DNA of 64,000 nucleotides. It comes from an uncultured Spirochaetaceae bacterium. Lineage in GTDB: Bacteria; Spirochaetota; Spirochaetia; DSM-27196; SLST01. This document shows positions 1 through 64,000 of this stretch, one piece after another. Each line of letters starts with the position of its first letter. Positions within the stretch are counted from its first letter, which is position 1. A program made the position numbers and the translations under genes. The notes under the pieces were generated by a model that was given only the letters and a program-made list of their open reading frames with translations, did no database searches and had not been told where the DNA came from. The stretch covers positions 32,356 through 96,355 of the forward strand of contig CAZICD010000002.1 in assembly GCA_964537725.1 (NCBI GenBank). The letters are read 5' to 3'.

Positions 1-2
1 TC

Positions 3-602
3 GTGAGCGTGGGCCGGGCGCCGAACACCGAGGACCTCGGCCTTGAGAAGGTGGGCGTGAAGACCGAGAAGGGCTTCATCAAGGTCCGCGACTACTACCA
101 GACCGACGTCTCGGGCGTCTACGCGATCGGCGACGTCGTTCCCACGATGCAGCTCGCGCACGTGGCGAGCAAGGAGGGCGAGATCGCCGTGGAGCACATG
201 GCGGGTCACAGCCCGGAGAAGATGGTCGATGCGGACCTCGTGCCGGCGGCGATCTACACCGAGCCGCAGATCGCGAGCTTCGGGCCAACCGAGGAGCAGG
301 CGACCGAGCGCGGTCTGAAGTTCGAGAAGGCTTCGTTCCCCTACCGCGGCGCCGGCAAGTCGGTCGCGATCGGAGCGCCCGACGGGCTCGTGAAGATCCT
401 CTACGAGAAGGAGACGCACGAGTTCATCGCCGCGCACGTCGCAGGGAGCAACGCGACCGAGCTCATCCACGAGCTGCTCCTGGGTAAGCGCAGCGAGCTC
501 CTGCCCGAGGACATCGCGACGATGATCCACGCGCACCCGACGCTCAGCGAGGCCGTCATGGAGGCTGCGCGGGCCGCCGAAGGGTGGGCCATCCACGTCT
601 AG
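3..602 (+). CDS. lpdA: Dihydrolipoyl dehydrogenase (E3), C-terminal fragment; the 5' end lies outside the window
   Basis: The frame is open from the window edge. It contains GVYAIGDV (FAD-binding G-x-x-A-x-G-D) and the C-terminal dimerisation signature HAHPTLSEAVMEAA typical of pyridine-nucleotide disulfide oxidoreductases. Stop TAG is at 600-602. Confidence 0.9.
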   Translation: MSVGRAPNTEDLGLEKVGVKTEKGFIKVRDYYQTDVSGVYAIGDVVPTMQLAHVASKEGEIAVEHMAGHSPEKMVDADLVPAAIYTEPQIASFGPTEEQATERGLKFEKASFPYRGAGKSVAIGAPDGLVKILYEKETHEFIAAHVAGSNATELIHELLLGKRSELLPEDIATMIHAHPTLSEAVMEAARAAEGWAIHV

Positions 603-604
603 CT

Positions 605-1690
605 ATGTCTGAGAACGTTCCCGACAGACCGCACGTAGACCAGCAGAGATTTTCTGCTGGTCTGCTCTTCGTTCTGACGATCATCGCGGTCGGAGGGGTC
701 CTGAAACTCACCGCGGGCATCGTGCAGCCGCTGGTGATCGCGCTCCTGCTCAGTTTCGTTCTCAACCCCATCGTCGAGGCGCTCCACCGCCTCCGCGTGC
801 CGCGGCTGCTCGGTATTCTCCTCGTCATCGCGCTGCTGCTCGGGTTCGGCTCGCTCGTGGCCTTCATCCTCTACACGAGCGTCCAGCGCGTCGTGCGGCA
901 GTTGCCGCTCTACATCGACCGGATGCTCGCGCTGGCACAGCGGGCGACGGAGTTCCTCGAGCTGCCGTCCAGTCTGCTCACCGAGCTGGACATCACCCGC
1001 CGGATCGGTAACTACGTCGTCTCGTTCTCCGGCAGCTTCCTGACGGTGCTGGGCAGTCTCACGATGGTGCTGATCTTCCTGCTCTTTCTGCTTCTGGAGA
1101 AGCCGTACCTTCGTCCGAAGGTGACCGAGGCGCTCCAGGGGCCGCGCACCGCCAAGCTCTGGCGAATCGTCGGGCACACGAACGCGCAGATCGGGCGCTA
1201 TCTGTCGGTGAAGCTCGTGGTGAGCCTGGCGACCGGGCTCCTCGTCTGGGCCGCCTTCAGCATCATCGGCGTCGACTTCGCCTTCGTGTGGGCGGTGCTG
1301 AGCTTCCTGTTCAACTTCATCCCGTCAATCGGTTCGATCGTCGTAGGGGTCGCGAGCTCGGTGTTCGCGCTGGTTCAGTTCTACCCGAATCCGAACCCCA
1401 TCGTCGCCGCGGCGATCTCCATGTTGACAATCCAGCTCGTTCTGGGCAATGTGATCGATCCGAAGCTGCAGGGCGACCGGCTGAAGATCAGCCCGGTGGT
1501 GATTCTCTTCTCGCTGCTCTTCTGGGGGTGGCTCTGGGGGATCGTCGGGCTGTTCCTCGCGGTTCCGCTGACGGTCGCGTTGAAGATCGTCTTTGAGAAT
1601 ATACCGGGGTACGAATTCGTCGCCGTCCTCATGGGCCGCACCGAATCCGAAGAGCACGGGCGGCTCGCGCACGACGAGGAAGAAGAGTAG
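605..1690 (+). CDS. AI-2E family (PerM/UPF0118) membrane transporter
   Basis: Multi-pass hydrophobic protein with the family-typical FNFIPSIGS...GDRLKISPVVILFSLLFWGWLWGIVGLFLAVPL region. I chose ATG 605, three nt after the lpdA stop, over the track start at 584, which overlaps lpdA. Confidence 0.8.
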   Translation: MSENVPDRPHVDQQRFSAGLLFVLTIIAVGGVLKLTAGIVQPLVIALLLSFVLNPIVEALHRLRVPRLLGILLVIALLLGFGSLVAFILYTSVQRVVRQLPLYIDRMLALAQRATEFLELPSSLLTELDITRRIGNYVVSFSGSFLTVLGSLTMVLIFLLFLLLEKPYLRPKVTEALQGPRTAKLWRIVGHTNAQIGRYLSVKLVVSLATGLLVWAAFSIIGVDFAFVWAVLSFLFNFIPSIGSIVVGVASSVFALVQFYPNPNPIVAAAISMLTIQLVLGNVIDPKLQGDRLKISPVVILFSLLFWGWLWGIVGLFLAVPLTVALKIVFENIPGYEFVAVLMGRTESEEHGRLAHDEEEE

Positions 1691-1696
1691 GGAGCG

Positions 1697-2794
1697 ATGG
1701 AAGAGAAGAAGCGTATTCTGACCGGAGACCGGCCCACCGGCCGCCTCCATCTTGGGCACTACGTCGGCTCGCTCAAGAACCGCGTACGGCTGCAGAACGA
1801 GTACGAGTGTTTCTTCCTCGTGGCGGACCTGCATATGCTGACGACCCGGCCGGAGAAGGAGCACATCGAGGCGATCACCGAGAACGCCCGCCAGATGGCG
1901 TACGACTACATGGCGTGCGGCATCGACCCGGCGAAGAGCGTGATCTACCTGCAGAGCGCGGTCACCGAGACGCACGAGCTCAATCTCTACCTCGAGATGC
2001 TCGTCACGGTACCCCGGCTGCAGAGGATGCCCAGCCTGAAAGATATGGCGCGCAACGCCCACCTCAACGAGATGCCGTTCGGGCTGCTCGGTTATCCCGT
2101 GCTCCAGTCGGCCGACATCCTGCTCCCCCGCGCGCACCTCGTACCGGTCGGCAAGGACAACGAGGCGCACGTCGAGCTCACGCGCGAGCTCGCGCGCCGG
2201 TTCAACAACCTCTACGGCGAGGTCTTCCCGGTCCCCGACGTCATGGTCGGCGACGTGCCCACGCTCGTCGGCACCGACGGGCAGGCGAAGATGTCGAAGA
2301 GCCTGGGCAACGCGATCATGCTCTCGGACGACACGAAGAGCGTGCAGAAGAAGGTCAACGGGATGTACACCGATCCGAACCGGGTCAGCGCGGACGTCCC
2401 GGGCACCGTCGAGGGGAACCCGGTCTTCGTCTACCACGACGTCTTCAACCCGAACACCGCCGAGGTCGAAGACCTCAAGGAGCGCTACCGGGCCGGGAGC
2501 GTGGGCGACGTGGAGGTCAAACAGAAGCTCGCAACCGCGATCAACTCGTTTCTTGACCCGATTCGCGAGCGCCGGGCCGAGCTCGAGGCGAAGAGCGGGT
2601 ACGTGGACGAGGTGCTCTACGAGGGCACGAACCGGATGCGGGAGGAGGCGCGCGAGACCATTCTCGCCGCGCGCAAGGCGATGGGCCTGACCGGTGTCTG
2701 GAACAAGATAAGCCGCAAGGCGGAGAAGGCGCGGAAGAAGCGCGAGAAGGACTCCGGAGCGGAGGCTGTCGGTACCGGGGAGGGCGCGGGCTGA
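1697..2794 (+). CDS. trpS: Tryptophanyl-tRNA synthetase with a Lys/Arg-rich C-terminal tail
   Basis: Class I aaRS motifs: RLHLGHYVG (HIGH-type) and KMSKSLGN (KMSKS). N-terminus [15 protein letters not shown] is typical of TrpS. The extra tail is ...[27 protein letters not shown]. Confidence 0.95.
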
Positions 2795-4299
2795 GCGGTA
2801 CTGCAGGCGACATCCGTGCCGTCGTCTTCGACCTCGACGGCACGCTGATCGACAGCGAACCCAACTATCGGGAGGTCGACGCAAGGTTCCTGCTCTCGAA
2901 GGGTATCCACCTCGCCGACGACGAGTGGGACGAGATCGTGGGGATGGGCGGAGCCCCCTTCGTCGACTACCTCCGTGAGCACCACGGCTTCACCGGCGAC
3001 GCCGACGCGTTCGTCGCGGAGAAGGACGAGCTCTACCTCCAGTACGCGCCCGGGCGGACGATCGCATTCCCGCTCACCGTCGAGCTCGTGCGCTACTTCC
3101 ACGTGCATGGCCTCGCTCTCGCGGTCGGGACCTCCTCGCGTCGCCGCGTGCTCGACCGGATGCTCGACGAGGCGGGCCTGCGGGACTACTTCGTCTCGTC
3201 GGTGGCCGGCGATGAGGTGGAGCGGGCCAAACCGTACCCCGACACCTTCCTCGAGGCGGCGAGGCGGCTCGGCGTCGACCCGACGGCGTGCCTCGTGATC
3301 GAGGACTCTCAGCACGGCGTGGAAGCCGCGCGCAGAGCCGGTATGCGTTCGATCGCGGTGCCCGCCACGACCACCGAGGGGCGACCGTGGTTCGGCTCGG
3401 CCGAGCTGGTATTTCCCGGCGGTCCGCCGAAGATCGACTTCGGTTCGGTAGTCGCGCTCCCGGGCATGCCGGCGCCGCTGGCGGCGCCGGACACGGCGAC
3501 CGTCGAGCGGTTTCGCTCGGTCGTGTGGGACTTCTACGCCGGGGCGAAGCGCGCGATGCCGTGGCGCGACACCGACGATCCCTACCGCATCCTCGTCTCC
3601 GAGTTCATGCTCCAGCAGACGCAGGTCTCCCGCGTGCTGCCGAAGTACGAGGCGTTCATCGAGCGGCTTCCTTCTGTGGACGATCTGGCTTCGGCGTCGC
3701 TGCAGGAGGTCCTCGCGCTCTGGCAGGGGCTCGGCTACAACCGGCGCGGGCGCAACCTCCGCGAAGCGGCCCGGACGATCGTCGAACGGTTCGACGGACG
3801 CGTGCCGCGCAGCGTCGAAGACCTGCGCGCGCTCCCCGGCGTGGGACCGTACACCGCCGCTGCTGTCGCGGCCTTCGCCCACGGAGCCCCCGTGGCTGTG
3901 CTCGAGACGAACATCCGGCGACTTCTCATTCACTACTTCTTCGCGCGCGCCGATCGCGTCGGCGATCGCGAGCTCGCCCCGCTGCTCGAAGCTCTGCTGC
4001 CGCACGGGCACGTACGCGACTGGTACTACGCGCTCATGGACTACGGTGCGATGCTCGGGCGCATCCTTCCGAACGCCAACCGACGCAGCGCCTCGTACGC
4101 GAAGCAGAGCGCGTTCTCCGGTTCGGTGCGCGAGGTGCGCGGCCGGATCGTGCGCGCGCTCAGCCGGAGCCCGGAGCTGTCGATCGAGGAGCTCGAGGTA
4201 TCGATCGGGCCGACCGACGAGCGGTTGCGGCCGGCGCTCGAAGGGCTCGAGCGCGACGGCCTGATCGTCGTCGACGGCCGACGCATCACGCTCCGGTAG
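2791..4299 (+). CDS. Fusion protein: HAD-superfamily phosphatase (beta-PGM-like) + MutY/EndoIII-type HhH-GPD glycosylase + C-terminal winged-helix-like domain. The start codon is uncertain and probably non-canonical.
   Basis: HAD motif [14 protein letters not shown] is encoded at 2821-2859, in frame but upstream of the first canonical start (GTG 2938). Other HAD motifs: [30 protein letters not shown]. Glycosylase part: [39 protein letters not shown] (HhH-GPD). The start given here is CTG 2791, overlapping the trpS stop. ATC 2812 and GTG 2938 are alternatives. Confidence 0.7.
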
Positions 4300-6217
4300 C
4301 GGCGCGATCGGCGCGCGCGACGAGGTCGCGCAGCCGCGCGAGCAGCGCGGCCTCGACGTCCGGCCGCTGTCCCTCGACATCCGCCATTACCCGGAAGACC
4401 GGCTCGGTCCCGCTGCCGCGCATCCAGAGAAAGGCGCGCGCGAGGCCGGTGGCATCGGCGAGCTCGATCTTCAGTCCGCCCCGCTCGGCGCCCGTGCGGT
4501 TGCCGGGGCCCGGACGGACGGCAGTCCGCTCGTAGTTCACCACCCGGTACTCCGTCACCCCCAGATCGTCCGGCAGCGAGGCGATGATCGCGCCCGCCTC
4601 GCCCGCGATCAGCCGTTCCGCCTCGCGCTTGAGCTGTGCGTGCGAGTCGCTGCGGATGCGCATGATCGCGCGCTCCTCGAAGGCGCTCGTCGTCGTGAAG
4701 CGGGGGAGGGAGGCGACGAGCGCAGCGAGGTCGTTGCGTTCGATGCCGCCGCCGGGAAGCCCGCAGCGGTCGATCCAGATGTCGAGCGGGGAGGGAGAGC
4801 CGGCCGAGGACTCGGTGTAGAGGAGCTTGAGCACGGCGTGGATCGTGTGCAACGGATCGCGCACCGCCGACGGGTGGGTGATGGTACCGCCGTTCGAGCC
4901 CTCGCCGAGCATGCGCACCAGGACGCCTTCGCCGCGCAGCTCGCGGGCGCGCGCGACCACGTTCGCCTCGCCCACCTCCGCCCGGTGGAGCTCCGCGCCG
5001 AAGAACCTTGCGATTCGGTCGATCCGCAGCGACGTGGGGCCGTTGACGACGACGGCGACTCTTCGAGATGGCCGGCCGTCGCCGTCGTAGGCGAGCTCGC
5101 CGGTGAAGACGAGCCACGCGAGCTCGGCGGCCGTGGAGAGCGCGAACACCTCCTGCGCCTCGAGCTGCCGCGCCTGCGCCGCCCTGCGGTCGTAGTAGAC
5201 GAGGTTTCCGCGGTCGCCGTCGTTGTCCGGGACGTAGCCGAGGACCCAGGAGGGGTCCTCGTGCGCGAGGCGATCGAGCTCGGCGCGGCACGCGGCGAGT
5301 CCTTCACCTTCCGGTACGATCTGGTGGGCAATCTCGCCCGGTCGGTCGTTGATCAGCGCCAGCCGGCAACCGGTCGTCGCGAGGTAGTCCCGGTCGATCG
5401 TCGCCGCCCGGGCGCTCCCGTTGAGGTCGCCGACGACCCCGGGGCCGGCGGCGGCGACGCCGGAGCGCAGATGCTCGAACGCGCGCGCGGCTCGAGGTCC
5501 GTCGCCGGCGATCACGCGGGTGCAGAAGCTCGAGTAGCGTGCGAGCGAATCTCCCTTGGCCTCGGGGATCGCGGCGAACACCGCACGCTCGGCGTCGTCC
5601 GCCGGCCGCGCGAGCTCGGCCGCGATGGCGGCGAGCTCGTCCGGTTCTGCGACGAGCGCGCGGAAGGCGTCGATCAGGGCGGACGCCTCGTCCCCGCCTG
5701 CGACGCCGCCGTCGCGGCCTCCCATCTTGAGCCCGTTGTGACCGACCGGGTTGTGGCTCGCGCTGACGTAGAAGAAGCCGTCGATCTCCGGCGTCGTCGC
5801 CGCGTACGCCATGACCTCCGGGGACGCGCAGACGAAGGGATAGATCACCTCGACGCCGGCGCCGAGCAGGGTTCTGATCGCGGCGCGCGCGAGCGCGGGG
5901 CCCGTGGGCCTCGTGTCGAGCGCGAGCGCGACCCGTGCGCGGCGGTCGCCTCTGCGGACGAGCGTGGCGGCGAAACAGCGCGCGGCCGCGCCGGCGGCGA
6001 CGAGGAGCTCGGGCGGCACATCGCGAGTCGTGCTTTCCTCGCCGCCGTCGGCTGCGAAGACGGTGCGCCACCCGGAGGCCGACAGGATCATGCGGTCGAC
6101 CGCCTCCCGCACCGCCGTGGCAATCGCATCCGACGGCCCGGCCGCGAAGGCTGGATCGACGATCGGCTCGTCGGGGTCGCCGACCGGCAGGCGCGTCCTC
6201 TCGTCGACGATCAGCAT
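4286..6217 (-). CDS. Phosphohexomutase (phosphoglucomutase/phosphomannomutase family)
   Basis: All four family motifs are present: SASHNPVGHNGLK (phosphoserine loop), PDNDGDRG (Mg2+), GEGSNGG (sugar) and RGSGTEP (phosphate). I take ATG 6217-6215 (MLIVDERT...) as the start. It overlaps the stop of the upstream barrel gene by 1 nt (TGATG). The 832-aa track ORF extension runs through that gene and was rejected. Confidence 0.85.
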   Translation of the reverse strand: MLIVDERTRLPVGDPDEPIVDPAFAAGPSDAIATAVREAVDRMILSASGWRTVFAADGGEESTTRDVPPELLVAAGAAARCFAATLVRRGDRRARVALALDTRPTGPALARAAIRTLLGAGVEVIYPFVCASPEVMAYAATTPEIDGFFYVSASHNPVGHNGLKMGGRDGGVAGGDEASALIDAFRALVAEPDELAAIAAELARPADDAERAVFAAIPEAKGDSLARYSSFCTRVIAGDGPRAARAFEHLRSGVAAAGPGVVGDLNGSARAATIDRDYLATTGCRLALINDRPGEIAHQIVPEGEGLAACRAELDRLAHEDPSWVLGYVPDNDGDRGNLVYYDRRAAQARQLEAQEVFALSTAAELAWLVFTGELAYDGDGRPSRRVAVVVNGPTSLRIDRIARFFGAELHRAEVGEANVVARARELRGEGVLVRMLGEGSNGGTITHPSAVRDPLHTIHAVLKLLYTESSAGSPSPLDIWIDRCGLPGGGIERNDLAALVASLPRFTTTSAFEERAIMRIRSDSHAQLKREAERLIAGEAGAIIASLPDDLGVTEYRVVNYERTAVRPGPGNRTGAERGGLKIELADATGLARAFLWMRGSGTEPVFRVMADVEGQRPDVEAALLARLRDLVARADRAATGA

Positions 6218-7329
6218 CAGTAGTGGAACCCGAAGCCGAGCGAGAACGGTACCCAGCGCTCCCCGGTGACGTCGGTCTCCGTCCAGAGGTAGTTCGTGTA
6301 GAAGACCAGGGTCGCCGCGTTGAAGAGGTCGAGGTAGAAACCTGCGCCGCTGGACAGGAGGGTTCCGCTGTTTTCCGCTGCGACCGGAGAGGTCTGCGAC
6401 GCGTCGTAGAACCAGCCGCCGTCGGTGTAGACGACGAGCCCCGGTACGATCCCGGGAAGCACGATGGCCGGCAGGTTCAGCCTCGCCTCCACGTTGCCGA
6501 CCGTCTTGAATGTCGCGTCGAAACGGCCGGAGCGGTAGCCGCGCACCGAGCCTCCGGTCGCCGAGCGGACCGATCGTCCTCCGGTCGTCGACCGGATGAT
6601 CTGCGGGATCTGCGGTCCGTTCGCCCAGTCGACCACCGAGAACGCCGCGAGGTAGGCGGAGAAGCGGTTTCGTCCGTCGACCGGCTCCGCCTCGTAGAGC
6701 GGGAGATAGCCGCGAAGCGTGAGCGTAGTCCGGTTGTAGTCGGCCTCGCCGAGAAGCTGGTTGTGGAGGAAGGGCGGTCCCCACTCGAGCGCGAGCTCAC
6801 CGGCGATTCCATGCTGTACGCGCGTCACGTCGTTCTTCGCGATCTCGCGGTAGGCGACGCCGCCGACGATCGACCCGCGGATGCTCGAATCGGCCTCCGG
6901 CAGGCCCGAGGCGAAGAAGAGCTGCTCGTCGTCCCCGAAGGGAAGGTCGTACTGCCCGCGGTAGAGCAGGAAGCCGACCGCAGTGTCGGCGTCGTCGCCG
7001 CCGCGGTCGAAGATGCCCTGCTGCACGCCGAGCTGCCAGACGAGGTCGAAGCGATCGTAGCTCGTCACGTCTGGGTCGTTGCCGTCCTCGGGGACGGTGT
7101 ACAGCTCTCCCTCGTCGGTACGGTAGTAGCCGGTGCGCTGGTAGGCGGGAGAGAGAAGCCCGGTGATCGACGTTTCAACGTCGTCGGGCGAAGGCGGTTC
7201 GAGCATGTAGCGACCCGCGACGGTCACGCCCCAGAACCGCGGTCCGAACCGGAACTCCCACTGATCGCTCTGCGCCCACGCGCCCGCTGCGATGAGCAGG
7301 AGCGCTGCGATGCTGCAAATTCGCCTCAT
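6217..7329 (-). CDS. Omp85/surface-antigen-like outer-membrane beta-barrel, with signal peptide and no POTRA region
   Basis: N-terminal signal MRRICSIAALLLIAAGAWAQS. The sequence has alternating beta-strand-like character rich in aromatic and Gly residues. The C-terminus is ...VPFSLGFGFHY with a terminal aromatic residue, typical of barrel proteins. Confidence 0.6.
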   Translation of the reverse strand: MRRICSIAALLLIAAGAWAQSDQWEFRFGPRFWGVTVAGRYMLEPPSPDDVETSITGLLSPAYQRTGYYRTDEGELYTVPEDGNDPDVTSYDRFDLVWQLGVQQGIFDRGGDDADTAVGFLLYRGQYDLPFGDDEQLFFASGLPEADSSIRGSIVGGVAYREIAKNDVTRVQHGIAGELALEWGPPFLHNQLLGEADYNRTTLTLRGYLPLYEAEPVDGRNRFSAYLAAFSVVDWANGPQIPQIIRSTTGGRSVRSATGGSVRGYRSGRFDATFKTVGNVEARLNLPAIVLPGIVPGLVVYTDGGWFYDASQTSPVAAENSGTLLSSGAGFYLDLFNAATLVFYTNYLWTETDVTGERWVPFSLGFGFHY

Positions 7330-7391
7330 AGGCGGGCATCGTAGCCCCCCGGAAGCGCTCGGTCAACTGATCCGGGTTGAGGAAGAACTCC

Positions 7392-7420
7392 TTGCGTAAG
7401 ATTATCTCCTTAATTATAAC
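7392..7420 (+). promoter_or_regulatory. Candidate sigma70-type promoter for the response-regulator/kinase pair
   Basis: TTGCGT-N17-TATAAC sits inside the only AT-rich island (7380-7435) between the barrel gene and the regulator gene. Confidence 0.35.
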
Positions 7421-7443
7421 TAAATCAGAAACCTCTACGGGCG

Positions 7444-8706
7444 GTGCGTGTGAAGAAGATACTGGTGATCGACGAGTCGAAACTGTTCCGCGATTTTCTC
7501 ACCCAGAAGCTGGGCGAGTTCGGTTTCGAGGTTGTGGCGGCGGTCAACGGCCTCGACGGCGCGGCCAAGCTCCGACGCGAAATGCCCGACCTGGTGATCA
7601 TGGACTACTACCTCTCCCGTACCTCGTCGGTCGACCTCCTGGACAAGAAGAAGGACGACCCGAACACGAGCGACATCCCGGTGATCATGGCGTCGAGCAA
7701 GATCGACCGCGATAAGCTCGTACAGATCGCGCGGTTCAACGTCAGGAAGTTCTTCACGAAGCCGATTCGTATGGACGCGCTCGTCAAGACGATCTCCGAA
7801 GTGCTCGGTGTGTCGCTCGACATCGACACGACCCCCTGCATCATCGAGGCGCACTTCAACGACGATATCCTGTTCATCGAAATCGCCCAGGGCCTCAACA
7901 AGGAGAAGATCGAGCTCCTGCGCTACAAGATCGTCGAGCTCATGGATCTCTACGAAGTGAAGAGCCCCAGGGTACTCATCATCATGTCCAGCATCGAGGT
8001 CGGCCCCGACGACTCGTTCAAGCTTTCGGCGCTGTTCACGACGGTGATGGACAATACGAAGGCGAAGCCACGGCAGGTGAAGGTCCTGACGAACTCCGAC
8101 TACGTAAGCGAGTTCATCGCCGACCGCTCCGAGTACGAGGGTGTGGAGGTCACGAACAACCTCGAGAGCGCGATGGACGGGCTGCTCGGCCGAAAGGCCG
8201 GGAGCTACATCGACCGCGAGAGCAGGACCGTCCACCAGGAGTTCCTCCAGGCGTCGAGCCCGAAGAGCGACCGGGAGGAGTCGGTCGACATGAAGTTCGA
8301 GGGTGAGCGCGCCAGCTACGACCTGAACGAGCTCGGCGAGGCCGTGACGATCGCGATCGTGGACGACGACTTCGTGATCCGCGAGATGGTGAAGGCGGTC
8401 CTCTCGGACATGGGACCGACGATCCGGGAGTACGAGAACGGCAGGCAGTTCGTCGACGATTCCGACGTGTCGGGCTGCGATCTCGTCTTTCTCGACCTGA
8501 TGATGCCGGAGATGGACGGTTTCCAGGTGATGGCGCAGCTGCAACGCGACGGAATCGACGTACCGATCATCGTACTGTCGGCGCTTTCTCAGCGCGAGAC
8601 CGTGGTCAAGGCGATGAAGTTCGGCGTCACCAGCTATCTCATCAAGCCGCTTCAACCCGAGGCGGTGCTCAACAAGGCCCGGGAGGTCCTGAGGACGAAC
8701 TTCTGA
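7444..8706 (+). CDS. Response regulator with two receiver domains flanking an uncharacterised central region of about 160 aa; no recognisable output domain
   Basis: REC1: ILVIDES...DLVIMDYYL...VIMASS...FFTKP. REC2: IAIVDDD...DLVFLDLMMPEMDG...IIVLSALS...YLIKP. Both keep the acidic pocket, the phospho-acceptor Asp, Ser/Thr and Lys. Confidence 0.85.
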   Translation: MRVKKILVIDESKLFRDFLTQKLGEFGFEVVAAVNGLDGAAKLRREMPDLVIMDYYLSRTSSVDLLDKKKDDPNTSDIPVIMASSKIDRDKLVQIARFNVRKFFTKPIRMDALVKTISEVLGVSLDIDTTPCIIEAHFNDDILFIEIAQGLNKEKIELLRYKIVELMDLYEVKSPRVLIIMSSIEVGPDDSFKLSALFTTVMDNTKAKPRQVKVLTNSDYVSEFIADRSEYEGVEVTNNLESAMDGLLGRKAGSYIDRESRTVHQEFLQASSPKSDREESVDMKFEGERASYDLNELGEAVTIAIVDDDFVIREMVKAVLSDMGPTIREYENGRQFVDDSDVSGCDLVFLDLMMPEMDGFQVMAQLQRDGIDVPIIVLSALSQRETVVKAMKFGVTSYLIKPLQPEAVLNKAREVLRTNF

Positions 8707-11132
8707 TGTCCGGAATCGAACGACTCTTCAAGGCGATGTTCCAGAACTCGTCGATCGGCATGGCGGTCATCCGAGCGGACGGCACCTTCGTGCTCTCCAA
8801 CCCTGCGTTCGACGAGCTCGCGCACCGCGATGCCACCCAGGAGCTCCCGGGGACGCTGTGGGAGCTCTTCGCCGACGACGACCGCGACCCGTCGCGCGAA
8901 CGCGTGGCCACGCTTACGCATCCGGGCGAGCGCTACAGCTGGCTCGTGCACGTGGAGAGCCGCCGACGCCCGGTCTACTGGCAGCTCGACGTCTCGGTCG
9001 TCAGCGGCAGCGACGCCGATCCCCTTCTGCTGGTCAACGCCCGCGACGTCACGCTCCAGAAGAATACCGAGCTACGGCTCAAGCGCGCGAAGGACGACGC
9101 CGAGCGAGCGACCAGGACGAAATCGGCGTTTCTCGCGAACATGAGCCACGAGATCCGCACTCCCATTCATACGATCACCGGGATGACCGAGCTCCTTCTC
9201 GACACCGACCTCGACGAGGAGCAGCACGAGTACGCCGACCAGGTCCGCTTCGCCGCCGAGGTCCTGCTCTACCTGATCAACGATATCCTCGACTTCTCCA
9301 AGATCGAGGCAGGCAAGCTCTCGCTGGAGACTATCGATTTCGGCCTCGTGGAGGTCGTCGAGGAGGCGGTCGACATGGTGAGCCTGCAGGCTCACAAGAA
9401 GGGGATCGAGGTCGTCCAGTGGACCGGCCCCGTGGTACCGGGAGTCGTGAAGGGTGACCCGGGGCGGTTGCGCCAGATCATCGTGAACCTCTTCAACAAC
9501 GCTGTGAAGTTCACCGCCGAAGGCGGGGAGATCCGGATCACCTCGCGTGTCATCGGCCGACCCGACCGGCGCACACGCGTGCGCTTCGAGGTCATCGACA
9601 CGGGCATCGGAATCCCGAAGGAGAACCTGAGCCGTCTGTTCCGCGCGTTTACCCAGGTCGACTCCTCGACGACGCGCAAGTTCGGCGGTACGGGCCTGGG
9701 CCTGTCCATCTCGCAGAGCCTCGTCACGATGATGGGCGGGGAGATAGGCGTGGAGAGCGTCTACCGCGAAGGATCCACCTTCTGGTTCGAGATCCCCTTC
9801 GAGGTCGTCGAGCCCGCCGAGCACGAAGAGCCCATCTGCGACGAACGCAGGGTGCTGCTCGTCGACGATAACGCCTCCTCGGTCGAGACGATCCGAGAGT
9901 ACGTCGAGCGGTGGGGCGGTTCGGTTGCGGTCGCGGGCGGTCCACGGGAGGCGATGGACCGGCTCCACGAGGCCGCCGCCGGCGGTTCACCGTTCGATCT
10001 CGCGCTCATCGACCTCGAGCTGCCGGGCATGGACGGGTGGCAGCTCGCGAGCGAGATCAACGCGGACAAGGAGATCAACGGCACGTCGCTCATACTCCTG
10101 AGCCCGACCGGCCTCATGGCCGGCGAGGCGAAGATGAAGCGGCTGATGTGGTTCAACGGCTACGCGCGCAAGCCGATCAGTCGGGGCGAGCTGCAGGAGG
10201 AGATCTCCAACGCTCTCGCCGCCGACCTGGAGCTGGCGACGGTCGAGGACGAAGAGGAACTCGAGGACGGCGAGCTCGTCGAGGAGGTCTCACCGGCTTC
10301 AGCGCGACTCGTCGTCGCCGAGGACCACATGGTGAACCAGACCCTGTTCAAGGCCATTCTCGAGCGACTCGGCCACCAGGTCTTCCTCGCGGCCGACGGC
10401 AGGGAGGCTGTTGAAGCGGTGGAGCGCGAAGAGCCGGACATGGTCTTCATGGACGTGCAGATGCCCGAGATGAACGGCTACGAGGCGACCGAAGCGGTGA
10501 GGAGGTCCGGCTATCGCGGGCCGATCGTCGCGGTCACCGCGAACGCGGTCAAGGGCGAACGCGAGAAGTGCATCGCAGCCGGCATGAACGACTTCCTCGC
10601 CAAGCCGTTCAAGCGGGACGATCTCGTGCCCCTGCTCGACAAGTGGGTGGGCGCACGGCTGCCTGCCGAGCCCACCCCCCCCGACAGCGCGCCGCAGGAG
10701 CGCGCGAGAGACGACGATGCCGCCGGCGATGAGGGTTTCGAGATTCCGGCCGACCTGATCGGGGGTGGGCTCAGCGACGGCGCCCGACCGGCGTTCGACT
10801 TCGAAGCCGCCGTGTCCAGGTTCGCCGGGAACGCGGACGTCGTACGGACGGTTGTCTCGCGCTTCGTCGACAAGTGCGCGTCGATCGAGGAGGAGTTGCG
10901 CGGCTACCTCGACGACGGTGACTACGCGACGCTGGAGCGGGAAGCCCACGGGTTGAAGGGCGGCGCCCGCAATCTGGAAGCGCTGCCGCTCGGCGATGCG
11001 GCGGCGTTCCTCGAGGCGTCGGCGAAGATGGAAGACGAGAGGCGGTGCCGTCACTACTTGGACGAGCTCCGCGCGCCGCTCGCCGAGTTCGTCAGCGCCG
11101 CCGAGGCTTCGGTGCAGCCGGCGGAGACCTGA
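8706..11132 (+). CDS. Hybrid sensor histidine kinase: PAS-like, HisKA, HATPase_c, REC, REC, HPt
   Basis: H-box FLANMSHEIRTPIHTI; N-box NLFNNAVKFT; G-boxes DTGIGIP and GGTGLGLSIS. Two receivers (LIDLELPGMDG, VFMDVQMPEMNG). C-terminal HPt REAHGLKGGARNL. ATG 8706 overlaps the regulator stop (TGATG). Confidence 0.9.
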   Translation: MSGIERLFKAMFQNSSIGMAVIRADGTFVLSNPAFDELAHRDATQELPGTLWELFADDDRDPSRERVATLTHPGERYSWLVHVESRRRPVYWQLDVSVVSGSDADPLLLVNARDVTLQKNTELRLKRAKDDAERATRTKSAFLANMSHEIRTPIHTITGMTELLLDTDLDEEQHEYADQVRFAAEVLLYLINDILDFSKIEAGKLSLETIDFGLVEVVEEAVDMVSLQAHKKGIEVVQWTGPVVPGVVKGDPGRLRQIIVNLFNNAVKFTAEGGEIRITSRVIGRPDRRTRVRFEVIDTGIGIPKENLSRLFRAFTQVDSSTTRKFGGTGLGLSISQSLVTMMGGEIGVESVYREGSTFWFEIPFEVVEPAEHEEPICDERRVLLVDDNASSVETIREYVERWGGSVAVAGGPREAMDRLHEAAAGGSPFDLALIDLELPGMDGWQLASEINADKEINGTSLILLSPTGLMAGEAKMKRLMWFNGYARKPISRGELQEEISNALAADLELATVEDEEELEDGELVEEVSPASARLVVAEDHMVNQTLFKAILERLGHQVFLAADGREAVEAVEREEPDMVFMDVQMPEMNGYEATEAVRRSGYRGPIVAVTANAVKGEREKCIAAGMNDFLAKPFKRDDLVPLLDKWVGARLPAEPTPPDSAPQERARDDDAAGDEGFEIPADLIGGGLSDGARPAFDFEAAVSRFAGNADVVRTVVSRFVDKCASIEEELRGYLDDGDYATLEREAHGLKGGARNLEALPLGDAAAFLEASAKMEDERRCRHYLDELRAPLAEFVSAAEASVQPAET

Positions 11133-11138
11133 ATGTCG

Positions 11139-11167
11139 TTGATCGGCAGAGGTCGCGCTGGTATTCT
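11139..11167 (+). promoter_or_regulatory. Candidate sigma70-type promoter placed for a leaderless K+ channel mRNA
   Basis: TTGATC-N17-TATTCT. The -10 hexamer ends 9 nt before ATG 11177, and no Shine-Dalgarno sequence lies between them. Confidence 0.4.
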
Positions 11168-11176
11168 GGCGTCACC

Positions 11177-12343
11177 ATGAAACGGCAGCTCGGCAGGTTT
11201 CTGCACCGCTACCGCAACTCACGCTACGCCCGGCCGGTCATCGTCACCGTTTTCTTCCTCGTCGCCGCCGGAGCGCTTTCGGTCTTCCTCGAGTCGAGGT
11301 CGAACGACCAGTTCCGCGACCTGATGGACGGCGTGTGGTGGACGATCGTCACCTTCACTACGACCGGCTACGGCGACAAGGTGCCACAGACCGTCGGCGG
11401 TCAGATCCTCGCGATCGTGACGATCTTCGTGGGCGTCGGAGCGATGAGCCTGCTCTCCGGTGCGCTTGCCTCGCTCTTCGTCGAACGAAACACCCGTGCA
11501 AGGAGAGGCCTGATGGACTTCAAGACCCTGGAAGGGCATCTGGTGATCTGCGGATGGCGCGAAGATATGAAGGACATCCTGCGCGACATCCTCCATACGT
11601 CGTCGGATCTCGACTCGGATCACCTCGTGATCGTGTCCAACGTGGAGCCGGAGAAGGTGCAGGAGCTCCAGGAGGAGGAGGATCTGCGCGGCCTGAAGTT
11701 CGTGCGCGGTGACTACCACTCGGAGCTCGCGCTGCAGCGCGCGAACATCCGTGGGGCGCGAAAGGTCGTCATCATCGCGGACACGCTCGAGAGCTCGTCG
11801 GTGAGCGAGGTCGACAGCAAGACGGTCATGGCCGTGCTGACCGTGAAGAGCCTCGCACGCGACGTCTACGTCACCGCCGAAATACTCGACCGCAAGTACG
11901 AGAGCTACCTCAAGCACGTGCAGTGCGACGAGATCCTCTTCAGCCGCGACTTTGCCCGGCAGATGATCGCGTCGAGCTCGGCGACAAACGGTCTCTCGCA
12001 CATCATCCACGAGCTCCTCGGACAGGGCGCCGCCGGATCGCGGCTCGTGACGCTCGCGATCCCGCAGACGTTCGTGAACAGGACGTACGGTGAGTACCGA
12101 CAGAGCCAGCCGGCAAGCGACGGCCGGAGGCTCCTGCTCGGCCTGTTGACGAACACCGGGTCGCCGAACGCGATGAAGATCGAGGCGCTGCGCGACGCGC
12201 AGAAGACGAGCGACGTCTCGCAGCTGATCGTGAACATGCAGAAGGTCAAGGGCCTCGAGGTCAACCAGCCCGTCCTCCTGCCGCCGGATGACTACGAGAT
12301 CCAGCGGCACTCGATGGCGATCGTGCTCGAGAGGGAGGTGTAG
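11177..12343 (+). CDS. Two-TM K+ channel with a cytoplasmic RCK/TrkA-N domain (MthK-like)
   Basis: Selectivity filter TFTTTGYGD between two hydrophobic helices. Rossmann-like RCK domain: GHLVICGWREDM...KVVIIADT. Start taken at ATG 11177 (MKRQLGRF...) rather than the track start at 11045, which overlaps the kinase gene. Confidence 0.85.
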   Translation: MKRQLGRFLHRYRNSRYARPVIVTVFFLVAAGALSVFLESRSNDQFRDLMDGVWWTIVTFTTTGYGDKVPQTVGGQILAIVTIFVGVGAMSLLSGALASLFVERNTRARRGLMDFKTLEGHLVICGWREDMKDILRDILHTSSDLDSDHLVIVSNVEPEKVQELQEEEDLRGLKFVRGDYHSELALQRANIRGARKVVIIADTLESSSVSEVDSKTVMAVLTVKSLARDVYVTAEILDRKYESYLKHVQCDEILFSRDFARQMIASSSATNGLSHIIHELLGQGAAGSRLVTLAIPQTFVNRTYGEYRQSQPASDGRRLLLGLLTNTGSPNAMKIEALRDAQKTSDVSQLIVNMQKVKGLEVNQPVLLPPDDYEIQRHSMAIVLEREV

Positions 12344-12835
12344 ATGGACACCTCCGTAACCGAGAAACTGAAGCAGATTCCGCTCTTCGCGGATATCCGC
12401 GAAAACCACGACTACATGGAGCGGCTGCAGACGATCTGCCGCGCCACGAGCGTACCGGCCGGCAAGGTCGTGATCAAGGAAGGAGAGCGGGGCTCGGAGA
12501 TGTACATCATGCTCTCCGGGCGCGTCGAGATCAGGAGGCGCACCCGCGCCGGCGACGACTACACGGTCGTCAAGCTGAGCGCGCAGGACAACGTTTTCTT
12601 CGGGGAGATGGCTCTGATCGACGACGACGTCCGCTCGGCGACGATCGTGGCGACCGAGGACTCCGACTTCCTCGTCGTCACCAAGCACGACTTCCTCGAC
12701 CTCGGCGACCGGTTCCCGCAGATCGCGCTGCCGGTCACGCGGGAGATCGCCAAGATCCTCGCGAGCCGGCTGCGCAAGACCACCGGCGATATGCTCACGA
12801 TATTCGACGCGCTCGTCACCGAGCTGCAGTCGTAG
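12344..12835 (+). CDS. Stand-alone cyclic-nucleotide-binding (CAP/Crp-type cNMP) domain protein
   Basis: The beta-roll and phosphate-binding cassette are present: FFGEMALIDDDVRSATIVA. The ATG follows the channel stop directly (TAGATG). Confidence 0.8.
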   Translation: MDTSVTEKLKQIPLFADIRENHDYMERLQTICRATSVPAGKVVIKEGERGSEMYIMLSGRVEIRRRTRAGDDYTVVKLSAQDNVFFGEMALIDDDVRSATIVATEDSDFLVVTKHDFLDLGDRFPQIALPVTREIAKILASRLRKTTGDMLTIFDALVTELQS

Positions 12836-14087
12836 CGCGGTCGGACGGCCGGTCCCCACGAAGCAGGCGACGCATCTCTCCATGGCACATCACGATCACC
12901 GCGAGCGCTCCCGTGGCCGCCGCAAGCGCGGCAAAGAGCGCCGCGTACCGCGGGCGAAGCGCTTCCACCACGAGACCGGAGACGAGATAGGCCGCCGGCA
13001 ACAGCACGGCGGTCAGCATTTCGAGCGTCGCAAAGACGCGACCTCTCATTCCCGCCTCGACCGTGTGCTGGATCCTGGTCACTCCGATCATGTACATCGT
13101 TCCGATCGCGCCGCCGGCGAGGAACATGACGAGCAGCAGGATTGGGACGAGCAGGGGCGTGGCGGCCGCGCTCGGAGAGGCGAGCAGACCGAGCGTGGAG
13201 ATGACCGCCGCGATGAGCGGGAGCGCTCCGCGGTAGAGTCGCGCCTCGACGGGCGGCGTGGTCCGCGCGCCGGAGAAGACCGCGAACCCGGCGATGCCGC
13301 CGGCGAGGACGGCCGCGAAGAGGTAGCCGAAGAACTCCGTCGGCAGCCGCCAGACCTGCGAGATGGCGAACGGGAGCGCGACGACGAGCGGGGGCAGTAA
13401 CAGATTCGTCGCCGCCTGGACGAGCACGAGCGCGCGGATGCCGCGGTCCCGTAACAGCAGATCGATCCCGGCGCGGACGCGCGTTCCGAGCGGCTCCCGC
13501 GCCGGCGGTCGGCGCGGGCGTGCCCTGATCGCCGTCTCGGAGATACCGGAGAGAAGAAACGACACCCCGTTCAGCAGGATGAGAACCGGGGCGCCGAGCG
13601 CCACGTAGAGCGCTCCGCCCAGCGCGCTCCCGCCCATGTTCGCGATCTGGGTGAGGGCGCTTCGCAGCCCGTTCGCCCGCTTGAGGCGACGCGTCTCCAC
13701 GAGGTCGGGTAGCAGCGCGTGAACGGCGGGCACGAAGGCGACACCCGCGAGGCTGACTACCATCGTCGCCGCGATGAGCAGCCAGTAGGGCAGCCTCCCG
13801 AGGGTGAGTCCGACCGCCGCGGTGGCGAGCATCACGATCCCGCGCGCGATATCCGACCAGACGATCGTGCGCCTGCGGCTCCAGCTGTCGACGGCGGCCC
13901 CGGCTACCGGGCCCAGGACGGCCGCCGGCAGGTACGAAACGAACTGGATGATTCCCAGCGCCTGCGGAGAGTCGGTGAGCTCGGCGAGGTAGAGCACGAG
14001 CGTCACAACGTAGATGCTGCTGCCGAACGTTGATACAATGTGCCCGGCGAGCAGGAGGGAGAACCCCCGCGGCTTGCGACTCACCAT
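12816..14087 (-). CDS. MFS transporter (EntS/DUF894-like)
   Basis: About 12 predicted hydrophobic helices. N-terminal FSLLLAGHIVSTFGSSIY...VDSWSRRRT pattern is typical of the MFS_3 group. Confidence 0.8.
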   Translation of the reverse strand: MVSRKPRGFSLLLAGHIVSTFGSSIYVVTLVLYLAELTDSPQALGIIQFVSYLPAAVLGPVAGAAVDSWSRRRTIVWSDIARGIVMLATAAVGLTLGRLPYWLLIAATMVVSLAGVAFVPAVHALLPDLVETRRLKRANGLRSALTQIANMGGSALGGALYVALGAPVLILLNGVSFLLSGISETAIRARPRRPPAREPLGTRVRAGIDLLLRDRGIRALVLVQAATNLLLPPLVVALPFAISQVWRLPTEFFGYLFAAVLAGGIAGFAVFSGARTTPPVEARLYRGALPLIAAVISTLGLLASPSAAATPLLVPILLLVMFLAGGAIGTMYMIGVTRIQHTVEAGMRGRVFATLEMLTAVLLPAAYLVSGLVVEALRPRYAALFAALAAATGALAVIVMCHGEMRRLLRGDRPSDRATTAAR

Positions 14088-14128
14088 GAAAGGATAAGGA
14101 GTTCGGTATCAGACGAGCAACCTCGGAC

Positions 14129-14989
14129 GTGGGATCGTACTACAACCGCAACACCCGCAGGTTCCTGCTCTCCGGGCACGGCGGCCGCCAGCTCGCCATT
14201 CACCGCGCCGTCTGGGGCCCGGGTGTCGCTTCGCGCGATCGCGCGATCGAGTACGTGAACGACCTGATCCTCGGCGAGCTCGAGAGCATGCGACCACCGG
14301 CGGATACGGCGACGCGGGTCGCGGATCTGGGGTGCGGTGTCGGCGGGAGCATGATCTACCTGCGCCGCAGGATGGATGCACGTTTCGTGGGTGCGACGAT
14401 CAGCGCCGTCCAGGCCGATCTTGCCCGCGCCTACGTTCGGGAACGGGGTCTGTCGGGCATAGACGTGGCGGAGGCCGACTTCACTTCGGATGAGTTCTGG
14501 GCGGCCTACGACGGACAACCGTTCGACGCGGTATTTGCCGTCGAGTCCTTCGTGCACGTCCCCGAGCTTCGCTCGAACCTGCCGGCCATCGCGCGCAGGC
14601 TGCGCCGCGGTGGGCGGCTCATCGTCGTCGACGATATGATATCGCGCGAGGCCGCGCGACGTTGGCCGGACCGACGCGAACGGAGGTGGCTGCGCGAGTT
14701 CGAGAAGGGCTGGTACGCCCACGGACTCGGGAGTCTCGAGCAGCTCGCGGCGGCAGCCTCTCAGGCCGGGCTCGTCCTCGACGAGGTACGCGATCTCACC
14801 GCGTACCTGGAGCTCGATCGCCCACGGGATATGGTCGCGCGTGCGTTCATCTCCGGCCTGCGATGGCTGCCGCTTCGGCCGGCCTGGTTCGACAATCTCC
14901 TGGGCGGTAACGCGCTGCAGCTTGCGCTCAAGCGTCGACTCTTCGGCTACTACTACGTCGTCTTCACCGCTCGCGAAGCTCCGGCGTAG
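14129..14989 (+). CDS. Class I SAM-dependent methyltransferase
   Basis: SAM motif I VADLGCGVGGS, a post-I acidic residue, and a later FAVESFVHVP...GGRLIVVD region. The start is uncertain: a strong AAGGAG at 14096-14101 lies 27 nt upstream of GTG 14129. Confidence 0.75.
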   Translation: MGSYYNRNTRRFLLSGHGGRQLAIHRAVWGPGVASRDRAIEYVNDLILGELESMRPPADTATRVADLGCGVGGSMIYLRRRMDARFVGATISAVQADLARAYVRERGLSGIDVAEADFTSDEFWAAYDGQPFDAVFAVESFVHVPELRSNLPAIARRLRRGGRLIVVDDMISREAARRWPDRRERRWLREFEKGWYAHGLGSLEQLAAAASQAGLVLDEVRDLTAYLELDRPRDMVARAFISGLRWLPLRPAWFDNLLGGNALQLALKRRLFGYYYVVFTAREAPA

Positions 14990-16406
14990 CGAGGTCGCTG
15001 CGCAGCGCGTAGACGTCGCCCGAAGCGCCGTGTACGGGCATCGCCCGCAGTCGCTCGGCCATCTCTTCGGCGGACAACCACCGGTCGCACGCGAAGCGCA
15101 TCGTTTCGACCATGGAGTAGGCGAACCGGTAGTCGCCGAGATTGGCGACCTCCCGGAGGCTCTGGAGCGCCGGCTCCATCGACGCGGGCAGGAACTCGAA
15201 GGAGATCGCCCCGACCGCGCGGCTGAGACCGGCGAGGACGTCCGGCTCGAAGCCCTCCACATCGATCTTGACGAAGGCAGGTTCGCCGTAGCTCTCTATG
15301 AGCGCGTCCAGCGTCGTCGTTCGCACCTGGATCTGTCGCTCCCAGCCGATGCCCTGTTCCGCGTAGTTCCGATCGATCGCTTCGGTCCACGCCCGGGAGA
15401 GCGTGGAAAGCGTCGGATGCTCGGCCGACACGTGCAGCGTCGCGCGGCTTTCGGAGGAGCCGCAGGCCGCGTCGACGATGCGCACCTCCGGGTCATCGCC
15501 GTAGAGCCGTTCGAGGAGCGCCACGCAGTGGGGTTGCGGCTCCACCGCAACCACGCGCGCTCCGAGCGCGCGCAGCGGCGCGATACGGTTTCCGACGTGC
15601 GCCCCCACGTCGAATACCAGGTCGTGAGGGCCGACGAAGCGGCGGTAGAAGCGACGGATCGCGAACTGGCGGAACGGTACCCCGTAGTAGATCACGATCG
15701 ACCTCAGAAGACCGCGCCGCAGCGCGCGGTCGCCCCGGCGGACGTCCCGCGCTCTCACGCGCAGCACCGCCTCCCACCCGAACGAGACGCCAAGCAGCGC
15801 GACCGCGACCGCGGCTGCCGCGAGGCGCAGCGTATGGAGATCGCCGCCGATCCTCAACGGCACGGCCGCGGCTATCAGGAGCAACGCGGCTGCCGCGCAC
15901 GCAGTCTTCGCGAAGAGCGAAAAGCCACGCGGGAAACGAGGCTCGGGGAGCGCGAGAAAGGGCAGCGCGGCGGCGTATCGAACGATCCCGGCGAGCGCGA
16001 CCCACGAGGGAAGGTCGAACCAGTCGACGAGGACGAGCGAGAGCGCGAGGATGAACAGCGCATCGGTCTCCATGTCCAGCCGGGCGCCGAAAGCGGTCGA
16101 GCCCATCCTGCGCGCGAGAAGCCCGTCGAGGTAGTCGCTCAGCTCGGCGACTACCGCCGCGAGGAACACGGTCGCGACCATGGCCGCCGAGGCGTCGCGA
16201 ACCGAGAGCAGCGCCAGCATGGCGATCGCGACCACGAGCCGGACAGAGGTGAGGAGATTCGGCGCCCGCCACGCGCCGCGCCCCGCCGCCGCAAACAGCC
16301 ACGCGAACGCCACGGCGGCCTCGACTGCGAGCAGCGTGGCGGTCACAGCCGGGTCGCCGCCGGCGAGGTGCAGCGTCACCAGCACGACCACCGCAAGCGA
16401 GTGCAT
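14964..16406 (-). CDS. Fusion: CDP-alcohol phosphatidyltransferase (N-terminal, membrane) + FkbM-family methyltransferase (C-terminal)
   Basis: The CDP-alcohol PT signature D-G-x2-A-R-x8-G-x3-D-x3-D is seen as DYLDGLLARRMGSTAFGARLDMETDAL, within hydrophobic helices. FkbM-like part: VFDVGAHVGN...VVAVEPQP...FVKIDVEGFEPDVL. Start taken at ATG 16406 (MHSLAVV...), 11 nt after the GT4 stop. Confidence 0.75.
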   Translation of the reverse strand: MHSLAVVVLVTLHLAGGDPAVTATLLAVEAAVAFAWLFAAAGRGAWRAPNLLTSVRLVVAIAMLALLSVRDASAAMVATVFLAAVVAELSDYLDGLLARRMGSTAFGARLDMETDALFILALSLVLVDWFDLPSWVALAGIVRYAAALPFLALPEPRFPRGFSLFAKTACAAAALLLIAAAVPLRIGGDLHTLRLAAAAVAVALLGVSFGWEAVLRVRARDVRRGDRALRRGLLRSIVIYYGVPFRQFAIRRFYRRFVGPHDLVFDVGAHVGNRIAPLRALGARVVAVEPQPHCVALLERLYGDDPEVRIVDAACGSSESRATLHVSAEHPTLSTLSRAWTEAIDRNYAEQGIGWERQIQVRTTTLDALIESYGEPAFVKIDVEGFEPDVLAGLSRAVGAISFEFLPASMEPALQSLREVANLGDYRFAYSMVETMRFACDRWLSAEEMAERLRAMPVHGASGDVYALRSDLATPELRER

Positions 16407-16417
16407 CGCGAGCCAGA

Positions 16418-17569
16418 TCAACGGTGCGGTCCTCCGGGCTCGCACCCGGCGGTGCGTTCGTCCGACCACGTCGCGCGCATCCGGTCGACCGCCGCGGTGA
16501 AGCGCGAGCGGACCGTGGACCAGTGGGGCAGCCCCGCTCCGCGCACGGCCGGGCTCGCGCCGGACGACGGCGTCGCCGCGTGTCGACCGGGCGCCTTCCC
16601 ACGGCTGATGGTGGTGCGAATCGCGTCGGCCAGCAGATCGGTCCGGCCCGCCGGGACAAGGAGCGCGGTTTCGTCGACGGCCTCCGGTACGGCGGCGCAA
16701 CGGTAGCCGACGACGGTGACACCGTGCGAGATCGCCTCCGCGTACACGATCCCGTAGCTTTCCATCAGCGACGGCAGAAGGAAGAGGCCGGCCCGGCGGT
16801 AGTAGGCGTGGAGCTCATCCGGATGCATCGGCTCCAGGAGCTCGACCCGGTGGTTGAGTCCGGCACCGCTGATGCGGTCCAGGACGGCCCGGACGTAGTC
16901 GCCGTTCGCGTCGTGGGTTCCGATGATCGTCCAGCTCCATTCCAGGTCTGCGAGTCCGGCGAGCGCCTGAGCTGCGTGCGCGATCGCCTTCGCCGGGCTC
17001 CAGTTCGCGACGGTGAGGATCATCGGCACCCCGGCACCGGTGCGCAATGAGTCGGTTTCAGAGGCGGGCCCGGCGGGCGTGCTCCCGCGGGTCGGATCGC
17101 GGCCGTCGCATACGGGAGCCGGCGGGATCACCGCGATGCGATCCTGCCCGAGACCGCGCCGGTTGAGCGCGCCGGCCATGAAGGCGCTCGGAGCCACCGC
17201 GCCGGCGCAGAGAGGAAGAAAGACACGCTCGCGCGCGAGCCACACCAGGCGGGTCGGTGCGTCCTCACCGGGGATGAGACTCGGCAGGCTGTGCGCGAGG
17301 AGAATCACCGGTATCCTGCGCGCCGTCCGGATGAGGGCATCGGCCTGTTCGGAGTCGAAGAGGAAGAGCGAGTCGACGATCGCCGTGTCGGACGCTTCGA
17401 GCGCGTCCAGCTCGTCGACGAGCTCGTCGGTCGTTGCGACCTCGGCTACCGCGTGCGCGCCGGATGCGAAGAGCCGCTCGTTGACGAGAAAGCCGCCGCT
17501 CAGGCGCCCGCCGGGTGCAGGGAGGACGGCGAGGGTACGTGCCCGATCTGCGGAGCCGGGTCGTCTCAT
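16418..17569 (-). CDS. GT4-family (GT-B) glycosyltransferase
   Basis: C-terminal GT-B donor-binding region LFLLPSLMESYGIVYAEAISHGVTVVGYRCAAVPEAV (E-x7-E type). ATG 17569 overlaps the PTPS-like stop (ATGA). Confidence 0.8.
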   Translation of the reverse strand: MRRPGSADRARTLAVLPAPGGRLSGGFLVNERLFASGAHAVAEVATTDELVDELDALEASDTAIVDSLFLFDSEQADALIRTARRIPVILLAHSLPSLIPGEDAPTRLVWLARERVFLPLCAGAVAPSAFMAGALNRRGLGQDRIAVIPPAPVCDGRDPTRGSTPAGPASETDSLRTGAGVPMILTVANWSPAKAIAHAAQALAGLADLEWSWTIIGTHDANGDYVRAVLDRISGAGLNHRVELLEPMHPDELHAYYRRAGLFLLPSLMESYGIVYAEAISHGVTVVGYRCAAVPEAVDETALLVPAGRTDLLADAIRTTISRGKAPGRHAATPSSGASPAVRGAGLPHWSTVRSRFTAAVDRMRATWSDERTAGCEPGGPHR

Positions 17570-17949
17570 CGGGCCTCGCGGTATCCGGCCCAGGCGTTCT
17601 CGTTTTCCCAGATTCTGATTTCGAGCGGCTCCTCCGGGGCCGCGCCGCGCGCGTCGAGCCCCTCGCGGATGCGCTCGACGAGGTAGACCGCGAGGTTCTC
17701 CAGGCTCGGCTGGCGGTCCGCGAACCACCGAAGGTCGTTCAGCAGCACGTCGTCGATCGATCCGAGGACCTCCTCGAGCACGGCCTCCATCGCAGCGATG
17801 TCGGTAGAGAACCCGTTCGCGTCGAGCGCGGCCGTACGCGCCACGAGCTCGACCCGGTAGGGATGCGAATGCGGTGTCGATTCGTCGCCGAAGTCGCCGA
17901 CGAGATAGTGCCTTGCCCGCAGCGGGCGAAGGACTCCTGCGGTGAACAC
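17566..17949 (-). CDS. 6-pyruvoyl-tetrahydropterin synthase / QueD family protein
   Basis: 127 aa, with a His-rich metal site HSHPYRVEL and an overall T-fold-size protein (RARHYLVGDFGDESTPHSHPYRVELV...). Confidence 0.8.
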   Translation of the reverse strand: MFTAGVLRPLRARHYLVGDFGDESTPHSHPYRVELVARTAALDANGFSTDIAAMEAVLEEVLGSIDDVLLNDLRWFADRQPSLENLAVYLVERIREGLDARGAAPEEPLEIRIWENENAWAGYREAR

Positions 17950-17957
17950 GAAACCTC

Positions 17958-18974
17958 CTACGGAACGAGGACGGCCTGCATCAGATCATCAGGCTCCTCG
18001 TCGATAAGATCGTACGCGCGCGCCGCATCGTCCAGCGCGAACCGATGGGTGATCAGCGCGCCCGGGTGCAATTCGCGCACGAGCCGCCAGACGAGCGCCG
18101 TCCTTCGGTCGCGTGACCATCGTGGCTGCATGGCCGGATTGAGGCTGGAGACCTGACTGCTTCGAATCGTGAGGCGGCGACGGTGAAACGCCGCTCCCAG
18201 CGAGAGCTCCGCGGTCTTCTCACCGTACCACGACGCCTCGACGACGGTGCCTTCGGTCTCGAGCGAGTCGATCGCGAGCTGGAGCGCCTGCGCCGACGAG
18301 CTTACGTTGATGGCGAGGTCGAACCGGTCGGGCCGGGTGCGGCTCGCGAGCGAGGCGGCCGCGGATGAGTCGGTGGGATCGACGGTCGCTACACCCGACC
18401 GCTCTGCCCGCCGACGTCTGCTCTCCACCGGCTCGACGGCGACGACCTCGACGGGAAACCGCGCGAGCAGCATCGTCACGAGGAGTCCGACCACGCCGAG
18501 ACCGCACACCAGAACCCGCTCCCCGAAGGCGGGCGCCGCGTCGTGCACGATCTGGAGCGCGGTTTCGACCGACGGATAGAGCACCGCGTCGTCGGGTCCT
18601 ATGTCGTCGGGCACCGGCAGAAGCGACGACGGGTCTGCCGCGAACACGTCGCGGTGCGGTTCGAAGGCGAACACGCGGCTTCCGTCGTCCAGCTCGCCCA
18701 CGTTCATGTACCCGTACTCGATGGGGTAGCCGGCGGAGCCGCCGACGGTGGGGCGCTCCTCGAGCAGGTGGCCGCTCGGGAAGGGGCCGCGGTAGAAGAG
18801 CCGCTCGGTCCCGTGACTGATGCCGATGAGCCGTGAGCGTACGACGACCTGCTCGTCGGTCCGGCTCACCGGCCGGCTTCGGACGCTCACGACGCCCGGG
18901 GATTCAAAGACGACCGTGCGCGCGGTGAGGTCATTCGTGGGCAAAGTCGATCTCCCAGACGATGTCGTCGCCAA
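17958..18974 (-). CDS. MDR-superfamily dehydrogenase, BchC-like, without the catalytic-zinc Cys pattern
   Basis: GISHGTERLF replaces the usual GICGSDxH. YPIEYGYMNVGEL follows, and the Rossmann motif is VLVCGLGVVGLLV. The start is TTG 18974 or TTG 18944. Either one overlaps the 3' end of the upstream reductase gene. Confidence 0.75.
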   Translation of the reverse strand: MATTSSGRSTLPTNDLTARTVVFESPGVVSVRSRPVSRTDEQVVVRSRLIGISHGTERLFYRGPFPSGHLLEERPTVGGSAGYPIEYGYMNVGELDDGSRVFAFEPHRDVFAADPSSLLPVPDDIGPDDAVLYPSVETALQIVHDAAPAFGERVLVCGLGVVGLLVTMLLARFPVEVVAVEPVESRRRRAERSGVATVDPTDSSAAASLASRTRPDRFDLAINVSSSAQALQLAIDSLETEGTVVEASWYGEKTAELSLGAAFHRRRLTIRSSQVSSLNPAMQPRWSRDRRTALVWRLVRELHPGALITHRFALDDAARAYDLIDEEPDDLMQAVLVP

Positions 18975-19608
18975 GCTGTCGCACCCGCCGTGTCGTGCCC
19001 CGCTGCGCCCCAGAGAGCTCCTCGATCCCCAAATCCCCGACGGCGTCGGTACCGCTGCCGACGACCATGGGGGCGCACACGAGCACGAGGCGGTCGACCA
19101 GGCGGGCGCGATAGAAGCTCGTCAGAACGGCCGACCCGCCTTCCACGAGCAGCGACGCGCATCCGAGTGCGCGCAGGTGCTCGAGGACGGCGCGCAGGTC
19201 GAGCCCTCCGTCGGTGGCCGGAACCGCGACGAGCTCGACCCCGGCCACCGTCAGCGCGTGGGCCCGCTGCGTGCACGCAGGGTCGGTGGCCGACTCTGCG
19301 TGGAATACGGATGTGGCGACCCCGCCCGCCTGCGCGACGACGTGCGCGGTGGGCGGGATGCGGAGCATTGAATCGAGCACGCAGCGATGGGGATCGCGGC
19401 CACCCTCGACCCGACACGTGAGGCGCGGGTCGTCGGCGATCACCGTGCCCGCGCCCACGAGGATCGCGTCGTGATCCCGGCGCAACTCGTGGGCCAGACG
19501 CAGCGTCTGCTCGCCGGAGATCCACTGCGACTGGCCGGTCGAGGTGGCGATCCGTCCGTCGAGGCTCTGTGCGTAGGTGAGGGTCACCCGTGGTCGCCGG
19601 TTGCTCAC
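18931..19608 (-). CDS. RibD C-terminal-domain reductase (diaminohydroxyphosphoribosylaminopyrimidine reductase-like); no deaminase domain
   Basis: RPRVTLTYAQSLDGRIA...ILVGAGTVIADDPRLT...LLVEGGSAVLTSF is a typical RibD_C/DHFR-like fold. Start taken at GTG 19608 (MSNRRPRVTL...). The 355-aa track ORF upstream part is Arg/Pro-rich shadow sequence. Confidence 0.8.
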   Translation of the reverse strand: MSNRRPRVTLTYAQSLDGRIATSTGQSQWISGEQTLRLAHELRRDHDAILVGAGTVIADDPRLTCRVEGGRDPHRCVLDSMLRIPPTAHVVAQAGGVATSVFHAESATDPACTQRAHALTVAGVELVAVPATDGGLDLRAVLEHLRALGCASLLVEGGSAVLTSFYRARLVDRLVLVCAPMVVGSGTDAVGDLGIEELSGAQRGTTRRVRQLGDDIVWEIDFAHE

Positions 19609-19712
19609 GGAGAAGAGTATACTAAACAAGTCGCGACGCGGCCTCGAAGGGCCGTAGTGGCGCCCTGGAAACGAGTTGCGCTTCCCCTGCGGGAACGGAG
19701 AAAGGGTTTGAA

Positions 19713-20426
19713 ATGGCCGATGTACGTACGAGAATCGAGAACGATCGGGAACGACTGCGATCGAAACTGCGGGCTGAGCCGAGCTTCCTGGCCGAGGACT
19801 TCTCCGCGCCGAAGACGGGCGACCCGCGCCCGGACAAGCCGCCACACGTTCACCTCGTCGCGTCGGCGGATCTGCCGACGCGCCGCGGCGATTTCCGCGT
19901 GTTCGGCTTCTACGACGAACGAGACCAGAAGGAGCACACGGCGCTCGTGCGCGGTGACGTATCGGGGAAGAGCGACGTTCCCGTGCGGGTGCACTCACAG
20001 TGCCATACCGGAGACGTATGGGGAAGCCTGCGGTGTGACTGCCGCGACCAGCTCGAGGCTGCCATCGAGTACATCGCCGACGCGGAGTACGGTGCGGTCG
20101 TCTACATGAAGCAGGAGGGGCGTGGCATCGGCCTGCTCAACAAGATCAAGGCGTACCAGCTCCAGGACCTCGGTCTGAACACGATCGAAGCGAACCACTA
20201 CCTGGGATACCCGGCGGAGGCGCGCGACTACGCGGTCGCCGCGAAGATCATCGAGCTCCTGGGGATCAAATCGATCGCGCTCCTGAGCAACAACCCGGAC
20301 AAGATCGCGAAGCTCGAGGCGGAGGGGGTGTCGATCACCCGCCGGATCCCGGTCGTTATCCCGTCCAACGAGCACAACGAGGGATACCTCGCCACCAAGC
20401 GCGCGGAGATGGGGCACCTGATCTAG
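19713..20426 (+). CDS. ribA: GTP cyclohydrolase II, monofunctional with no DHBP-synthase domain, and with an N-terminal extension of about 45 aa
   Basis: RVHSQCHTGDVWGSLRCDCRDQL (zinc Cys triad region), QEGRGIGLLNKIKAY and LLSNNPDK are all present. Confidence 0.9.
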   Translation: MADVRTRIENDRERLRSKLRAEPSFLAEDFSAPKTGDPRPDKPPHVHLVASADLPTRRGDFRVFGFYDERDQKEHTALVRGDVSGKSDVPVRVHSQCHTGDVWGSLRCDCRDQLEAAIEYIADAEYGAVVYMKQEGRGIGLLNKIKAYQLQDLGLNTIEANHYLGYPAEARDYAVAAKIIELLGIKSIALLSNNPDKIAKLEAEGVSITRRIPVVIPSNEHNEGYLATKRAEMGHLI

Positions 20427-20435
20427 CGGCGTCGA

Positions 20436-21659
20436 CTACGACAGCGCTCGCCGGATTCGCGTGAGCGCTTCCTCGACCTGCTCGCGGTGGTTGAACGCTG
20501 AGATGCGGACGTAGCCCTCGCCTCCGGCTCCGAAGCCGGCCCCCGGCGTAATCACGACCCCCGCCTTCCTGAGCACCGAATCGAAGAAGCTCCACGAGTC
20601 CGTGCCGGTCCGGATCCACACGTACGGGCTGTTCTCACCTCCGGTACACGAGTATCCGAGATCGGTCATGGTCCGGCGGATCAGCGATGCGTTGGCGAGG
20701 TAGTAGTCCGAGAGCTCGCGGACCTCGCGCCGACCTTCGGCGGTGAAGACCGCCGCCGCCGCGCGCTGCACCGGATACGAGACACCGTTGAACTTCGTCG
20801 ACTGCCGGCGGTTCCAGAGGTCCCAGACCGGCTGCGGGGCGCCTTCCGCGTCGGCCGCTCGAAGCTCCTTCGGCACGATCGTGTAGGCCAGGCGGGTACC
20901 GGTGAAGCCGGCCGTCTTGGAGAGGCTTCGGAACTCCACGGCGACCTCGCGCGCGCCTTCGACCTCGTAGATCGAATGCGGCAGCGAGTCGTCACGGATG
21001 AACGCCTCGTAGGCCGCGTCGAAGAGGATGAGCGCACGATGCTCCCGTGCGTAGGCGACCCACTCCGCCAGTTGCTCTTTCGTCGCCACCGCGCCTGTGG
21101 GGTTGTTGGGGAAGCAGAGGTAGACCAGGTCGACCTGCTCGTCGGGCGGAGGAGGGACAAAGCCGTTCTCCTCGGTGCCGCGGAGGTAGCGAAGACCTTC
21201 GTAGGCCCCGTCTCGGAAGACCCCCGTGCGACCGGCCATTACGTTCGTGTCGACGTAGACCGGGTAGACGGGGTCGGGCACCGCCACCGTCGAATCGGCG
21301 GCGAAGAGCTCCTGGAAGTTGCCCGTGTCGCACTTGGCGCCGTCGCTCACGAAGATCTCGTCGGCGGAGATCCCGCAGCCGCGCGGTGCGAAATCGCTCT
21401 GCGCGATCGCCTCGCGAAGGAACGCGTAGCCCTGCTCGGGGCCGTATCCGCGGAACGTCTCGTCAGAGCCCTGCTCGTCGACGCCTTCGTGGAAGGCGGC
21501 TATCACGCTCTGCGGCAATGCGCGCGTAACGTCGCCGATGCCGAGCTTGATGACCCGCGTGTCCGGATTGTCCTGCTGGAAGTCGGCGACCCGTCGCCCG
21601 ATCTCCACGAAGAGATACGACTTCGCGAGCTTCCGGTAGTTATCGTTGATTCTGATCAT
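20436..21659 (-). CDS. dapL: LL-diaminopimelate aminotransferase
   Basis: N-terminus [20 protein letters not shown]...IKLGIGDVT and the PLP-Lys region [10 protein letters not shown] match the DapL pattern. Start at ATG 21659, preceded by AGGAG. Confidence 0.85.
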
Positions 21660-21669
21660 GGGCTCCTGC

Positions 21670-21697
21670 TTGTCACGTGTGCTGCGAACAGTATATT
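21670..21697 (+). promoter_or_regulatory. Candidate sigma70-type promoter for the GAF/fRMsr gene, placed for a leaderless mRNA
   Basis: TTGTCA-N16-TATATT. The -10 ends 8 nt before ATG 21706. A minus-strand TTGTCC-N18-TATACT (21690-21719) for dapL overlaps the same AT core. Confidence 0.4.
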
Positions 21698-21705
21698 TGC
21701 GGACT

Positions 21706-22203
21706 ATGGGTATGGACAATCGATTCGCCGAACTCGTCGGAGAAACGCAGCGGCTCGCGTCGCACGAGGACCCGGGCGGCGCGCTCGCCCGTATCTGCGC
21801 GTACCTGCTGCGCGAGGTGCCGCACTACGACTGGGTCGGCTACTACCTCGCGGTTCCCGACGAGAAGCTGTTGCTGCTCGGACCGTTCGAAGGCGCCCCC
21901 ACCGAGCACGTGCGCATCGCCTACGGGACCGGAATCTGCGGCCAGGCCGCCGAACGCGGCGACCGGTTCGTCGTGCCGGATGTCAGCGCGCAGGATAACT
22001 ACCTTGCGTGCAGCCTCGAGACCCGGGCGGAGGTTGTCCTCCCGGTTTACCACGAGGGCCGATTCGTCGGAGAGCTCGACATAGACTCGCACACCACCGA
22101 CCCCTTCACCGAGTTCGACGATCGCCTCCTCGACGAGGTCGTTCGGATCACCGCTCCGCTCGTCGCCGAGCTCGACGAGCCGGTCAGCCGCGGAGTGCGA
22201 TGA
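21706..22203 (+). CDS. GAF-domain protein of the free methionine-(R)-sulfoxide reductase (fRMsr/YebR) type
   Basis: YDWVGYYL...[24 protein letters not shown]...[15 protein letters not shown]...GELDIDS is the characteristic single-GAF fRMsr pattern. Confidence 0.8.
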
Positions 22204-23206
22204 ACAGCACGAGATAGACCGGCATCGCCACCAGGTAGGCGACGTAGGTCACGAGGAGCGTGACTGCCGTGTGCTCGGTGTTCACGCCCGCCTCGCCGAC
22301 CATGAGCGAGAAGTTCGTGGCCGGGGGCGTGTGCATCTCGAGAAAGAGTGCGAAGACCGCGACGGGCGCGAGCGACCGCAGGACGCCCGTCGCGTAGAGC
22401 GCGAAGAAGGCTCCGGGCAACAGAACGAAACGCACGCTCACCACCGACAGGGCGAGGCCCAGGTAGTGACCGAAGGCGCCCTTCGGCACTTCGAGCCCCC
22501 CGATGAGCGCGCCGAGGCTCACGAGCGCGAGCGGGAGCGTGATCGACGAGAGCCGGTCGATCGCGTCGAAGAGGTGCGCGACGGGCAGGTTCGGGTTCTC
22601 CGTGAGATCCGGGAGGCCGCTCAGCGACAGAACGACCCCGATGACGATACCGACCAGCGGCGGTGAGATGAGCTTCTGCCATCGGACCCTCTGGCGGCCC
22701 TCCTCCGGCGTCGTGATGATGAGATTGCCGACCGACCAGAGCAGCGGGCTGAACACGAAGAGATAGGCGGCGACGTGCACCGGCACGAGGTCGGGCGCGA
22801 ACGACTCGGCGATGATGGGGACCGAGACCGGCACGATCTCGCCGATCGTGAGCGGCATGTAGCCGGAATTGCCGAACGAGGCCATCGCGATGCCGGCGCG
22901 TCGGTTGGCGCCGGAGAAGGGCAAGAGCGCGAAGAGCCCGAAACTCAGCGCGAGGCCGAGCGCTACCATCGCCGCGCCGGCGAGCGGCATGATCGCGAGC
23001 TGGCCGAGGCCGGAGAGGTCCGTGCGTCCCACGCGCGCGACGAAGTAGAGCGGCAGCGCCACCCGGACGACGAATCGACTCAGCTCGGCAAAGAAGCGGT
23101 CCGACCAGTGACCGGTGCGCCGCACGACGAAACCGACGGCGATGAGCATGATCAGCTGCAGGACGGCGTAGAAGACAGGCAGGAGGTAGCTGGACATCCG
23201 GCCCAT
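22184..23206 (-). CDS. AEC (auxin efflux carrier / Mem_trans) family transporter
   Basis: About 10 hydrophobic helices in two halves. The N-terminus LLPVFYAVLQLIMLIAVGFVVRR is typical of the family. Confidence 0.8.
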   Translation of the reverse strand: MGRMSSYLLPVFYAVLQLIMLIAVGFVVRRTGHWSDRFFAELSRFVVRVALPLYFVARVGRTDLSGLGQLAIMPLAGAAMVALGLALSFGLFALLPFSGANRRAGIAMASFGNSGYMPLTIGEIVPVSVPIIAESFAPDLVPVHVAAYLFVFSPLLWSVGNLIITTPEEGRQRVRWQKLISPPLVGIVIGVVLSLSGLPDLTENPNLPVAHLFDAIDRLSSITLPLALVSLGALIGGLEVPKGAFGHYLGLALSVVSVRFVLLPGAFFALYATGVLRSLAPVAVFALFLEMHTPPATNFSLMVGEAGVNTEHTAVTLLVTYVAYLVAMPVYLVLFIALRG

Positions 23207-23224
23207 TATAGCGAGTGGTCCGTG

Positions 23225-23254
23225 TTGACAACAGAGATTGGGACTCCCTACTAT
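23225..23254 (+). promoter_or_regulatory. Candidate sigma70-type promoter for the secreted TPR-like protein gene
   Basis: TTGACA-N18-TACTAT, followed by GGAGGTGG (23263-23270) and ATG 23273. Confidence 0.45.
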
Positions 23255-23272
23255 GGCGGCTCGGAGGTGGAG

Positions 23273-24166
23273 ATGCGCACGAGGAACCTGGTGACACTGG
23301 TTATGATCGCGATTGCCGCGGTGAGCGTATCCGCGCTCGATCAGGATGCGGTCGATCGGGCCGACGAGCTCTACGAGGACGACCGGGCCGAGGCGGCCGT
23401 CGAGACGCTGGAGGGCGCGCTCTCAAGCGCCGGAAGCGGGCCAGAGCGGGCGGAGGTCTACTGGCGCCTCGCGCGCGCGACGCTCTCGGTCGGGGAGGCG
23501 CTCGAAGACGAGGGCGCCGCCGCGGACGAGGTCCTCCCGGTCTACGAGCAGGGCGAACAGTACGGTGTCGACGCCGTGGAGGCCGACCCGGAGAATCATC
23601 TGGGCTACTACTGGCAGAGCGCGAATATTGGGAAGTGGGGGCAGGTGAAGGGGATCGTCAACGCGCTCTTCAAGGCCGCGCCCATGCGCGACCTGCTCAA
23701 GCAGGCGATTACGCAGGAGCCCGACCACGCGGACAGCTACTACGTGCTCGGCCAGCTCTACGCGCAGGTGCCCGGCGTCATTTCGTTCGGCAACGACGAC
23801 TACGCGGTGAGTCTCGCGCGCAAGTCCGTCGACCTGCACGAGGCCGAGCTCGCCTCCGGTGAGACCGACGACGTCGAGCACGACTTCTACATCCAGCTCG
23901 CGAGTCATCTGATGGAGCGCGACTGGAACGGCCGCAAGCGCTCGCGAGAACACGACGCCAAGCGGGAAGCGTACCGGGCCACGAACGATCGTCTCGAGAA
24001 GGGCTGGTACTACGAGGGAACGGTCGAGATCCCGGATACGAGCGACCGCGACGAGGCGGAGAACCTGCTCGCGGACATGATCCGGCGGCTCGAGGCGATT
24101 TCCGACCGCACCGACGGTCAGGACCGACAGCTCGAGCGCGCCCTGGGACTGATGGCCGACCTCTAG
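23273..24166 (+). CDS. Secreted helical (TPR-like) protein of unknown function
   Basis: Signal-like N-terminus MRTRNLVTLVMIAIAAVSVSA. The rest is helical-repeat-like and rich in acidic residues. Start chosen from the promoter and SD context. The 463-aa track ORF upstream part is antisense to the AEC gene. Confidence 0.5.
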   Translation: MRTRNLVTLVMIAIAAVSVSALDQDAVDRADELYEDDRAEAAVETLEGALSSAGSGPERAEVYWRLARATLSVGEALEDEGAAADEVLPVYEQGEQYGVDAVEADPENHLGYYWQSANIGKWGQVKGIVNALFKAAPMRDLLKQAITQEPDHADSYYVLGQLYAQVPGVISFGNDDYAVSLARKSVDLHEAELASGETDDVEHDFYIQLASHLMERDWNGRKRSREHDAKREAYRATNDRLEKGWYYEGTVEIPDTSDRDEAENLLADMIRRLEAISDRTDGQDRQLERALGLMADL

Positions 24167-24182
24167 GGTCGGCCCGCCGCCC

Positions 24183-24227
24183 GGACCTCGGCAGGGGCCG
24201 AGGTCCTAGGTCGGCCCGCCGAGGTCC
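24183..24227. terminator. GC-rich hairpin(s) between convergent genes; candidate bidirectional terminator
   Basis: GGACCTCGGC (24183-24192) pairs with GCCGAGGTCC at 24197-24206. A second copy of GCCGAGGTCC lies at 24218-24227. No clear U-tract is present. Confidence 0.45.
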
Positions 24228-25405
24228 TACGACTCCGGCCCGTCTTCGTCGAGGAGCCGGGCCTTCTTCACGCGCAGCCCCTGCTGACGCAGGCGATAGA
24301 CCGCCTGCTCGAGCCTCATGCGCTTCTCGCCCGACTGGTCGAAGAGGTCCTGCTGTCCGTCGGCGGGGCCGCTCTCCACGTTGCCGAGGCCGCACCCGAT
24401 CAGCCGAACCGGCGTGATCCGGTCCCACTTCGAACGCAGCAGCTCGCGCGCGGTGCGGTAGAGTTCGTCGGCCGACGTGACCCCGTGGTCGAGTGTCCGC
24501 CGCATCGTAAACGTCGTGAAATCGCTGAGTCGGAGCTTCAGCGTGACCGTTCGCGAGTGTCCGCCCTCGTCCATCAGCCTGAACATGCACGTATGCGCGA
24601 TCTCGAGCAGCGCGCGCTCGATCGCGTCGCCACTCGTCACGTCGTTTTCGAAGGTGCGCTCGCCGCTGATCGAGTGACTCGACCGCGCCTCGCTGTAGAG
24701 CCCGGGGTCGATGCCTCGCGCGATCGCGTGAAGATAGTGAGCAGCGCCGGGCCCGAGCTCGACTGCGAGCTCCTCCTGCGTGTACTCGCGCAGCTGCGGC
24801 ACGGTCCCGATCCCGAGCGCGTGCAGCCGGGCGAGCATCTTCTTTCCCACGCCCCACATCGACTTCAGCGGGAGACGTGCGACAAAATCGGCCTCCTGCC
24901 CGGGCTTTACGACGTGGAAACCGTCGGGCTTGTCCACCTCGCTCGCGAGCTTTGCGAGATAGCGGCTCGGAGCGATTCCCACCGAGATAGTCAGCCCGGT
25001 CTCCTCACGCACGCGCGCCTTGATCGTGCGCCCGACGTCCTCCGGATCGCCGAGCAGGCGCCGCGTTCCGGTGAGGTCGAGAAACGCCTCGTCGACCGAC
25101 ATCTGCTGGAGCGTGGGCGTGTACTCGGAGAGGATCGCCATGATGTGGCTCGACACCTCCTGGTAGCGGCGCATCCTCACCGGCAGGTAGACGCCCTGCG
25201 GGCATAGCCGGTACGCCTGGCTGATCGGCATCGCGGAGTGGATTCCGAACGGCCGGGCCTCGTAGGAGCAGGCCGATACCACGCCACGGTGCCCCGGGGC
25301 GGCGCCCACGATCACCGGCTTGCCGCGGTACTCCGGGTTGTCGTGCTGCTCGACCGACGCGTAGAACGCGTCCATGTCCACGTGGACGAGTACCGGATGG
25401 CTCAC
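24227..25405 (-). CDS. dinB: DNA polymerase IV (Y-family)
   Basis: VLVHVDMDAFYASVEQ, VIVGAAPGHRGVVSACSYEARPFGIHS and SVDEAFLDLTG are present. GTG 25405 overlaps the upstream gene's stop (GTGA). The 1132-aa track ORF is a read-through artefact. Confidence 0.9.
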   Translation of the reverse strand: MSHPVLVHVDMDAFYASVEQHDNPEYRGKPVIVGAAPGHRGVVSACSYEARPFGIHSAMPISQAYRLCPQGVYLPVRMRRYQEVSSHIMAILSEYTPTLQQMSVDEAFLDLTGTRRLLGDPEDVGRTIKARVREETGLTISVGIAPSRYLAKLASEVDKPDGFHVVKPGQEADFVARLPLKSMWGVGKKMLARLHALGIGTVPQLREYTQEELAVELGPGAAHYLHAIARGIDPGLYSEARSSHSISGERTFENDVTSGDAIERALLEIAHTCMFRLMDEGGHSRTVTLKLRLSDFTTFTMRRTLDHGVTSADELYRTARELLRSKWDRITPVRLIGCGLGNVESGPADGQQDLFDQSGEKRMRLEQAVYRLRQQGLRVKKARLLDEDGPES

Positions 25406-27600
25406 TGGCCGAGCCTCGTTCGCACCTCGAGGCGCGTAGACGCCTCCAGGCCGGGACCCACCACCTCGAGCGGGTCGGGGTGACGATCGCTTCGCGCCAC
25501 GATGTCGATCGCCGGGGCGGTGCCGCGAGCGACGGTGAATTCTACATCGAGCGGAAGCGGCGGACGCTTGCCCACGTAGACGTCCGCCCGGGTGCGGTCC
25601 GGCGTGATCGTGAAGGGGTAGCTCACGTCGTAGAGGACCATCGGTCCCTCGGAGAGGAACGTGATCTCGAGCTCGTCGATCGGCTGCGGCGCGTCGATGC
25701 GCAGGCTCGCGCGGTCGCGGTCGAGAAAGTCCTCGTAGGAGAGGCGGACCGACAGGACGTCGGGAAGGAGGTCGGAGGCGATGGTGTGCTCGCGTCCGGA
25801 GAGGTCGAGCTCGTACTCCTCGCCGGCGAAGAGCACGCGCAGCTCGCCCAGCGGGGCGGGGCTCGAGAGCGCGAGCGTGCGCTCGAGCTCCTCGTAGTCG
25901 ACGCGCTCCACCGCCGTCACCGGTTGGGGCGTCGACGGCGCAAACGGGTTGCTCAACAGGACGAAGACGAGCATGCCCGCGACCAGAGCTCCGGTGCCGA
26001 TCGACGCGAGGCGCAGCGCGAAAGCCCGCCGGCCCCGGACCGGGTGCCGCACGAGGAAATCGAGACGGATCAGCATCAGCAGGAAGGGCAGGATCATGAA
26101 CGAGAGCAGCAGATCTCCGCGCGTGGAGAGCAGGAGCTCCTCGGTGAGCTGCAGCTCGGGAATTCGCAGGACCTCGAAAGCGACTCGGACGAGGAAGTAC
26201 GGCGCGAGCAGGAGCGCGATCGCCTTGAGCGCCCGCTGCCGCACGACCGAGAAGACAAACGCCCAGAAGAACGCCCAGACGAAATAGTAGCCGAACGAGA
26301 GGTTGATCACGCTGAAGAGAATGATGTCTATGAACAGCATGAACAGCGCCGCGGCCGAGTAGAAGCTCCCGTTCTTCGACAGCGGAAGGTGTCGCAACAG
26401 CTGCGCCGCGACCGAGAAGAGGAAGACGGAAACCGTGATCTTGAACGCGAAGTAGGCCGCCGGGTAGTACTCCCAGATCGTGGGAAAACGCCTGGCGATC
26501 AGCAGGAGCTCGAGCAGGTAGGTGGCCGCGGTCAGGAATCCGAAGATGAGCAGAAAGAGGACCGGGATGTTCCACGCGTTTCGCCCGATCGTACGCAGGT
26601 AGCGCGCAAACTGGCGCCGGAACACCAGCGCGTAGAGCAGCGACGCGCCCAGCAGCGCGATCAGCACGATCAGAAAGACCCGCTCGCCGATCACGACCTG
26701 ACGCCGGCCGAGCTGAAAGTAGATGTAGTGCCGGTCCCACGCCTCCGGGACGCCGGCGGCGAAAGAATCGGCCCAGTCGGCGCCCATCAGCGCGAGACGG
26801 GAGGCGACTTCGGAGATCGCGGGCGGTTCGAGCCCCGACTGACCCGAGCGCAGGTAGACGGCGGGGATGCCCGCGTCGAGGTAGTCCACGAGCGGTCGGG
26901 GTGCGTCGGAAATACCCAGCCTGTGAAGCTGATTCAGGCCGGAACGGACCCGCGGCGCGATGCCGTTCGCCTGTGCGGCGTCGACGGCTGCGCGCAGGAG
27001 CCAGGACGGTGCGACGCGGCCCCCTCCGCCGGTTTCGACGACCGGCGGGAGCCGACTCACGTCGAGGTAGAGCAGCGCGTGCGGTTCCTCCGCGAAATAC
27101 GTGTCGAGGAACCGGCCGGTCCCCTTCGGGTAGCCGCCATTCGCGCCGTGTTCGGCGCCGGCGAAGACGAACCGGTAGGTCGCGCGCGAATCCGCGGACG
27201 CGGCGGCCTCCATGATCGAGAGCGCGGCGGCGACCGACGCGCTGCGGTCGTCGTCGGGCCCCGCGTCTTCGGGATGGTTGAGCGGCGCCACGATCATGAC
27301 CGTGCTCGATCCGCTGCCCGGTGCCACGATCTCGACGACGCGCGAGAAGGAGTGTCCGGTCGGGTGGTCGGAGAAGTCGAGCACGCGTGGCGTGAGCCCC
27401 GCCTCGCGCGCGACCCGCGCGATGTAGGCGACGAGCTCGGCCTCGCCCTCCGACGCCTCCGGCCGAGGGAAGGTCGCGCGGACAGCTTCGGCGTGCACTC
27501 GAACGTTGGCCGGGTCCACCGTGATCGCAGGCAGGCTGCCTGCGACCGCCAGCGCGAGCCACAGCAGGAGGGGGCGTCTGGGCATCGTGTTGATCACCAT
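25402..27600 (-). CDS. Polytopic membrane protein with an N-terminal M28-peptidase-like domain whose metal ligands look degenerate
   Basis: Signal/TM PRRPLLLWLALAVAGSL. M28-like segments are APLNHPEDAGPDDDRSAS and FVFAGAEHGANGG. About 9 hydrophobic helices follow, then a C-terminal soluble domain. The start could be ATG 27585 instead. Confidence 0.55.
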   Translation of the reverse strand: MVINTMPRRPLLLWLALAVAGSLPAITVDPANVRVHAEAVRATFPRPEASEGEAELVAYIARVAREAGLTPRVLDFSDHPTGHSFSRVVEIVAPGSGSSTVMIVAPLNHPEDAGPDDDRSASVAAALSIMEAAASADSRATYRFVFAGAEHGANGGYPKGTGRFLDTYFAEEPHALLYLDVSRLPPVVETGGGGRVAPSWLLRAAVDAAQANGIAPRVRSGLNQLHRLGISDAPRPLVDYLDAGIPAVYLRSGQSGLEPPAISEVASRLALMGADWADSFAAGVPEAWDRHYIYFQLGRRQVVIGERVFLIVLIALLGASLLYALVFRRQFARYLRTIGRNAWNIPVLFLLIFGFLTAATYLLELLLIARRFPTIWEYYPAAYFAFKITVSVFLFSVAAQLLRHLPLSKNGSFYSAAALFMLFIDIILFSVINLSFGYYFVWAFFWAFVFSVVRQRALKAIALLLAPYFLVRVAFEVLRIPELQLTEELLLSTRGDLLLSFMILPFLLMLIRLDFLVRHPVRGRRAFALRLASIGTGALVAGMLVFVLLSNPFAPSTPQPVTAVERVDYEELERTLALSSPAPLGELRVLFAGEEYELDLSGREHTIASDLLPDVLSVRLSYEDFLDRDRASLRIDAPQPIDELEITFLSEGPMVLYDVSYPFTITPDRTRADVYVGKRPPLPLDVEFTVARGTAPAIDIVARSDRHPDPLEVVGPGLEASTRLEVRTRLGQ

Positions 27601-27634
27601 AGGTAAAAGCCGTAAGATGGGTCAAGAGGAGCGC

Positions 27635-28144
27635 ATGGGGCTGTTACCGGAAATCGAGCGGCGCGCGAGCGTCAGGAGCTACACCGACGAGCCTGTGCCC
27701 GAGGACGCACTCGAGCGGATCCTCGAGGCCGGGCGGCTCGCTCCGTCGGCGAAGAACCGTCAGAGCTGGCGGTTCGTCGTCGTGACCGACGCCGGCGCCC
27801 GCGAACGGATCGAGGACGCCGCCTTCGGACAGGAGTACGTTGGCAAGGCTCCGGTGGTGATCGCGCTCTGCACGACGAATATCGAGTACAAGATGCCCAA
27901 CGGCCAGCTCTCGTATCCGATCGACCTGTCGATCGCGGCGAGCTTCATGATGCTCCAGGCGACGCACGAGGAACTCGGTTCCTGCCTCGTGACGACGTTT
28001 CGCGAGGCCGATGTGAAGAGCGTGCTCACGGTGCCGTACAGCATGCGCGTCGTGATGCTCCTCACCGTCGGACACACCTCCGGCACCCCCGAACGGCTGC
28101 AACGCCTCCCGCTCGACCGCATCGTAAGCTACAACCACTGGTAG
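27635..28144 (+). CDS. Nitroreductase-family protein
   Basis: RRASVRSYTDEPVPEDALERILEAGRLAPSAKNRQSWRFVVV is the classic nitroreductase N-terminus. A TTGATC-N17-TAAGAT promoter candidate (27590-27618) overlaps the first ATG (27617), so I prefer ATG 27635. Confidence 0.8.
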   Translation: MGLLPEIERRASVRSYTDEPVPEDALERILEAGRLAPSAKNRQSWRFVVVTDAGARERIEDAAFGQEYVGKAPVVIALCTTNIEYKMPNGQLSYPIDLSIAASFMMLQATHEELGSCLVTTFREADVKSVLTVPYSMRVVMLLTVGHTSGTPERLQRLPLDRIVSYNHW

Positions 28145-28146
28145 AC

Positions 28147-29763
28147 TCACCGTGACCTTCCCTGCAGCCGCGCGAGCTCGTCGCGCGCGACCTCGATCTC
28201 GTCCCACGGCTCGGCGCCCGAGGGCCCGATAATCGACGCCTCGTGACCCTTGCCCAGCAGTAGCACCGTGTCGCCGGGCCTCGCGGCCTCAAAGGCGCGC
28301 CGGATCGCGAGCCGCCGGTCGGGGATCAGCAGCAGGTCGCGTCCTTCGCTGCGGCCGGTCGTTCCCGCCGCGATGTCCTGGAGGATCCTCATTCGGTCTT
28401 CTCCCCGGGGATCCTCGTCGGCGAGCACGACCACATCCGCGTACCGTCCCGCGATCCCCCCCTGGATGGGGCGCTTGGCGACGTCGCGCTCGCCAGCCGA
28501 GCCGAAGACCGCGAGAAGCCGCCCCGCGGTCTGTTCGCGGAAGAAGGGGAAGACGTTCTCGAACGAGCCCGGCGTGTGGGCGTAGTCCACGACGACGGAG
28601 AACGGTTCTCGGGCGACGACCGACATCCGTCCGTGCACGGGACGCAGCGACGCGATCGCGTCGGCGAGTACGGCCTCGTCGCAGTCGGTGAGTGTGCGGA
28701 CGACCGCCGCGGCGGCGAGCGCGTTCGCGACGTTGAATCGACCGGGAATAGCGAGCGAGCACGCCGCCGATCCGCCCGGCGTCACGAGCGTGAACGAGCT
28801 GCCGGCGGGGGAGAGGCGGACGTCGGCGGCCCGGTAGTCGGCTGCGGCCGCGAAGCCGTAGGTGACCACCGGGCTCGCGGTCGCCGCGAGGAAGTAGGAC
28901 GCGTTGGGGTCATCGGCGTTCACGACGCCGAAGGGGCTGCCTGCGCCCGACCGTGGTGACCCGGGCGTGACGGCACCGCTCCCCGGTCGACCCGCTCCCG
29001 ACGCCGGGGCGGCCTCCGACTCCGACTCCACATCGGGCTGCCGGGCGTCCGCGTAGCACCCGGCGTCGAGCGCGCGGAAGAGGTTTGCCTTGTCGCTTCG
29101 GTACCGTTCGAAGCTCCCGTGGTACTCGAGATGCTCGTGCGTCAGGTTCGTGAAGACCGCCGCGCGGTAGCGCACGTGAGCGAGCCGGCAGCTCCTGCGC
29201 GACAGTCCGTGCGAGGTGCTCTCGAGCACCGCGTAGCGCGCGCCGGCCTCGCGCATCGATCGCAGCGCGCGGTGGACCTCCGGCGCCTCCGGGGTCGACT
29301 GGTGAAGCTCGTTCGGCTCCTCGTCGGGGCCTATCTGCATCGCCGCGGTGGAGAGGAAGGCCGATTTTCCGGCGACGCGGGTAAGGAGCTGATGTACGAA
29401 GTAGACGGTGGACGTCTTCCCGTCGGTGCCGGTTACGCCGATCACCTCGAGCTCGCGCGACGGCGAGCCGAAGAAGCGGTCTGAGAGTTCGCTCAGCGCG
29501 AGCCGCGCGCTGTCTGCGCGCAGCCATGCCACGCGGCCGGCCGGTCGCGCGGGGAGCCGCTCGCAGAGGATCGCGCTCGCTCCCGCCTCGATCGCCTGAG
29601 CGATGAACCGGCGGCCGTCGACGTGCTCGCCCGGCAGCGCCGCGTAGAGCGATCCCGGGGTCACGCGACGCGAGTCGTTCGTGATGTCGGTGACCTCGAT
29701 ATCCGGCGCGCCGTCGACGAGCGCGGAGTGCTCGAGCCCGCGCGCGAGCGCTGCTACCCTCAT
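28147..29763 (-). CDS. murE: UDP-N-acetylmuramoyl-L-alanyl-D-glutamate--(diamino acid) ligase
   Basis: P-loop GVTGTDGKTST and a Mur ligase middle and C-terminal domain (DYAHTPGS) are present. The third-residue specificity motif reads DEDPR (28405-28419). There is a Ser/Gly/Pro-rich insertion of about 45 aa. Confidence 0.9.
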   Translation of the reverse strand: MRVAALARGLEHSALVDGAPDIEVTDITNDSRRVTPGSLYAALPGEHVDGRRFIAQAIEAGASAILCERLPARPAGRVAWLRADSARLALSELSDRFFGSPSRELEVIGVTGTDGKTSTVYFVHQLLTRVAGKSAFLSTAAMQIGPDEEPNELHQSTPEAPEVHRALRSMREAGARYAVLESTSHGLSRRSCRLAHVRYRAAVFTNLTHEHLEYHGSFERYRSDKANLFRALDAGCYADARQPDVESESEAAPASGAGRPGSGAVTPGSPRSGAGSPFGVVNADDPNASYFLAATASPVVTYGFAAAADYRAADVRLSPAGSSFTLVTPGGSAACSLAIPGRFNVANALAAAAVVRTLTDCDEAVLADAIASLRPVHGRMSVVAREPFSVVVDYAHTPGSFENVFPFFREQTAGRLLAVFGSAGERDVAKRPIQGGIAGRYADVVVLADEDPRGEDRMRILQDIAAGTTGRSEGRDLLLIPDRRLAIRRAFEAARPGDTVLLLGKGHEASIIGPSGAEPWDEIEVARDELARLQGRSR

Positions 29764-29855
29764 AGCCGCGCATCTTAGTCGATGCTCGGGTGGCGGGCAA
29801 GTCGGTGGACTCGGCCGGCCGGATCATCGCGGGCCGGTCGGGCCCGGACGAAGAA

Positions 29856-29883
29856 GGGGCCGACTCCCGAAGGAATCGGCCCC
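29856..29883 (-). terminator. Candidate intrinsic terminator downstream of hflC
   Basis: GGGGCCGA...TCGGCCCC is an 8-bp stem with additional inner pairs. On the minus strand it is followed by the T-rich TTCTTCG. Confidence 0.5.
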
Positions 29884-29916
29884 GCAGAATGCTCGTACGA
29901 GCGCAGTAACGGCTCT

Positions 29917-30906
29917 CTACTGGCCGCTCTCGCTGTAGAGGAAGTTGAAGTAGTCAAGATCCGTCGTGAGCGTCTTGCTGAACCGCGGCAGCGTATCGCG
30001 GTAGCTCTCCACCGCGCGCCAGAACTCGAAGAATTCCGGATCCTGCGAGTACGCGTCGGAATACGTTCGCGCCGCGGTTGCGTCAGCCTGACCGCGGATA
30101 TCCTCGGCCTCGGCGAACGCCGCCGAGAGAATGCGGTTCTTCTCGCGCTCGAGCTCACCGAGGATCTGCTCCTTGCGGCCCTCGCCGAGCGATCGGTAGG
30201 CGCGCGCGATCCGCTGACGCTCGGAGATCATGCGGTCGTAGACGCTCGCGGTGAGCTCCTCCGAGTAGCGGATCTGCCGGATGACGACGTCGATCAGCTC
30301 GATGCCCCAGTCCTCCGCTTCGTCGCTCGCGCGGCTAAGCATCTCCTGCGAGAGCACGTCGCGACCCTTCTCTACGGGATCCTGTTCCTCGACGGTCACG
30401 ATGAGGTCGGCGATCTGTTCGATCCCCTCGACCTCCTCGGCCGTGTCGGGAACCGGCGCGTCGGCGCGGTCGAGCTCGTTGATGATGTTCGAGCTGCGCA
30501 CCGCCTCGTGGATGGCGTTCGCGGCGATGACGTTCGCCACCGCGCTCTCGAGCACGTCGTCGAGCAGGCCGTACGCCTGGTTGACGGTGATCAAGCGCTG
30601 GTAGAAGGCGCGTGGGTCGACGATCCGCCACCGGGCGGTCGTGTCCACGTAGATGAACTGCTGTTCGGCAGTCGGGAAGAGTCGCGGCTGTCCGTCCCAG
30701 CTCATCGTTCGTTCCGGATACTTGACGACGTTGTCGACGAACGGTGTCTTGATCTTCAACCCGGCGTCGTCGGCGGTCCTGACGATCTCTCCGAATCGGA
30801 TGATGACCGCCTGTTCACCCTCCTGCAGGACGTAGAACGGCCCGAGGATGAGGAAGACGATGACGACGACGGCTATGACGACCAGTACGGTTACGAGCTT
30901 TTTCAT
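29917..30906 (-). CDS. hflC: HflC (SPFH/band-7 protease modulator)
   Basis: An N-terminal TM segment is followed by the SPFH domain: VLQEGEQAVIIRFGE...GLKIKTPFVDNV. ATG 30906 overlaps the hflK stop (ATGA). Confidence 0.85.
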   Translation of the reverse strand: MKKLVTVLVVIAVVVIVFLILGPFYVLQEGEQAVIIRFGEIVRTADDAGLKIKTPFVDNVVKYPERTMSWDGQPRLFPTAEQQFIYVDTTARWRIVDPRAFYQRLITVNQAYGLLDDVLESAVANVIAANAIHEAVRSSNIINELDRADAPVPDTAEEVEGIEQIADLIVTVEEQDPVEKGRDVLSQEMLSRASDEAEDWGIELIDVVIRQIRYSEELTASVYDRMISERQRIARAYRSLGEGRKEQILGELEREKNRILSAAFAEAEDIRGQADATAARTYSDAYSQDPEFFEFWRAVESYRDTLPRFSKTLTTDLDYFNFLYSESGQ

Positions 30907-31955
30907 TGTTCACCTCCCGGGAGTGCCCTGTTCTCGCCCAGGTTGAGGAGCGGCAGGAAGTTCTGGAGGTTCCGGTCGACGAGCTCGACGTCCTCTTCGT
31001 CGGCAAAGACGTCTTCCACCATCTCGAAGTAGAGCCGCGTTCGCGTCGTCTGGGGGTCGAGCCTGTACTCGGCGAGGACCCGGTTGAAGCGGGCGACGTC
31101 GCCCTGCGCGGTGTTCACGCGCTCGACGCGGTAGCCCTCGGCCTCCTCGATCCGACGGCGCGCCTGGCCGTCGGCCCGGGGAATCTCGGCGTTGTACTGC
31201 TCGCGCCCCTCGTTGATGAGCCGGTTGAAGTCCTGGACGGCGCGGTTGACGTCGTCGAACGCGTCCTGGACGCGGCCGACCGGCGGGACGACCTGGCGAA
31301 GCTGTACCTGTCTGACACGGATGCCGAGATCGTATCCGTCGAAGATCTCGTTGAGCCGATCGACGGCCTGGATCTGGATCTCGGTCCTCTCGGCACCGAT
31401 GACGTCCACGATGGCGCGGTCGCCGACGAGCGCGTTCATCACCGACTGGGTCACGTCACGGATCGTCTTCACGCGCCGGTCGGCTGCGGTGTTGTTCGCC
31501 GGCGGCATCGCGCGGAAGCCGATTCCTCCCGCGACTGACTCGAAGTTGAACAGCCACGCGCGCGGGTCCATGATCTGGTACTGGATGATCCACTCGACGT
31601 CGATGATGTTCAGGTCGCCGGTGAGCATGATCGACTCGCGCGGGAAGTCCGCGGAGCTGAACATGGTCGTCTCTCCGGCGGTGCTCGTTCGGAAGCCGAA
31701 CTCCTCGCGGAGCACCTGCTGCACGCGTACGTTGTAGTTCTGATCGATCCCGAACGGCAGCTTGAACTGCAGTCCCGGTCCCGAAGTCATTAGGTATCTC
31801 CCGAATCGAAGCACTACCGCCTGCTCGGTCTGGTCGACCACGTAGACACTGCTCGCCGCGAGCGCAATCACGAAAATGGCGAGGAGCACGATGATCACCA
31901 GACGCGGCCGCAGGTTAAACGGCATCTTCGGAGGGGAAACGTCTCGTTCGGACAT
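30903..31955 (-). CDS. hflK: HflK (SPFH/band-7 protease modulator)
   Basis: An N-terminal TM segment is followed by VVDQTEQAVVLRFGRY...GLQFKLPFGIDQ. The gene is paired with hflC. Confidence 0.85.
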   Translation of the reverse strand: MSERDVSPPKMPFNLRPRLVIIVLLAIFVIALAASSVYVVDQTEQAVVLRFGRYLMTSGPGLQFKLPFGIDQNYNVRVQQVLREEFGFRTSTAGETTMFSSADFPRESIMLTGDLNIIDVEWIIQYQIMDPRAWLFNFESVAGGIGFRAMPPANNTAADRRVKTIRDVTQSVMNALVGDRAIVDVIGAERTEIQIQAVDRLNEIFDGYDLGIRVRQVQLRQVVPPVGRVQDAFDDVNRAVQDFNRLINEGREQYNAEIPRADGQARRRIEEAEGYRVERVNTAQGDVARFNRVLAEYRLDPQTTRTRLYFEMVEDVFADEEDVELVDRNLQNFLPLLNLGENRALPGGEQ

Positions 31956-31981
31956 AGAGCCTCCTGATATCTGCTGCCGCT

Positions 31982-32011
31982 AGAGTACGGGCTCTGCGAC
32001 GGCCGGGTCAA
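31982..32011 (-). promoter_or_regulatory. Candidate sigma70-type promoter for hflKC
   Basis: The minus strand reads TTGACC-N18-TACTCT, then a leader of about 20 nt with AGGAGG directly before ATG 31955. Confidence 0.45.
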
Positions 32012-32076
32012 GTGCGCGTAGCGCAGGCTGCCGGCACAGGCCGCGGGGCAGCCGCTGCCGGGCGACCGGACTTCGG

Positions 32077-32105
32077 TTGACCGCCGACAGTGCTCTCCCT
32101 ATAGT
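32077..32105 (+). promoter_or_regulatory. Candidate sigma70-type promoter for metG, placed for a leaderless mRNA
   Basis: TTGACC-N17-TATAGT. The -10 ends 8 nt before ATG 32114 with no SD sequence. Confidence 0.45.
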
Positions 32106-32113
32106 TGGCAGTC

Positions 32114-34366
32114 ATGAAGAAGCGACTCATCACATCCGCGCTCCCCTACGTGAACAACATCCCTCACCTGGGGAACCTCATCCAGGTCCTTTCGGCGGAC
32201 GTCTTCGCACGCTTCTGCCGGATGCGCGGGTACGAGACGCTCTACATCTGCGGCACCGACGAGTACGGCACGGCAACCGAGACGAAGGCCCGCGAGGAGG
32301 GCATCACGCCGGCCGAGCTCTGCCGGCGCTACTACGAGGTCCACGACGAGATCTACCGCTGGTTCAACATCGCCTTCGACCGGTTCGGCCGCACGAGTAC
32401 CGAGTGGCACACGAAGATCACGCAGGGCATCTTCCTCAACCTGTACGAGAACGGATACATCACCGAGCACACGATCGAGCAGCTCTACAGCGAGGCGAGC
32501 GACATGTTCCTCGCCGACCGCTACGTCCGCGGTACCTGCCCGCACTGCGGCTACGCAGAGGCGAGGGGCGACCAGTGCGAGAGCTGCGGCAAGCTCCTCG
32601 ACCCCACCGATCTGATCGACCCGCGCTCGGCTGTGGACGGCACGACGCCGGTGGTGCGCGAGACGCGTCACCTCTACATCGACCTCCCGGCGATTCGCCC
32701 GAAGCTCGAGGCCTGGATGAGGGACGCCGCGGAGAAGGGGAAGTGGTCGCGTAACGCGATCCAGATGACGAACGCCTGGATCCGCGACGGGCTCAAGGAG
32801 CGCTCGATCACCCGCGACCTGAGCTGGGGCATCCCCGTCCCGCTCGAAGAGTTCAAGGACAAGGTCATCTACGTCTGGTTCGACGCGCCCATAGGCTATA
32901 TCTCCATAACGGCGAACCACACCGACGAGTGGGAGTCGTGGTGGCGCGATCCGGAGAACACCGAGCTCTTCCAGTTCATCGGCAAGGACAACATTCCCTT
33001 CCACACGGTGATCTTCCCGAGCTCGCTGCTCGGAAGCGGCGAGCGCTGGACGATGCTCCACCACATGTCGAGCACCGAGTACATGAACTACGAGGCCGGC
33101 AAGTTCAGCAAGAGCAAGGGCGTGGGCGTCTTCGGAAACGACGCGATGGAAACCGGCATCCCCGCCGACGTCTGGCGCTTCTACATCTACTACAATCGGC
33201 CCGAATCGAGCGACTACCTGTTCACCTGGGACGACTTCCAGGAGAAGGTCAACGGTGAGCTCATCGGGAATCTCTCCAACCTCGTCAACCGGACGCTGAC
33301 CTTCGTGCACCGCTACTTCGACGGCCGACTCGCGGAGAAGGTCGGCGGCGAACGAAGCGACGCGCTCTGGGCGCAGGTGGAGCCCATGGAGCGGAAGGTC
33401 ACCGATCTGCTCGAGTGGGCGAACCTGCGCGAGGCGTTCCGCACCGTCTTCGCACTCTCCTCGCTCGGCAACAAGACGTTTCAGGACGCCGAGCCGTGGA
33501 AGACGCGCAAGGAGGATCCCGACGCGACGCTCGATCTGTTGACCGATCTCGTCTACCTCATCCGCGACCTCGCGATCCTCGCGAAGCCCTATATCCCGGC
33601 GACGGCGGACCGCATCGCCGGCTTCCTGGGCGCCGAAGAGCTGGTCTGGGCCGATTTAGGCACGCGAACCGGTCTGTCCTCGGTCGCGGCTCCGGAGATC
33701 CTGTTCAAGCAGCTCGCCGACGAGGAGATCGCGGCGCTCCGGGCGCGCTTCTCGGGGACGCAGGCGGAACGCGCAGCGGCTGACGCAGCTGCAGCGGCTG
33801 ACGCAGCTGCAGCGGCTGCAGCCGGCGCCGAGGGCGGGGGCGCCGAGGCGGGCTCGCCCGACGAGCGCCCCGTGGAGGAACGTTTCGCCGGGCAGGTTCG
33901 GCTGAAGACGGCGAAGATCACCTCGGTCGAAAAGCACCCGAAGGCCGACCGGCTCTACGTCGAGCAGCTCGACGACGGATCGGGCGAGGAGCGCCAGATC
34001 GTGAGCGGCCTCGTGGGCCACTACGAGCCGGCGGAGCTCGAGGGCCGCACGATCGTCGTCGTGGACAACCTCAAGCCGGCGAAGCTGCGCGGGGTGAAGA
34101 GCGAGGGCATGCTCCTCGCCGCGAGCGATACCGACGCGGACGGCAACGAGCGCGTGGACGTCCTCTTCCTCGACGATGTGGAGCCCGGGACCCCCGTGAC
34201 GCTACCCGGGGGCGAGTCGGGCGAGGCGAAGCGCATCGACATCGACACCTTCTTCTCCATCCCCATCCGCGCCGAAGGCGGGCGGGTTCTGGTCGGCTCG
34301 CAGCCGCTTCGCGCCGGCGAGACGGAGGTCCGCACGCGCGTCGTGGAGAACGGCAGCGTCGGATGA
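32114..34366 (+). CDS. metG: Methionyl-tRNA synthetase with a C-terminal Trbp111/EMAP-type tRNA-binding domain
   Basis: ALPYVNNIPHLGN (HIGH-type), KFSKSKG (KMSKS), zinc knuckle CPHCGYAEARGDQCESCG, and a C-terminal OB-fold region KADRLYVEQLDDGSGEERQIVSGL. ATG 32114 is preferred to TTG 32105. Confidence 0.95.
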   Translation: MKKRLITSALPYVNNIPHLGNLIQVLSADVFARFCRMRGYETLYICGTDEYGTATETKAREEGITPAELCRRYYEVHDEIYRWFNIAFDRFGRTSTEWHTKITQGIFLNLYENGYITEHTIEQLYSEASDMFLADRYVRGTCPHCGYAEARGDQCESCGKLLDPTDLIDPRSAVDGTTPVVRETRHLYIDLPAIRPKLEAWMRDAAEKGKWSRNAIQMTNAWIRDGLKERSITRDLSWGIPVPLEEFKDKVIYVWFDAPIGYISITANHTDEWESWWRDPENTELFQFIGKDNIPFHTVIFPSSLLGSGERWTMLHHMSSTEYMNYEAGKFSKSKGVGVFGNDAMETGIPADVWRFYIYYNRPESSDYLFTWDDFQEKVNGELIGNLSNLVNRTLTFVHRYFDGRLAEKVGGERSDALWAQVEPMERKVTDLLEWANLREAFRTVFALSSLGNKTFQDAEPWKTRKEDPDATLDLLTDLVYLIRDLAILAKPYIPATADRIAGFLGAEELVWADLGTRTGLSSVAAPEILFKQLADEEIAALRARFSGTQAERAAADAAAAADAAAAAAAGAEGGGAEAGSPDERPVEERFAGQVRLKTAKITSVEKHPKADRLYVEQLDDGSGEERQIVSGLVGHYEPAELEGRTIVVVDNLKPAKLRGVKSEGMLLAASDTDADGNERVDVLFLDDVEPGTPVTLPGGESGEAKRIDIDTFFSIPIRAEGGRVLVGSQPLRAGETEVRTRVVENGSVG
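33773..33823 (+). repeat. In-frame tandem repeat (18-bp unit, about 2.8 copies) encoding an Ala/Asp-rich linker in MetRS
   Basis: GCAGCGGCTGACGCAGCT occurs at 33773-33790 and 33791-33808, followed by a partial copy GCAGCGGCTGCAGCC. The peptide is AAADAAAAADAAAAAAAG. Confidence 0.8.
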
Positions 34367-35508
34367 GCGACCTCGGCGTCGACGGCGGGGACGGCGCGCG
34401 GGGCGAGTCCTCCCGCCCCTGGCACTTCCTGCAGAGCGACCTCTGGGCGGGCCAGAAGGAACGGTTCGGCTGGACGGCGGTGCGGGTGCCGCTCCACGGG
34501 GCTGCCCACGCGGGCGCCGCCGGGGCCGGCGCGTCCGTGCTGACGCTCACGCGCACCCTTCCCGCCGGCGTCGTGCTGACCTACGTCCCCTACGCCCCGG
34601 CAGACGGCGCGGGCGAGACGACCGGGATTCCCGGTCCCGAACCGGAGGCGCTGGCGCGGACGCTCGAGACGCTCGTCCCGCGCGTGGCCGATCAGGTGAG
34701 CCGCGCGACGGGCAGGGCGCCGACGATCGTACGATTCGACCTCCCGCAGGAGTCGGCCGCGCGCGCGACGAAGGCGGAATCGGGGCCGCGACAGCCACCC
34801 GCCGCCGGCCTCCGCGTGGCGCCGGTAGCGGTGCAGCCGCCCGACACGGTCGTCGTAGACCTCACGCGCGACGAGGACGAGATCCTCGGCTCCATGCACA
34901 AGAAGAACCGCTACAATATCCGGCTGGCCGAACGGAAGGGGGTCGCCGTTCGCGCCTTCGACCCCGCGGCGCCTGAGCAGGCGGTGGCGGCGCGCGACGC
35001 GCTGCGCTCGTGGTACGAGATCTACCGCGAGACCGCCCGGCGCGACGGCATCACGATTCACGCGACCGAGTACTACGAGCACCTCTTCGAGCTCGTCCGC
35101 CCCGGGGTCGATCCGCGGCTGCGGCTCTACCTCGCCGAGCACGAGGGTGATCTCCTCGCCGGGATCGTCGTGGTGCTCCACGGACGAGGCGCGACCTATC
35201 TCTACGGCGCGAGCTCGAACGCGAAGCGCAACCTCATGCCCAACTACGCGCTTCAGTGGCGCGCGATGACCGACGCGCGCGCCGCCGGCTGCGCCTGGTA
35301 CGATCTCTTCGGCGTCCCGCCCGCCGACGATCCGCAGCATCCGCTGCACGGCCTCTACCGATTCAAGACCGGTTTCGGCGGCGCGCTCGTGCGCAGGCTC
35401 GGCGCGTGGGACGCGATCGTGCAGCCGGTGCGCGGTCGAGCCTACCGGGTTGCCGAGCGGCTCCGCGATGTCTACGTTCATCGCGTGAGGCCCCATGCTG
35501 TCCGATAG
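34363..35508 (+). CDS. FemAB-family aminoacyl-tRNA-dependent peptidoglycan bridge transferase (FemX/MurM-like)
   Basis: HFLQSDLWAGQKERFGW, KKNRYNIRLAERKG, ATYLYGASSN and YDLFGVP are typical of Fem/lipid II aminoacyltransferases. The ATG overlaps the metG stop (ATGA). Confidence 0.8.
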   Translation: MSDLGVDGGDGARGESSRPWHFLQSDLWAGQKERFGWTAVRVPLHGAAHAGAAGAGASVLTLTRTLPAGVVLTYVPYAPADGAGETTGIPGPEPEALARTLETLVPRVADQVSRATGRAPTIVRFDLPQESAARATKAESGPRQPPAAGLRVAPVAVQPPDTVVVDLTRDEDEILGSMHKKNRYNIRLAERKGVAVRAFDPAAPEQAVAARDALRSWYEIYRETARRDGITIHATEYYEHLFELVRPGVDPRLRLYLAEHEGDLLAGIVVVLHGRGATYLYGASSNAKRNLMPNYALQWRAMTDARAAGCAWYDLFGVPPADDPQHPLHGLYRFKTGFGGALVRRLGAWDAIVQPVRGRAYRVAERLRDVYVHRVRPHAVR

Positions 35509-36349
35509 AAACCTGGCGCTCGGACCGGTGAACCTTCCGGTCTGGCTGATCGCCGTGCTCGCGGCGCTTCTCGTGGTGGTCGTGCTGCAGCGGACCGTCC
35601 TGAGGCGGTGGAAGCCCCTCTGGTCGATCGCCAACGACGCGCTTCAGGCCGGCCTGCTCGCCGGCATCGTCGTGTGGAAGCTCACCCCGCTTCTGACCCG
35701 GTTCGACGAGATCGTCGCGGCTCCGTCGCGACTGCTCTACTACCCCGGCGGTACGCCCGGGCTCGTCGCCGGTGGGCTCGTCGCGGCGGGCGTCGGACTC
35801 TTCACCGTCGTGCGCCGGGTGCGCGCGAGCGAGGAGGGCGAACGGCCGGCGCCTCGCGCGCTGCTTCTGCACGCCGCCATACCGCTTCTCGCCGCCGCCG
35901 TCGGGTATCTCGTGGTCGCGCTGATTCCCGCCGCCGGTACCTCCCTCGCCGAGCTTCCCGACTACGGGTATCTGCCCGGCTACGAGGGGCGGGTCGAGCC
36001 CGACCGACCGACGGTGGTGACCGTCTGGGCGACGTGGTGCGGGCCGTGCACCGCGCAGATGCCCGAGTTCGATCGGTTCGGCGAGCGCCACGGCGGCGAG
36101 GTCAACCTGATCGCGCTCAACCTGACACGGACCGAGGGGTCGCTCGAGACCGTCCGCGCGTACCTCGAGGAGAGCTCGCTCGACTTCCCCGTCGCGTTGG
36201 ACGCCGACGGGTCGGTCTCGGCGGCGCTCGACGTACGCTCCACGCCCACCACCGTCGTGTTCGACGCCCGGGGTGTCGAGCGAGTCCGACGGACGGGTGC
36301 GGTGAATGCGGACTGGTTGTCGCGAAGAATACTCCCGTTTGGCCGATGA
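35495..36349 (+). CDS. Membrane-anchored TlpA/ResA-like thioredoxin-fold thiol:disulfide oxidoreductase
   Basis: N-terminal hydrophobic helices are followed by VVTVWATWCGPCTAQMPEF (WCGPC active site). Confidence 0.8.
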   Translation: MLSDRNLALGPVNLPVWLIAVLAALLVVVVLQRTVLRRWKPLWSIANDALQAGLLAGIVVWKLTPLLTRFDEIVAAPSRLLYYPGGTPGLVAGGLVAAGVGLFTVVRRVRASEEGERPAPRALLLHAAIPLLAAAVGYLVVALIPAAGTSLAELPDYGYLPGYEGRVEPDRPTVVTVWATWCGPCTAQMPEFDRFGERHGGEVNLIALNLTRTEGSLETVRAYLEESSLDFPVALDADGSVSAALDVRSTPTTVVFDARGVERVRRTGAVNADWLSRRILPFGR

Positions 36350-36359
36350 TTATGATAGT

Positions 36360-38498
36360 ATGGCAGTCGCAATGCGCAGGTTCTTGCTCCTCATGGCTTT
36401 ATCGCTTCTCCTCTTCTCGTGCGCGACCGCTCCCGAGCCCGGTGAGGAGCCCGGGACGGTAGCCGAAGACGAACAGCGGCCCGATGGGGGCGATGAACCG
36501 GCCGCGCAGCCGGGCGACGACGAGCAGGAACCCGGGCCGGCAGACCAACCCGACGAGCCGTCGGTTGCAGAGCAGCCGGCGGAACCGGTCGAGGAGCCGC
36601 TCACCCTGCAGCTCGTCAACCCGAGCGATCCAACCCAGCTCACCCGCTCGCCGTTCATCCTCTCGGCACGCCCGAGCGACGGCTCGCTCGCCGAGGTGGA
36701 GGTGGAACTGCTCGCCGGTCCCTACGTACCCGCGGACGCGGCCGACCCGTTCGCGGTAGCCGATTTCTCCGACGCGCCGGCGGAGACGCGGACCTGGCGC
36801 ATCGAGGTGACCGACGACGCGATGCTGCTGCGCGTTCCGCCCGGTTTTGTGGACGGCGCGACCTACGAGCTGCGCCTTCGCGGGCTGCTCGAGGACGGCC
36901 GCGCGACCGAGTGGATCGACGTCGAGCCGGCACTCAACCTCGGCCTCGAGCCGCCGGTCCCCGCAGTGCCCGAGGCCACGATCGACCCGACGCCCGAGTT
37001 CTCCGCGGAGGCCGACGGGCCGGTCGAGTTCATCGTGGACGACGAGCGGTCCTTCGTCGCCTCAGGCGGTACCGGCGCCGAACCTCCCTTCGAGATTCCG
37101 GCGGGCCGGTACCTCGTTCGCGCTCGGAGCGTGACCCGGGAGGGGTACCTCACCGCGACGAGCCGCGCGGTGGATCTGCGCGTGCTCGCCGACGCGCAGC
37201 CCGCGGCGAGCTGGCCGGTGGGCGGCGAGTCGACGCTCACCCCGCGAGTGGGCCTGCAGTGGGGTTCGGTCCCCGGCGGCGTCTCCTACCAGGCGCGCTA
37301 CCGCTCGGTGGGGGCGCAGGGGTGGCAGCAGCTCGACCCGACCGACCGGACCTTCGCGTCCATCCCCGACCGTTTCGAGCCGGGCGCCGAGTTCGAGTGG
37401 CAGGTTCGCGTCCGCAACGAGGCGGGGAGCTGGTTTTCCTGGAGCCCGCTCGAGCGGTTCGTCGCCGGCGCGTTCGAGATGGAGTACGCGACGATCATCG
37501 CGTCCGGACAGGAGGCGACGGTCACCCGCGGTTACGCGGACGGAAGCCGCGACGAGCGTCCCGTCCGGGAAATCGCGCTGACGCTCCCCTACGAGATGGC
37601 GGTGGTGCCGCTGACGAACGCCCAGCTCGTGCGCCTGGTCAGCTACGCCGCCGATCGCGGCATGGTGGAGGTCGACGAACGCGGAGTCTGGACGACCGGC
37701 GAATCGGACGAGGCGGAAGCGACGGACGAGGTAGACGACGGGGGCGGTCGCCGGCCGCTCGTGGGTCTCGGCGAGATGGACTACGGCGAGCAGTTCGGCC
37801 TGCGGTACGTCGACGGGCGCGTAGAGGCGGTGGAGGGGTACGAGTCGCACCCCGCGATCGGCGTGACGTGGCACGGGGCGGTTCGGATCGCGAACCTGCT
37901 CTCCTACGTCGAGGGCCGCGCCCCCGTGTACGACGCGACCGGGGCCGTGCTCGACTCGAGCGCGAGCGGATACCGGCTGCCGACAGAGGCCGAGTGGGAG
38001 TACGCCGCGCGCGGGACGACCGATCGGCTCTTTCCCTGGGGCGGATCGCTCTCCGGGCGGGTGTCGAACTACTACCGGAGCTTCGATCCGTTCGAGGACG
38101 TGAACGAGCCGTTCACCGGAAACGGCGGTCCGACCAACCCGGTCGGATTCTTCGACGGTTCGGTCCGCGACGGGTTCCAGACCGCCAGCGACGCCTCGCC
38201 GTTCGGCATTCGCGACATGGTTGGCAACGTCTGGGAGTGGTCCTTCGACCGCTACGACCCGGGCTACTACGCCCAGTCGTCGGAGGTCGACCCGTGGGGA
38301 CCGGCGAGGACCGACTTCGAGGTCGAGAACGAGGCGATCGTGCTCGCGGTTGCGCTCGATCCGGACCAACGCGTGGTTCGCGGGTCGGCGTGGAACACGC
38401 GCTCGCCGGACGTTCGTGCGACGAACCGGGGGCGCTACTCGGAAGGCGGGCGGAGCTACAGCATCGGTGTGCGCCTCGTGCGCGCCCCGCTCCCGTAG
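36360..38498 (+). CDS. Lipoprotein with an acidic Pro/Glu-rich linker, an FN3-like region and a C-terminal FGE-sulfatase (SUMF1/DUF323) domain
   Basis: Lipobox MRRFLLLMALSLLLFSC. FGE-type motifs: HPAIGVTWHGA, GYRLPTEAEWEYAARG, GNVWEWSFD and RVVRGSAW...YSIGVRLVR. The start is ATG 36360 or 36372. Confidence 0.8.
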   Translation: MAVAMRRFLLLMALSLLLFSCATAPEPGEEPGTVAEDEQRPDGGDEPAAQPGDDEQEPGPADQPDEPSVAEQPAEPVEEPLTLQLVNPSDPTQLTRSPFILSARPSDGSLAEVEVELLAGPYVPADAADPFAVADFSDAPAETRTWRIEVTDDAMLLRVPPGFVDGATYELRLRGLLEDGRATEWIDVEPALNLGLEPPVPAVPEATIDPTPEFSAEADGPVEFIVDDERSFVASGGTGAEPPFEIPAGRYLVRARSVTREGYLTATSRAVDLRVLADAQPAASWPVGGESTLTPRVGLQWGSVPGGVSYQARYRSVGAQGWQQLDPTDRTFASIPDRFEPGAEFEWQVRVRNEAGSWFSWSPLERFVAGAFEMEYATIIASGQEATVTRGYADGSRDERPVREIALTLPYEMAVVPLTNAQLVRLVSYAADRGMVEVDERGVWTTGESDEAEATDEVDDGGGRRPLVGLGEMDYGEQFGLRYVDGRVEAVEGYESHPAIGVTWHGAVRIANLLSYVEGRAPVYDATGAVLDSSASGYRLPTEAEWEYAARGTTDRLFPWGGSLSGRVSNYYRSFDPFEDVNEPFTGNGGPTNPVGFFDGSVRDGFQTASDASPFGIRDMVGNVWEWSFDRYDPGYYAQSSEVDPWGPARTDFEVENEAIVLAVALDPDQRVVRGSAWNTRSPDVRATNRGRYSEGGRSYSIGVRLVRAPLP

Positions 38499-38513
38499 AC
38501 GGCCCGGCGCGCG

Positions 38514-39737
38514 CTACGCGATGCCGAACTGCTCCTCGAGCCGTTCGTAGTAGTTCGTGATCCGCCGCACCCATTGGCGTTTCTCGGGGTACGGCCGGAA
38601 GAAGAAGCTGCGCTTGAATCCGTAGATCATGATGTTCTTCAGCTGCTTCGGTGCGATATCGAACCCTTCTATGGCGAGCTCGATCTCGCGCGTCACCGTG
38701 GTCTTGCTCACGAGACGATTATCGGTACAGAGCGAAAGGCTGAGGTTGCGGTCGAGCATCTCGCCCAGGCTGTGGTCGGCGACCGACTTCAGATCGGGGC
38801 AGGTCTGAAGATTGCTCGTCAGGCAGACTTCGACGGTGATTCGCTTGTCGGCGATGTAGTTCGCGAGCTGCTCGACGTAGCGCTCCCGGTCCTCGACGTC
38901 GTCGCCGTAGATCATGTCCGTTCTGAACAGCCTCAGGCCGTGCCCGATCCGGTCCGCGTGGATCTTCGTGATCGCCTGGAAGATCGACTCCGGACCGTAG
39001 GCCTCGCCGGCGTGCACGGTCTTCTTCATGAAGTTGCTGTGCACGTAGTCGTACGCTTCCTGGTGAGCGCTCGCGGGATAACCGTACTCGCTGCCTGCGA
39101 GGTCGAAGGCGACGACCTGAATATCCGTCTCGTTGCGAAGCTTCACGCTTCCCTTCGCGAGCTCGAGCGAGGCCATGCGGATGAGCTCGTCGTCGCTCGA
39201 GTACGGGTGCACCCGAGCGAGGTCGCTGTAGTAGGTGCTGAACGCGGGTGTGAAAAAGCGCATCGCGGTGACGATGATCCCGTACTCGAACTCCGGCTCG
39301 TCGGGTGCGAGCTTCGCGTTGAACTCGTCGCGCGCCCGACGCAACCCTCGGTCCACCGATTCCATGACCTCCTCGAAGGTGAGGCGGTCCGAGACGTGCA
39401 GCTGGGGTGCGAATCGGACCTCCATGTAGCGCACGCCCTCGTCGATGTTGTCCTGGGCGAGCTCGCAGGCGACGCGCTCGAGGCTCTCGGCGTCCTGCAT
39501 GACCCGGCACGTGTAGGCAAACCCCCGCAGGTACTCGTCGAGATCGGCGTAGGAATCCTTGAATACCGTTTCCTGCAGGCCGTCGGCCGTGTAGGAGGGC
39601 AGCTCGACCTTCTGCTCGCGGGCGAGTTCGACGAGGGTCTCGGGCCTGAGGCTTCCGTCGAGGTGCACGTGCAGGTCGTTCTTGGGAATGGCCTGGATGA
39701 ATTCTGCGGGGTAGTTCACGGGACCTCCTTCGCTCAT
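38514..39737 (-). CDS. add: Adenosine/adenine deaminase family protein
   Basis: Metal and catalytic motifs are present: DLHVHLDGS, HAGEAYGP, CLTSNLQT and LCTDNRLV. Confidence 0.85.
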   Translation of the reverse strand: MSEGGPVNYPAEFIQAIPKNDLHVHLDGSLRPETLVELAREQKVELPSYTADGLQETVFKDSYADLDEYLRGFAYTCRVMQDAESLERVACELAQDNIDEGVRYMEVRFAPQLHVSDRLTFEEVMESVDRGLRRARDEFNAKLAPDEPEFEYGIIVTAMRFFTPAFSTYYSDLARVHPYSSDDELIRMASLELAKGSVKLRNETDIQVVAFDLAGSEYGYPASAHQEAYDYVHSNFMKKTVHAGEAYGPESIFQAITKIHADRIGHGLRLFRTDMIYGDDVEDRERYVEQLANYIADKRITVEVCLTSNLQTCPDLKSVADHSLGEMLDRNLSLSLCTDNRLVSKTTVTREIELAIEGFDIAPKQLKNIMIYGFKRSFFFRPYPEKRQWVRRITNYYERLEEQFGIA

Positions 39738-41158
39738 CGTACCATGCCGGAGCGCGATTGGACGAGGTCCCGGAAACGGTTGCCGCGGTCGAACTCGTTA
39801 CGGAACATCCCGAACGACGCGCAGCCCGGCGACAGGAGGACCACCTCCCCGGCGCGCGCGGCCGCGCGCGCGGCGTCGAACGCAGCCTCGAGCGACTCGT
39901 ACGGCCCGTCGTACGAGCCGCCGGCGGCCTCGAGAAGCTCGATGATACGCCGCGTCGCCGTTCCTTCGAGGAGGTGAAGCGACGCGGTGCGTCCGGCGAT
40001 TTCCGCGAACGCGTCGAGCGGAAGCCCCTTGTCGCTCCCTCCGGCGATCAGATGCACCGGTGCGTCGAAGCTCTCGAGCGCCGCGACCGCGGCTTCCGCG
40101 ATCGTCGCCGCGGAGTCGTTGACGTAGCGCACGCCCTCGTCCACCGCGACGACTTCGAGCCGGTGCGGGACGCCGGCGAACGAGGCGGTTCGCCGGCGGA
40201 CCTCGTCGGCGGGTACGCCGAAGAGGTGCGCGCCCACGCCCGCGTAGAGGAGGTTCATCCGCATGTGGCGACCGGAGAGCGTCGTCTCGTGGGGCACGAG
40301 CGTCAGCGGCGCCTCGCCGTCGAGGCGCAGCACACCCCGGTCGCGGTCGAATCCGGCGACCGAACCGGCGGGCGGCAGCGCTCTCTCGGCGGTGAAGCGA
40401 ACGACCCGCGACGGGTGGGGCGGTCGGTAGGAGCGCGACCAGGCGTCGTCGTCGGAGAGCAGGCACCACTGATCGGGCTTCTGGCCGGCGAAGATGAGCG
40501 CCTTGTCGGCGGCGTAGGCCTGCATGGAGTCGTAGTAGTCCTGATGATCGGGAAGGAGATTCGTGACCGCGGCGATGTGAAACGACGGGCGCCGGCCGGC
40601 GACGCCGGAAGACGCGAGCAGGAGGTCGCCGAGCTGGAACGAGGAGAGCTCGAGTACGACGGGCGCGTCGCGGTCGATCTCGCGCGCGAAGGTCAGCGGC
40701 GATACGGTGATGTTGCCTCCCAGCCGTGCCTCCGGGTAGCGGGCCGCGATGACGTGCTGAAGCGCGCTCGCGGTGGTCGACTTCCCCTTCGTGCCGGTGA
40801 TCGCGAGAACCGGGCCGGTGTGACCGGAGAGGAAGATCGAGATATCGGTTTCGATCCTCCTCGCCTCGCGCAGCAGTGGAGCCGTTCGCGGAACCGCCGG
40901 GTTCTTCACGACGATGTCCGCGGCGCGGAAGTCGTCGGCCTCGTGACGGCCGAGCACGAACCGGATGGGAAGGTCCGCGAGCGAGGCGACGCTTTCGCCA
41001 AGCGCCGACTCGTCGCGCAGATCGGTCACCGTGACGCTCGCCCCGGCCTCCGCGCAGAACCGTGCGGAGGCGGCGCCTCCGCCGTGCGCCCCGAGTCCCA
41101 TGACCAGAACCCGCGCGCCGGAGAGGTCATACCGGGCCGTGTTCGATCTCGAACTCAC
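39734..41158 (-). CDS. murD: UDP-N-acetylmuramoylalanine--D-glutamate ligase
   Basis: N-terminal Rossmann-like VLVMGLGAHGGG and P-loop ITGTKGKSTT are present. The stop overlaps the add start (ATGA). Confidence 0.9.
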   Translation of the reverse strand: MSSRSNTARYDLSGARVLVMGLGAHGGGAASARFCAEAGASVTVTDLRDESALGESVASLADLPIRFVLGRHEADDFRAADIVVKNPAVPRTAPLLREARRIETDISIFLSGHTGPVLAITGTKGKSTTASALQHVIAARYPEARLGGNITVSPLTFAREIDRDAPVVLELSSFQLGDLLLASSGVAGRRPSFHIAAVTNLLPDHQDYYDSMQAYAADKALIFAGQKPDQWCLLSDDDAWSRSYRPPHPSRVVRFTAERALPPAGSVAGFDRDRGVLRLDGEAPLTLVPHETTLSGRHMRMNLLYAGVGAHLFGVPADEVRRRTASFAGVPHRLEVVAVDEGVRYVNDSAATIAEAAVAALESFDAPVHLIAGGSDKGLPLDAFAEIAGRTASLHLLEGTATRRIIELLEAAGGSYDGPYESLEAAFDAARAAARAGEVVLLSPGCASFGMFRNEFDRGNRFRDLVQSRSGMVR

Positions 41159-42089
41159 GCTCGTCCTCCTCGTTCAGGTAGCGTCGAACCTCGAAGCGTT
41201 CCCACGGTCGCTGCCAGCTCGCGTCGATCGACTCCTTGATCCGCCTGAACGCCGGCAGCTCCTCGGTGAAGCCGTCCTGCTGCACGCTGCGCAGACTGTC
41301 CTCGATCTCCCGCAGGTGGGGCAGCAGCGTCTCTCGCGCTCGGTGGAGCAGCTGCACCGAGCGACGTAGCGCGAGGTCGGAGAAATCGATCACCGAATGC
41401 GCGATCGTTCGATACTTGCACGTGAAGGGGAAGTAGGGATACGTGTGGACGTCGGCGGGCACGAAGAGCCTGCTGAAGAACTTGGTCAGATCACGGTCGA
41501 GCCACATTCCCGCGCGCATGTAGCCGCGGCCGGTCTCGCCGATCCACGTGTCGCTGATCGACTGCTCGAGCCGGAGCGCGCGCACGCGCTTGCGGTCGGT
41601 CTCGACGTCGACGAGCGGGTAGAGATCGGCCTCGAGGAAGACGTCCCGCGTGCGGTAGCGGGCCGTCGCCGCGTTTGTCGTCCGTTCGACGAGCCGCGAG
41701 TGCTTGGGACGGTAGGTCAGGTCGAGCTGGACGAGGTAGAGGTAGGTGATGTCCCTGAGCCGGTAGAGCCGGAAGAAGCCGGGTCGAGCGTTGTTCGACG
41801 GGTCGAAGAGGTGCGTCAGTCCGCCGATCAGGTCGGGATGCCGATCCTGGATCTGCGCGACGACGCGTCGCACGGCGCGGGAGAGGTCCCTGCCGGGAGC
41901 GCGATCGTCGAGGTCGTGGTGAACCGGGAACGACGGCACCTCGATCTCGTCCGGGAGGCGAACGAAGAACTCCTCGTTCTGCGAGAAGTGCGCCGAGTAC
42001 GACGCAGCCGGCTCGTTCCCCGAACGGAGGCGCGCGTTGATCTCCGAGTCGCTGTAGGTGACGCGAAGCGTGCCGGACTGCAGTACCAC
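41127..42089 (-). CDS. Hypothetical protein; start uncertain
   Basis: This is a long ORF with ordinary, non-shadow amino-acid composition and no motif I recognise. The track start ATG 42203 would overlap the divergent FecR-like gene by 60 nt. GTG 42089 is an in-frame alternative. The 3' end overlaps the murD start by 32 nt. Confidence 0.4.
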   Translation of the reverse strand: MVLQSGTLRVTYSDSEINARLRSGNEPAASYSAHFSQNEEFFVRLPDEIEVPSFPVHHDLDDRAPGRDLSRAVRRVVAQIQDRHPDLIGGLTHLFDPSNNARPGFFRLYRLRDITYLYLVQLDLTYRPKHSRLVERTTNAATARYRTRDVFLEADLYPLVDVETDRKRVRALRLEQSISDTWIGETGRGYMRAGMWLDRDLTKFFSRLFVPADVHTYPYFPFTCKYRTIAHSVIDFSDLALRRSVQLLHRARETLLPHLREIEDSLRSVQQDGFTEELPAFRRIKESIDASWQRPWERFEVRRYLNEEDEREFEIEHGPV

Positions 42090-42143
42090 CCCCTTAGCAT
42101 ACCCACTTTGTTCCTTGTGGTGAAACGAATTGTAGGCTATTCT

Positions 42144-43340
42144 ATGCGCATGCGAAGGCAGCTGCTCCTGCTCGGCCTCCTCGTCGCTCTGCCTGCTCTT
42201 CACGCGGTGGCGCAGGCGTCGTTGGGCGTGATCGTCTACGCGGAGGGCGGGGAGATCACGATCCTTCGCGACGAGGAAGAGATCGACCTCGACGCGGGAC
42301 TGGGAGAAGCGCTCGGCGAGCCGGTCTACGCCGACGACCAGGTCACCACCGGCGAGGACACGTTCGCCGAGATCCAGTTACTCACCAGCCGCAACGTCGT
42401 GAAGATCGCCGAGAACACGACGTTCACGGTCGCCACGGTGGAAGACGGGCGGAGCTCGCTGAGCGTCACCTACGGCCGCCTGCGCGCGCGCGTGGAGCGG
42501 CTCGCGGGTACCGGTCGCTTCGAGTTTCGCGGGATCACCGCGAGCGCCGGCGTCCGGGGAACCGACTTCGCCTACGATCAGGTCCTCGATCCGTCTACCG
42601 GCGAGCTCTACAACCGGGTCTCGTGCTTCGATGGCGAGGTGATCGTTTCCGCGAGCTCCCGACCGGAGCTCTCCGTTGCCATCGGAGCGGGGGAAGCGGT
42701 GTTCGCGCCGGTCGGCGCCTCGCCGGAGGAGGCCGTCCTCGGGCCCGTCCCGGAGGCGGTGCAGGCCTTCTGGGCCGAGCGGCCGTTTGTCCGGCAGCCT
42801 GCCGCTCCCGCGGACGTCCTCGACGAGTTTCCCGGGCTTCGTGAACGCGCGTCGAGGCGGCTGGGAGTTCTTCCGGAGGCTGAGCCGGTCGTCGAATCGG
42901 GATCGGTCGAGGAGGGGGCAACCGAGGACGGCGCAACCGACGACGGCGAGGACACGACGGCGAGCGCGCAGGGCGAGCCCGGAACGCCGGAGAGCGACGA
43001 GCCGGCGGCCGCACCGGCTCCGACGGTCACCGAGCAGGAGACCGCGCGCGGCGCCGGGGAAGACGCGTCGCCGGAGGGCGAACCGGGCGAGACGCCGCAG
43101 GACGACACCGAGCGGCGCGAGCGGGTGGCACGCGCCTTCCGCACGACCGGTATCGTGCTCGCCGGTGCAGGGCTCGTGACCGACATCGCGGCGATCGGGC
43201 TCTTCTACTTCGGCGAGGACGTCTTCGCGGGATGGACGGCGGCCAACAACGACGCCTTGCGACCGGTGGCGATTGCGGGTGTGGGTATGCTCACCGGGGG
43301 GCTGATTTCGATCGTCGTCTCGCTCGCGGTCTCGCCGTAG
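42144..43340 (+). CDS. FecR-domain protein with signal peptide, acidic linker and C-terminal TM anchor
   Basis: Signal MRMRRQLLLLGLLVALPALHAVAQA. FecR-like beta region: VTTGEDTFAEIQL...TFTV...RGITASAGVRGTDFA. The C-terminus has two hydrophobic helices. Confidence 0.65.
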   Translation: MRMRRQLLLLGLLVALPALHAVAQASLGVIVYAEGGEITILRDEEEIDLDAGLGEALGEPVYADDQVTTGEDTFAEIQLLTSRNVVKIAENTTFTVATVEDGRSSLSVTYGRLRARVERLAGTGRFEFRGITASAGVRGTDFAYDQVLDPSTGELYNRVSCFDGEVIVSASSRPELSVAIGAGEAVFAPVGASPEEAVLGPVPEAVQAFWAERPFVRQPAAPADVLDEFPGLRERASRRLGVLPEAEPVVESGSVEEGATEDGATDDGEDTTASAQGEPGTPESDEPAAAPAPTVTEQETARGAGEDASPEGEPGETPQDDTERRERVARAFRTTGIVLAGAGLVTDIAAIGLFYFGEDVFAGWTAANNDALRPVAIAGVGMLTGGLISIVVSLAVSP

Positions 43341-43367
43341 CGTCGTCCGCGGGGCTCTCCTCAGGCG

Positions 43368-44837
43368 CTACGCGGCGTCGTCGGAGTCTGCGCGCAGCTC
43401 TTCCTGATCGATCACTTCCTCGGAACGCCGGTCGATCTCGTAGATCACCCAGTCGTCACGGTCCCGGCGCAGCGACACGACGTCCACGATCCGCCTCCCG
43501 ATGAGGCCCACGCGGCCGGTGAGCTCCGCCTGCTCGTAGTCGGGCATCCAGCGCTCGTAACGCGCCTCGAATCGTCGCTCGCCTTCGGGAGCCTCGAGCG
43601 CCTCGAGCTCCAGGTTCGCCACGCCGTACGGCGACCTCCCTCCCGACAGCGCGGGCATCCCGGAGTCTCGCCACTGTTGCGCATCTACCAGTCCCGACTC
43701 CATCTCGTAGGCCATCCGCTGGCGGTCCATCACGAAGAGGTTCGTGACCTCTCGAATGAGCGGCTTGCCTGCGTCCTCGACGACCGCGTCTTCCATCGTC
43801 ATGTGGTCGAGGGAGTTGATGCTCGTGTAGAACGCGCGCACGACCTCGGCCGGCGGAAGACCCGCCGTGGCTCGCGGGGCGAGCGCGTTGCGCAGGATCG
43901 TCCCGGGAATCGTACCTACGATGATGACGACCACCGCGACGATGAGCGCCGTACGCCCGTGTTTGCGCACGCCTTCCTTCCTGCGGAAGCTCTTCTCGAG
44001 GCGCTCGATTGCCTGAGCGGCGGTCTGTTCGCGCCGTTTCCGCTCTTCGTCGCTGAGCGTCGTGCGTACGCCGGTCGCGCGCCACTCGTGGAGCGTTTGG
44101 ACCCAATCGGCGAGGGACATGCCCGGCTCGGCGGTCGTGAGCTCGGTCTGCAGCGTGGTCGATACCTCGTCGCGGATCGATACGTCGCGGTAGGAGGCGG
44201 GGACGGGTGAGGCGGCGCGGACGCGGGCGTGCAGCTCCTCTTCGTCGTCCGAGTCGAACGGATAGGAACCGGTGAAGATGTAGTAGGCCGCCGAGGCGAC
44301 GGCGAAGCTGAGGTTCTCCTCCGGTTTCCTGTCGGGGTGATTGAACCGTTCCATTCGGGCGATGCGTGCCGCGTAGTCCTGGTGCTCGCGGATCGCCTGC
44401 ATGATGTCCGGAGGCATGACGAGCACACCTCCTTCGTCGAGCAGGACGATCGTGCGGGTATGGAACGCGAACGAGGCTACGCCCTCCTGCTCGAGCGACG
44501 CGAGCGCGGCGGCGACGGTCTCGAGCGCGGCAAGGCGGTCGACCGAGTCGTCGTCGAGCACCTCCGCGAAGAACCGGCCGCGAACGAGCGGACCGTAGAC
44601 GTGGACCCGTCCTCCGTGCTCGACGAATCCGAGCGGCCGCCAGCGCTCCACGGCGCCGCCGCGGACGAGCCAGCCGGTCTGGCGCTGCTGGCCCGCGAGC
44701 TTGCGGAGGGTCGGGCTGTTCGAAGGGATGCCGGTGTCAACGCCGAGATACTCGTCTCCGGCGCGCGCGACGATGATGAGGCCGTCTGCAATGATCGACG
44801 ATTGTTCTTTCATCTTCTTCCGTCCGGGTAAGATCAC
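43368..44837 (-). CDS. Membrane protein with an N-terminal degenerate protein-kinase-like (pseudokinase) domain, one TM segment and a C-terminal extracytoplasmic domain
   Basis: A C-lobe-like segment NLSFAVASAAYYIFTGSYPF is present. The catalytic-loop position reads FHTRTIVLLDEGGVLVMPPDI, with no HRD, no DFG and no VAIK Lys. TM segment: TALIVAVVVIIVGTIPGTIL. Start is GTG 44837 (GTGA overlap with the AMMECR1 gene) or ATG 44813. Confidence 0.5.
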   Translation of the reverse strand: MILPGRKKMKEQSSIIADGLIIVARAGDEYLGVDTGIPSNSPTLRKLAGQQRQTGWLVRGGAVERWRPLGFVEHGGRVHVYGPLVRGRFFAEVLDDDSVDRLAALETVAAALASLEQEGVASFAFHTRTIVLLDEGGVLVMPPDIMQAIREHQDYAARIARMERFNHPDRKPEENLSFAVASAAYYIFTGSYPFDSDDEEELHARVRAASPVPASYRDVSIRDEVSTTLQTELTTAEPGMSLADWVQTLHEWRATGVRTTLSDEERKRREQTAAQAIERLEKSFRRKEGVRKHGRTALIVAVVVIIVGTIPGTILRNALAPRATAGLPPAEVVRAFYTSINSLDHMTMEDAVVEDAGKPLIREVTNLFVMDRQRMAYEMESGLVDAQQWRDSGMPALSGGRSPYGVANLELEALEAPEGERRFEARYERWMPDYEQAELTGRVGLIGRRIVDVVSLRRDRDDWVIYEIDRRSEEVIDQEELRADSDDAA

Positions 44838-45397
44838 ATGCGGAGGCTCGATTCGTCAAACACCTCGGCGGTGAAGATCCGGATCGTCGTGGCGGGGTCG
44901 CTCCAGGCTCCGGGCGGGAGACCCGCCTTGCGACACGTCTGCTCGAGGAAGGTGGTCCGGTCCCACTCGCGCTCGGCGGCGACCTGCGGAAGCAGCAGAC
45001 CCGAGCGTGGACCGCGTTCGAGCATGATGCCGTGCGTGCCGGCGACGATCAGGCGCGTGTCGGTGATCTCTTCGAGCTTCGAAAGGACCGATATTTCCAG
45101 CTCGATCATGCCCAACTCCTCCGCGGTGAGCGGCGGAAACCGCGGGTCACGGAACGCCGCGGAGTAGGCGGCGTCGCGCACCGTGTCGTAGAGCGGCCGC
45201 AGCGACTCGATGTGTCCGATGCAGCCGCGGAGGCTGCGCGTACCGCCTCGGACGAGGTGCAGCGTCACGAACGCGCCGCCCTCGATCTCGACCTCGGGAC
45301 TCCGCGGCGGATAGTCGGGTTCCGTTCCGGTCAGCTGCGAGACGACTCGTTCACGCGCTACGGTGAGGAGCGTCTGCCGGTCGATCGCTCTGAGCAT
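44834..45397 (-). CDS. AMMECR1-domain protein
   Basis: GAFVTLH...LRGCIGHIESLRPLYDTVRDAAYSAAFRDPRFPPL is the AMMECR1 core signature. Confidence 0.85.
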   Translation of the reverse strand: MLRAIDRQTLLTVARERVVSQLTGTEPDYPPRSPEVEIEGGAFVTLHLVRGGTRSLRGCIGHIESLRPLYDTVRDAAYSAAFRDPRFPPLTAEELGMIELEISVLSKLEEITDTRLIVAGTHGIMLERGPRSGLLLPQVAAEREWDRTTFLEQTCRKAGLPPGAWSDPATTIRIFTAEVFDESSLRM

Positions 45398-45427
45398 GGT
45401 TCATTATGGGCCCGGTCGGGCGACGTT

Positions 45428-46840
45428 TCAAGGTTCGTCACGGCCGAGCAGTCGGGATAACCGTTCCGGCTCTGCGACGACGTGCAGGTTCTTCTCCTGC
45501 GTGGGGAGCACGAGCCCCGGCGGGCCGTCCTTCGCGCGGCGAAGATACTTCACCTGCGTGTAGTAGAGATCCGCACGTCCGTTGGACTTTGCGCGACTGA
45601 AGTGGACCGCGAGGTTCCCCGCGTCGAGCAGGACGTCGAGCGGCACGCTCTTGCCCTTCTGCGCGCGCACGAAGACGTGCCCGCCGGGGAAGTCGCGCGT
45701 ATGGAGCCAGACGTCGTTGCCGCGGACGTGCCGTCTCAGCAGCGCGTCGTTCTCGCGCGCGTTGCGTCCCACGAGGATGCGGAAGCCGGAGCTCTCGAAC
45801 TGGAGACCCGGCGTTCCTTCGTCGGGCCCGGCGCCGCGCCGGCGGGGGGCGGCCTCCTCGACGATGCGCTCGAGCTCGGGCGTGGACCGCTCGTCGAGCG
45901 ACGCGAGCGTGGACTCCAGGTCTGCCAGCCGCGCGCGCAGGTTCTGCCGTTCCTCGTCGAGCGCCTCCTGTCGTCTGCGCGCCCTGGCGGCCCGGTCGAA
46001 GTACGACTGCGCGTTCTCCTGGGGCGTGAGCGCGGGGTCCAGGTCGATGCTGACGATCGTGTTGTCGTTCGTGTAGTCCTCCGCCTCGACGCGCGTCGCA
46101 CCGCCTTCGATGCGGTAGAGATTGCTCACGATGAGCTCGCCGAGCGTGCGCAGGCGATCGGGGTCGGTGCCGTCGTCGCGCCGCCCTGCGAGGCGGTCGA
46201 GCCGCTTCCGCGCGGCCGCCTCGCGTCCGGCGAGCGCCGAGCGCGCGCTTTCGATCGCCTTCGCGCGTCGTTCGGCCTGTTCGATCTCGTCGTAGTGCGC
46301 CCGGACGTGCGCGTCCACTTCGTTCTCCCAGCGGGGGGTGAACGAGTCGAGCTTCGGATCGCTCGACGGGTCGACGGGTTCGTCCTCCACGAAGTACGTC
46401 CGCCCGCTGATCTCGCCGCGGCCGGGCCGACGGAAGAACGCGTCGAGGATCTGACCGGATGCGTCGGTGACGATGCAGTTCGCGGCGCCGCCCCACAGCC
46501 GGATCCAGAGGATCGTACGCTCACCGGCGCGCTCGAGGTCGATTCGTACGATCCGGTCGGCGTTTACCTGCCGCGCGTCGGAGATGTGCGCGCCCTTGAC
46601 CCGCGCGTGGAGGAGCTGCGCGAACCGCTGGCGAACGCGCGGCTTCCGCGGCTTGTTTGGCGTCGAGTGGATCCGGGTCTTCCCGGTTTCGAGCGAGATC
46701 CGGACGAAGAACCGCCGGCCGGGACGGAAGATCTCCAGGTAGAGGTTTCGAAAGTCCGGTTGGATCACCTGCTGGACGAACGCCCCCGGCAGGCCCAGCT
46801 CGGAAACCACGGCGTCGATCTCACGCCAGTTGAGCGACAA
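45428..46840 (-). CDS. NFACT-family protein (RqcH / FbpA-like ribosome quality control factor)
   Basis: The NFACT-N domain keeps the conserved Asp-Arg pair (NADRIV, residues 95-96). A coiled-coil middle region follows. NFACT-R/DUF814: GFRILVGRNARENDALL...DVWLHTRDFPGGHVFV. TTG 46840 directly abuts the macro gene stop. Confidence 0.8.
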   Translation of the reverse strand: MSLNWREIDAVVSELGLPGAFVQQVIQPDFRNLYLEIFRPGRRFFVRISLETGKTRIHSTPNKPRKPRVRQRFAQLLHARVKGAHISDARQVNADRIVRIDLERAGERTILWIRLWGGAANCIVTDASGQILDAFFRRPGRGEISGRTYFVEDEPVDPSSDPKLDSFTPRWENEVDAHVRAHYDEIEQAERRAKAIESARSALAGREAAARKRLDRLAGRRDDGTDPDRLRTLGELIVSNLYRIEGGATRVEAEDYTNDNTIVSIDLDPALTPQENAQSYFDRAARARRRQEALDEERQNLRARLADLESTLASLDERSTPELERIVEEAAPRRRGAGPDEGTPGLQFESSGFRILVGRNARENDALLRRHVRGNDVWLHTRDFPGGHVFVRAQKGKSVPLDVLLDAGNLAVHFSRAKSNGRADLYYTQVKYLRRAKDGPPGLVLPTQEKNLHVVAEPERLSRLLGRDEP

Positions 46841-47386
46841 TCAGCCCACCGCCTCTATAAAGGTCCGCGCGTCCGCGTCGCTGAAGAAGACGAGCCAGAC
46901 CTCGCGCGGCACCTCGTGCGCCGCGAGGTAGTCGCGCACCGCCGTCGAGGCGATACTCGCGGCGCGGTCGGCGGGGAACCGGTAGACGCCGGTACTGATC
47001 GCCGGGAAGGCGACCCGCTGTGCGCCGAGATCGGTCGCCACGGCGAGACTCTCGAGGTAGGCGGATTCGAGCAGCTCCTCCTCGCCGTCCGAGCCGCCGT
47101 GCCAGATGGGACCTACCGTGTGGATGACGTGCTCGGCCTTCATGCGACCCGCGGTCGTGGCGACGGCCTTCCCGGGGGGGAGGCCGTCCGGGTAGTCGCG
47201 CTCGCGGATGCGGCGGCACGCTTCGAGGATGTCGGGGCCACCGGCCGAATGGATCGCCCCGTCGACGCCGCCGCCGCCGAGGAGCGAGGAGTTGGCGGCG
47301 TTCACGACGGCCTCTCCGTCGAAGGTCGTGATGTCGCCGACGGCGACCACGAGCCTCTCGTTTTCGTAGCGTCGGATTTCCTTCAT
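46841..47386 (-). CDS. Macro-domain protein (O-acetyl-ADP-ribose deacetylase, YmdB/MacroD-like)
   Basis: VAVGDITTFDGEAVVNAANSSLLGGGGVDGAIH and AFPAISTGVYRFP are the canonical macro-domain motifs. Confidence 0.9.
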   Translation of the reverse strand: MKEIRRYENERLVVAVGDITTFDGEAVVNAANSSLLGGGGVDGAIHSAGGPDILEACRRIRERDYPDGLPPGKAVATTAGRMKAEHVIHTVGPIWHGGSDGEEELLESAYLESLAVATDLGAQRVAFPAISTGVYRFPADRAASIASTAVRDYLAAHEVPREVWLVFFSDADARTFIEAVG

Positions 47387-48711
47387 GGCATCCCTCGGTG
47401 GTCGAACGTCCGAAGTATCGCTCGGGCTTCACCTACAAGATAGAAACTGCCGCACACAACGATAAGGCCCGCCGGTTCGCGGGTGGCCTCCTCGAGCGCC
47501 TCCTCCGCGGTCTCGGTCACCCGGCACGCGGCACCCGTGGCACGGCAGGCCGCGGCGAGCGCGTCCAGGTCGCTCGCCTTGAACGTGCCGGGTCGCGTCA
47601 CGACGATACGCGGGAAGCTCGCCGCGAGGAGCGAGAGCATCGCACCGTGGTCCTTGCCGCGTACCGACCCGAAGATCGCCACGCGCCGAGACCGGTCCGG
47701 CTCCAGGTCGGCGGCCGTCGCGCAGAGCAGTTCGATCGACGCCGGCGTGTGCGCGCCGTCGAGCAGGACCGGCGGGCTGCCCGCCACGACCTCCGACCTG
47801 CCGGGTATCCAGGCGGCTTCGAGACCGCGGGCGATCGTCGCGTCGGGGATCGCCGGGAAGAGCGTCGTGACGACGAGCGCCGCGAGCGCCGCGTTGTCGC
47901 CCTGGACGCGTCCGGCGAGCCGCAGGCGCGCGCGGATTGCCCGCTGCGGCGGCAGCTCGCACTCGACGACCGTGCGCGCGCGCTCGCGCGTGACCCGTAG
48001 GTCAGCGGCGCTCTCGACGAGCGTTGCGACGGGGGCACCCCGAAGCCGGGCGATCCGCCTCAGCGTCGTCTCCGCTTCGTCGCGCTGGCGGCCGAGGAAC
48101 ACCGGGCTGCCGGCCCTGATCACACCGCCCTTCTCGCCGGCGATCTGTCGGAGGGTCGTGCCCAGGTATTCGGTGTGCTCGAGCTCGATCGGCGTAATGA
48201 CCGAGGCGATGGGCGCGACCACGTTGGTCGCGTCGATGCGACCGCCCATGCCTACTTCCACGACCGCGACGTCGCACGCGGTGCGGCGGAACGCGAGAAA
48301 CCCGAAGAGCGTCAGCAGCTCGAAGGTCGTGGGAAGCTCGGCGGCGGGGACGAGCTCGCGCTGCGCGTCGACATCCCGCTCGATCCGGCGGAAGAGCGAG
48401 ACCGCGACCTCGTCGGTGAGGCTGCCGTCGAGCACGCGAACACGCTCGCGGTAGCTCTCCACGTGCGGGGAGGAGAACACCCCGCAGCGCATCCCCGCAG
48501 CGTCGAGGACCGCGGCGATGAACGCGGAGGTCGAGCCCTTGCCCTTGGACCCGGTGACGTGGATCACCGGGGTCGCTCGGTGCGGGTCTCCGTAGCGGGC
48601 GAGGAGCCCGCGCATCCGCTGCAAACGGTGCGCGCGCGGCCGGTAGCCTCCGCGGTCGATCGCGAGGAACGACTCGAACCAGCGGTAGCCGTCTTCAACG
48701 GTGTCGATCAT
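47383..48711 (-). CDS. folC: Folylpolyglutamate synthase / dihydrofolate synthase
   Basis: P-loop HVTGSKGKGST and a Mur-ligase-like architecture are present. The stop overlaps the macro gene start (ATGA). Confidence 0.85.
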   Translation of the reverse strand: MIDTVEDGYRWFESFLAIDRGGYRPRAHRLQRMRGLLARYGDPHRATPVIHVTGSKGKGSTSAFIAAVLDAAGMRCGVFSSPHVESYRERVRVLDGSLTDEVAVSLFRRIERDVDAQRELVPAAELPTTFELLTLFGFLAFRRTACDVAVVEVGMGGRIDATNVVAPIASVITPIELEHTEYLGTTLRQIAGEKGGVIRAGSPVFLGRQRDEAETTLRRIARLRGAPVATLVESAADLRVTRERARTVVECELPPQRAIRARLRLAGRVQGDNAALAALVVTTLFPAIPDATIARGLEAAWIPGRSEVVAGSPPVLLDGAHTPASIELLCATAADLEPDRSRRVAIFGSVRGKDHGAMLSLLAASFPRIVVTRPGTFKASDLDALAAACRATGAACRVTETAEEALEEATREPAGLIVVCGSFYLVGEARAILRTFDHRGMP

Positions 48712-50026
48712 GGGCAGGCCCGGACGCGTCGCCGGGGCGCTCGCTCAGCGCGCGCGCGTGCCAGTGAAAGCCCTCGTACTCGGCGAGCACGGCGACGTGC
48801 CGGGCGATCTCGTCGTAGGCGCCCGGCGAGACCTCGACCACGCTCGTCCGCTTGACGAAATCGGCAACCGATACGCCCGACCAGGTACGCGCGTACCCGC
48901 CGGTGGGCAGCACCGCGTTCGCGCCGGCGGCGTAGTTGGCCAGGCTGAAGGCCGAATGGGCGCCGAGCAGGATCTCGCCGGCGTTGCGCACGCGGCTCGC
49001 CGTATCCCAGGGCGCGGCCGTGCGGATCTGGAGGTGCTCGGGCGCGAAGGCGTTCACGACGTCCACGGCTTCGTCGAGCGAGGCGGTTACGAGAACACCG
49101 CCGTAGCCGGAGAACACGTCGCGCAGGAAGCCCCCTCGGGGCTCGGGCGTAGCGTCGATGTGGGCGGCCGCGAGGCGCGCAACCTCGTCGGCGAGATCAA
49201 CGTCGGGGGTCACGAGCAGCGCCTGCGAGTCCGATCCGTGCTCGGCCTCGATGAGAAGGTCCACCGCCACCCGCTCGGCATCCGCGCCGGCGTCGGCGAG
49301 GATGATCGACTCGGAGGGGCCCGCGGGCAGGCCCACGTCGACGCGGTCGCGCAGGAGCCGCTTGGCCGCCGCGACGTACGCGCTTCCCGGACCGACGATC
49401 TTGCTCACCCTCGCGACGCTCTGCGTTCCCGTCGCGAGCGCCGCGATCGCCTGGACGCCGCCGACGCGGTAGACGGTGTGCACGCCGCATCTGCGCGCGG
49501 CGTAGAGGCACGCGGCGTCCACCTCACCGGCGGCGTCCGGCGGCGTTGCCACCGCTATCTTCGGGACGCCGGCGAGACTCGCCGGCACGGCGAGCATGTA
49601 GAGCATGGAGGGGAAGCTGCCGCGTCCGCGCGGGACGTAGAGGCCCACCGAGTCGATCGGCGTCGACCGCTCGCCGGCGAGCAGACCGGGGCGGACCTGC
49701 GTGAGCTCGAGATCGTGCGGGAGTTGACCGCGGTGGACGGCGCGAACGTTCGCGATCGCGTAGTCGAGCGCCTCGCGCACTTCCGGGGCGAGCGATCGCT
49801 CGGCCTCGTCGAACGCGTCCGCGGGTACGACGATGTCGAGGTCGGCCGGCGCGCCGTCGAGCCTGGCCGTGTGCTCCTTCACCGCCTCGTCGCCGCGCTG
49901 AACCACCGAGTCGATGATCTTCTGCGCCACCGGCAGCAGATCGTCCACGTTCTGCTCGGAGCGCGACAGAACCCGGGAGCGTTCGTCCTGCGAGAGATCG
50001 GCCCATTGGCGAACGGGTATCGTCAT
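48695..50026 (-). CDS. hisD: Histidinol dehydrogenase
   Basis: Full-length match to the HisD pattern (IVGPGSAYVAAAK, LIEAEHGSDSQALLVT, ANYAAGANAVLPTGG). No other his gene is nearby. A candidate TTGACC-N17-TAGCGT promoter lies on the minus strand (50033-50061), 6 nt before the ATG. Confidence 0.9.
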   Translation of the reverse strand: MTIPVRQWADLSQDERSRVLSRSEQNVDDLLPVAQKIIDSVVQRGDEAVKEHTARLDGAPADLDIVVPADAFDEAERSLAPEVREALDYAIANVRAVHRGQLPHDLELTQVRPGLLAGERSTPIDSVGLYVPRGRGSFPSMLYMLAVPASLAGVPKIAVATPPDAAGEVDAACLYAARRCGVHTVYRVGGVQAIAALATGTQSVARVSKIVGPGSAYVAAAKRLLRDRVDVGLPAGPSESIILADAGADAERVAVDLLIEAEHGSDSQALLVTPDVDLADEVARLAAAHIDATPEPRGGFLRDVFSGYGGVLVTASLDEAVDVVNAFAPEHLQIRTAAPWDTASRVRNAGEILLGAHSAFSLANYAAGANAVLPTGGYARTWSGVSVADFVKRTSVVEVSPGAYDEIARHVAVLAEYEGFHWHARALSERPGDASGPAHDRHR

Positions 50027-50067
50027 CGGGATACGCTACCCTCTCTCTTGCCGGCGGTCAATGCGCC

Positions 50068-50096
50068 TTGCCGAAAGCGAGCCGTTCGAGTAGCAT
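50068..50096 (+). promoter_or_regulatory. Candidate sigma70-type promoter for fabV
   Basis: TTGCCG-N17-TAGCAT, followed by a leader carrying GGAGGA (50113-50118) before ATG 50124. Confidence 0.35.
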
Positions 50097-50123
50097 TTCG
50101 CTCACCAATCCCCGGAGGACATC

Positions 50124-51293
50124 ATGATTATCAAGCCGATGATACGGAACAATATCTGCATGAACGCGCACCCTGAGGGTCTCGCCGTCGAAGCACAGGG
50201 GCAGATCGACTACGTGAAGAATCGGGACACGATCGACGGGCCGAAGCGGGTGCTCGTCATCGGCGGGTCCGCCGGCTACGGGTTCGCCTCGCGCATCGTC
50301 TCCGCGTACGCGTGCGGCGCCTCGACGATCAACGTCGCCTTCGAGCGGCCGGCCTCCGGGAAGCGGACCGCGACGGTGGGATGGTACAACACCGAGTACT
50401 TCGAGGATCGCGCGAAGCACGACGACCTCGACGTCGCGACGATCTACGGCGACGCGTTCAGCGACGAGATCAAGGACGAGACGGTGAAGCTGATCCGCGA
50501 GAAGTGGGGCGGCGGGGTGGACCTCGTCGTCTACAGCCTCGCCGCGCCCATGCGCACCGACCCGAAGAGCGGCGAGACCTATCGGTCGGTGCTCAAGCCG
50601 GTGGGCGAGCCGTTCACCGCGCGCACGATCGACACGATGACCGGTCAGTTCAAGACGGTGACCGCCGAGCCGGCGACCGAGGAGGAGATCCACGCCACGG
50701 TGAAGGTCATGGGCGGCGAGGACTGGGAGATGTGGATCGATCGGCTTCTCGAGGCGGGGCTCCTCGCCGACGGCGTGAAGACCGTCGCGTACAGCTACAT
50801 CGGACCCGAGCTGATCGCGCGGGTCTACCGCGAGGGGTCGATCGGCAAGGCGAAGGAACACCTCGAGGCGACCTCGAAGGGGCTGAACGCCAAGCTCGCG
50901 GGCATCGCCGGGTCGGCGTTCGTATCGGTGAACAAGGCGGTCGTCACCCGCGCGAGCTCGGTGATTCCGGTGGTGCCGCTCTACGGCGTCATCCTCTTCC
51001 GCGTGATGAAGGAGATGGGGCTGCACGAGGGGCCGATCGAGCAGATCTACCGGCTCTTCGCCGAGCGGCTCTACGCCGGCGACACGGTTCCGGTCGACGA
51101 GGAGGGGCGCATCCGCATCGACGACTGGGAGATGCGCGACGACGTGCAGAAGCGCGTGCGAGAGATCTTCGACACCGTCGACGAGGAGAATCTGCGCGAG
51201 ATGACCGACCTCGACGCGTACCACAACGCGTTCCTGCGGATCCACGGCTTCGGCGTCGACGGGGTCGACTACGAGGCGGACGTCGAGCCGTAG
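50124..51293 (+). CDS. fabV: Trans-2-enoyl-CoA/ACP reductase (NADH), FabV/TER type
   Basis: MIIKPMIRNNICMNAHPEG...VLVIGGSAGYGFASRI...YSLAAPMRTDP...VKVMGGEDWE...AYSYIGPE...GKAKEHLE. This is collinear with my recollection of the Treponema denticola TER sequence. Confidence 0.9.
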   Translation: MIIKPMIRNNICMNAHPEGLAVEAQGQIDYVKNRDTIDGPKRVLVIGGSAGYGFASRIVSAYACGASTINVAFERPASGKRTATVGWYNTEYFEDRAKHDDLDVATIYGDAFSDEIKDETVKLIREKWGGGVDLVVYSLAAPMRTDPKSGETYRSVLKPVGEPFTARTIDTMTGQFKTVTAEPATEEEIHATVKVMGGEDWEMWIDRLLEAGLLADGVKTVAYSYIGPELIARVYREGSIGKAKEHLEATSKGLNAKLAGIAGSAFVSVNKAVVTRASSVIPVVPLYGVILFRVMKEMGLHEGPIEQIYRLFAERLYAGDTVPVDEEGRIRIDDWEMRDDVQKRVREIFDTVDEENLREMTDLDAYHNAFLRIHGFGVDGVDYEADVEP

Positions 51294-51361
51294 CCGGCGA
51301 GCGGCGGGATGACAGCGAAATCCGCATTCGCTAAGATGAACGAAACTCAGGAGGACACCAC

Positions 51362-52669
51362 GTGAACCACTTCCCCGACATCCCAAAGATCCCCTTCGAA
51401 GGCCCGGACTCGAGGAACCCCCTCGCGTTCAAGTACTTCAATCCGGACGAGCGCGTCGGCGACCGGACGATGCGCGAGCACCTCCCGTTCTCGATCGCCT
51501 ACTGGCATACCATGAACGGCCGCATGGCCGACCCCTTCGGCGTCGGAACGGCGATCAGGCCGTGGGACGAGATCACCGACCCGATGGACCAGGCGAAGGC
51601 GCGGATGGACGCGCTCTTCGAGATCCTCGAGAAGCTCGGCGTGCGCTACTTCTGCTTCCACGACCGGGACATCGCGCCGGAAGGCGAGACGCTCGCCGAG
51701 ACGAACAGGAACCTCGACGCGATCGTCGAGCACACGAAGAAGCTCGTCGACAACTCGAACGTCTCGCTCCTGTGGGGCACCGCGTGCCTGTTCACCAATC
51801 CCCGGTTCGTGCACGGCGCGTCGACGAGCTGCAACGCCGACGTCTTCGCGTATTCGGCGGCGCAGGTGAAGAAGGCGATCGAGGTCACCCAGTACCTCGG
51901 CGGGACCAACTACGTCTTCTGGGGCGGCCGGGAAGGCTACGAGACGCTGCTGAACACCGACATGGGTCTCGAGCTCGACAACATGGGCCGATTCATGCAG
52001 ATGGCCGTCGACTACGCGAAGGAGATCGGCTTCACGGGACAGTTCCTGATCGAGCCCAAGCCCATGGAGCCGACGAAGCACCAGTACGACAGCGACGTCG
52101 CCGCGTGCCACGCCTTCCTCCAGAAGTACGACCTCGTCGACCACTTCAAGATGAACGTCGAGCAGAACCACGCGGTCCTCGCGGGCCACACCTTCGCGCA
52201 CGAACTGCGCTACGCGCGGGTGAACAACATGCTCGGCAGCATGGACGTGAACCAGGGTGACTACCTCCTCGGCTGGGACACCGACCAGATGCCCACCGAT
52301 CCGACCGAGGCGATGCTCGCGATGTACGAGGTGCTCGCGCAGGGCGGAATCGCGCCGGGCGGGATGAACTTCGACGCGCACCTGCGGCGCGGTTCGTTCG
52401 AGCCGTCGGACATCTTCATCGGTCACATCGCCGGCATGGACGCCTACGCGCGCGGGCTGAAGGCGGCGCACGCGCTGCACGAGAGCGGCGAGCTCGAAGA
52501 GTTCATCGCGAAGCGCTACTCGAGCTACTCGTCGGGTATCGGGAAGAAGATCGTCGACGGGCAGGTCGGCTTCAAGGAGCTCGAGCAGTACACGCTCGAG
52601 AACCCGGTCATCACGAACTCGTCGGGCCGGCAGGAGATGCTCGAAGGCATTCTGAACCGGTACCTGTAG
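51362..52669 (+). CDS. xylA: Xylose isomerase
   Basis: [42 protein letters not shown] and WDTDQ are the XylA class II signature regions. GTG start is preceded by AGGAGGA. Confidence 0.9.
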
Positions 52670-52673
52670 CGTC

Positions 52674-53624
52674 ATGAATATGGAGGCTTTCGTCCTCGGG
52701 ACGAGCGGCACGATGCCGTTGCCGTCGAGGCATCTGACGTCGGTGCTGCTGCGTCGCGAGGGCGAGCTCTTCCTCTTCGACTGCGGCGAGGGAACGCAGG
52801 TCAGCATGCGTCGGCTCAACCTGCGGTGGAAGAAGATCAGCGCGATCTTCATCTCGCATACGCACGCCGATCACGTGACCGGGCTGCCGGGCATGCTCAT
52901 GCTCTCCAGTCAGGTCGAGCGCGACGATCCGCTGTACATCATCGGGCCGCCGCGGATCAGGCAGTTCGTCGAGGCGAGCCGCGACGTGCTCGAGATGTAC
53001 ATCAACTACGAGATCGTCGTGAAGGAGATCCCCGACCCGCGCAGCAAGCAGGTCGTCTACCAGGGCGACGGCTTCTCCATCCGCTCGATCCCGCTCTCGC
53101 ACTCGCGGACCTGCGTCGGCTACGTCCTCGAGGAGGACCCGCGGCCGGGCCTCTTCCATCCCGAACGCGCGCAGGAGCTCGAGATCCCGCGCGGCCCGCT
53201 GTGGGGACGGCTTCAGGCGGGCGAGACGGTCGCGCTCGACGACGGGAGGTCGATCGCGCCCGACGACGTCATGGGCGCCCCGCGTCGGGGCCGGAAGTTC
53301 AGCTACGTCACCGACACGCTGCCGCTTCCGGCGATCTCGCGCGAGGTGGCCGACTCCGACCTGTATATCAGCGAGGGCATGTTCGAGCACGAGCTGCGCG
53401 AGACCGCGCACAGCAAGCGTCACATGACCGCCCGCGAGGCGGCGCAGATCGCAGCGGAGGCGGGCGGGATCAAGCGGATGGGCCTGATCCACTACAGCCC
53501 CCGTTACACCGAACGCGACCTCAAGCGGCTGCTCGCCGAGGCGCGCGAGATCTTTCCGGAGACCTTTCTCAGCCGCGACCGGCAGACGATTCCCATCCCC
53601 TACGAGGACGAGGAAGCCGAGTGA
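52674..53624 (+). CDS. rnz: Ribonuclease Z (metallo-beta-lactamase tRNA 3' endonuclease)
   Basis: FLFDCGEGTQ, SHTHADHVTGLPGML (HxHxDH) and a C-terminal HYSPRY are present. Confidence 0.85.
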   Translation: MNMEAFVLGTSGTMPLPSRHLTSVLLRREGELFLFDCGEGTQVSMRRLNLRWKKISAIFISHTHADHVTGLPGMLMLSSQVERDDPLYIIGPPRIRQFVEASRDVLEMYINYEIVVKEIPDPRSKQVVYQGDGFSIRSIPLSHSRTCVGYVLEEDPRPGLFHPERAQELEIPRGPLWGRLQAGETVALDDGRSIAPDDVMGAPRRGRKFSYVTDTLPLPAISREVADSDLYISEGMFEHELRETAHSKRHMTAREAAQIAAEAGGIKRMGLIHYSPRYTERDLKRLLAEAREIFPETFLSRDRQTIPIPYEDEEAE

Positions 53625-54568
53625 TCGAGGTGAACGAGCTGTCGCGGAGCTACGGGCCGCTCGTCGCAGTCGACCGCGTGAGCTTCGCCGTGCGCCCCGG
53701 CGAGGCGGTCGGATTGCTCGGGCCCAACGGCGCCGGAAAGTCGACGATCATGAGGGTCCTCACCGGCTACCACTATCCCCACGGCGGGAACGCCCGCGTC
53801 TGCGGAATCGACGTGGAGGATGACCCGGTCGGCGCGAGGCGCCGCACCGGCTACCTTCCCGAGGATGCGCCGGCGTTCGCCGACCTCACCGTCGGCGAGT
53901 ACCTGGAGTTCGCCTGCGGCGTGCACGGCATCGTCGGGCTGCGCGCGCGAGCCGCTCGAGACCGCGTCGTGGAACTGGCCTCGATCGGCGACGTGCTCGA
54001 CCGGCCCATCGCCGAGCTTTCCAAGGGGTATCGCCAGCGGGTCGCGCTCGCGCACGCGCTCGTGCACGAGCCGGAGGTCGTCATCCTCGACGAGCCGATG
54101 AGCGGGCTCGACCCGAACCAGATCGTGGAGTTTCGCACGGTTGTACGCGAGCTCGCGAGCGAGCGGGCGGTACTCTTCTCCACGCACGTGTTGCAGGAAG
54201 TCGAGGCGGTCTGCGACCGCGTGCTCATCCTCGACCACGGCCGGATCGTGGCCTCCGGTACCGCCGACGAGCTCGCCCGCGAAGTCGCCGGCCGGACGGT
54301 GGTGACCGTGGGCTTCGACGCGCCGTTGTCGGCGGCCGCGCGCGCCGGGCTCGCAGAGCTCGGCGAGGTGACGAGCGCCGGGCGGGTGCCGTGGAGCGGT
54401 CGGTCGCCGGATGGATCGGTGGTGCGCGTCTCGCTCGCGCCGGGGCTCGGGAGCGAGGCCGTCTTCGACTGGGCGGTTGCGCGGTCGCTTCGCATCCGCG
54501 CGCTCGTACCCGAGCGTCGCTCGCTCGAGGAGCTTTTCGGCCGGCTGACCGTAGGGGGCGAGGCATGA
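53621..54568 (+). CDS. ABC transporter ATP-binding protein (GldA/ABC-2 type)
   Basis: Walker A GPNGAGKST, signature LSKGYRQRV and Walker B VVILDEP are present. GTG 53621 overlaps the rnz stop (GTGA). Confidence 0.85.
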   Translation: MIEVNELSRSYGPLVAVDRVSFAVRPGEAVGLLGPNGAGKSTIMRVLTGYHYPHGGNARVCGIDVEDDPVGARRRTGYLPEDAPAFADLTVGEYLEFACGVHGIVGLRARAARDRVVELASIGDVLDRPIAELSKGYRQRVALAHALVHEPEVVILDEPMSGLDPNQIVEFRTVVRELASERAVLFSTHVLQEVEAVCDRVLILDHGRIVASGTADELAREVAGRTVVTVGFDAPLSAAARAGLAELGEVTSAGRVPWSGRSPDGSVVRVSLAPGLGSEAVFDWAVARSLRIRALVPERRSLEELFGRLTVGGEA

Positions 54569-55287
54569 GCGGTCTCGCCTCGCTGATCCGCCGTGAGCTT
54601 CGCGGGTACTTCAACTCACCGGTCGCGTACGTGGTGATCGTCGGCTTTCTGGTCTTCACCTCCGGCTGGCTCTTCATCGTGAACGACTTCTTCGCGGCGA
54701 ACATCGCGTCGCTGCGCGGCTACTTCGGGGTCATGCCGATCGTGCTCGTCGTCCTGGTTCCCGCGACGACGATGCGCGCGTGGGCGGAGGAACGCAGAAC
54801 CGGCGCCGACGAAATTCTCTTCGCCGAGCCGCTGGGAGAGGGAGCGCTCGTCGTCGGGAAATTCGTCGCGTCGCTCGTCGTTCTGTGGATCGCGGTCGCC
54901 CTCACCGCCTTCGTTCCGCTCACGGTTGCGCCGCTGGGCGACTTCGAGCGGGGCGAGATCGTCGGCCAGTACGCGGGATTGTTCCTGCTCGTCTCGGCTG
55001 CCGCGGCCGTGGGGCAGCTCGGGTCGGCGGTCACGCGCAACCAGGTATCGGCCTTCGTCGTCACCGCGCTCATCCTGCTCGCGCTCGTCCTCGTCGGCCG
55101 CGTCAACGCGGTAGCGCAGCCCCCATCGTGGCTCGCGTCGGTCTTCGCGTACCTGTCGATCGACGAACACGTCCGCAGCCTCAATCGCGGCATCTTCGAC
55201 ACCCGCGACGCCGCGTACTTCGTCGTGCTCACCGGGTTCTCGCTCTTCCTCACCTCGCGCGTGATCGTGCTGAGGAAGCTGCGATGA
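54565..55287 (+). CDS. ABC-2 type permease (GldF-like)
   Basis: The typical N-terminus IRRELRGYFNSPVAYVVIVGFLVF is followed by 6 hydrophobic helices. There are ATGA overlaps at both ends. Confidence 0.75.
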   Translation: MSGLASLIRRELRGYFNSPVAYVVIVGFLVFTSGWLFIVNDFFAANIASLRGYFGVMPIVLVVLVPATTMRAWAEERRTGADEILFAEPLGEGALVVGKFVASLVVLWIAVALTAFVPLTVAPLGDFERGEIVGQYAGLFLLVSAAAAVGQLGSAVTRNQVSAFVVTALILLALVLVGRVNAVAQPPSWLASVFAYLSIDEHVRSLNRGIFDTRDAAYFVVLTGFSLFLTSRVIVLRKLR

Positions 55288-56822
55288 GGCCGATCGTCCG
55301 CCGCTACGCGGTCACGACCACGCTCGGCCTGCTGTCGCTCGTTCTGCTCGTCGCGAACAGTCTGGTGATCCATGCACGGCTGGACCTCACCGAGAGCCGC
55401 GTCCACACGATCTCCGAGGCAACGAGCGATGTCCTCGAAGGGCTCGAGCACCGCCTCACGATCACCTACTACGTTTCCGATCGACTTCGCGAGGGATACC
55501 CGCAACCCCGCGAGATGATCGATCTGCTGCGCGAATACGAGGCGGCCGGTCGCGGTTCGGTCCGGGTGCGCGTGGTCGATCCGCGCGAGCTCGACGATCC
55601 GGCGAGGGTGGAAGCGCTCGGCGTGGTGCCGCAGCAGCTCGAGACGAGCGAGGAGGGCGAGCAGAGCGTCGCGGTGGTCTACAGCGGAATCGTCCTCGAG
55701 TACCTCGGCCGTCGGGAGTCGTTGCCGTTCGTGTTCGGATCGACGACGCTCGAGTACGAGCTCACGAGCGCCGCGGTCGACCTCGTGCGTGACGACCCTC
55801 GCGACGTCGTGTTCGTGCTCGGGAACCGCTCCGAACGGCTGGACGACGCGTACCGGCTCGCGGCGACCGAGCTCGCCCGCAGCTTCGACGTGAGCACCCG
55901 CCTGCCCGGCGAAGCGATCGCGGACGCGACCGAGGTGGTTGTGGTGACCGATGCGCAGCGGCTCTCGTCGCAGGAGGTGGAGGCGCTCGCAGGCTATCTT
56001 TCGCGCGGAGGAGGGCTCCTGCTGACCGTGGACAGCGTCGAGGTCGATGTCGAGGCTGAAACCCCCGACGGGTTCGAGGCGACGCCGAGCGGCGCGGCGC
56101 CTGTGTTCGGCGCGCTGCGAGACTTCGGAATCGTGGTCGGCGGTGAGCTGCTGCTCGACGAGAGTCACAACCGCATCACGGTGTCCGAGGCGTCCGAAGG
56201 GGGATCCTTTCGCGTCACGCGGACGTACGCGTATCCGCACTGGATCTCGGTGCTCGAGCAGTACACGAGCGCCTCCCACCCCGTGACCGGGCGGTTCACC
56301 GGGCTCGACCTCTACTGGCCGGGCTGGCTCGCGGTGGAGCCGGATTCACAGGCGCAGATCATCGCTGCTTCGACGCCCGCCGGCTGGCTCATGCGCGAGC
56401 CCTACGTGCTCGATCCGGGTCGCGAGAACGATCTGCGCGGCGGCGCCGAGGCGACGAGGGGTCAGTACGGCGTGGTGGCCGTACTCACCGGCGCGGCAGA
56501 TGGCCGCGGGCGGCTCGCGGTGGTATCGGACAGCGACTTCCTCCGCGACGCTCTCATCGGAGCCACCGGGACCGCGCAGAACATCGAGTTCGTCCGGAAC
56601 CTCGTCGAGTGGCTCGGGAACGACGAGGCGCTGCTGGGCATCCGCTCACGGGGCCAGCGCGACCTCGCCCTCGATGCGATCTCCGAGCCGGCGCGGGAGC
56701 GTACCGTCCGGTTCATGGCGCGCGCGGTGAACCTGGTGATCGTTCCGGGTGCGGTCGCGCTCTTCGGGGTCGTCCGGCTCCTGCGACGCAGAAGGCGCTC
56801 GCGCCGGGGAGGTGCCCGGTGA
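55284..56822 (+). CDS. GldG-like ABC-transporter auxiliary protein
   Basis: An N-terminal TM segment is followed by RLDLTESRVHTISEATSDVLEGLEHRLTITYY... (GldG family opening). There is a C-terminal TM segment and an Arg-rich tail. Confidence 0.7.
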   Translation: MRPIVRRYAVTTTLGLLSLVLLVANSLVIHARLDLTESRVHTISEATSDVLEGLEHRLTITYYVSDRLREGYPQPREMIDLLREYEAAGRGSVRVRVVDPRELDDPARVEALGVVPQQLETSEEGEQSVAVVYSGIVLEYLGRRESLPFVFGSTTLEYELTSAAVDLVRDDPRDVVFVLGNRSERLDDAYRLAATELARSFDVSTRLPGEAIADATEVVVVTDAQRLSSQEVEALAGYLSRGGGLLLTVDSVEVDVEAETPDGFEATPSGAAPVFGALRDFGIVVGGELLLDESHNRITVSEASEGGSFRVTRTYAYPHWISVLEQYTSASHPVTGRFTGLDLYWPGWLAVEPDSQAQIIAASTPAGWLMREPYVLDPGRENDLRGGAEATRGQYGVVAVLTGAADGRGRLAVVSDSDFLRDALIGATGTAQNIEFVRNLVEWLGNDEALLGIRSRGQRDLALDAISEPARERTVRFMARAVNLVIVPGAVALFGVVRLLRRRRRSRRGGAR

Positions 56823-57754
56823 GCTACCGCGGTCGCGTCGTGCTCCTCGGGGTCGTGAACGTGGTGCTGCTGGTGACGCTCGTCGTCGGTGCGGTCGTCA
56901 CGCGCAGGCCGCGGCCGCTCGACGAACCGTTGCTCGCGGTCGAGCCGGCCGACGTCGGCCGGGTCTCCTTCGTTTCGCGCGGCTTCTCCATGGAGCGTGG
57001 AGCGAGCGGATGGGCGCTCTCGCTCGACGGCGGCGTGTACCCGGCGCGCGACGACCGCGTCGGTGAGCTGCTCGACGAGCTCGCCGGGGCGAGGATCGTG
57101 CGGCGTGTTGCCGACGATCCAGCGGTGTTCGAAGAGCTCGGGGTCGCAGACGATCAGGGCACGCTCGTCACGGTGGAGGCGGGCGGCGCCGAGTCGCGCT
57201 TCGTCTTCGGCGACGAGGAGCCGGACGGCGTCTACGTGCGGCGCGGCTCGAGCCAGTCGGTCTGGCTCGCGCGGGGAGCGCTCGGCTTCTACCTCGAGCA
57301 GGGCGCGGTCTACTGGGCGCTCCTTCGGCTGTTTCCCGAGAGCGCGCGCCCGGCGGACGCGGTTCGGGTTTCGGTGGAGAGTCCGGCGGAGGACTACGAC
57401 ATCACGCTTCAGCCCGGCGCCGCCGGCGAACGATGGGTCGTCGCCGCGGAGGGATCCCGGGTCCAAAGCGATCGCGCGGCGTCGCTGGTACGGACGGCGG
57501 TGGACCTGGTGGGCTCGGGCTTCTACGGCGGCGGTGCGTGGGACGAGCTCCCGCAAGTCGCACGGGTATCGTTCGTGCTCGCCGACGGGCGCTCGTTCGT
57601 CGTCGAGGTTCGCGACGAAGGTGATCTCCTGGTCGCGAGGCCGCGGGGGCCGTCGCTCCCCGGTGCACCCTACGATTCGCTGACCTACACGATCGAGCCG
57701 CAGGTCGTGAGGCGGCTCACCCCGGATCTTCGAACGCTGGTCGACGAGGAATGA
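56819..57754 (+). CDS. DUF4340-like protein, the usual partner downstream of GldG
   Basis: The N-terminal TM segment VVLLGVVNVVLLVTLVVGAVV is followed by a soluble domain. The position and GTGA coupling match the GldG-associated DUF4340 arrangement. This call rests on context more than on motifs. Confidence 0.5.
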   Translation: MSYRGRVVLLGVVNVVLLVTLVVGAVVTRRPRPLDEPLLAVEPADVGRVSFVSRGFSMERGASGWALSLDGGVYPARDDRVGELLDELAGARIVRRVADDPAVFEELGVADDQGTLVTVEAGGAESRFVFGDEEPDGVYVRRGSSQSVWLARGALGFYLEQGAVYWALLRLFPESARPADAVRVSVESPAEDYDITLQPGAAGERWVVAAEGSRVQSDRAASLVRTAVDLVGSGFYGGGAWDELPQVARVSFVLADGRSFVVEVRDEGDLLVARPRGPSLPGAPYDSLTYTIEPQVVRRLTPDLRTLVDEE

Positions 57755-59020
57755 TCACTCCTCGCTCGCGAGGTGCTGCGTGACGAACTGGCGGTACTTG
57801 CGCGGGTCGGGGCGGAAGCCGACGATGCCACCGCGCTCGTTCGCGGCGTGGCTCAGGCTGCGCTCCGACTCGGTGAGAACCCGGTGCGCCTCCACGAGCC
57901 TGCCGTTGCGCGCGCTGAGACCGATGATCGAGTCGGGGTGACGCTTTCGAAACGACTCGGCCTGCCGCAGGCCCTGAGGAAGCTCGGTGTTGGGGAGCAC
58001 GACGCAGTAGGAGGTGGGATCGTACTCGAAGCACAGGTCCTCGAACTGGAATGTCGCGAGGATCTGCTTCGCCCGCTCCGCGTAGGCGTCTTCGCCGGAC
58101 ATGGTCGGAAACCGGATGATGAGGCAGGTCAGATCCTGGTCGTTGTAGGCCGATCGTTCGAGCTCGAGTCCGAGACGACGTTCGAGATGGTCGCGGTGTG
58201 AGAGACCGGTGACCGGGTTGAACAGCGTCCCGGGATCGCCCGGTTCGGTGGCGATCTCCTCGATCGGGATCTCCTCGTAGTCGTGGTCCGAATCGGCAGA
58301 CGATGCGGGCTCGTGCGTCTCGGGCGCCGGCTGCGGTATCGACTCCGAAGCTTGTGGCGTCGAGTCGGCGGGCCGGTCTGCGGTCGGAGTCGCAGCGGTC
58401 TGCGTGCGAGCGGGAGCAGCCGGCGGTTGCGACCGACGGCTCGGTTCGCTGCGCGGCCGCTCCGGCGTGCCGTCCGCGCCGGTGGCCTGGGCGCGGCCGA
58501 GAACGAGCGCGACGAGTACGGTGAGGAAGGCGAACACGAGAAGCGATATGAGGCTGTCGCGCAGCGCGGGGTAGGCGTCGCCGAAGCTGAGCACACGGTA
58601 GACCACGTCCATGTAGAAGTCGGACCCGCCCGGAAGCGACACCTCGTCGCGCAGGCGGACCTGGCTCACGTCGTTGAGGTCGTACTCGGGAAACCCGCGG
58701 AACGCCGAGAGATCTCTGTGCGGGACGGCGAGCAGATCGGCGTCGGCGGTCCATACGTAGCGCAGTCCACGCTCGGGATCGAACAGCACGACGGCGCGGG
58801 CCGTCGGGACGATCGACGCGTAGTCCCGGAGAAGCGTCGTGGCCGGGGTGTCGGCGTCGCTCTGTTCGGCGAGTTGCGAACGGAGTCGCTGGAAGCTCGC
58901 TTCCGCCTCGTCCAGGTTCGCGCTTCGCGCGTTGGTGAGCCGCACGAGGACGAGCACGACGAGCAGGATGAGGACGAGGACGCTGAAGAGGGCGTACAGC
59001 AGGCCGAACCGGCGAATCAT
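57755..59020 (-). CDS. Membrane protein with a periplasmic loop, Pro/Thr/Ser-rich linker and a degenerate GGDEF-like C-terminal domain
   Basis: There are two TM segments. The C-terminal region NPVTGLSHRDHLERRLGLELERS...LTCLIIRF...EDLCFEYDPTSYCVVLP follows the GGDEF fold pattern. The GG[DE]EF position reads EYDPTSY. Confidence 0.55.
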   Translation of the reverse strand: MIRRFGLLYALFSVLVLILLVVLVLVRLTNARSANLDEAEASFQRLRSQLAEQSDADTPATTLLRDYASIVPTARAVVLFDPERGLRYVWTADADLLAVPHRDLSAFRGFPEYDLNDVSQVRLRDEVSLPGGSDFYMDVVYRVLSFGDAYPALRDSLISLLVFAFLTVLVALVLGRAQATGADGTPERPRSEPSRRSQPPAAPARTQTAATPTADRPADSTPQASESIPQPAPETHEPASSADSDHDYEEIPIEEIATEPGDPGTLFNPVTGLSHRDHLERRLGLELERSAYNDQDLTCLIIRFPTMSGEDAYAERAKQILATFQFEDLCFEYDPTSYCVVLPNTELPQGLRQAESFRKRHPDSIIGLSARNGRLVEAHRVLTESERSLSHAANERGGIVGFRPDPRKYRQFVTQHLASEE

Positions 59021-59102
59021 GCGTGAATTATAGGCGAATTCGAATCACCTGTGGAGCGCTTTTCGGTTGTCGTCGTGCCGGAGCCGGTAGTAAGGTGAAT
59101 TC

Positions 59103-59957
59103 ATGGTACGTCATCGGTCCCTTCCACCGGGGTGGTATCCGGCGAGCGAGGGTGGTGTTCGCAAGCAATGCGAGACGTGGGAGCGGGACGCGCCTGCGGT
59201 TCCGATCGATTGCGTCGCCGCGGTCGTCCCGCACGCCGGTTGGGCGTTCTCGGGTCGCATCGCGTACCTCGCGCTGCGGGGGCTTCGCGCGGAGGCGCAG
59301 ACGATCGTCGTGGCCGGAGGCCACCTCCGTCCCGGGGACAGCGTGAGGATTGCCCCCGAGGACGCGTACGAGACGCCGGTTGGAACCGTCCAGGCCGACG
59401 CCGACCTCGCGCGTGAGCTGCGCGGTCGCGTGGCCGCCGACGACGACACGGTCCCCGACAATACCGTCGAGGTGCAACTCCCGCTCGTGGCGGCGCTCTT
59501 CCCGCGGGCGCGGGCGCTCTACGTGCGATGCCCGCCGAGTGAGCTCGCGGAGAGCGCGGGGACGGCGATCGCAGACTACGCCGAGCGCACCGGACGCGTG
59601 ATCTGCGTCGTGGGGTCGACCGACCTCACGCACTACGGGCCCGCCTACGGGTTCACCCCGGTCGGCATTGGAACGGATGCGGTCGAATGGGCCCGAACGG
59701 TCAACGATCACGCCATCGTCACGGCGATGGCCTCACTCGACGCCGGCCGAACGGTGGAGTTGGGCAGAGAGGAGTCTGCTGCGTGCAGCTCCGGTGCCGC
59801 GGCGACCGCCATTGCCTTCGCGCGGACGCAGGGCGTCAGACACGGAACCGTCGTCGAGTACGGTCAGAGCTACGACGTCCGCCCCGACTCGTCCTTCGTC
59901 GGCTACGTCGGCATCTGCTACTCGCCGTCGCAGCGATCGAGCGCGGCGTCCACGTAG
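59103..59957 (+). CDS. MEMO1-family protein (AmmeMemoRadiSam system protein B-like)
   Basis: PPGWYPAS...AAVVPHAGWAFSG...HYGP...CSSGAAATA are the Memo/extradiol-dioxygenase-B-like motifs. Confidence 0.8.
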   Translation: MVRHRSLPPGWYPASEGGVRKQCETWERDAPAVPIDCVAAVVPHAGWAFSGRIAYLALRGLRAEAQTIVVAGGHLRPGDSVRIAPEDAYETPVGTVQADADLARELRGRVAADDDTVPDNTVEVQLPLVAALFPRARALYVRCPPSELAESAGTAIADYAERTGRVICVVGSTDLTHYGPAYGFTPVGIGTDAVEWARTVNDHAIVTAMASLDAGRTVELGREESAACSSGAAATAIAFARTQGVRHGTVVEYGQSYDVRPDSSFVGYVGICYSPSQRSSAAST

Positions 59958-61546
59958 CGGTCGACGAACCCCCTCACGCGGCTCAACAGCGCGTCGAACG
60001 GTAGCGTCTCGTCGGTTGCGCGCAGGTGCGTGAGCGCCGGGAGAAGCGCGCGGGCGGCGGCTGCCGGCGCTTCCTCGCTCGGGTGCTCGAGCGTTCGGAC
60101 AAAGACCGACGGTTGCGAGACCTCGTGTATCGCGGCGCGAAGACTCCGCAGGAGATCGCGCGCTTCCGGGGATCGCGCGTTCGGGCCGTGCGGTTCGCCG
60201 CGTGCGATCGCCGATCGCGAGGCTTCGTGCGAGGCGACCGGGATGCCGCGGCCGGCGACGCGCGTGACGCGCGTCGGAAGGCTTGCCGTGAACGCGCTGA
60301 ACGCTTCCGCGTACCCCGAGAGCAGCGGCTGTACCCAGCGCGTGGGCTCGTCCTCGTCGCGACGAACACCCGGGCGGTCGAGCAGGAAGCCGTAGTGCCG
60401 GGTCGACGCGGGGAGAAGGCGCGAGGCGTCCGCGTCGAAGAGCCGATGGACGTAGCTCGCTCGCGGGTAGGTTTCGCCGTCCGGGTAGGAGAAGTCGGCG
60501 CCGTAGACCCCGATCGCGGCCGCGCCGAGGCGAGCCGCGAGGTCGACGGCCGCCTGGGTCACGTTGCCGCCGCGCGCATCGAGGTAGGGCAGGTCGAGCC
60601 CGAGCAGGCGAAGGAGCGTGTGCAGCGGATGATCGCTGCGCAGCGGATGCCTCACCTCGATGCGGGCGAAGAGCGAGGGGGGAAGCGAGAGCTCGGCGGC
60701 GACCGGTATTCGGGGAAACCCGGCTGCGAGGTAGTGGTGGTAGGTCGGCAGCTGGCAGTCGATCGACACGACGAGATCCGGACGTACGCCGTGGGCGAGC
60801 AGCACGGGAAGCGCGGTGTCGACCGCGACGAGCGCGGCGGAGGACGCCGCGGCGAGCTCGGGGATCGAGTCGGCGAGCGACGGTCCGGCGGCGGCGACGC
60901 GGACCCGTCGACCCTCCCACTCGGGCAGCGGCAGAGCGTGTGCGTCCGGGACGTTGAGGATCGTATTGCGCATCCAGCGAAGCCCGAACTTCGCCTGAAC
61001 CGCGAGGTCGGATCGCAGCCGCTCGACGACTCGGCCGATCGTGTCCCGGAGAGGAACGAAGGCGTCCGGCTCCGCCGAAACACGCCCCGGGAGCTCCACT
61101 ACCGCCAGGTCGCCGTGCACCGCCGGCACGTACCGCGCCGGGATCGCCCGGTCGAGGTCGTCGGGGGCGGCGATTGCGAGCCAGTTCGACCGCAGCAGGT
61201 CGGTGAGGTCTACGCGTTCGAGCGCGGAGCGCAGCAGACGCAGGTCGGGTTCGACGAGAAGAACACGGCGCCCGCGCCGGAGGATCGCGCGGACGTGATA
61301 GGCCAGGCCCATTCCCAGGACGACCACGAAGCCGGCGCCCTCCGCGGTGTCGGCGAGGCGCCCGGCCTCGCGCAGCGGCGCGTAGCCGGAGTGAAAGAGC
61401 GCCGGTCGGCGAGGGCGGGCGAGACCGTTCACCGGAGAGCCGTCGCGAGCGTCTACGACGACCTCGTCGTGGCGGTTGTCAGCGCGTTCGATCGCGCGGG
61501 CAAGCGCGGCGGGAAGCTCGGCGAGGTTCGCCTGCAGCAGCCTCAT
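59918..61546 (-). CDS. Motility-accessory-factor (Maf) / DUF115 family protein
   Basis: Central DUF115-like core: VRVAAAGPSLADSI...LVAVDTALPVLLAHGVRPDLVVSIDCQ. ATG 61546 overlaps the upstream paralogue's stop (ATGA). The 682-aa track ORF extension was rejected. Confidence 0.7.
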   Translation of the reverse strand: MRLLQANLAELPAALARAIERADNRHDEVVVDARDGSPVNGLARPRRPALFHSGYAPLREAGRLADTAEGAGFVVVLGMGLAYHVRAILRRGRRVLLVEPDLRLLRSALERVDLTDLLRSNWLAIAAPDDLDRAIPARYVPAVHGDLAVVELPGRVSAEPDAFVPLRDTIGRVVERLRSDLAVQAKFGLRWMRNTILNVPDAHALPLPEWEGRRVRVAAAGPSLADSIPELAAASSAALVAVDTALPVLLAHGVRPDLVVSIDCQLPTYHHYLAAGFPRIPVAAELSLPPSLFARIEVRHPLRSDHPLHTLLRLLGLDLPYLDARGGNVTQAAVDLAARLGAAAIGVYGADFSYPDGETYPRASYVHRLFDADASRLLPASTRHYGFLLDRPGVRRDEDEPTRWVQPLLSGYAEAFSAFTASLPTRVTRVAGRGIPVASHEASRSAIARGEPHGPNARSPEARDLLRSLRAAIHEVSQPSVFVRTLEHPSEEAPAAAARALLPALTHLRATDETLPFDALLSRVRGFVDRYVDAALDRCDGE

Positions 61547-63114
61547 CCGAAGGTCTCCTCCATGGAATCGAGCTCGGCGGTCAACGCGGCGCACAGGTCC
61601 TCCCACGCGCGGTCGCTCGCGGTCGCCGCCGAGCCGGACGCGGGGCGGCACCACCGCAGGAGCTCGGGAAGCGCGAGGGAGGCGGCGACGTGCGCGAGGA
61701 GGGGCTGCTCGACGCCGAAGCGGTGCGCCGACCCCGGTGGTTCTGCGCTGCGCACGATGTCGCGCAGATTGCGTACTCTCTCTCGCACCTTCTGCCGCCG
61801 CTCGTCGCGGGCCGGCCAGTCGAGCGAGTGCCACGCGACCCCGGGGTGCGCGCGCGGCATGCCGGCGAGCTCGCTCTCTCCTACCGTGGGCATCCCGGCG
61901 AGCGCGGGCGAGGGGGCGAGTACGAAGAAGGGCGCGTAGCGCTGTGTTGCCTGCGAGGCGAACCATCGCGCGTAGGTGGCGAGGGTGCGGTCGCTCGTCC
62001 AGCCGTTCCCGAGGTCGGTGTGCGAACGCGTGGAGTCGTAGACCGCGGTAGTAAGCGGAGCGAGACGCGATGCCGCGGCGCGGCGATAGGTATGCGAGAG
62101 GTGCGGTCGGACGTGAGACCGGCCTTCCAGCCAGGCGAAGTCAGCTCCGCCTACCACCACCGGCGCGCCGGTGAGCCGGCGGGCGAGGCCGGCGGCGGTT
62201 GCGGTCACCGTGCCCTGCGGGGCCACGCTCGGGATGCCCGTGCGTCGCGGAGAGAGCAGCGCCTCGTCTTCGGGATCGTCCTCGGCGAGGGGGGCGACGC
62301 GCGCGCAGGCGGAGAGGCCCCGGGTCGCGGCGAGGGGCGCCGCAACCGGAACGTCGGCGTGCGCGCCGCGGGCAATGAGCGGGCGCAGGTGCTCCCACCC
62401 GTACACCGCGGCGTCCGTGGCGACCACGAGGTCGGGGGTGAGCCCCGCGTGCGCGAGCGCGGAGAGCGCGGAGGAGGTCGCCCACAGCTCGATGCGCCGG
62501 CGTGCGGCCGCGATCGTCGGGATGCCGCGCTCGAGCCCGGGACCGGCCCCGGCTATGACCACTGCGGCGATTCGTCGCGTCGCGGGCCTCGGCGCAACCG
62601 GCGTGATATTGAGGTAGTTGTGAATGCGATTCCGGTACCACCGCCGACCGAACGCGCCCCGGGTGACGAGGCTCGCCTGCGCCTCGGTGACGTGCCGGGA
62701 GAGCGCCGCCCGCGCCAGCCCGGCCGCCTCGGGTGAGGCCTCAATCGCCGGTTGCCATTCGAGTACGGTGAGCGATGCCGTGTCGAGGTCGGTGAGCTCG
62801 CGCGTGAGGAAGCGGTCGATCGACTCGCGGTCGGGCTGCCAGGTCGCGTCGGCGTGAGCCACCAAACGGCGATTCAACCCCGGAACGAGCGGGATTCCCA
62901 GCGTGCGCGCGTGCGGTGCTACGCGGCGGATCGCGTCGAAGGCGTACCCGAGTCCCGGTCCCACGACGATGACGAGTCGCGGGGATTCGCCTTCCACCGT
63001 CGAGACGAAGCGCTCGGCCTCGCGAACCGGGTCGAAGCGCGAATGGAGGTGTCGGTCGTCGATCGATACGGTGAGGGCTCCGGTCCTGGTCTCGAGGAAG
63101 CGCGGCTCGCTCAC
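61543..63114 (-). CDS. Motility-accessory-factor (Maf) / DUF115 family protein, second paralogue
   Basis: Core: AAVVIAGAGPGLERGI...LWATSSALSALAHAGLTPDLVVATDA. GTG 63114 overlaps the upstream gene's stop (GTGA). Confidence 0.7.
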   Translation of the reverse strand: MSEPRFLETRTGALTVSIDDRHLHSRFDPVREAERFVSTVEGESPRLVIVVGPGLGYAFDAIRRVAPHARTLGIPLVPGLNRRLVAHADATWQPDRESIDRFLTRELTDLDTASLTVLEWQPAIEASPEAAGLARAALSRHVTEAQASLVTRGAFGRRWYRNRIHNYLNITPVAPRPATRRIAAVVIAGAGPGLERGIPTIAAARRRIELWATSSALSALAHAGLTPDLVVATDAAVYGWEHLRPLIARGAHADVPVAAPLAATRGLSACARVAPLAEDDPEDEALLSPRRTGIPSVAPQGTVTATAAGLARRLTGAPVVVGGADFAWLEGRSHVRPHLSHTYRRAAASRLAPLTTAVYDSTRSHTDLGNGWTSDRTLATYARWFASQATQRYAPFFVLAPSPALAGMPTVGESELAGMPRAHPGVAWHSLDWPARDERRQKVRERVRNLRDIVRSAEPPGSAHRFGVEQPLLAHVAASLALPELLRWCRPASGSAATASDRAWEDLCAALTAELDSMEETFG

Positions 63115-64000
63115 AACAGCGCGTGCACGAGCGCGCCGAGGTCGCTGCCGTCCTCCGGGTAACGGCGTGAATCGTAGCGCAGCACCGGCGCCGCGGTCAT
63201 TTCGGGCATCAGCTCGGCGAGTGTCGCGGCCACGTGCTGGACGATCAGCTCCACGTCGTCGTCGGCTCGCCCGTGAAGCAGGAGCAGCGCGCGGTGATCG
63301 TCCGCGTCGCAGACGGTGGCGCTGGTCGCGAAGAGCGCGGCGGTCACGCGAAGGACATCCTGCCAGACGCGGAACGGGTCGATGAACTCGTTCGACGTCG
63401 CGACCTGCGAGACGACATCGGCGAGCTGCACGACGATGACGCCCAGCCCGAGTTCCGCGCGCGCCGCGATGCGCTCGACGACGACGTCGATCTCCGAAGG
63501 CTTGAAGACGATGGTCTGTCGAATGGTGCGTGCTTTCGCGAGACGTCGCGACTGCATGACGTCGGTCGCCGGCTCTCCGACCGCGGCGAGGATGATGCGA
63601 AGGTGCTCCACGTACCCGTCGAAGTAGGGTGTGTCGGTGACCAGCAGCACCGCTTCGAGCGCGTCGTCCTTCACGAAGGGGAAGACGAGCAGGTTCTCGA
63701 GCAGCGATCCTTCGCGTCTCGAGAAGTACGGTGCGAACTCACGCGAGGTGTCGCCTGCCCAGAGGATTCCCGTCTCACTCGCCGCGACCGCCGCGTGCAG
63801 GTCGTCCGATGGGATGCGAAGGCGGTGTAGCGAGGTCGCGTCCAGCCCGTTGGACGCCCACGGAACGAAGATGTCCTCGTCGTAGTCGGGAAGCAGGAGC
63901 GCCGCCCGCCGAAGATCGAGGTTGGTTACGAGCAGGTCGAAGAGGTGAGCCGGGAGCTCCAGGCTCTCAGGCAGCGAGGAGAGGCGTTGAAGGATCGCGC
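63111..64000 (-). CDS. Hypothetical protein, 5'-truncated by the window edge; possible GAF-like plus degenerate GGDEF-like regions
   Basis: My hand translation shows the minus-strand frame of the 187-aa track ORF stays open from 63674 up to the window edge. There is no ATG/GTG/TTG in that stretch, so the real gene almost certainly starts beyond 64000. Confidence 0.5.
   Translation of the reverse strand, partial: AILQRLSSLPESLELPAHLFDLLVTNLDLRRAALLLPDYDEDIFVPWASNGLDATSLHRLRIPSDDLHAAVAASETGILWAGDTSREFAPYFSRREGSLLENLLVFPFVKDDALEAVLLVTDTPYFDGYVEHLRIILAAVGEPATDVMQSRRLAKARTIRQTIVFKPSEIDVVVERIAARAELGLGVIVVQLADVVSQVATSNEFIDPFRVWQDVLRVTAALFATSATVCDADDHRALLLLHGRADDDVELIVQHVAATLAELMPEMTAAPVLRYDSRRYPEDGSDLGALVHALL

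Follow-up and report, generated by a model that had tools for sequence, protein, structure and literature searches.

Where does translation start when the catalytic motif of a protein is encoded upstream of every canonical start codon in its reading frame? The question is raised by a gene that follows trpS in the window, i.e., in the whole stretch of 64,000 nt that was analyzed. An earlier note had reported that frame 1 is open ahead of its first canonical start, GTG 2938, and that a HAD nucleophile motif at 2821–2859 is encoded upstream of any ATG, GTG, or TTG, and both statements were borne out by a codon-by-codon re-reading. Frame 1 has a stop codon (TGA) at 2554–2556, is open from 2557 to the stop codon at 4297–4299, and contains GTG 2938, followed by ATG 2944, as the first ATG, GTG, or TTG codons. 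The motif comprises 13 residues; the codons of Asp14 and Asp16 begin at 2830 and 2836, and DLDG (2830–2841) is located 5′ of the first canonical start. Near-cognate codons are present in frame between 2557 and 2938, namely CTG at 2698, 2791, 2845, and 2890, and ATC at 2812, 2848, 2905, and 2935.

The lack of a canonical start, taken alone, is only mildly unusual. Within the gene, 27 of 451 in-frame codons are canonical start codons, and at this rate a run of 48 codons such as the one that follows trpS would contain none with a probability of about 0.05, and a run of 127 codons with a probability of about 4e-4. The absence is significant because an essential catalytic motif lies inside the stretch and the arrangement is conserved. 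Three explanations had been offered in the earlier note: a non-canonical start, perhaps by reinitiation from trpS, expression of the HAD domain without its nucleophile, and a sequence error. The comparative data described below favor the first and speak against the other two; the codon that they support is CTG 2791, while ATC 2812, the second candidate put forward at that time, did not find support. Thus, translation of a fusion protein of 502 aa, with an HAD-IA and a MutYX half, probably initiates at the CUG that overlaps the trpS stop codon. The features of the locus are compiled in Table 1.

Table 1. Features of the trpS/HAD-MutYX locus (positions in the window)
Feature	Position	Strand	Basis
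trpS (tryptophan--tRNA ligase), 365 aa, frame 2, stop codon TGA 2792–2794	1697–2794	+	TIGR00233
Shine-Dalgarno core GGAGG (within GGGGAGGG, 2777–2784)	2779–2783	+	7 nt 5′ of CTG 2791
CTG, proposed HAD-MutYX initiation codon, overlapping the trpS stop as CTGA (2791–2794)	2791–2793	+	Conservation
Proposed full CDS, HAD-MutYX fusion protein, 502 aa	2791–4299	+	Comparative
N-terminal spacer SGTAGD, poorly conserved	2794–2811	+	Alignment of relatives
ATC, alternative near-cognate candidate	2812–2814	+	PGAP start at the equivalent codon in at least 90% identical relatives
Predicted HAD-IA hydrolase domain, residues 8–190	2812–3360	+	Pfam/NCBIfam, structure alignment
HAD motif I DLDGT with nucleophile Asp14 and Asp16	2830–2844	+	Codon reading, Pfam, orthologues, structure alignment
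First canonical in-frame starts (GTG 2938, ATG 2944)	2938–2946	+	Codon reading
Predicted MutYX-type clusterless adenine DNA glycosylase half: HhH-GPD and C-terminal domain, no cysteines	3505–4296	+	Profiles, 8UUC

The N-terminal half of the predicted protein matched the Pfam models PF00702 (2.4e-30) and PF13419 (4.9e-27), with matches that set in at residue 8 or 11 in the numbering from CTG 2791, i.e., from ATC 2812 onwards, and its TIGR01509 score exceeded the cutoff of that model. All HAD-IA motifs were found, i.e., I, DxDG(T); II, S/T; III, K; and IV, (E)D, and the residues D14, D16, G17, T18, S116, K147, D172, and S173 are invariant across 26 orthologues. For residues 8–51, encoded by the 44 codons that precede the first canonical start, dN/dS was 0.22–0.26, compared with 0.17–0.25 for the rest of the gene. 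The invariant catalytic residues and these values contradict the option that the HAD domain is expressed without its nucleophile, and they indicate that the N-terminus upstream of the first canonical start is translated and under purifying selection.

The C-terminal half, judged by its sequence, is of the MutYX type, and glycosylase activity is predicted for it. The C-terminal 272 aa aligned with PDB 8UUC over 218 residues (23–240; E = 2.6e-64), the motifs SE(F/V)MLQQTQ and ETN(I/V)R are common to both, and residues 231–502 do not contain a single cysteine, so that the four ligands of a [4Fe-4S] cluster are absent. The canonical MutY model TIGR01084 yielded only 185.5 bits, compared with a cutoff of 286.5, and was matched only at profile positions 2–189 of 277. 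The protein thus resembles the described MutYX (PDB 8UUC, PMC12631127) in sequence and in the lack of cysteines, but differs from it by the HAD-IA domain fused to its N-terminus; neither "haloacid" nor "phosphatase" appears as a word in the MutYX paper (PMC12631127).

At the junction, the two genes are co-directional and overlap by four nucleotides, CTGA, as had been described before. The TIGR00233 match in TrpS stops at residue 331, and residues 332–365 form a C-terminal extension rich in Lys and Arg; the Shine-Dalgarno core falls into the final trpS codons. The remaining four-nucleotide overlaps in the window are canonical (three ATGA and one GTGA). A promoter and terminator scan of positions 1400–4500 did not reveal any such element at the trpS/HAD junction, an Rfam search over positions 1–8000 (E ≤ 0.1) yielded no matches, and tRNA genes were not found within the window. 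A genome-wide habit of non-canonical starts was also considered and rejected on the basis of the window. About 37 coding-like open reading frames were checked for long stretches of coding-like base composition ahead of the first canonical start, and such stretches were found in only three others, all on the minus strand: the frames at 22184–23422 and 41127–42377 start ordinarily, and the third, at 63111–63998, is cut by the window edge.

The junction was compared with those of relatives. The set with CTGA comprises 12 loci, i.e., the window, L001, L002/L003, L004, L085–L090, L091, and L092, with protein identities of 49–81%. The 11 further loci stem from separate samples and assemblies (NCBI MAGs, Logan assemblies, and JGI and ENA metagenomes); all 12 share descent and represent about six deep lineages, so the counts given here are not fully independent. 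In every one of them, CTGA is present at the trpS stop and is in frame with the HAD open reading frame. The final trpS codon differs (GGC, CGC, GTC, AGC, or TCC), but its third base is C in 12 of 12 loci; the background frequency of C at third positions is 0.48, and a control base, the one before a conserved trpS Trp codon, was C in seven, G in three, A in one, and T in one of the 12 loci. The nucleophile Asp follows the CTG at 11, 13, or 14 codons, and the frame is always kept and free of stop codons. A Shine-Dalgarno core of 4–6 nt (GGAG, GGAGG, AAGGA, or AAGGAG) is located 5–10 nt 5′ of the CTG in all 12 loci, while cores of 4 nt or more with this spacing have a background of 9–10% of positions. 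Independent support comes from the NCBI annotation of a relative, P0002, which begins at the equivalent CTG.

Two loci of a distant lineage, L094 and L095, carry GTGA at the homologous trpS junction. Synteny of trpS and the HAD gene was observed in 14 of 14 loci, and the proposed restart codon is CTG in the window and its 11 relatives and GTG in L094 and L095 only. Because these two carry GTGA at the same junction, the four-nucleotide overlap with trpS is common to the family. A search of metagenome contigs with the DNA pattern for DLDGTL(I/V)DSEPxYR matched only three contigs, of which two were new, and both were CTGA loci. A profile search of genome contigs with the family alignment found stand-alone MutYX-like genes and no match that spanned the HAD half. 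In three CTGA loci a canonical codon follows the overlap after a few codons and could serve as the start there instead: L085 and L088 have GTG for the first V of VVFDLDG, and L091 has TTG. A start further upstream, at an in-frame NTG to which the Trp codon of trpS gives rise (CTG 2698 for the window), was rejected: the base varies freely, and in 4 of 12 loci in-frame stop codons lie in between. In some relatives this codon is GTG, ATG, or TTG, and JGI placed the start of P0127, and NCBI that of P0023, at this codon.

A mechanism that fits this arrangement would be termination-reinitiation, which is established at overlapping stop and start codons (PMC6728339, PMC12548453). The ribosome ending trpS would terminate at UGA 2792–2794, would be held on the mRNA by the GGAGG 7 nt upstream of the CUG, would step back by one base, and would restart on the CUG with initiator tRNA, so that the CUG is presumably decoded by fMet-tRNA. 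Free 30S subunits might also initiate de novo at the same Shine-Dalgarno/CUG site. Initiation of HAD-MutYX may therefore be coupled to the termination of trpS, but the Shine-Dalgarno core equally permits an uncoupled de novo start. Initiation at CUG has a precedent in E. coli, where it reaches about 0.02–3% of the efficiency of AUG (bioRxiv 10.1101/063800). That the codon is so weak there speaks against the proposal; the host is an uncultured member of the Spirochaetota, and its stringency may differ. The weak codon might have been kept so that the output of the glycosylase is a small fixed fraction of that of the abundant TrpS.

Several other readings have to be weighed against a start at CUG 2791. 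A start at ATC 2812 or at a different near-cognate codon past the junction is unlikely; it would yield a protein of about 495 aa and make the CTGA overlap incidental. ATC is a near-cognate start codon of table 11 with an efficiency in E. coli similar to that of CUG (bioRxiv 10.1101/063800), the residue encoded by ATC 2812 is the exact beginning of the Pfam HAD model, and two relatives with at least 90% identity, P0121 and P0122, are annotated by NCBI as proteins of 495 aa from the ATC-equivalent and not from the CTG. The codon is ATC or ATA in the window, L001, L002, L004, and L085; however, L087 and L088 carry GTC instead, and L089 and L090 lack an equivalent codon, whereas all 12 loci have the CTG. 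ATC 2812 also lacks a Shine-Dalgarno motif at a usable distance, the GGAGG being 28 nt away and only GCAGG being near, and a start there would leave unexplained why the spacer that separates the HAD domain from the trpS stop always keeps the frame and why the C before the TGA is invariant. It had been claimed that ATC 2812 sits where related HAD proteins usually have their Met, but the initiator of the nearest orthologues with a canonical start (M/V-I-R-A-V...) aligns with GAC 2809. A start at GTG 2938 or ATG 2944, which would combine the MutYX glycosylase with a catalytically dead HAD remnant, as in the database entry of 451 aa, is very improbable. These are the earliest canonical starts, Prodigal-type callers picked the equivalent Met in P0001, P0003, P0004, P0011, P0031, P0036, and P0037, and the Met of VGMGG is conserved in many orthologues. 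Nevertheless, the 44 codons 5′ of 2938 encode the invariant DxDGT and are constrained to the same degree as the remainder of the gene, the VGMGG Met lies inside the HAD fold, where it aligns with internal residues of E. coli YniC (PDB 1TE2), orthologues with canonical upstream starts keep it as an internal residue, and the sequence just 5′ of 2938, gacgagtgggacgagatc, does not contain a GGAG, GAGG, or AGGA core. The loss of an ATG or GTG by a sequencing or assembly error or by a recent pseudogenizing mutation is effectively refuted already. The GTGA of L094 and L095 is only one base away from CTGA, but the identical CTGA was found in the 11 other loci from separate samples, assemblies, and sources, and the open reading frame is intact and under purifying selection. 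In addition, seven members of the cluster at 90% identity, one contig each, were called from the internal Met or the ATC-equivalent, and a canonical upstream start is present in none of the seven. An ATG or GTG at 2791–2815 in orthologues had been named as a pointer to an assembly error; only the GTGA of L094 and L095 was found, and because the four closest relatives (L001, L002/L003, and L004) are without ATG or GTG there, the comparison gives no sign of such an error.

A −1 frameshift would dispense with a start codon altogether. Some ribosomes translating trpS would shift at or near the CUGA and produce a TrpS-HAD-MutYX fusion of about 96 kDa, and such a fusion would physically tie a DNA-repair enzyme to a tRNA synthetase. 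In all loci, the HAD frame indeed lies at −1 with respect to trpS and has no stop codon across the junction. Shine-Dalgarno-like elements upstream of a shift site can stimulate frameshifting, e.g., in dnaX and prfB, and the upstream element found here counts in favor of a shift at the CUGA. A precedent is the AUGA overlap of uPPE2-PPE2 in M. tuberculosis, for which a frameshift fusion was considered and reported alongside reinitiation (PMC11260477). Still, it is highly improbable that the junction is crossed in this way, and equally so that the CUGA is a recoding site at which ribosomes slip back by one base with the chain unreleased and the conserved GGAG as a stimulator. Of the 12 loci, the window and six more lack an X_XXY_YYZ heptamer within the overlap, and in the others it occurs at non-homologous positions, and the varying last trpS codon does not allow a shared P-site re-pairing. 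A conserved stimulatory RNA structure 3′ of the junction was not found with RNAalifold, folding z scores, or Rfam: RNAalifold at the junction returned only invariant coding pairs, with zero covariation and without a conserved downstream structure, and local folding energies were ordinary in the 14 loci (z of −1.05 to +1.6, about 0). A hairpin of the window around the Shine-Dalgarno core and the CUG (GGUACCG/CGGUAC) was rejected, as it is not conserved among the loci. Furthermore, the HAD frame of L088 opens just 30 nt ahead of the junction, and the ordinary GTG start at the junction of other orthologues implies a stand-alone product there.

The proposed start at CUG 2791 can be compared with known systems. 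In E. coli, hda and yfjD have CTG start codons (PMC3531124), infC and pcnB have AUU start codons, and these weak codons are assumed to keep expression low (PMC3531124, PMC3592434). Common to these genes and HAD-MutYX are a near-cognate start behind a ribosome-binding site and its recognition by conservation, no canonical start being available before the conserved residues; the difference is that the proposed CTG start of HAD-MutYX is kept between lineages whose proteins are only about 50% identical. With ATGA and GTGA coupled gene pairs (PMC6728339, PMC12548453), the locus shares the co-directional arrangement, the four-nucleotide overlap, the Shine-Dalgarno motif inside the upstream open reading frame, and the conserved synteny, and the GTGA that L094 and L095 carry there is a classical overlap of this type. 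In contrast to these pairs, the proposed restart codon is CUG instead of ATG, GTG, or TTG, and the products, a phosphatase/glycosylase and an aminoacyl-tRNA synthetase, do not look like subunits of a shared complex. The published surveys of overlaps cover the ATGA and TGATG types (PMC6728339, PMC12548453), and the text of PMC6728339 does not mention CTGA. The uPPE2-PPE2 overlap likewise combines stop and start and allows both reinitiation and a frame-change fusion to be considered (PMC11260477), but its start is a canonical AUG, and at the junction studied here a slippery sequence or stimulatory structure is not conserved. Taken together, a near-cognate start and a four-nucleotide stop/start overlap are already known, and what is new is a deeply conserved example.

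The chief value of the CTGA junction lies in annotation. Database N-termini of HAD-MutYX differ and are placed at the CTG (510 aa, P0002), at the ATC-equivalent (495 aa, P0121 and P0122), or at an internal ATG (451 aa, P0001 and others); P0001 starts from ATG 2944 and is devoid of motif I. The nucleophile Asp is missing from 12 of the 39 family entries that were retrieved, and these would pass for inactive phosphatases. A CTGA overlap is invisible to gene finders that are restricted to ATG, GTG, and TTG, and more such cases may be hidden. The trpS/HAD-MutYX junction is also a natural system in which to ask whether reinitiation that is coupled to termination is less strict in the choice of the start codon. 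For the family itself, the retention of a weak start over deep divergence, with GTG in other orthologues, suggests selection for a low and fixed output of the glycosylase relative to the housekeeping synthetase.

Re-reading of frame 1 codon by codon from the stop at 2554-2556 yielded GTG 2938 as the first ATG, GTG or TTG, followed by ATG 2944, and the frame is open from there to its stop at 4297-4299. The peptide [13 protein letters not shown] with the HAD nucleophile motif is encoded upstream, at 2821-2859, and an in-frame CTG at 2791 overlaps the trpS stop codon, forming CTGA. The description of frame, motif and overlap in the earlier note was thus accurate. Canonical start codons make up 27 of the 451 in-frame codons within the gene, and at this rate, the absence of any start from the 48 codons that follow the trpS stop has a p value of about 0.05. 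The start-less gap by itself is not remarkable; it matters because the catalytic nucleophile sits within it.

Features at and around the trpS/HAD-MutYX junction (residues of the HAD-MutYX product counted from CTG 2791)
Feature	Position	Strand	Remarks
trpS	1697-2794	+	different frame from HAD ORF; stop TGA 2792-2794
Lys/Arg-rich C-terminal TrpS extension	2690-2791 (TrpS residues 332-365)	+	past TIGR00233 end; [19 protein letters not shown]...
Shine-Dalgarno core GGAGG	2779-2783	+	7 nt upstream of CTG 2791
HAD-MutYX gene	2791-4299	+	predicted HAD-IA phosphatase domain fused to MutYX-type clusterless adenine DNA glycosylase
HAD-IA hydrolase domain	residues 8-190		PF00702 at 2.4e-30, PF13419 at 4.9e-27
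MutY-like HhH-GPD glycosylase	residues ~239 to 502		predicted; sequence match
Tail-to-tail overlap, 14 nt	4286-4299
PGM/PMM-like gene	4286-6784	-	open frame of 832 codons

DNA was compared from 13 further orthologous loci, drawn from MAGs at NCBI, from Logan assemblies of different runs, and from metagenomes at JGI and ENA. All 13 share the gene order AI-2E transporter, trpS, HAD-MutYX and convergent PGM/PMM-like gene. At 11 of these loci (L001, L002/L003, L004 and L085 to L092; the proteins are 49-81% identical to that of the window), an in-frame CTG overlaps the trpS stop, and the stretch from the junction to VxFDLDG lacks a canonical start, with the exception of L085 and L088, where the first Val codon of VVFDLDG is GTG, and L091, which has TTG three codons past the CTG. 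The recurrence of CTGA at 11 other loci contradicts a sequencing or assembly error, which had been one option of the earlier note. On a neighbour-joining tree, loci with CTGA occupy three places, interspersed among orthologues with canonical called starts, and CTGA, whether ancestral or gained repeatedly, persists to about 50% protein identity. The 90%-identity cluster of the window's protein has seven members, one contig each, all called from an internal Met or an ATC-equivalent codon.

Translation from an internal Met, with a HAD domain lacking its nucleophile Asp, is contradicted by the selection data. For residues 8-51, which are beyond the reach of the canonical starts, dN/dS against L001, L002, L004 and L085 was 0.22-0.26, compared with 0.17-0.28 in the remaining HAD domain and 0.19-0.32 in the glycosylase half. 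Furthermore, 26 orthologues show no variation at D14, D16, G17, T18, S116, K147, D172 and S173, the residues of the four HAD motifs. This comparative evidence indicates that the N-terminus ahead of the first canonical start is translated.

Four observations point to CTG 2791 as the start codon. All 12 loci (the window and the 11 others) have the CTG, while the trpS codon that provides its C varies (GGC, CGC, GTC, AGC, TCC); the background of C at third positions is 0.48, and at a control site, the base before a conserved trpS Trp codon, the same loci have C7/G3/A1/T1. The distance between CTG and the nucleophile Asp is 11, 13 or 14 codons, and this spacer is always in frame and free of stops, a constraint that a downstream start would not impose. 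Each of the 12 loci has a Shine-Dalgarno core (4-6 nt) at a distance of 5-10 nt on the 5' side of the CTG, whereas the background is 9-10% of window positions. In L094 and L095, the sequence of the homologous junction is GTGA, and therefore, a start overlapping the trpS stop is a shared family feature; no Shine-Dalgarno core of at least 4 nt was found at these two junctions. The suggestion of a non-canonical start thus held for CTG 2791, but not for ATC 2812: L087 and L088 carry GTC at this position, and L089 and L090 lack an equivalent codon. Nor does ATC 2812 occupy the usual Met position, as the initiator of orthologues with canonical starts aligns with GAC 2809.

On the most economical reading, the Shine-Dalgarno core aids initiation on CUG, and ribosomes that terminate at the overlapping UGA probably supply this start by termination-reinitiation. 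CTG starts are known from E. coli hda and yfjD (PMC3531124), and for both bacteria and archaea, reinitiation has been documented where stop and start codons overlap (PMC6728339, PMC12548453). A -1 frameshift generating a TrpS-HAD fusion would also fit the frame relation and has a precedent for discussion at an AUGA overlap (PMC11260477), but a slippery heptamer is absent from the overlap in 7 of 12 loci, the few present are not homologous, the P-site codon differs among loci, and a conserved RNA structure was not found at the junction. With initiation on CUG, fMet-tRNA would be used, and the weak codon may hold the DNA glycosylase to a small fraction of TrpS output; relative to AUG, CUG had an efficiency of about 1-2% with one reporter and of 0.02-3% with others (bioRxiv 10.1101/063800). 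The other 4-nt overlaps in the window are ATGA (three) and GTGA (one), and no other gene within the window was found to need a non-canonical start; the CTG is therefore specific to the junction rather than a general trait of the genome.

The TrpS extension retains WN(K/R)ISRKAE.ARKKR in 14 of 14 loci, and the embedded Shine-Dalgarno core, together with CTGA, seems to have shaped its variable last 10-15 residues. At its 3' end, HAD-MutYX overlaps the convergent PGM/PMM-like gene, and the identical 14-nt overlap occurs in L002, L003, L004, L085, L087, L089, L090, L094 and L095. Called orthologues of the PGM/PMM-like gene have 600-680 aa, and its true start probably lies well within the ORF.

Translation from 2791 gives 502 aa. 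The closest solved structure for the HAD half is E. coli YniC (PDB 1TE2), with an alignment beginning at residue 4. The glycosylase half scores under the canonical MutY cutoff, contains zero cysteines, and matches the clusterless glycosylase MutYX (PDB 8UUC) with E = 2.6e-64 (PMC12631127); the words "haloacid" and "phosphatase" are absent from the text of that structure paper. A database search retrieved at least 39 proteins with the same two-domain architecture; Spirochaetota metagenome bins account for nearly all of them. In one orthologue (P0039, 448 aa), the HAD half is visibly degenerate, with DLDRVRPD... replacing [11 protein letters not shown], and the glycosylase half is intact; some lineages may not need the phosphatase domain.

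The window's gene is on record as P0001, with 451 aa and ATG 2944 as start, so motif I is missing. Across pipelines, up to five N-termini have been called for the family (P0001, P0002, P0121/P0122, P0127, P0023): the junction CTG, the ATC-equivalent, an internal ATG, the GTG at VVFDLDG, and an upstream NTG within trpS. The catalytic Asp is missing from 12 of 39 family entries. Taken together, the observation is real, and the feature provides a new and well-supported case of near-cognate initiation at overlapping stop and start codons, but not a novel type of mechanism. Its main use is the correction of annotation, and it is also a candidate experimental system.

Follow-up and report, generated by a model that had tools for sequence, protein, structure and literature searches.

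What does a DNA glycosylase gain, if anything, from sharing a polypeptide with a phosphatase? The question is raised by one gene of the 64,000-nt stretch of DNA analyzed here (the window), in which a sequence-only reading had recognized a HAD phosphatase fused to a MutY-like glycosylase devoid of iron–sulfur cluster and NUDIX-like domain, an architecture unfamiliar to its author, who proposed a structure prediction and search and a census of domain architectures to follow it up.

One Reading Frame Carries Both Enzymes

Direct translation of positions 2791-4299 of the + strand yields a single frame of 502 aa followed by a stop, in which a HAD-IA phosphatase (residues 8-200), a linker, and a MutY-like glycosylase (residues ~239-502) succeed one another. 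Pfam and NCBIfam matches on both halves of this continuous frame bear out the claim that the two belong to one gene. Database names cover one half or the other only. The main features of the locus are as follows:

1697..2794, + strand: trpS (tryptophan–tRNA ligase), the upstream gene (ORF; PF00579 on syntenic genes)
2812..3390, + strand: HAD-IA phosphatase domain, residues 8-200 (Pfam, NCBIfam, and 1TE2 match)
3391..3504, + strand: HAD–glycosylase linker of ~35 aa, residues 201-238, open in every homolog
3505..4065, + strand: predicted MutYX catalytic HhH-GPD domain, residues 239-425 (aligned to 8UUC)
4012..4125, + strand: Cys-free segment in place of the iron–sulfur cluster loop, with the extended helix H11, helix Hw, and the interdomain connector
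4126..4296, + strand: predicted winged-helix-like X domain, residues 446-502 (AF2 topology), followed by the stop at 4297-4299
4286..6220, 5' end approximate, - strand: convergent phosphohexomutase-like gene (PGM_PMM; ORF)

At its 3' end, the latter gene shares 14 nt with the fusion gene, and its syntenic counterparts encode 594-643 aa with PF02878. Within the 64,000-nt window, an Rfam search returned no match, and no further MutYX or HAD protein of this type was found.

The Glycosylase Half Belongs to the MutYX Family

Judged by its sequence, the glycosylase half is a member of the MutYX family, for which the structure of an Eggerthella sp. enzyme is available (PDB 8UUC; Trasvina-Arenas et al., Nucleic Acids Res 2025; PMC12631127). 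In MutYX, the [4Fe-4S] cluster is missing, the catalytic Asp is replaced by Glu, and a 67-aa X domain made of three helices and three short strands stands in for the NUDIX-like domain; OG:A adenine glycosylase activity is nonetheless displayed (PMC12631127). In a phmmer search of the PDB, 8UUC is matched at E 2.8e-64, vs ~1e-37 for canonical MutY, and the proposed structure search, carried out with an AF2 model (pLDDT 90.9, pTM 0.82), placed it at the top of the Foldseek matches (E 2.2e-22, 270/274 columns, 42% identity). Pfam locates HhH-GPD at residues 269-388 (9.8e-16) and HHH at residues 333-362. With the mutY model TIGR01084, the score is 185.5 bits where 286.5 would be required, and the match runs only from profile position 2 to 189 of 277, so that the iron–sulfur loop and the NUDIX-like part are absent. 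The residues that carry the assignment are the following:

3601-3603, + strand: Glu271, equivalent to Glu33 (alignment to 8UUC)
3736-3738, + strand: wedge Tyr316, equivalent to Tyr78 (alignment to 8UUC)
3787-3876, + strand: HhH motif, within the HhH-GPD domain
3904-3906, + strand: Glu372 in LETNI, equivalent to Glu134 (alignment to 8UUC)
4105-4107, + strand: connector Gln439, equivalent to Gln201, downstream of helix Hw NANRRS with Arg431/Arg432
4129-4131, + strand: Arg447, equivalent to Arg209, at the start of the X domain, invariant in 264 homologs

The equivalents of Glu33, Tyr78, Glu134, Asn136, Arg193/194, Gln201, and Arg209 are thus all present, invariant or nearly so across 28 fusion proteins and 264 homologs: Glu271 and Tyr316 are kept in 262/264 of the latter, Gln is found at the position of Gln439 in 262/264 and Arg at that of Arg447 in 264/264, and Arg431/Arg432 align with Arg193/Arg194 of MutYX. 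The motifs quoted in the sequence-only reading were all recovered in the translation. The loss of the Fe–S ligands, claimed from the letters, is confirmed by direct reading, with zero Cys from the HhH motif through the C-terminus, and 252/264 homologs are also free of Cys in the cluster-loop region. The alignment that had been made by eye was correct, as HMMER pairs Glu372 of LETNI with Glu134 of 8UUC and with Asp138 of E. coli MutY (LDGNV). The replacement of the NUDIX-like domain by a winged-helix-like tail holds as well, given the early end of the TIGR01084 match and the modeled topology: residues 446-501 follow a helix–strand–helix–helix–strand–strand order (helices 446-459, 465-472, and 479-488; strands 462-464, 492-495, and 498-501), which is that of a winged helix, and wHTH Pfam matches were found on homologs. 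In the same model, a helix at residues 408-425 is followed by short helices at 429-437.

Like the Eggerthella enzyme, the fusion protein therefore has a MutY-type HhH-GPD domain without the Cys-X6-Cys-X2-Cys-X5-Cys ligands, the catalytic Glu (LETN), the extended H11, the Arg pair of helix Hw, the OG-reading Gln and Arg, and a C-terminal winged-helix-like X domain of ~60-67 aa instead of the NUDIX-like domain. Unlike it, it adds an N-terminal HAD-IA phosphatase of ~200 aa with a linker, and it lacks the Tyr↔Ala swap (Ala116/Tyr132): Tyr354 is found on helix H8 and Val370 at the position of Tyr132. According to PMC12631127, the swap is restricted to the actinobacterial clade and does not define the family, and canonical MutY also places a Tyr on helix H8. 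Glu372 and the helix H8 Tyr hence combine the Glu of the Actinobacteria clade with the Tyr of the Entamoeba/Chlorobi clade, as these clades are defined in PMC12631127. With canonical MutY (E. coli, G. stearothermophilus; 1KG2, 6U7T), the protein shares the catalytic fold (~35-39% identity over ~190 residues) and most active-site residues (SExMLQQTQV, the wedge Tyr, the Asn of DGN, and the helix H8 Tyr), but it lacks the 4Fe-4S cluster, the NUDIX-like domain, and the FSH loop, and has Glu for Asp.

The odd features of the glycosylase half are accordingly already explained by MutYX, which makes it another member of this family rather than the sign of a new principle. Of the architecture first held to be unrecognized, the glycosylase features are those published for MutYX (PMC12631127, 8UUC), whereas the fusion to a HAD domain is apparently unreported: we found no mention of it in the main text of PMC12631127 nor in the literature that was searchable. 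The family itself, clustered at 50% identity, comprises at least 150 clusters, with members in Patescibacteria, Desulfobacterota, Spirochaetota, and others, and its spread goes far beyond the 46 clusterless homologs cited in PMC12631127.

The HAD Half Resembles Sugar-Phosphate Phosphatases

The N-terminal half matches Pfam Hydrolase/HAD_2 over residues 8-190 (E 2.4e-30 and 4.9e-27), exceeds the cut-offs of PF13419, PF00702, and TIGR01509, and carries all four HAD motifs (D14-L-D16-G-T18, T114/S116, K147, and E171-D172), invariant or conserved at ≥90%:

2830..2844, + strand: motif I DLDGT, with nucleophile Asp14 and acid/base Asp16 (each conserved in at least 90% of 28 fusion proteins), upstream of the first canonical start
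3130..3138, + strand: motif II, T114-S-S116 (T114 nearly invariant, S116 invariant)
3229..3231, + strand: motif III, Lys147 (invariant)
3301..3306, + strand: motif IV, Glu171-Asp172 (D172 invariant, E171 conserved at ≥90%)

Between motifs I and II, the AF2 model places a four-helix C1 cap (residues 23-85). On these grounds, the HAD half is predicted to be a C1-capped, Mg-dependent HAD-IA phosphomonoesterase, which resembles most the sugar-phosphate phosphatases (HxpB/YniC, YqaB). PDB 1TE2 (YniC/HxpB) is its top match both in sequence (E 5.8e-23) and in fold (TM 0.82, rmsd 2.1 Å, 29% identity), and with HxpB/YniC, YqaB, and the beta-PGM subfamily TIGR02009 it shares the C1-capped HAD-IA fold and motifs I-IV. 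Unlike these proteins, it is fused to a DNA glycosylase and reaches none of the NCBIfam cut-offs for equivalogs or subfamilies (HxpB 108.9 vs 191; PRK10725 105.2 vs 215; bPGM 74.9 vs 189; PGP_bact 80.6 vs 180). The capped active site of the model would suit a small phosphorylated metabolite rather than a DNA end. A PNKP-like role as a 3'-phosphatase of DNA ends was considered and appears unlikely, since the C1 cap encloses the site and the relatives are small-molecule phosphatases, as far as HAD classification indicates.

The Fusion Is Confined to One Spirochaete Clade

The proposed census of domain architectures found both Pfam domain sets on one protein in ~39 clusters at 90% identity, all confined to one Spirochaetota clade. 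The supposition that the protein might come from a known cluster-free MutY clade commonly fused to HAD is therefore right about the clade, which is MutYX, but not about the fusion, which is not common in it; among the longest MutYX representatives, one other Pfam fusion partner only was found, TMP-TENI (P0207), the remaining extensions being Pfam-free. The fusion clade has diverged to ~48% identity with both halves still constrained (dN/dS 0.11-0.29 in every domain of the protein), the linker being less so (0.24-0.54).

The slot of the gene, between trpS and the convergent phosphohexomutase gene, is constant, and down to 52% identity the same order of genes is observed (2-oxoacid dehydrogenase genes, AI-2E transporter, trpS, fusion, convergent PGM_PMM). 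In related spirochaetes, the slot downstream of trpS holds MutYX alone (L008, L090, and L091) or HAD alone (L075, L081, and L084; 41-47% identical). In addition, several stand-alone MutYX proteins (P0040-43, P0046, and P0041) nest within the fusion clade in a neighbor-joining tree without support values. Most likely, a single event in a Spirochaetota lineage gave rise to the fusion, by the joining of two genes of one slot downstream of trpS.

Do the Two Activities Work Together?

As a whole, we find it rather likely that the locus is one CTG-started gene encoding a MutYX glycosylase and a HAD-IA phosphatase, brought together by a local fusion that arose once, and that its halves are independent of each other; the two activities, both predicted from homology, most likely operate independently.

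The alternative that survives best, although an unlikely one, is a functional coupling in which the HAD half would clear some small phosphorylated molecule, either a by-product or a precursor of oxidative DNA damage (2-phosphoglycolate, deoxyribose-5-phosphate, or a derivative, for instance) or else a nucleoside monophosphate that has been damaged, for example 8-oxo-dGMP. Coupling would produce the kind of persistence seen here, where the fusion is kept across the ~39 clusters with purifying selection on both halves, and the pTM of the model suggests that the domains are arranged in a defined way. In a distant Roizmanbacteria MAG (L029), moreover, HAD, MutYX, and nth follow one another as consecutive genes, and a pseudouridine-5'-phosphatase is among the PDB relatives of the HAD half, which makes nucleotide substrates possible. 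Finally, there is the case of E. coli Gph, also a HAD-IA phosphatase whose gene adjoins trpS with overlapping reading frames (dam–rpe–gph–trpS operon). According to the statements on Gph in PMC7062713 (citing Pellicer 2003) and PMC6380167, this enzyme clears the 2-phosphoglycolate that results from the repair of 3'-phosphoglycolate ends; it thus handles a by-product of oxidative DNA-damage repair and offers a precedent for a repair-linked HAD.

Against coupling, however, the nested lineages drop HAD yet keep MutYX in the same slot, and related spirochaetes retain HAD without MutYX there. HAD is a neighbor at 1/50 stand-alone MutYX loci, for which chance would give a similar number (a rough, uncomputed estimate); the divergent HAD of that one locus was missed by the clade-specific HAD HMM and detected by Pfam. 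The HAD half also scores sugar-phosphatase models (115 and 109 bits) above that of Gph (81 bits), all below the equivalog cut-offs, and shares 28% identity with E. coli Gph, which, unlike it, is encoded upstream of trpS (the reverse order) and is unfused to a repair enzyme. More doubtful still is the idea that the glycosylase has in the HAD a partner of its own, which would dephosphorylate 2-phosphoglycolate, a deoxyribose-phosphate derivative, or 8-oxo-dGMP arising from oxidative DNA damage or its repair. One polypeptide would then serve the GO system as a "repair plus clean-up" module, with a logic like that of the MutT/MutY pairing and of E. coli Gph. A functional link of the HAD half to repair is therefore best described as possible but unsupported, and independent halves remain our preferred reading.

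A Probable Non-canonical Start Would Keep the HAD Half Intact

The open frame begins at 2557 and ends with the stop at 4297-4299, and no ATG, GTG, or TTG occurs in frame between the preceding stop (2554-2556) and GTG 2938. With GTG 2938 as the first canonical codon, the 5' end has to rest on a non-canonical start, and as the nucleophile motif of the HAD lies upstream of every ATG, GTG, or TTG, this start is probably the CTG at 2791, with translation probably coupled to the termination of trpS:

2777..2784, + strand: Shine–Dalgarno-like GGGGAGGG, whose GGAGG core ends 7 nt before CTG 2791
2791..2793, + strand: putative CTG start, overlapping the end of trpS by 4 nt (CTGA)
2792-2794, + strand: trpS stop TGA, overlapping the proposed CTG start

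The Shine–Dalgarno-like motif is also found in L001, L003, L004, and L011, and GGGGAG(G/A)G is kept among relatives 7 nt 5' of a CTG that is itself conserved and shares bases with the trpS stop. GGCTGA at the junction is conserved in 5 genomes, and in L005, a relative further removed, GTGA is placed just as CTGA is here. PGAP uses the CTG in its annotation of L004/P0002, and non-canonical starts (CTG or ATC) for the fusion gene in sister genomes.

A -1 frameshift that would fuse TrpRS to the HAD–MutYX protein was also envisaged and set aside: no slippery heptamer was seen, and a canonical start follows trpS after 20 nt in L007 and directly after the stop in L006. Some annotations shorten the 5' end of the fusion gene.

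Were translation to begin instead at GTG 2938 or ATG 2944, motif I and the nucleophile Asp would be lost and the HAD half would here be a dead remnant, the glycosylase alone being functional. The lack of an upstream canonical codon would fit this, as would the fact that an identical database protein of 451 aa (P0001) is called from MGGAPF, as are P0003 and P0004. Yet the 48 codons upstream of GTG 2938 are conserved (dN/dS 0.14-0.29 vs four genomes), DLDGT is intact, motifs II-IV are invariant, and the junction with trpS and the PGAP starts are as described above, so that we regard a dead HAD as quite improbable.

Predicted Working of the Glycosylase

By homology with the Eggerthella enzyme, from which the roles of the extended H11, helix Hw, and the connector are taken (PMC12631127), the glycosylase half would bind DNA through its HhH motif, wedge Tyr316 beside 8-oxoguanine, and flip out the mispaired adenine. 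Glu271 would act as general acid, and the oxocarbenium intermediate would be stabilized by Glu372, which stands where canonical enzymes have Asp. Helix H9 would be held by the extended H11 and the new helix (NANRRS) rather than by a 4Fe-4S cluster, and OG would have its 8-oxo face read by Gln439 and Arg447, where the winged-helix-like X domain joins on. The resulting AP site would be left for downstream base excision repair, and the HAD half would hydrolyze the phosphomonoester of a small phosphorylated metabolite.

We see little chance that the glycosylase acts on something other than A opposite 8-oxoG (G:A, deaminated purines), or that it is impaired by the Asp-to-Glu change. MutYX discriminates OG:A from G:A less than E. 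coli MutY does, and other lesions have been speculated upon for anaerobes (PMC12631127); the active site here also departs at two positions from the crystallized enzyme, with Tyr354 for Ala and Val370 for Tyr132. Nevertheless, the equivalents of the OG-reading Gln201 and Arg209 and both catalytic Glu are conserved, Tyr354 corresponds to the canonical arrangement, and the Glu variant is active in MutYX, D→E being tolerated in E. coli MutY (PMC12631127).

Two separate genes, or an assembly or frameshift artefact, are refuted, with a practically negligible chance left to them and no supporting evidence found: no interruption of the frame is seen in this gene or in at least 28 full-length fusion homologs from independent assemblies (NCBI, JGI, ENA, and Logan, including one 5.55-Mb contig), and the linker is stop-free with dN/dS < 1.

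Implications

What is new is a HAD–MutYX architecture conserved in one spirochaete clade, together with the wide spread of MutYX noted above and a conserved, probably non-canonical start because of which gene callers cut off the nucleophile motif of the HAD. If the halves are independent, as is most likely, the gene is an ordinary lineage-specific fusion; it could nonetheless serve to test whether a phosphatase takes part in the handling of 8-oxoguanine damage.

A phosphatase and a glycosylase in one gene

The plus-strand frame holding position 2791 is open from 2557 to a stop at 4297-4299, and translation of 2791-4299 gives 502 residues followed by that stop. Within this single frame, Pfam places both a HAD hydrolase and a MutY-type glycosylase core, as the sequence-only reading had proposed:

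Residues 8-190: HAD hydrolase (Pfam, E 2.4e-30 and 4.9e-27)
Residues 269-388: HhH-GPD (Pfam, E 9.8e-16)
Residues 333-362: HhH motif (Pfam)

The match to the NCBIfam mutY model is confined to its positions 2-189 of 277 and, at 185 bits, stays below the cut-off of 286, so that the protein lacks both the MutT-like domain and the iron-sulfur loop. Downstream of the HhH motif there are zero cysteines, HMMER pairs LETNI with the LDGNV of E. coli MutY, and the C-terminal tail adopts the winged-helix order H-E-H-H-E-E in an AlphaFold2 model. The earlier observation (missing Fe-S ligands, LETNI at the catalytic Asp position, no NUDIX-like domain, a winged-helix-like tail, and every motif quoted for them) is thus correct down to every detail.

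Both domain sets co-occur in ~39 clusters at 90% identity. Their identity to the window protein is 48-100%, and the named members are Spirochaetota or Spirochaetaceae MAGs. A search of 1.84 billion representatives (50% identity) gave, in its best 150 matches, just three proteins that cover both halves: P0020, P0023, and P0121, the last a fragment. GTDB species genomes hold only two full-length matches. In comparisons with four close genomes, every domain has a dN/dS of 0.11-0.29 and the linker one of 0.24-0.54. Two separate genes or an artefact can be rejected in view of the ~39 clusters and of dN/dS below 1 in domains and linker alike. This census of domain architectures establishes the fusion as real but not common, all its members belonging to one spirochaete clade. 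Across window positions 1-64000, we found neither a second MutYX-like or HAD gene of the same type nor any Rfam match at gathering thresholds.

Start codon and junction with trpS

The first in-frame ATG/GTG/TTG (GTG 2938) comes only after the HAD nucleophile motif (2830-2844), and an identical database protein called from ATG 2944 (451 aa) consequently lacks motif I. Public annotations conflict (451 aa from ATG, 495 aa from ATC, 510 aa from CTG), and PGAP (NCBI) called the gene differently in two sister genomes, from CTG in the one and from ATC (equivalent to 2812) in the other. The junction was compared in the window and in the loci L001, L003, L004, L011, and L005. At window 2777-2944, GGGGAGGG precedes CTGA, an arrangement conserved in five genomes; GGCTGA is common to these sub-clade genomes, where the CTG is in frame and the trpS stop overlaps it (CTGA), with GGGGAG(G/A)G 7 nt 5' of the conserved CTG 2791. 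The more distant relative L005 has GTGA in the same geometry, and the 48 codons upstream of GTG 2938 show dN/dS of 0.14-0.29. From these comparisons we infer CTG 2791 as the start codon, translation being coupled to the termination of trpS; ATC 2812 is less likely, and with either start the HAD domain is complete. The TrpRS C-terminus (window 2700-2794) carries a Lys/Arg-rich extension of ~30 aa, also seen in L005 and L008, whose final codons also serve the next gene as its ribosome-binding site.

The glycosylase half is a MutYX

The closest solved structure to the glycosylase half is PDB 8UUC (E 2.8e-64; canonical MutY structures, ~1e-37), the "MutYX" of Eggerthella sp. (Trasvina-Arenas et al., Nucleic Acids Res 2025, PMC12631127). 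The AlphaFold2 model, built on an alignment of 28 fusion proteins (pLDDT 90.9, pTM 0.82), is likewise matched best by 8UUC in a Foldseek search of the PDB (E 2.2e-22, 270/274 residues aligned, 42% identity). MutYX lacks the [4Fe-4S] cluster, compensated by a longer helix H11 together with an additional helix, Hw, that bears Arg193/Arg194; it has Glu134 in place of the catalytic Asp, compatibly with activity (D->E is tolerated in E. coli MutY too), reads 8-oxoguanine through Gln201 and Arg209, and has measured OG:A adenine glycosylase activity (PMC12631127). The key positions are invariant or nearly so among the 28 fusion proteins and 264 homologues:

Key residues of the window protein and their 8UUC equivalents
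Glu271: Glu33
Tyr316: Tyr78
Glu372: Glu134
Asn374: Asn136
Arg431/Arg432: Arg193/Arg194
Gln439: Gln201
Arg447: Arg209

The novelty implied for the glycosylase is therefore not supported, all three flagged features having been published for MutYX in 2025 (PMC12631127): they are already known, and the window protein is a new MutYX member.

Unlike the Eggerthella enzyme, the window protein retains the canonical helix H8 Tyr (Tyr354) and has Val at the site of the Tyr132 that the Eggerthella enzyme recruits; the Tyr/Ala swap of that enzyme is described as peculiar to Actinobacteria (PMC12631127). With Glu372 present, the window protein thus pairs a Glu of the "Actinobacteria" type with a Tyr of the "Entamoeba/Chlorobi" type, a combination common among its relatives (40/264). 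The two Tyr are presented as alternatives (PMC12631127); ~100 of the 264 homologues (P0001-P0273) have neither at the equivalents of residues 354 and 370. The helix H8 position is then Ala, Asn, Ser, or Gly and the second position Phe, so that part of the family apparently does without the Tyr-Glu-water triad.

Judged by its sequence clusters, the family also extends far beyond the 46 clusterless homologues that PMC12631127 cites: clustering at 50% identity leaves at least 150 clusters that score >210 bits. MutYX is plentiful in candidate-phyla-radiation bacteria (many Patescibacteria/Saccharibacteria loci, L019-L071) and occurs on an archaeal contig (Methanofollis sp. MAG, L031). Several homologues, many of them patescibacterial, give two-stretch matches breaking near query residues 385-390 (among P0141, P0150, P0165, P0174, P0179, P0193, P0216, P0234, P0244) or tblastn spans well over protein length (among L023, L026, L046, L051, L052), which points to sequence inserted behind helix H9 or to HhH-GPD genes in tandem. 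A single cluster, P0207 (522 aa), carries a C-terminal TMP-TENI (thiamine-phosphate-synthase-like) domain on MutYX, a further case of MutYX joined to a metabolic domain.

Origin of the fusion

Gene order is the same in all fusion genomes, down to 52% identity:

Up to the fusion: 2-oxoacid dehydrogenase E1/E2/E3, AI-2E transporter, trpS (1697-2794, +), fusion (2791-4299, +)
After the fusion: convergent PGM_PMM-like gene (4286-~6220, -), Omp85-like gene, response regulator, hybrid kinase

The slot between trpS and the convergent gene exists in three states: the HAD-MutYX fusion, MutYX alone (loci L008, L090, L091), and, in other Spirochaetales (L075, L081, L084), a HAD alone of 241-243 aa, 41-47% identical to the fusion HAD and, in L081 and L084, sharing 4 nt with trpS. 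In a neighbour-joining tree of MutYX halves, which carries no support values, the stand-alone P0040-43, P0046, and P0041 fall inside the fusion clade and P0044, also in the slot, is its sister. The simplest reading is that two adjacent genes would have fused once, some lineages later losing one or other module.

The convergent phosphohexomutase-like gene (~640 aa) overlaps the fusion 3' end by 14 nt, keeps its position in all related spirochaete loci, and in relatives matches only Pfam PGM_PMM_I and, weakly, PGM_PMM_III; the HAD next to it is beta-PGM-like.

Outside the fusion clade, no conserved partner was found at 50 stand-alone MutYX loci. Just one has a HAD neighbour, by rough estimate about the number expected by chance: in a Candidatus Roizmanbacteria MAG (L029, 3608-5676), a divergent HAD-IA hydrolase, MutYX, and nth, encoding an endonuclease III with Cys ligands, are consecutive on the same strand.

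The HAD half and its possible link to repair

The protein has each of the four HAD motifs, all conserved across fusions (D14/D16, T114/S116, K147, E171-D172), and a four-helix C1 cap sits between motifs I and II in the model. By sequence and fold, the closest solved relative is E. coli YniC/HxpB (E 5.8e-23, TM 0.82), a 2-deoxyglucose-6-phosphate/hexitol phosphatase, and no NCBIfam equivalog cut-off is reached, which together predict a HAD-IA small-molecule phosphatase. Going by this classification, an active site under a cap speaks against DNA ends as substrates.

Because of the loss patterns at the trpS-PGM slot, where related spirochaetes keep MutYX alone or HAD alone, we consider that the two activities are probably independent, and that a HAD functionally coupled to repair by the glycosylase is unlikely. 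Coupling has a precedent in the HAD-IA phosphoglycolate phosphatase Gph of E. coli, whose gene overlaps trpS in the dam-rpe-gph-trpS operon and which is credited with clearing 2-phosphoglycolate freed in 3'-phosphoglycolate end repair (PMC7062713, citing Pellicer et al. 2003; see also PMC6380167). However, the window HAD is just 28% identical to Gph, and sugar-phosphatase models (NCBIfam) outscore the Gph model on it.

Database names for the fusion proteins reflect one half only, and the architecture is mentioned neither in PMC12631127 nor in the searchable literature. HAD-MutYX is a new variant in its architecture, occurs in one spirochaete clade only, and is most simply explained by fusion of neighbouring genes; the novelty lies in this architecture, the glycosylase features being those already described for MutYX.

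Follow-up and report, generated by a model that had tools for sequence, protein, structure and literature searches.

A conserved gene module for a candidate GTP-derived, glycosylated membrane head group in a Spirochaetota genome

The window, a 64,000-nucleotide chromosomal stretch of high GC from a Spirochaetota genome, carries a gene string that is one conserved biosynthetic module and not a set of riboflavin genes adjoining an envelope operon. As read from the sequence, this module may convert GTP into a glycosylated, methylated ring compound that is joined by a phosphodiester as the head group of a probable membrane lipid, a reading to which we assigned about an even chance (approximately 0.5). 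The tightly packed gene set is shared by spirochaetes, Agrobacterium and Streptomyces, among others, yet the literature describes no product for such a pathway.

Locus layout and gene junctions

Domains were assigned by Pfam and NCBIfam (release 20) profile searches (Table 1), and these returned, at matching coordinates, all nine domain calls that an earlier note had made for this DNA. The junctions, read directly, were likewise as that note described them. The dehydrogenase gene starts at a TTG at 18974 (or 18944), giving a 44- or 14-nt overlap with the reductase gene, whose stop is at 18931; the GTG of the PTPS-like gene at 17949 is preceded by an 8-nt gap holding GGAGG; the PTPS-like and GT4 genes share an ATGA overlap (17569-17566); and the ATG of the fusion gene at 16406 follows an 11-nt gap. 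The gene pairs of the string were either overlapping or 8-11 nt apart, and the fusion gene converges with the SAM methyltransferase gene over 26 nt (14964-14989). Terminator-like sites separating the genes were not detected above chance (5 found vs 2.5 +/- 1.7 expected, all within coding sequence). The earlier note had allowed that a terminator or promoter might split the reductase from the dehydrogenase; none lies between them; the two genes overlap, and the reductase gene is translationally coupled to the dehydrogenase gene.

Table 1. Features of the gene string and its neighbors, with profile scores
Feature	Position	Strand	Evidence
MFS_3/EntS-like transporter (EntS/efflux type)	12816..14087	-	MFS_1 1.5e-26; MFS_3 4e-22
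Class I SAM methyltransferase (CMAS-like)	14129..14989	+	Methyltransf_25 3.9e-13; CMAS 36 bits vs cut-off 27
FkbM-family SAM methyltransferase domain, soluble C-terminal half of fusion	14964..15689	-	PF05050 2e-14; TIGR01444 91.1 bits vs 37.7
CDP-alcohol phosphatidyltransferase domain, membrane N-terminal half of fusion	15702..16406	-	PF01066 47.8 bits vs 22
GT4 (GT-B) glycosyltransferase	16418..17569	-	PF13692 (Glyco_trans_1_4) 8.5e-20; PF00534 4.2e-18
T-fold PTPS-like protein	17566..17949	-	PF01242 77.9 bits vs 22.4
BchC-like medium-chain dehydrogenase (MDR)	17958..18974	-	ADH_zinc_N 44.6 bits; no ADH_N
Stand-alone RibD_C pyrimidine reductase	18931..19608	-	PF01872 9.4e-47; TIGR00227 169.5 bits vs 150.15
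Conserved TTAGTATACT element (palindrome AGTATACT)	19616..19625	-	end 7 nt before reductase GTG
Monofunctional GTP cyclohydrolase II	19713..20426	+	PF00925 1e-61; TIGR00505 229 bits vs cut-off 205.85

The TTAGTATACT element was the sole invariant block in a diverged intergenic region when the window was compared with four relatives (L001, L002, L007, L008), in which it stood at an equal position upstream of RibD_C. It occurred once in the 64-kb window, with a chance expectation of 0.06 matches. The sequence TATACT was found upstream of the DapL gene too, indicating a promoter-type motif and not a special operator. The element probably serves the operon promoter as its -10 box, with a transcript that has a very short leader or is leaderless.

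Core enzymes from GTP to the T-fold protein

The GTP cyclohydrolase II matched E. coli RibA (2bz0) at 4.7e-58 and retained the zinc cysteines and the catalytic Tyr (NKIKAYQL), a residue present in 44/44 cluster-linked cyclohydrolases. Its 45-aa N-terminal extension is lineage-conserved and aligned with those of the close relatives L001 and L002. The enzyme is predicted to convert GTP to 2,5-diamino-6-ribosylamino-4(3H)-pyrimidinone 5'-phosphate. The reductase showed no deaminase domain in Pfam, and its best PDB match was 6p8c, a 2,5-diamino-6-ribosylamino-pyrimidinone 5'-phosphate reductase (6.9e-34). In its VTLTYAQSLDG segment, a Thr aligned to Lys151 of B. subtilis RibG, a position whose role in substrate specificity has been described and at which the yeast Rib7 change T35K switches the preferred substrate (PMC3631187). 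None of about 66 cluster-linked reductase homologues had Lys at this position.

The dehydrogenase was found in every core locus. It scored 61.7 bits against the NCBIfam bchC model, below the cut-off of 291, and contained a single Cys, within the Rossmann motif, with all zinc-ligand cysteines missing; the motif (GLGVVG) is followed by an acidic residue of the NAD type. The nearest solved relatives were butanediol, sorbitol, iditol and galactitol-1-phosphate dehydrogenases, and the enzyme is predicted to oxidize a secondary alcohol on a polyol side chain.

The best PDB match of the PTPS-like protein was SCO6650 (3d7j, 4.6e-4). Its GDFGDESTPHSHPY segment retained the His triad and had Glu in place of the QueD Cys, and a WENENAWAGY motif was present at the C-terminus. 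An alignment and NJ tree of 66 homologues gathered the cluster-linked proteins into a single group that splits into an ExxxHxH and an FGPAQ subclade; one zinc His is lost in the proteobacterial PTPS-IV proteins, whereas the window protein keeps all three. By gene position, the orthologue of this protein is PTPS-IV (SCO6650), and no function for that subfamily was found in the published literature. Homologues are labeled '6-carboxytetrahydropterin synthase' by PGAP, with a queuosine GO term, and together with the retained His triad this would suit QueD or a PTPS-III-type folate bypass enzyme. Such an assignment is scarcely credible, however: the QueD model gave 38.3 bits vs a cut-off of 89.25, Glu stands in for the catalytic Cys of CxxxHGH, and ESTPHSH does not fit the ExxHGH spacing of PTPS-III (both motifs from PMC5041015). 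In addition, the annotated loci contained no queC/E/F or fol genes, and loci with a true CxxxHGH protein were without the cluster.

Conservation of the cluster across genomes

Synteny of the RibD_C, BchC-like dehydrogenase, PTPS-like and GT4 genes was seen in 71 loci, which belong to six or more phyla and range over Spirochaetota, Alpha-, Beta-, Gamma- and Deltaproteobacteria, Chloroflexota, Acidobacteriota and Actinomycetota. Plasmid-borne copies occurred in Agrobacterium, Rhizobium, Methylosinus, Microbacterium and Streptomyces, and annotated examples included A. tumefaciens pAt, Rhizobium SL42, Microbacterium, Thiodictyon, Methylosinus OB3b and S. fungicidicus. Several copies were on accessory plasmids whose hosts presumably have chromosomal rib genes as well. 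In the long-flank set (42 loci with at least 7 kb on either side of the core), RibD_C was present in 41, GT4 in 42, GTP cyclohydrolase II in 29, the CDP-alcohol transferase in 29, the sulfatase-like protein in 27, FkbM in 17, the MFS in 12 and the flippase-like protein in 8, frequencies that are conditional on PTPS presence since the PTPS gene was the starting point for collecting loci. The SAM methyltransferase lay near the cluster in 17/42 loci, each time beside CDP-AP, FkbM or sulfatase-like genes, and the MFS is a variable accessory gene.

This co-conservation led us to reject the dull alternative of the earlier note, in which ordinary ribA and ribD reductase genes stand by chance beside an unrelated envelope or glycolipid operon; in about 70 loci, across phyla and on accessory plasmids too, the ribA/ribD-like genes are accompanied by the downstream genes. 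The cyclohydrolase and reductase do exceed the NCBI cut-offs for ribA and the ribD C-terminal domain, and a second rib set, if the window organism has one, would lie beyond the 64 kb covered here. The chance arrangement is nevertheless highly improbable, given the translational coupling with the dehydrogenase, the synteny with the dehydrogenase, PTPS and GT4 in six phyla, the absence from the 64-kb window of a deaminase, ribB/H/E or other rib neighbor and FMN riboswitch, and the AROPP-specifying Lys missing from all cluster-linked reductases.

The further statement that the cluster matches no recognized pathway held in part. The published literature yielded no characterized pathway or described product, and in NCBIfam release 20 the dehydrogenase, PTPS-like protein, GT4 and fusion reached only generic domain or subfamily cut-offs; the PTPS member, however, falls in the PTPS-IV/SCO6650 group, whose GTP cyclohydrolase II neighborhood had already been pointed out (PMC5445326). 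A role of PTPS-IV in F420 synthesis was stated by Zallot et al., citing unpublished work (PMC5041015). The reductase, cyclohydrolase and PTPS-IV-like protein might accordingly form an archaeal-type early riboflavin/F420 branch supplying a deazaflavin or flavin precursor, with the T-fold protein as, for example, the missing deaminase and the remaining genes tailoring or unrelated; the fungal/archaeal-type specificity residue and a creatininase-family gene adjoining ribA in S. fungicidicus are in line with this. The archaeal deformylase ArfB is a creatininase-family member. We consider precursor supply unlikely, since no cofG/H (fbiC), cofC/D/E, ribH or ribE was present in the annotated loci, GT4 was found in 42/42 loci and lipid-handling genes were frequent. 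All-against-all family clustering likewise returned no further family conserved in >14 loci besides lineage-specific synteny genes. Many carriers, including spirochaetes and Agrobacterium, are not known to produce F420.

Recurrent genes in the loci encoded FkbM, two further methyltransferase families, an MprF-type flippase-like protein, an MFS and a cytochrome b. In 29/42 loci from four phyla, a CDP-alcohol transferase lay no more than 10 kb from the core, and in relatives this enzyme traveled with the flippase-like protein and with a sulfatase-family membrane protein of LtaS/EptA architecture (4-5 N-terminal TM helices followed by PF00884, with FVESYGH and GDHQP motifs). In some loci the flippase-like genes (LPG_synthase_TM) were situated inside the cluster. 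None of these cluster genes occurred in the six control loci, whose QueD is of the canonical CxxxHGH kind. The flippase-like and sulfatase-family partners strengthen the earlier suggestion that the product is joined to a phospho-alcohol or lipid.

Proposed route and comparison with known systems

In the lipid head-group reading, GTP cyclohydrolase II would open the route with the diaminopyrimidinone phosphate given above, as its homology and catalytic residues suggest. The stand-alone reductase may then convert this non-deaminated substrate directly to the ribityl form, a step suggested by the specificity residue and the absence of a deaminase, and the 2-amino-4-oxo ring would thereby be kept. 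We infer that the zinc-less dehydrogenase might next act on the phosphoribityl chain, oxidizing one secondary alcohol, and that the PTPS-IV-like T-fold protein might process the product; in one attractive version, oxidation at C2' would give the amino-ketone also made by GTP cyclohydrolase I, which could close to a dihydroneopterin-3'-phosphate-like pterin. The GT4 and the methyltransferases are clear as enzyme classes; the former would add a sugar to the polyol-phosphate side chain, and methyl groups would come from the FkbM domain and the CMAS-like methyltransferase. Finally, the CDP-alcohol transferase would join the head group by a phosphodiester, most probably to the diacylglycerol of CDP-diacylglycerol, giving a membrane-anchored glyco-phospholipid. 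In relatives with the MprF-type and LtaS/EptA-type proteins, the lipid may be flipped and its head group moved to an envelope acceptor. Both of these genes were missing from the window, where the route would thus end with the lipid itself or with an MFS-exported compound.

The transferase motif was complete in the window (DYLDGLLAR-x7-GARLDMETD), and hydrophobic segments of the fusion protein extended to about residue 217. The window domain matched PgsA and PssA best, weakly, and the nearest relatives of the cluster CDP-alcohol transferases were PgsA and PIP synthase; with a GT4 nearest MshA and a dehydrogenase nearest polyol dehydrogenases, this fits a polyol-phosphate logic. The cluster contained no cytidylyltransferase or CDP-diacylglycerol synthase to identify the donor. 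CDP-alcohol transferases can make soluble phosphodiesters too, as in di-myo-inositol phosphate synthase.

It is possible, if doubtful, that the core genes (here GTP cyclohydrolase II, reductase, dehydrogenase, T-fold protein, GT4 and methyltransferases) make a free pterin- or pyrimidine-type metabolite that bears a sugar and methyl groups (a cofactor, pigment or signal) and is exported by the MFS, with the CDP-alcohol transferase adding a soluble phospho-alcohol or belonging to a loosely coupled envelope module. The transferase was missing within 10 kb in 13/42 long-flank loci; Competibacter and Phycisphaerales loci had the PTPS, GT4 and methyltransferase only, so the core product may be a soluble glycoside; and in five spirochaete loci (L011-L013, L015, L019) the MFS directly followed GT4, with neither the CDP-alcohol transferase nor other lipid genes. 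The window encodes an MFS of the MFS_3/efflux type, the solved structures closest to the GT4 are of enzymes that use soluble phosphorylated acceptors, and pterin glycosides made by GT-B transferases occur in cyanobacteria and green sulfur bacteria. Against a soluble product stand the transferase (29/42) and the sulfatase-family protein (27/42) within 10 kb across four phyla and in no control, the flippase-like genes inside the cluster, the Rosetta-stone fusion of CDP-AP and FkbM, and the missing cytidylyltransferase for a soluble CDP-alcohol.

The proposed direct reduction has a parallel in fungi and archaea, where the ribityl form is made without prior deamination, and yeast Rib7 has Thr at the specificity position, the same as the window reductase, in which the bacterial AROPP-specifying Lys is replaced. 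The closest solved relative of the GT4 was MshA (PDB 3c4q/3c48, 1.4e-10), which glycosylates inositol phosphate, followed by sucrose-phosphate synthase 6kih, and the methyltransferase at 14129-14989 matched CMAS, a lipid-modifying family. The CDP-AP::FkbM fusion was kept in Spirochaetota and one Rhodospirillales MAG, whereas Rhizobium sp. SL42 carries CDP-AP and then FkbM as separate adjoining genes.

The gene string and its place in the window

The window has a GC content of about 68% and is chromosomal, with tRNA synthetase genes, Mur ligases and histidinol dehydrogenase as marker genes. Its closest relatives were Spirochaetota metagenome-assembled genomes; the CDP-alcohol phosphatidyltransferase (CDP-AP)::FkbM fusion protein showed at most 96% identity to proteins from metagenome assemblies, and an uncultured Spirochaetaceae genome (locus L007) was 70-89% identical to the window per gene. 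The domain calls and coordinates of the earlier note were all reproduced by Pfam and NCBIfam, and the tight junctions it described were borne out by direct reading of the sequence. The dehydrogenase TTG (18974 or 18944) lies upstream of the reductase stop at 18931, giving an overlap; 8 bases containing GGAGG separate the dehydrogenase and PTPS-like genes, an ATGA overlap is common to the PTPS-like and GT4 genes, 11 bases precede the fusion gene, and the convergent class I methyltransferase gene overlaps the fusion gene by 26 nt. The idea that the genes form one string without an internal terminator also held, with terminator-like sites found only at chance level and all within coding sequence. 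A search of the 64-kb window yielded no sulfatase-like partner and no second copies of cluster genes.

Within the GC-rich spacer between the divergent genes, which has otherwise diverged, a single block is invariant: TTAGTATACT, with the palindrome AGTATACT. The block occurs once in the window, where 0.06 chance matches were expected, and ends 7 nt ahead of the reductase GTG; across the window and relatives it lies 7-20 nt upstream of the start, and it occupies the same place in four relatives (table). An operator was set aside since TATACT is also found upstream of DapL and fits a -10 element, and the block is read as the -10 element of this lineage. Judged by sequence, it is probably the -10 element of the cluster operon, and the mRNA would then be leaderless or have a very short leader, which would explain why no Shine-Dalgarno sequence precedes the reductase.

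Several other features of the window were recorded (table). One flank of the cluster encodes a response regulator with two receivers, a hybrid histidine kinase carrying an Hpt domain, an RCK-domain K+ channel and a protein that binds cNMP; synteny of these genes is kept in the related loci L001 and L007, and a tie to the cluster is not evident. An ORF fusing a HAD-hydrolase to HhH-GPD (base-excision glycosylase) adjoins an 832-aa phosphoglucomutase-like ORF with an N-terminal extension of about 260 aa, and both share synteny with L001 and with L002, a locus on a 5.5-Mb spirochaete contig. Three genes in a row 3' of metG code for a FemAB-family protein, a thioredoxin-like one and a protein of 730 aa whose C-terminal domain is of the FGE-sulfatase (formylglycine-generating-enzyme-like) type. 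Four large ORFs with coding-type GC3 bias had no Pfam match at E <= 1e-4.

Features of the window and of related loci. Counts refer to the 42 surveyed loci with at least 7 kb on each side and are conditional on PTPS presence, the survey being seeded on the PTPS gene.
Feature	Source	Coordinates	Strand	Loci
MFS transporter	window	12816-14087	-	12/42
CMAS-like methyltransferase of window type	window	14129-14989	+	17/42
CDP-AP::FkbM fusion	window	14964-16406	-	CDP-alcohol transferase 29/42; FkbM 17/42
GT4	window	16418-17569	-	42/42
PTPS-like/T-fold protein	window	17566-17949	-	
BchC-like dehydrogenase	window	17958-18974	-	
RibD_C reductase	window	18931-19608	-	41/42
TTAGTATACT	window	19616-19625		
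GTP cyclohydrolase II	window	19713-20426	+	29/42
Its 45-aa N-terminal extension	window	19713-19850	+	
~530-aa membrane protein with sulfatase domain	relatives			27/42
~300-aa methyltransferase after GT4	relatives			23/42
MprF-type flippase-like protein	relatives			8/42
Cytochrome b	relatives			4/42
TTAGTATACT	L001	6917-6926		
TTAGTATACT	L002	7318-7327		
TTAGTATACT	L007	8324-8333		
TTAGTATACT	L008	8328-8337		
HAD-hydrolase::HhH-GPD ORF	window	2938-4299		
Phosphoglucomutase-like ORF	window	4286-6784		
Regulator, kinase, channel and cNMP-binding genes	window	7444-12835		
FemAB, thioredoxin-like and FGE-sulfatase genes	window	34363-38498		
Large ORF	window	25402-27600	-	
Large ORF	window	43368-44837	-	
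Large ORF	window	57755-59020	-	
Large ORF	window	60026-61939	+	
Dehydrogenase-GT4 region	L002	8968-10004		
mdoH beside cluster	L088	6079-7881		
Cytochrome b beside RibD-family gene	L089	12011-12544		
Cytochrome b beside RibD-family gene	L091	11528-12085		
Cytochrome b beside RibD-family gene	L093	12026-12565		
Creatininase-family gene beside ribA	L092	11645-13138		

Co-conservation of the cluster across phyla

Contigs encoding homologues of the fusion protein were looked up first. One genome per species was then scanned for PTPS-like relatives, and 86 loci were scored by tblastn for each gene of the window cluster. The RibD_C-dehydrogenase-PTPS-GT4 string was syntenic in 71 loci, which belonged to Spirochaetota, Delta-, Alpha-, Beta- and Gammaproteobacteria, Chloroflexota (including Roseiflexaceae) and Acidobacteriota; Actinomycetota were added through annotated plasmid records. 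Gene counts were restricted to the long-flank loci (table). As a negative control, six loci from the same scan with a canonical QueD (CxxxHGH) carried none of the cluster genes. Several copies were located on accessory plasmids of Agrobacterium, Rhizobium and Methylosinus. The whole set was found in one place in Rhizobium sp. SL42, with the sulfatase, flippase-like, FkbM, CDP-alcohol transferase and ribA genes in one arm, the dehydrogenase, PTPS, GT4 and methyltransferase genes in a divergent second arm, and RibD and cytochrome b convergent. The two halves of the window fusion are adjacent genes in this strain, which provides a Rosetta-stone link between them.

Reduced copies were also observed. 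In Competibacter and relatives (L050-L056) and in Phycisphaerales (L055), a minimal cluster of three genes (PTPS-IV, GT4 and the ~300-aa methyltransferase) stood amid the housekeeping genes TsaA-like, CorA, sigma factor and SurE, and the reductase, dehydrogenase and lipid genes were absent nearby. L002 had no PTPS-like gene between the dehydrogenase and GT4, the latter being called as a 105-aa fragment, and may represent a decaying cluster copy. A small cytochrome b gene adjoined the RibD-family gene in L089, L091 and L093, and also in L060, L074 and L086; several of the copies bearing it were Alpha-, Beta- and Gammaproteobacterial, and this neighbour hints at a redox role of the product. Stand-alone FkbM homologues in Micromonospora were discarded as cluster relatives, their context being unrelated.

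Enzyme families and the riboflavin question

The window reductase consists of RibD_C only (PF01872); the part of the ORF upstream of the domain had no deaminase match, and the relatives were 217-226 aa long. In bacterial RibD/RibG a lysine (BsRibG K151, EcRibD K152) selects the deaminated substrate, the same position is Thr in fungi and Asn in archaea, and in yeast the Rib7 change T35K alters which substrate is preferred (PMC3631187). The window reductase has Thr at the BsRibG K151 position, corresponding to Rib7 Thr35 (VTLTYAQSLDG compared with VTLKAAASLDG of B. subtilis RibG). Among about 66 cluster-linked reductases this residue was S, T, A, Q, H or L and never Lys. The best PDB match of the window reductase was the DAROPP reductase 6p8c (6.9e-34), DAROPP being the non-deaminated substrate. 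The GTP cyclohydrolase II scored above the TIGR00505 cut-off (229.2 bits vs 205.85), and alignment to 2bz0 revealed the zinc motif C-x10-C-x-C and the catalytic Tyr of NKIKAYQL. This Tyr was kept in 44/44 linked cyclohydrolases, so the normal diaminopyrimidinone product is expected.

The earlier note had allowed that riboflavin genes might simply sit beside an unrelated envelope operon. Pfam found no deaminase, ribB, ribH or ribE family among 49 window ORFs, and Rfam returned no hit at gathering score over the whole window, neither an FMN riboswitch nor any other family. Together with the RibD_C-only reductase, the specificity residue that is never Lys and the plasmid copies, these results led us to reject that explanation. 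A plain riboflavin role is very improbable.

L001 and L002 both keep the 45-aa N-terminal extension of the window cyclohydrolase (MAD...SKL...P.F...DF), which is therefore real; the Agrobacterium copy carries an N-terminal domain of about 170 aa in its place. On plasmid p1 of Streptomyces fungicidicus (L092), a creatininase-family gene adjoins ribA. As the archaeal formamide hydrolase ArfB is one of the creatininase-family enzymes, the Streptomyces cluster may form the diaminopyrimidinone in two steps, as archaea do.

SCO6650 of Streptomyces coelicolor (PDB 3D7J), from the PTPS-IV subfamily of COG0720, was the best solved match of the window PTPS-like protein, and the two share the N-terminal AxH..G.FG and C-terminal (W/H)E(S/N)xxAWAxY motifs. 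The PTPS-IV signature is FGPAQ, and a neighbourhood with PF00925 GTP cyclohydrolase II has been reported (PMC5445326). FGPAQ was found at the same syntenic position in the Roseiflexaceae (FGPAQRMHGHTY), proteobacterial (FGPAQRMHGATY) and Actinomycetota copies; in the window the sequence is FGDES. All three zinc histidines (H14, H27 and H29, the latter two in HSH) are retained in the window type, GDFGDESTPHSHPY, with Glu in place of the QueD Cys; the change from HGH to HGA is confined to the clade of proteobacterial and actinobacterial proteins. SCO6650 has reportedly lost the zinc site and catalytic triad, a loss that the window protein does not share. The divergent GTP cyclohydrolase II gene of the window is four genes distant; in 29/42 loci such a gene is adjacent. 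The mean distance of the window protein was 0.80 to PTPS-IV and 0.80 to QueD, and the cluster-linked PTPS proteins formed one group with two subclades in a neighbor-joining tree. Judged by sequence and synteny, we regard the window protein as a positional orthologue of PTPS-IV, without signature-level membership. One PTPS-IV locus, in Streptomyces anthocyanicus, had another context with MEKHLA and cupin genes and no cluster genes; thus not every PTPS-IV gene belongs to the cluster.

The only mention of a PTPS-IV function is an unpublished, F420-related one (PMC5041015). An F420-precursor role would suit this mention and the DAROPP-type reductase; given the GT4 and lipid enzymes of the cluster, we consider it improbable. 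A QueD role is suggested by the RefSeq name '6-carboxytetrahydropterin synthase / queuosine'. A QueD/PTPS-I identity was rejected since ESTPHSH lacks the Cys of CxxxHGH and the TIGR03367 score was 38.3 bits vs a cut-off of 89.25. The motif of PTPS-III, the folate bypass enzyme, is ExxHGH (PMC5041015), and this identity was rejected on the window spacing ExxxHxH. Both the QueD and the folate role are extremely improbable. The RefSeq names given to the cluster proteins, which include 'zinc-binding alcohol dehydrogenase', are generic or wrong, a systematic misannotation, as the QueD cysteine and the zinc ligands are missing.

No zinc cysteines are present in the dehydrogenase; its Rossmann motif is of the NAD type, and polyol dehydrogenases are its nearest relatives. 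The enzyme resembles BchC (3-hydroxyethyl bacteriochlorophyllide a dehydrogenase) in being a zinc-less MDR protein, bchC was its top NCBIfam match, and its GISHGTE and GYPIEYGY are similar to BchC motifs. BchC identity was rejected (TIGR01202, 61.7 bits vs 291.25); the carriers are mostly non-phototrophs, and no bch genes were found in the window. The nearest solved structures of GT4 were MshA and then sucrose-phosphate synthase, both of which use phosphorylated polyol or sugar acceptors. MshA (D-inositol-3-phosphate glycosyltransferase) is the nearest structure only, its identity being rejected at 43.5 bits vs 462.5 for TIGR03449.

In the fusion protein, the CDP-AP domain scored above the PF01066 cut-off (47.8 bits vs 22) and its motif (D-x2-D-G-x2-A-R...G-x3-D-x3-D) is complete (DYLDGLLAR-RMGSTAF-GARLDMETD); hydrophobic segments extend to about residue 217, forming a polytopic membrane domain. 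The FkbM domain was also above its cut-offs (TIGR01444, 91.1 bits vs 37.7; PF05050, 54.5 vs 22.7). The weak best matches of the CDP-AP domain and its stand-alone homologues were PgsA, PIP synthase and PssA, and identity with any of these equivalogs was rejected (pgsA 36.7 bits vs 109.1; PDB PgsA, E = 0.016). Relatives encode an LPG_synthase_TM 'flippase-like' protein and a sulfatase-like protein of about 530 aa, which has 4-5 N-terminal TM helices and then a PF00884 domain bearing the motifs FVESYGH and GDHQP. The latter matched no NCBIfam family and no PDB sequence, and was identified by Pfam PF00884 and architecture, which is that of LtaS, EptA/MCR and OpgB, proteins moving phospholipid head groups to envelope acceptors. 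On plasmid pOB3b1 of Methylosinus trichosporium OB3b (L088), the cluster adjoins a divergent mdoH, a gene of periplasmic glucan synthesis. Periplasmic glucans are acceptors of phospholipid-derived head groups moved by sulfatase-family enzymes.

Proposed product and comparison with known systems

Enzyme-family membership, operon structure, cross-phylum co-conservation and the non-bacterial specificity residue of the reductase are directly supported for the cluster. We put the probability that its product is lipid-linked, via the CDP-alcohol transferase, at about 0.5. The first steps would turn GTP into the diaminopyrimidinone ribosyl phosphate and reduce it with no deamination, after which the phosphoribityl chain would be oxidised and handled by the T-fold protein. 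Oxidation at C2' would recreate the amino-ketone intermediate of GTP cyclohydrolase I, making a neopterin-phosphate-like pterin possible. The MshA-like GT4 would then glycosylate the side chain, methylation would follow, and the CDP-alcohol transferase would join the product by a phosphodiester bond, diacylglycerol being the simplest partner. In the relatives, the head group would in addition be flipped and passed to the envelope.

A soluble exported glycoside is a serious, if less likely, rival to the lipid-linked product. No CDP-alcohol transferase was found nearby in 13/42 long-flank loci, Competibacter and Phycisphaerales have the PTPS, GT4 and methyltransferase genes only, in five spirochaete loci the last genes are GT4 and, after it, MFS, and CDP-alcohol transferases are able to make soluble phosphodiesters. 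The window itself has neither a flippase-like nor a sulfatase-like gene, but an MFS gene is present.

Tentatively, the lipid-linked product may constitute a hitherto unrecognised membrane-lipid class, with a GTP-derived heterocycle bearing a sugar and methyls as head group, transferred to the envelope in many bacteria by the flippase-like and LtaS/EptA-type proteins. The heterocycle would be a 2-amino-4-oxo ribityl-pyrimidine or a neopterin-like pterin; for the latter, the reductase and dehydrogenase would provide a 'redox Amadori' route bypassing GTP cyclohydrolase I. It could be a redox-active or light-absorbing envelope decoration, as the cytochrome b gene beside the cluster in several proteobacteria may indicate, and would give roles to PTPS-IV/SCO6650 and the extra GTP cyclohydrolase II.

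The component families and the association of PTPS-IV with GTP cyclohydrolase II are already known. No equivalog in NCBIfam (June 2026 release) covered the cluster, and no paper describing it was found in the full-text literature searched, which offered only notes on the motif and gene neighbourhood of PTPS-IV and a study of Rib7 specificity; an earlier report of a tie to phospholipid head-group machinery was likewise not found. PTPS-IV/SCO6650 and the extra GTP cyclohydrolase II/RibD-like paralogues, orphans with a crystal structure but no published function, are now tied to a defined set of about 10 genes and to that machinery. Cultivable, genetically tractable carriers exist in Agrobacterium, Rhizobium, Methylosinus, Variovorax and Streptomyces. 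If the model is true, it would mean new bacterial membrane head-group chemistry and give riboflavin-pathway intermediates a fate not known before; MR1-restricted T cells recognise the class of molecules to which ribityl-pyrimidine derivatives belong.

With the early riboflavin/F420 steps of fungi and archaea, in which GTP cyclohydrolase II or ArfA/ArfB is followed by Rib7/ArfC before deamination, the window shares a stand-alone RibD_C without fused deaminase, the Rib7-type Thr and a DAROPP reductase as best PDB match. It differs from that route in its bacterial host, in lacking the downstream riboflavin genes, and in coupling the reductase to a dehydrogenase, a T-fold protein, a GT4 and lipid enzymes. 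An extra ribA/ribD-like pair in a non-riboflavin cluster with SAM methyltransferases is akin to the toxoflavin-type recruitment of GTP cyclohydrolase II and RibD to secondary metabolism, whereas by Pfam the window has only the reductase half of RibD and a different neighbour domain content: the BchC-like dehydrogenase, T-fold protein, GT4 and CDP-alcohol transferase are not partners in the tox operon. Unlike MprF/LtaS/EptA-type systems, the window is without flippase-like and sulfatase-like genes. The CDP-AP and GT4 pair follows the logic of phosphatidylinositol/PIM and mycothiol synthesis (PgsA1/PgsA with PimA or MshA), whose enzymes use polyol-phosphate acceptors, as PgsA, PIP synthase and PssA use polyol-phosphate or small-alcohol ones. 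In contrast to these pathways, the window transferase is fused to an FkbM methyltransferase and scores far under the equivalog cut-offs, as does the GT4; in place of inositol or glycerol, the polyol of the proposed route would be the ribityl or pterin side chain derived from GTP.
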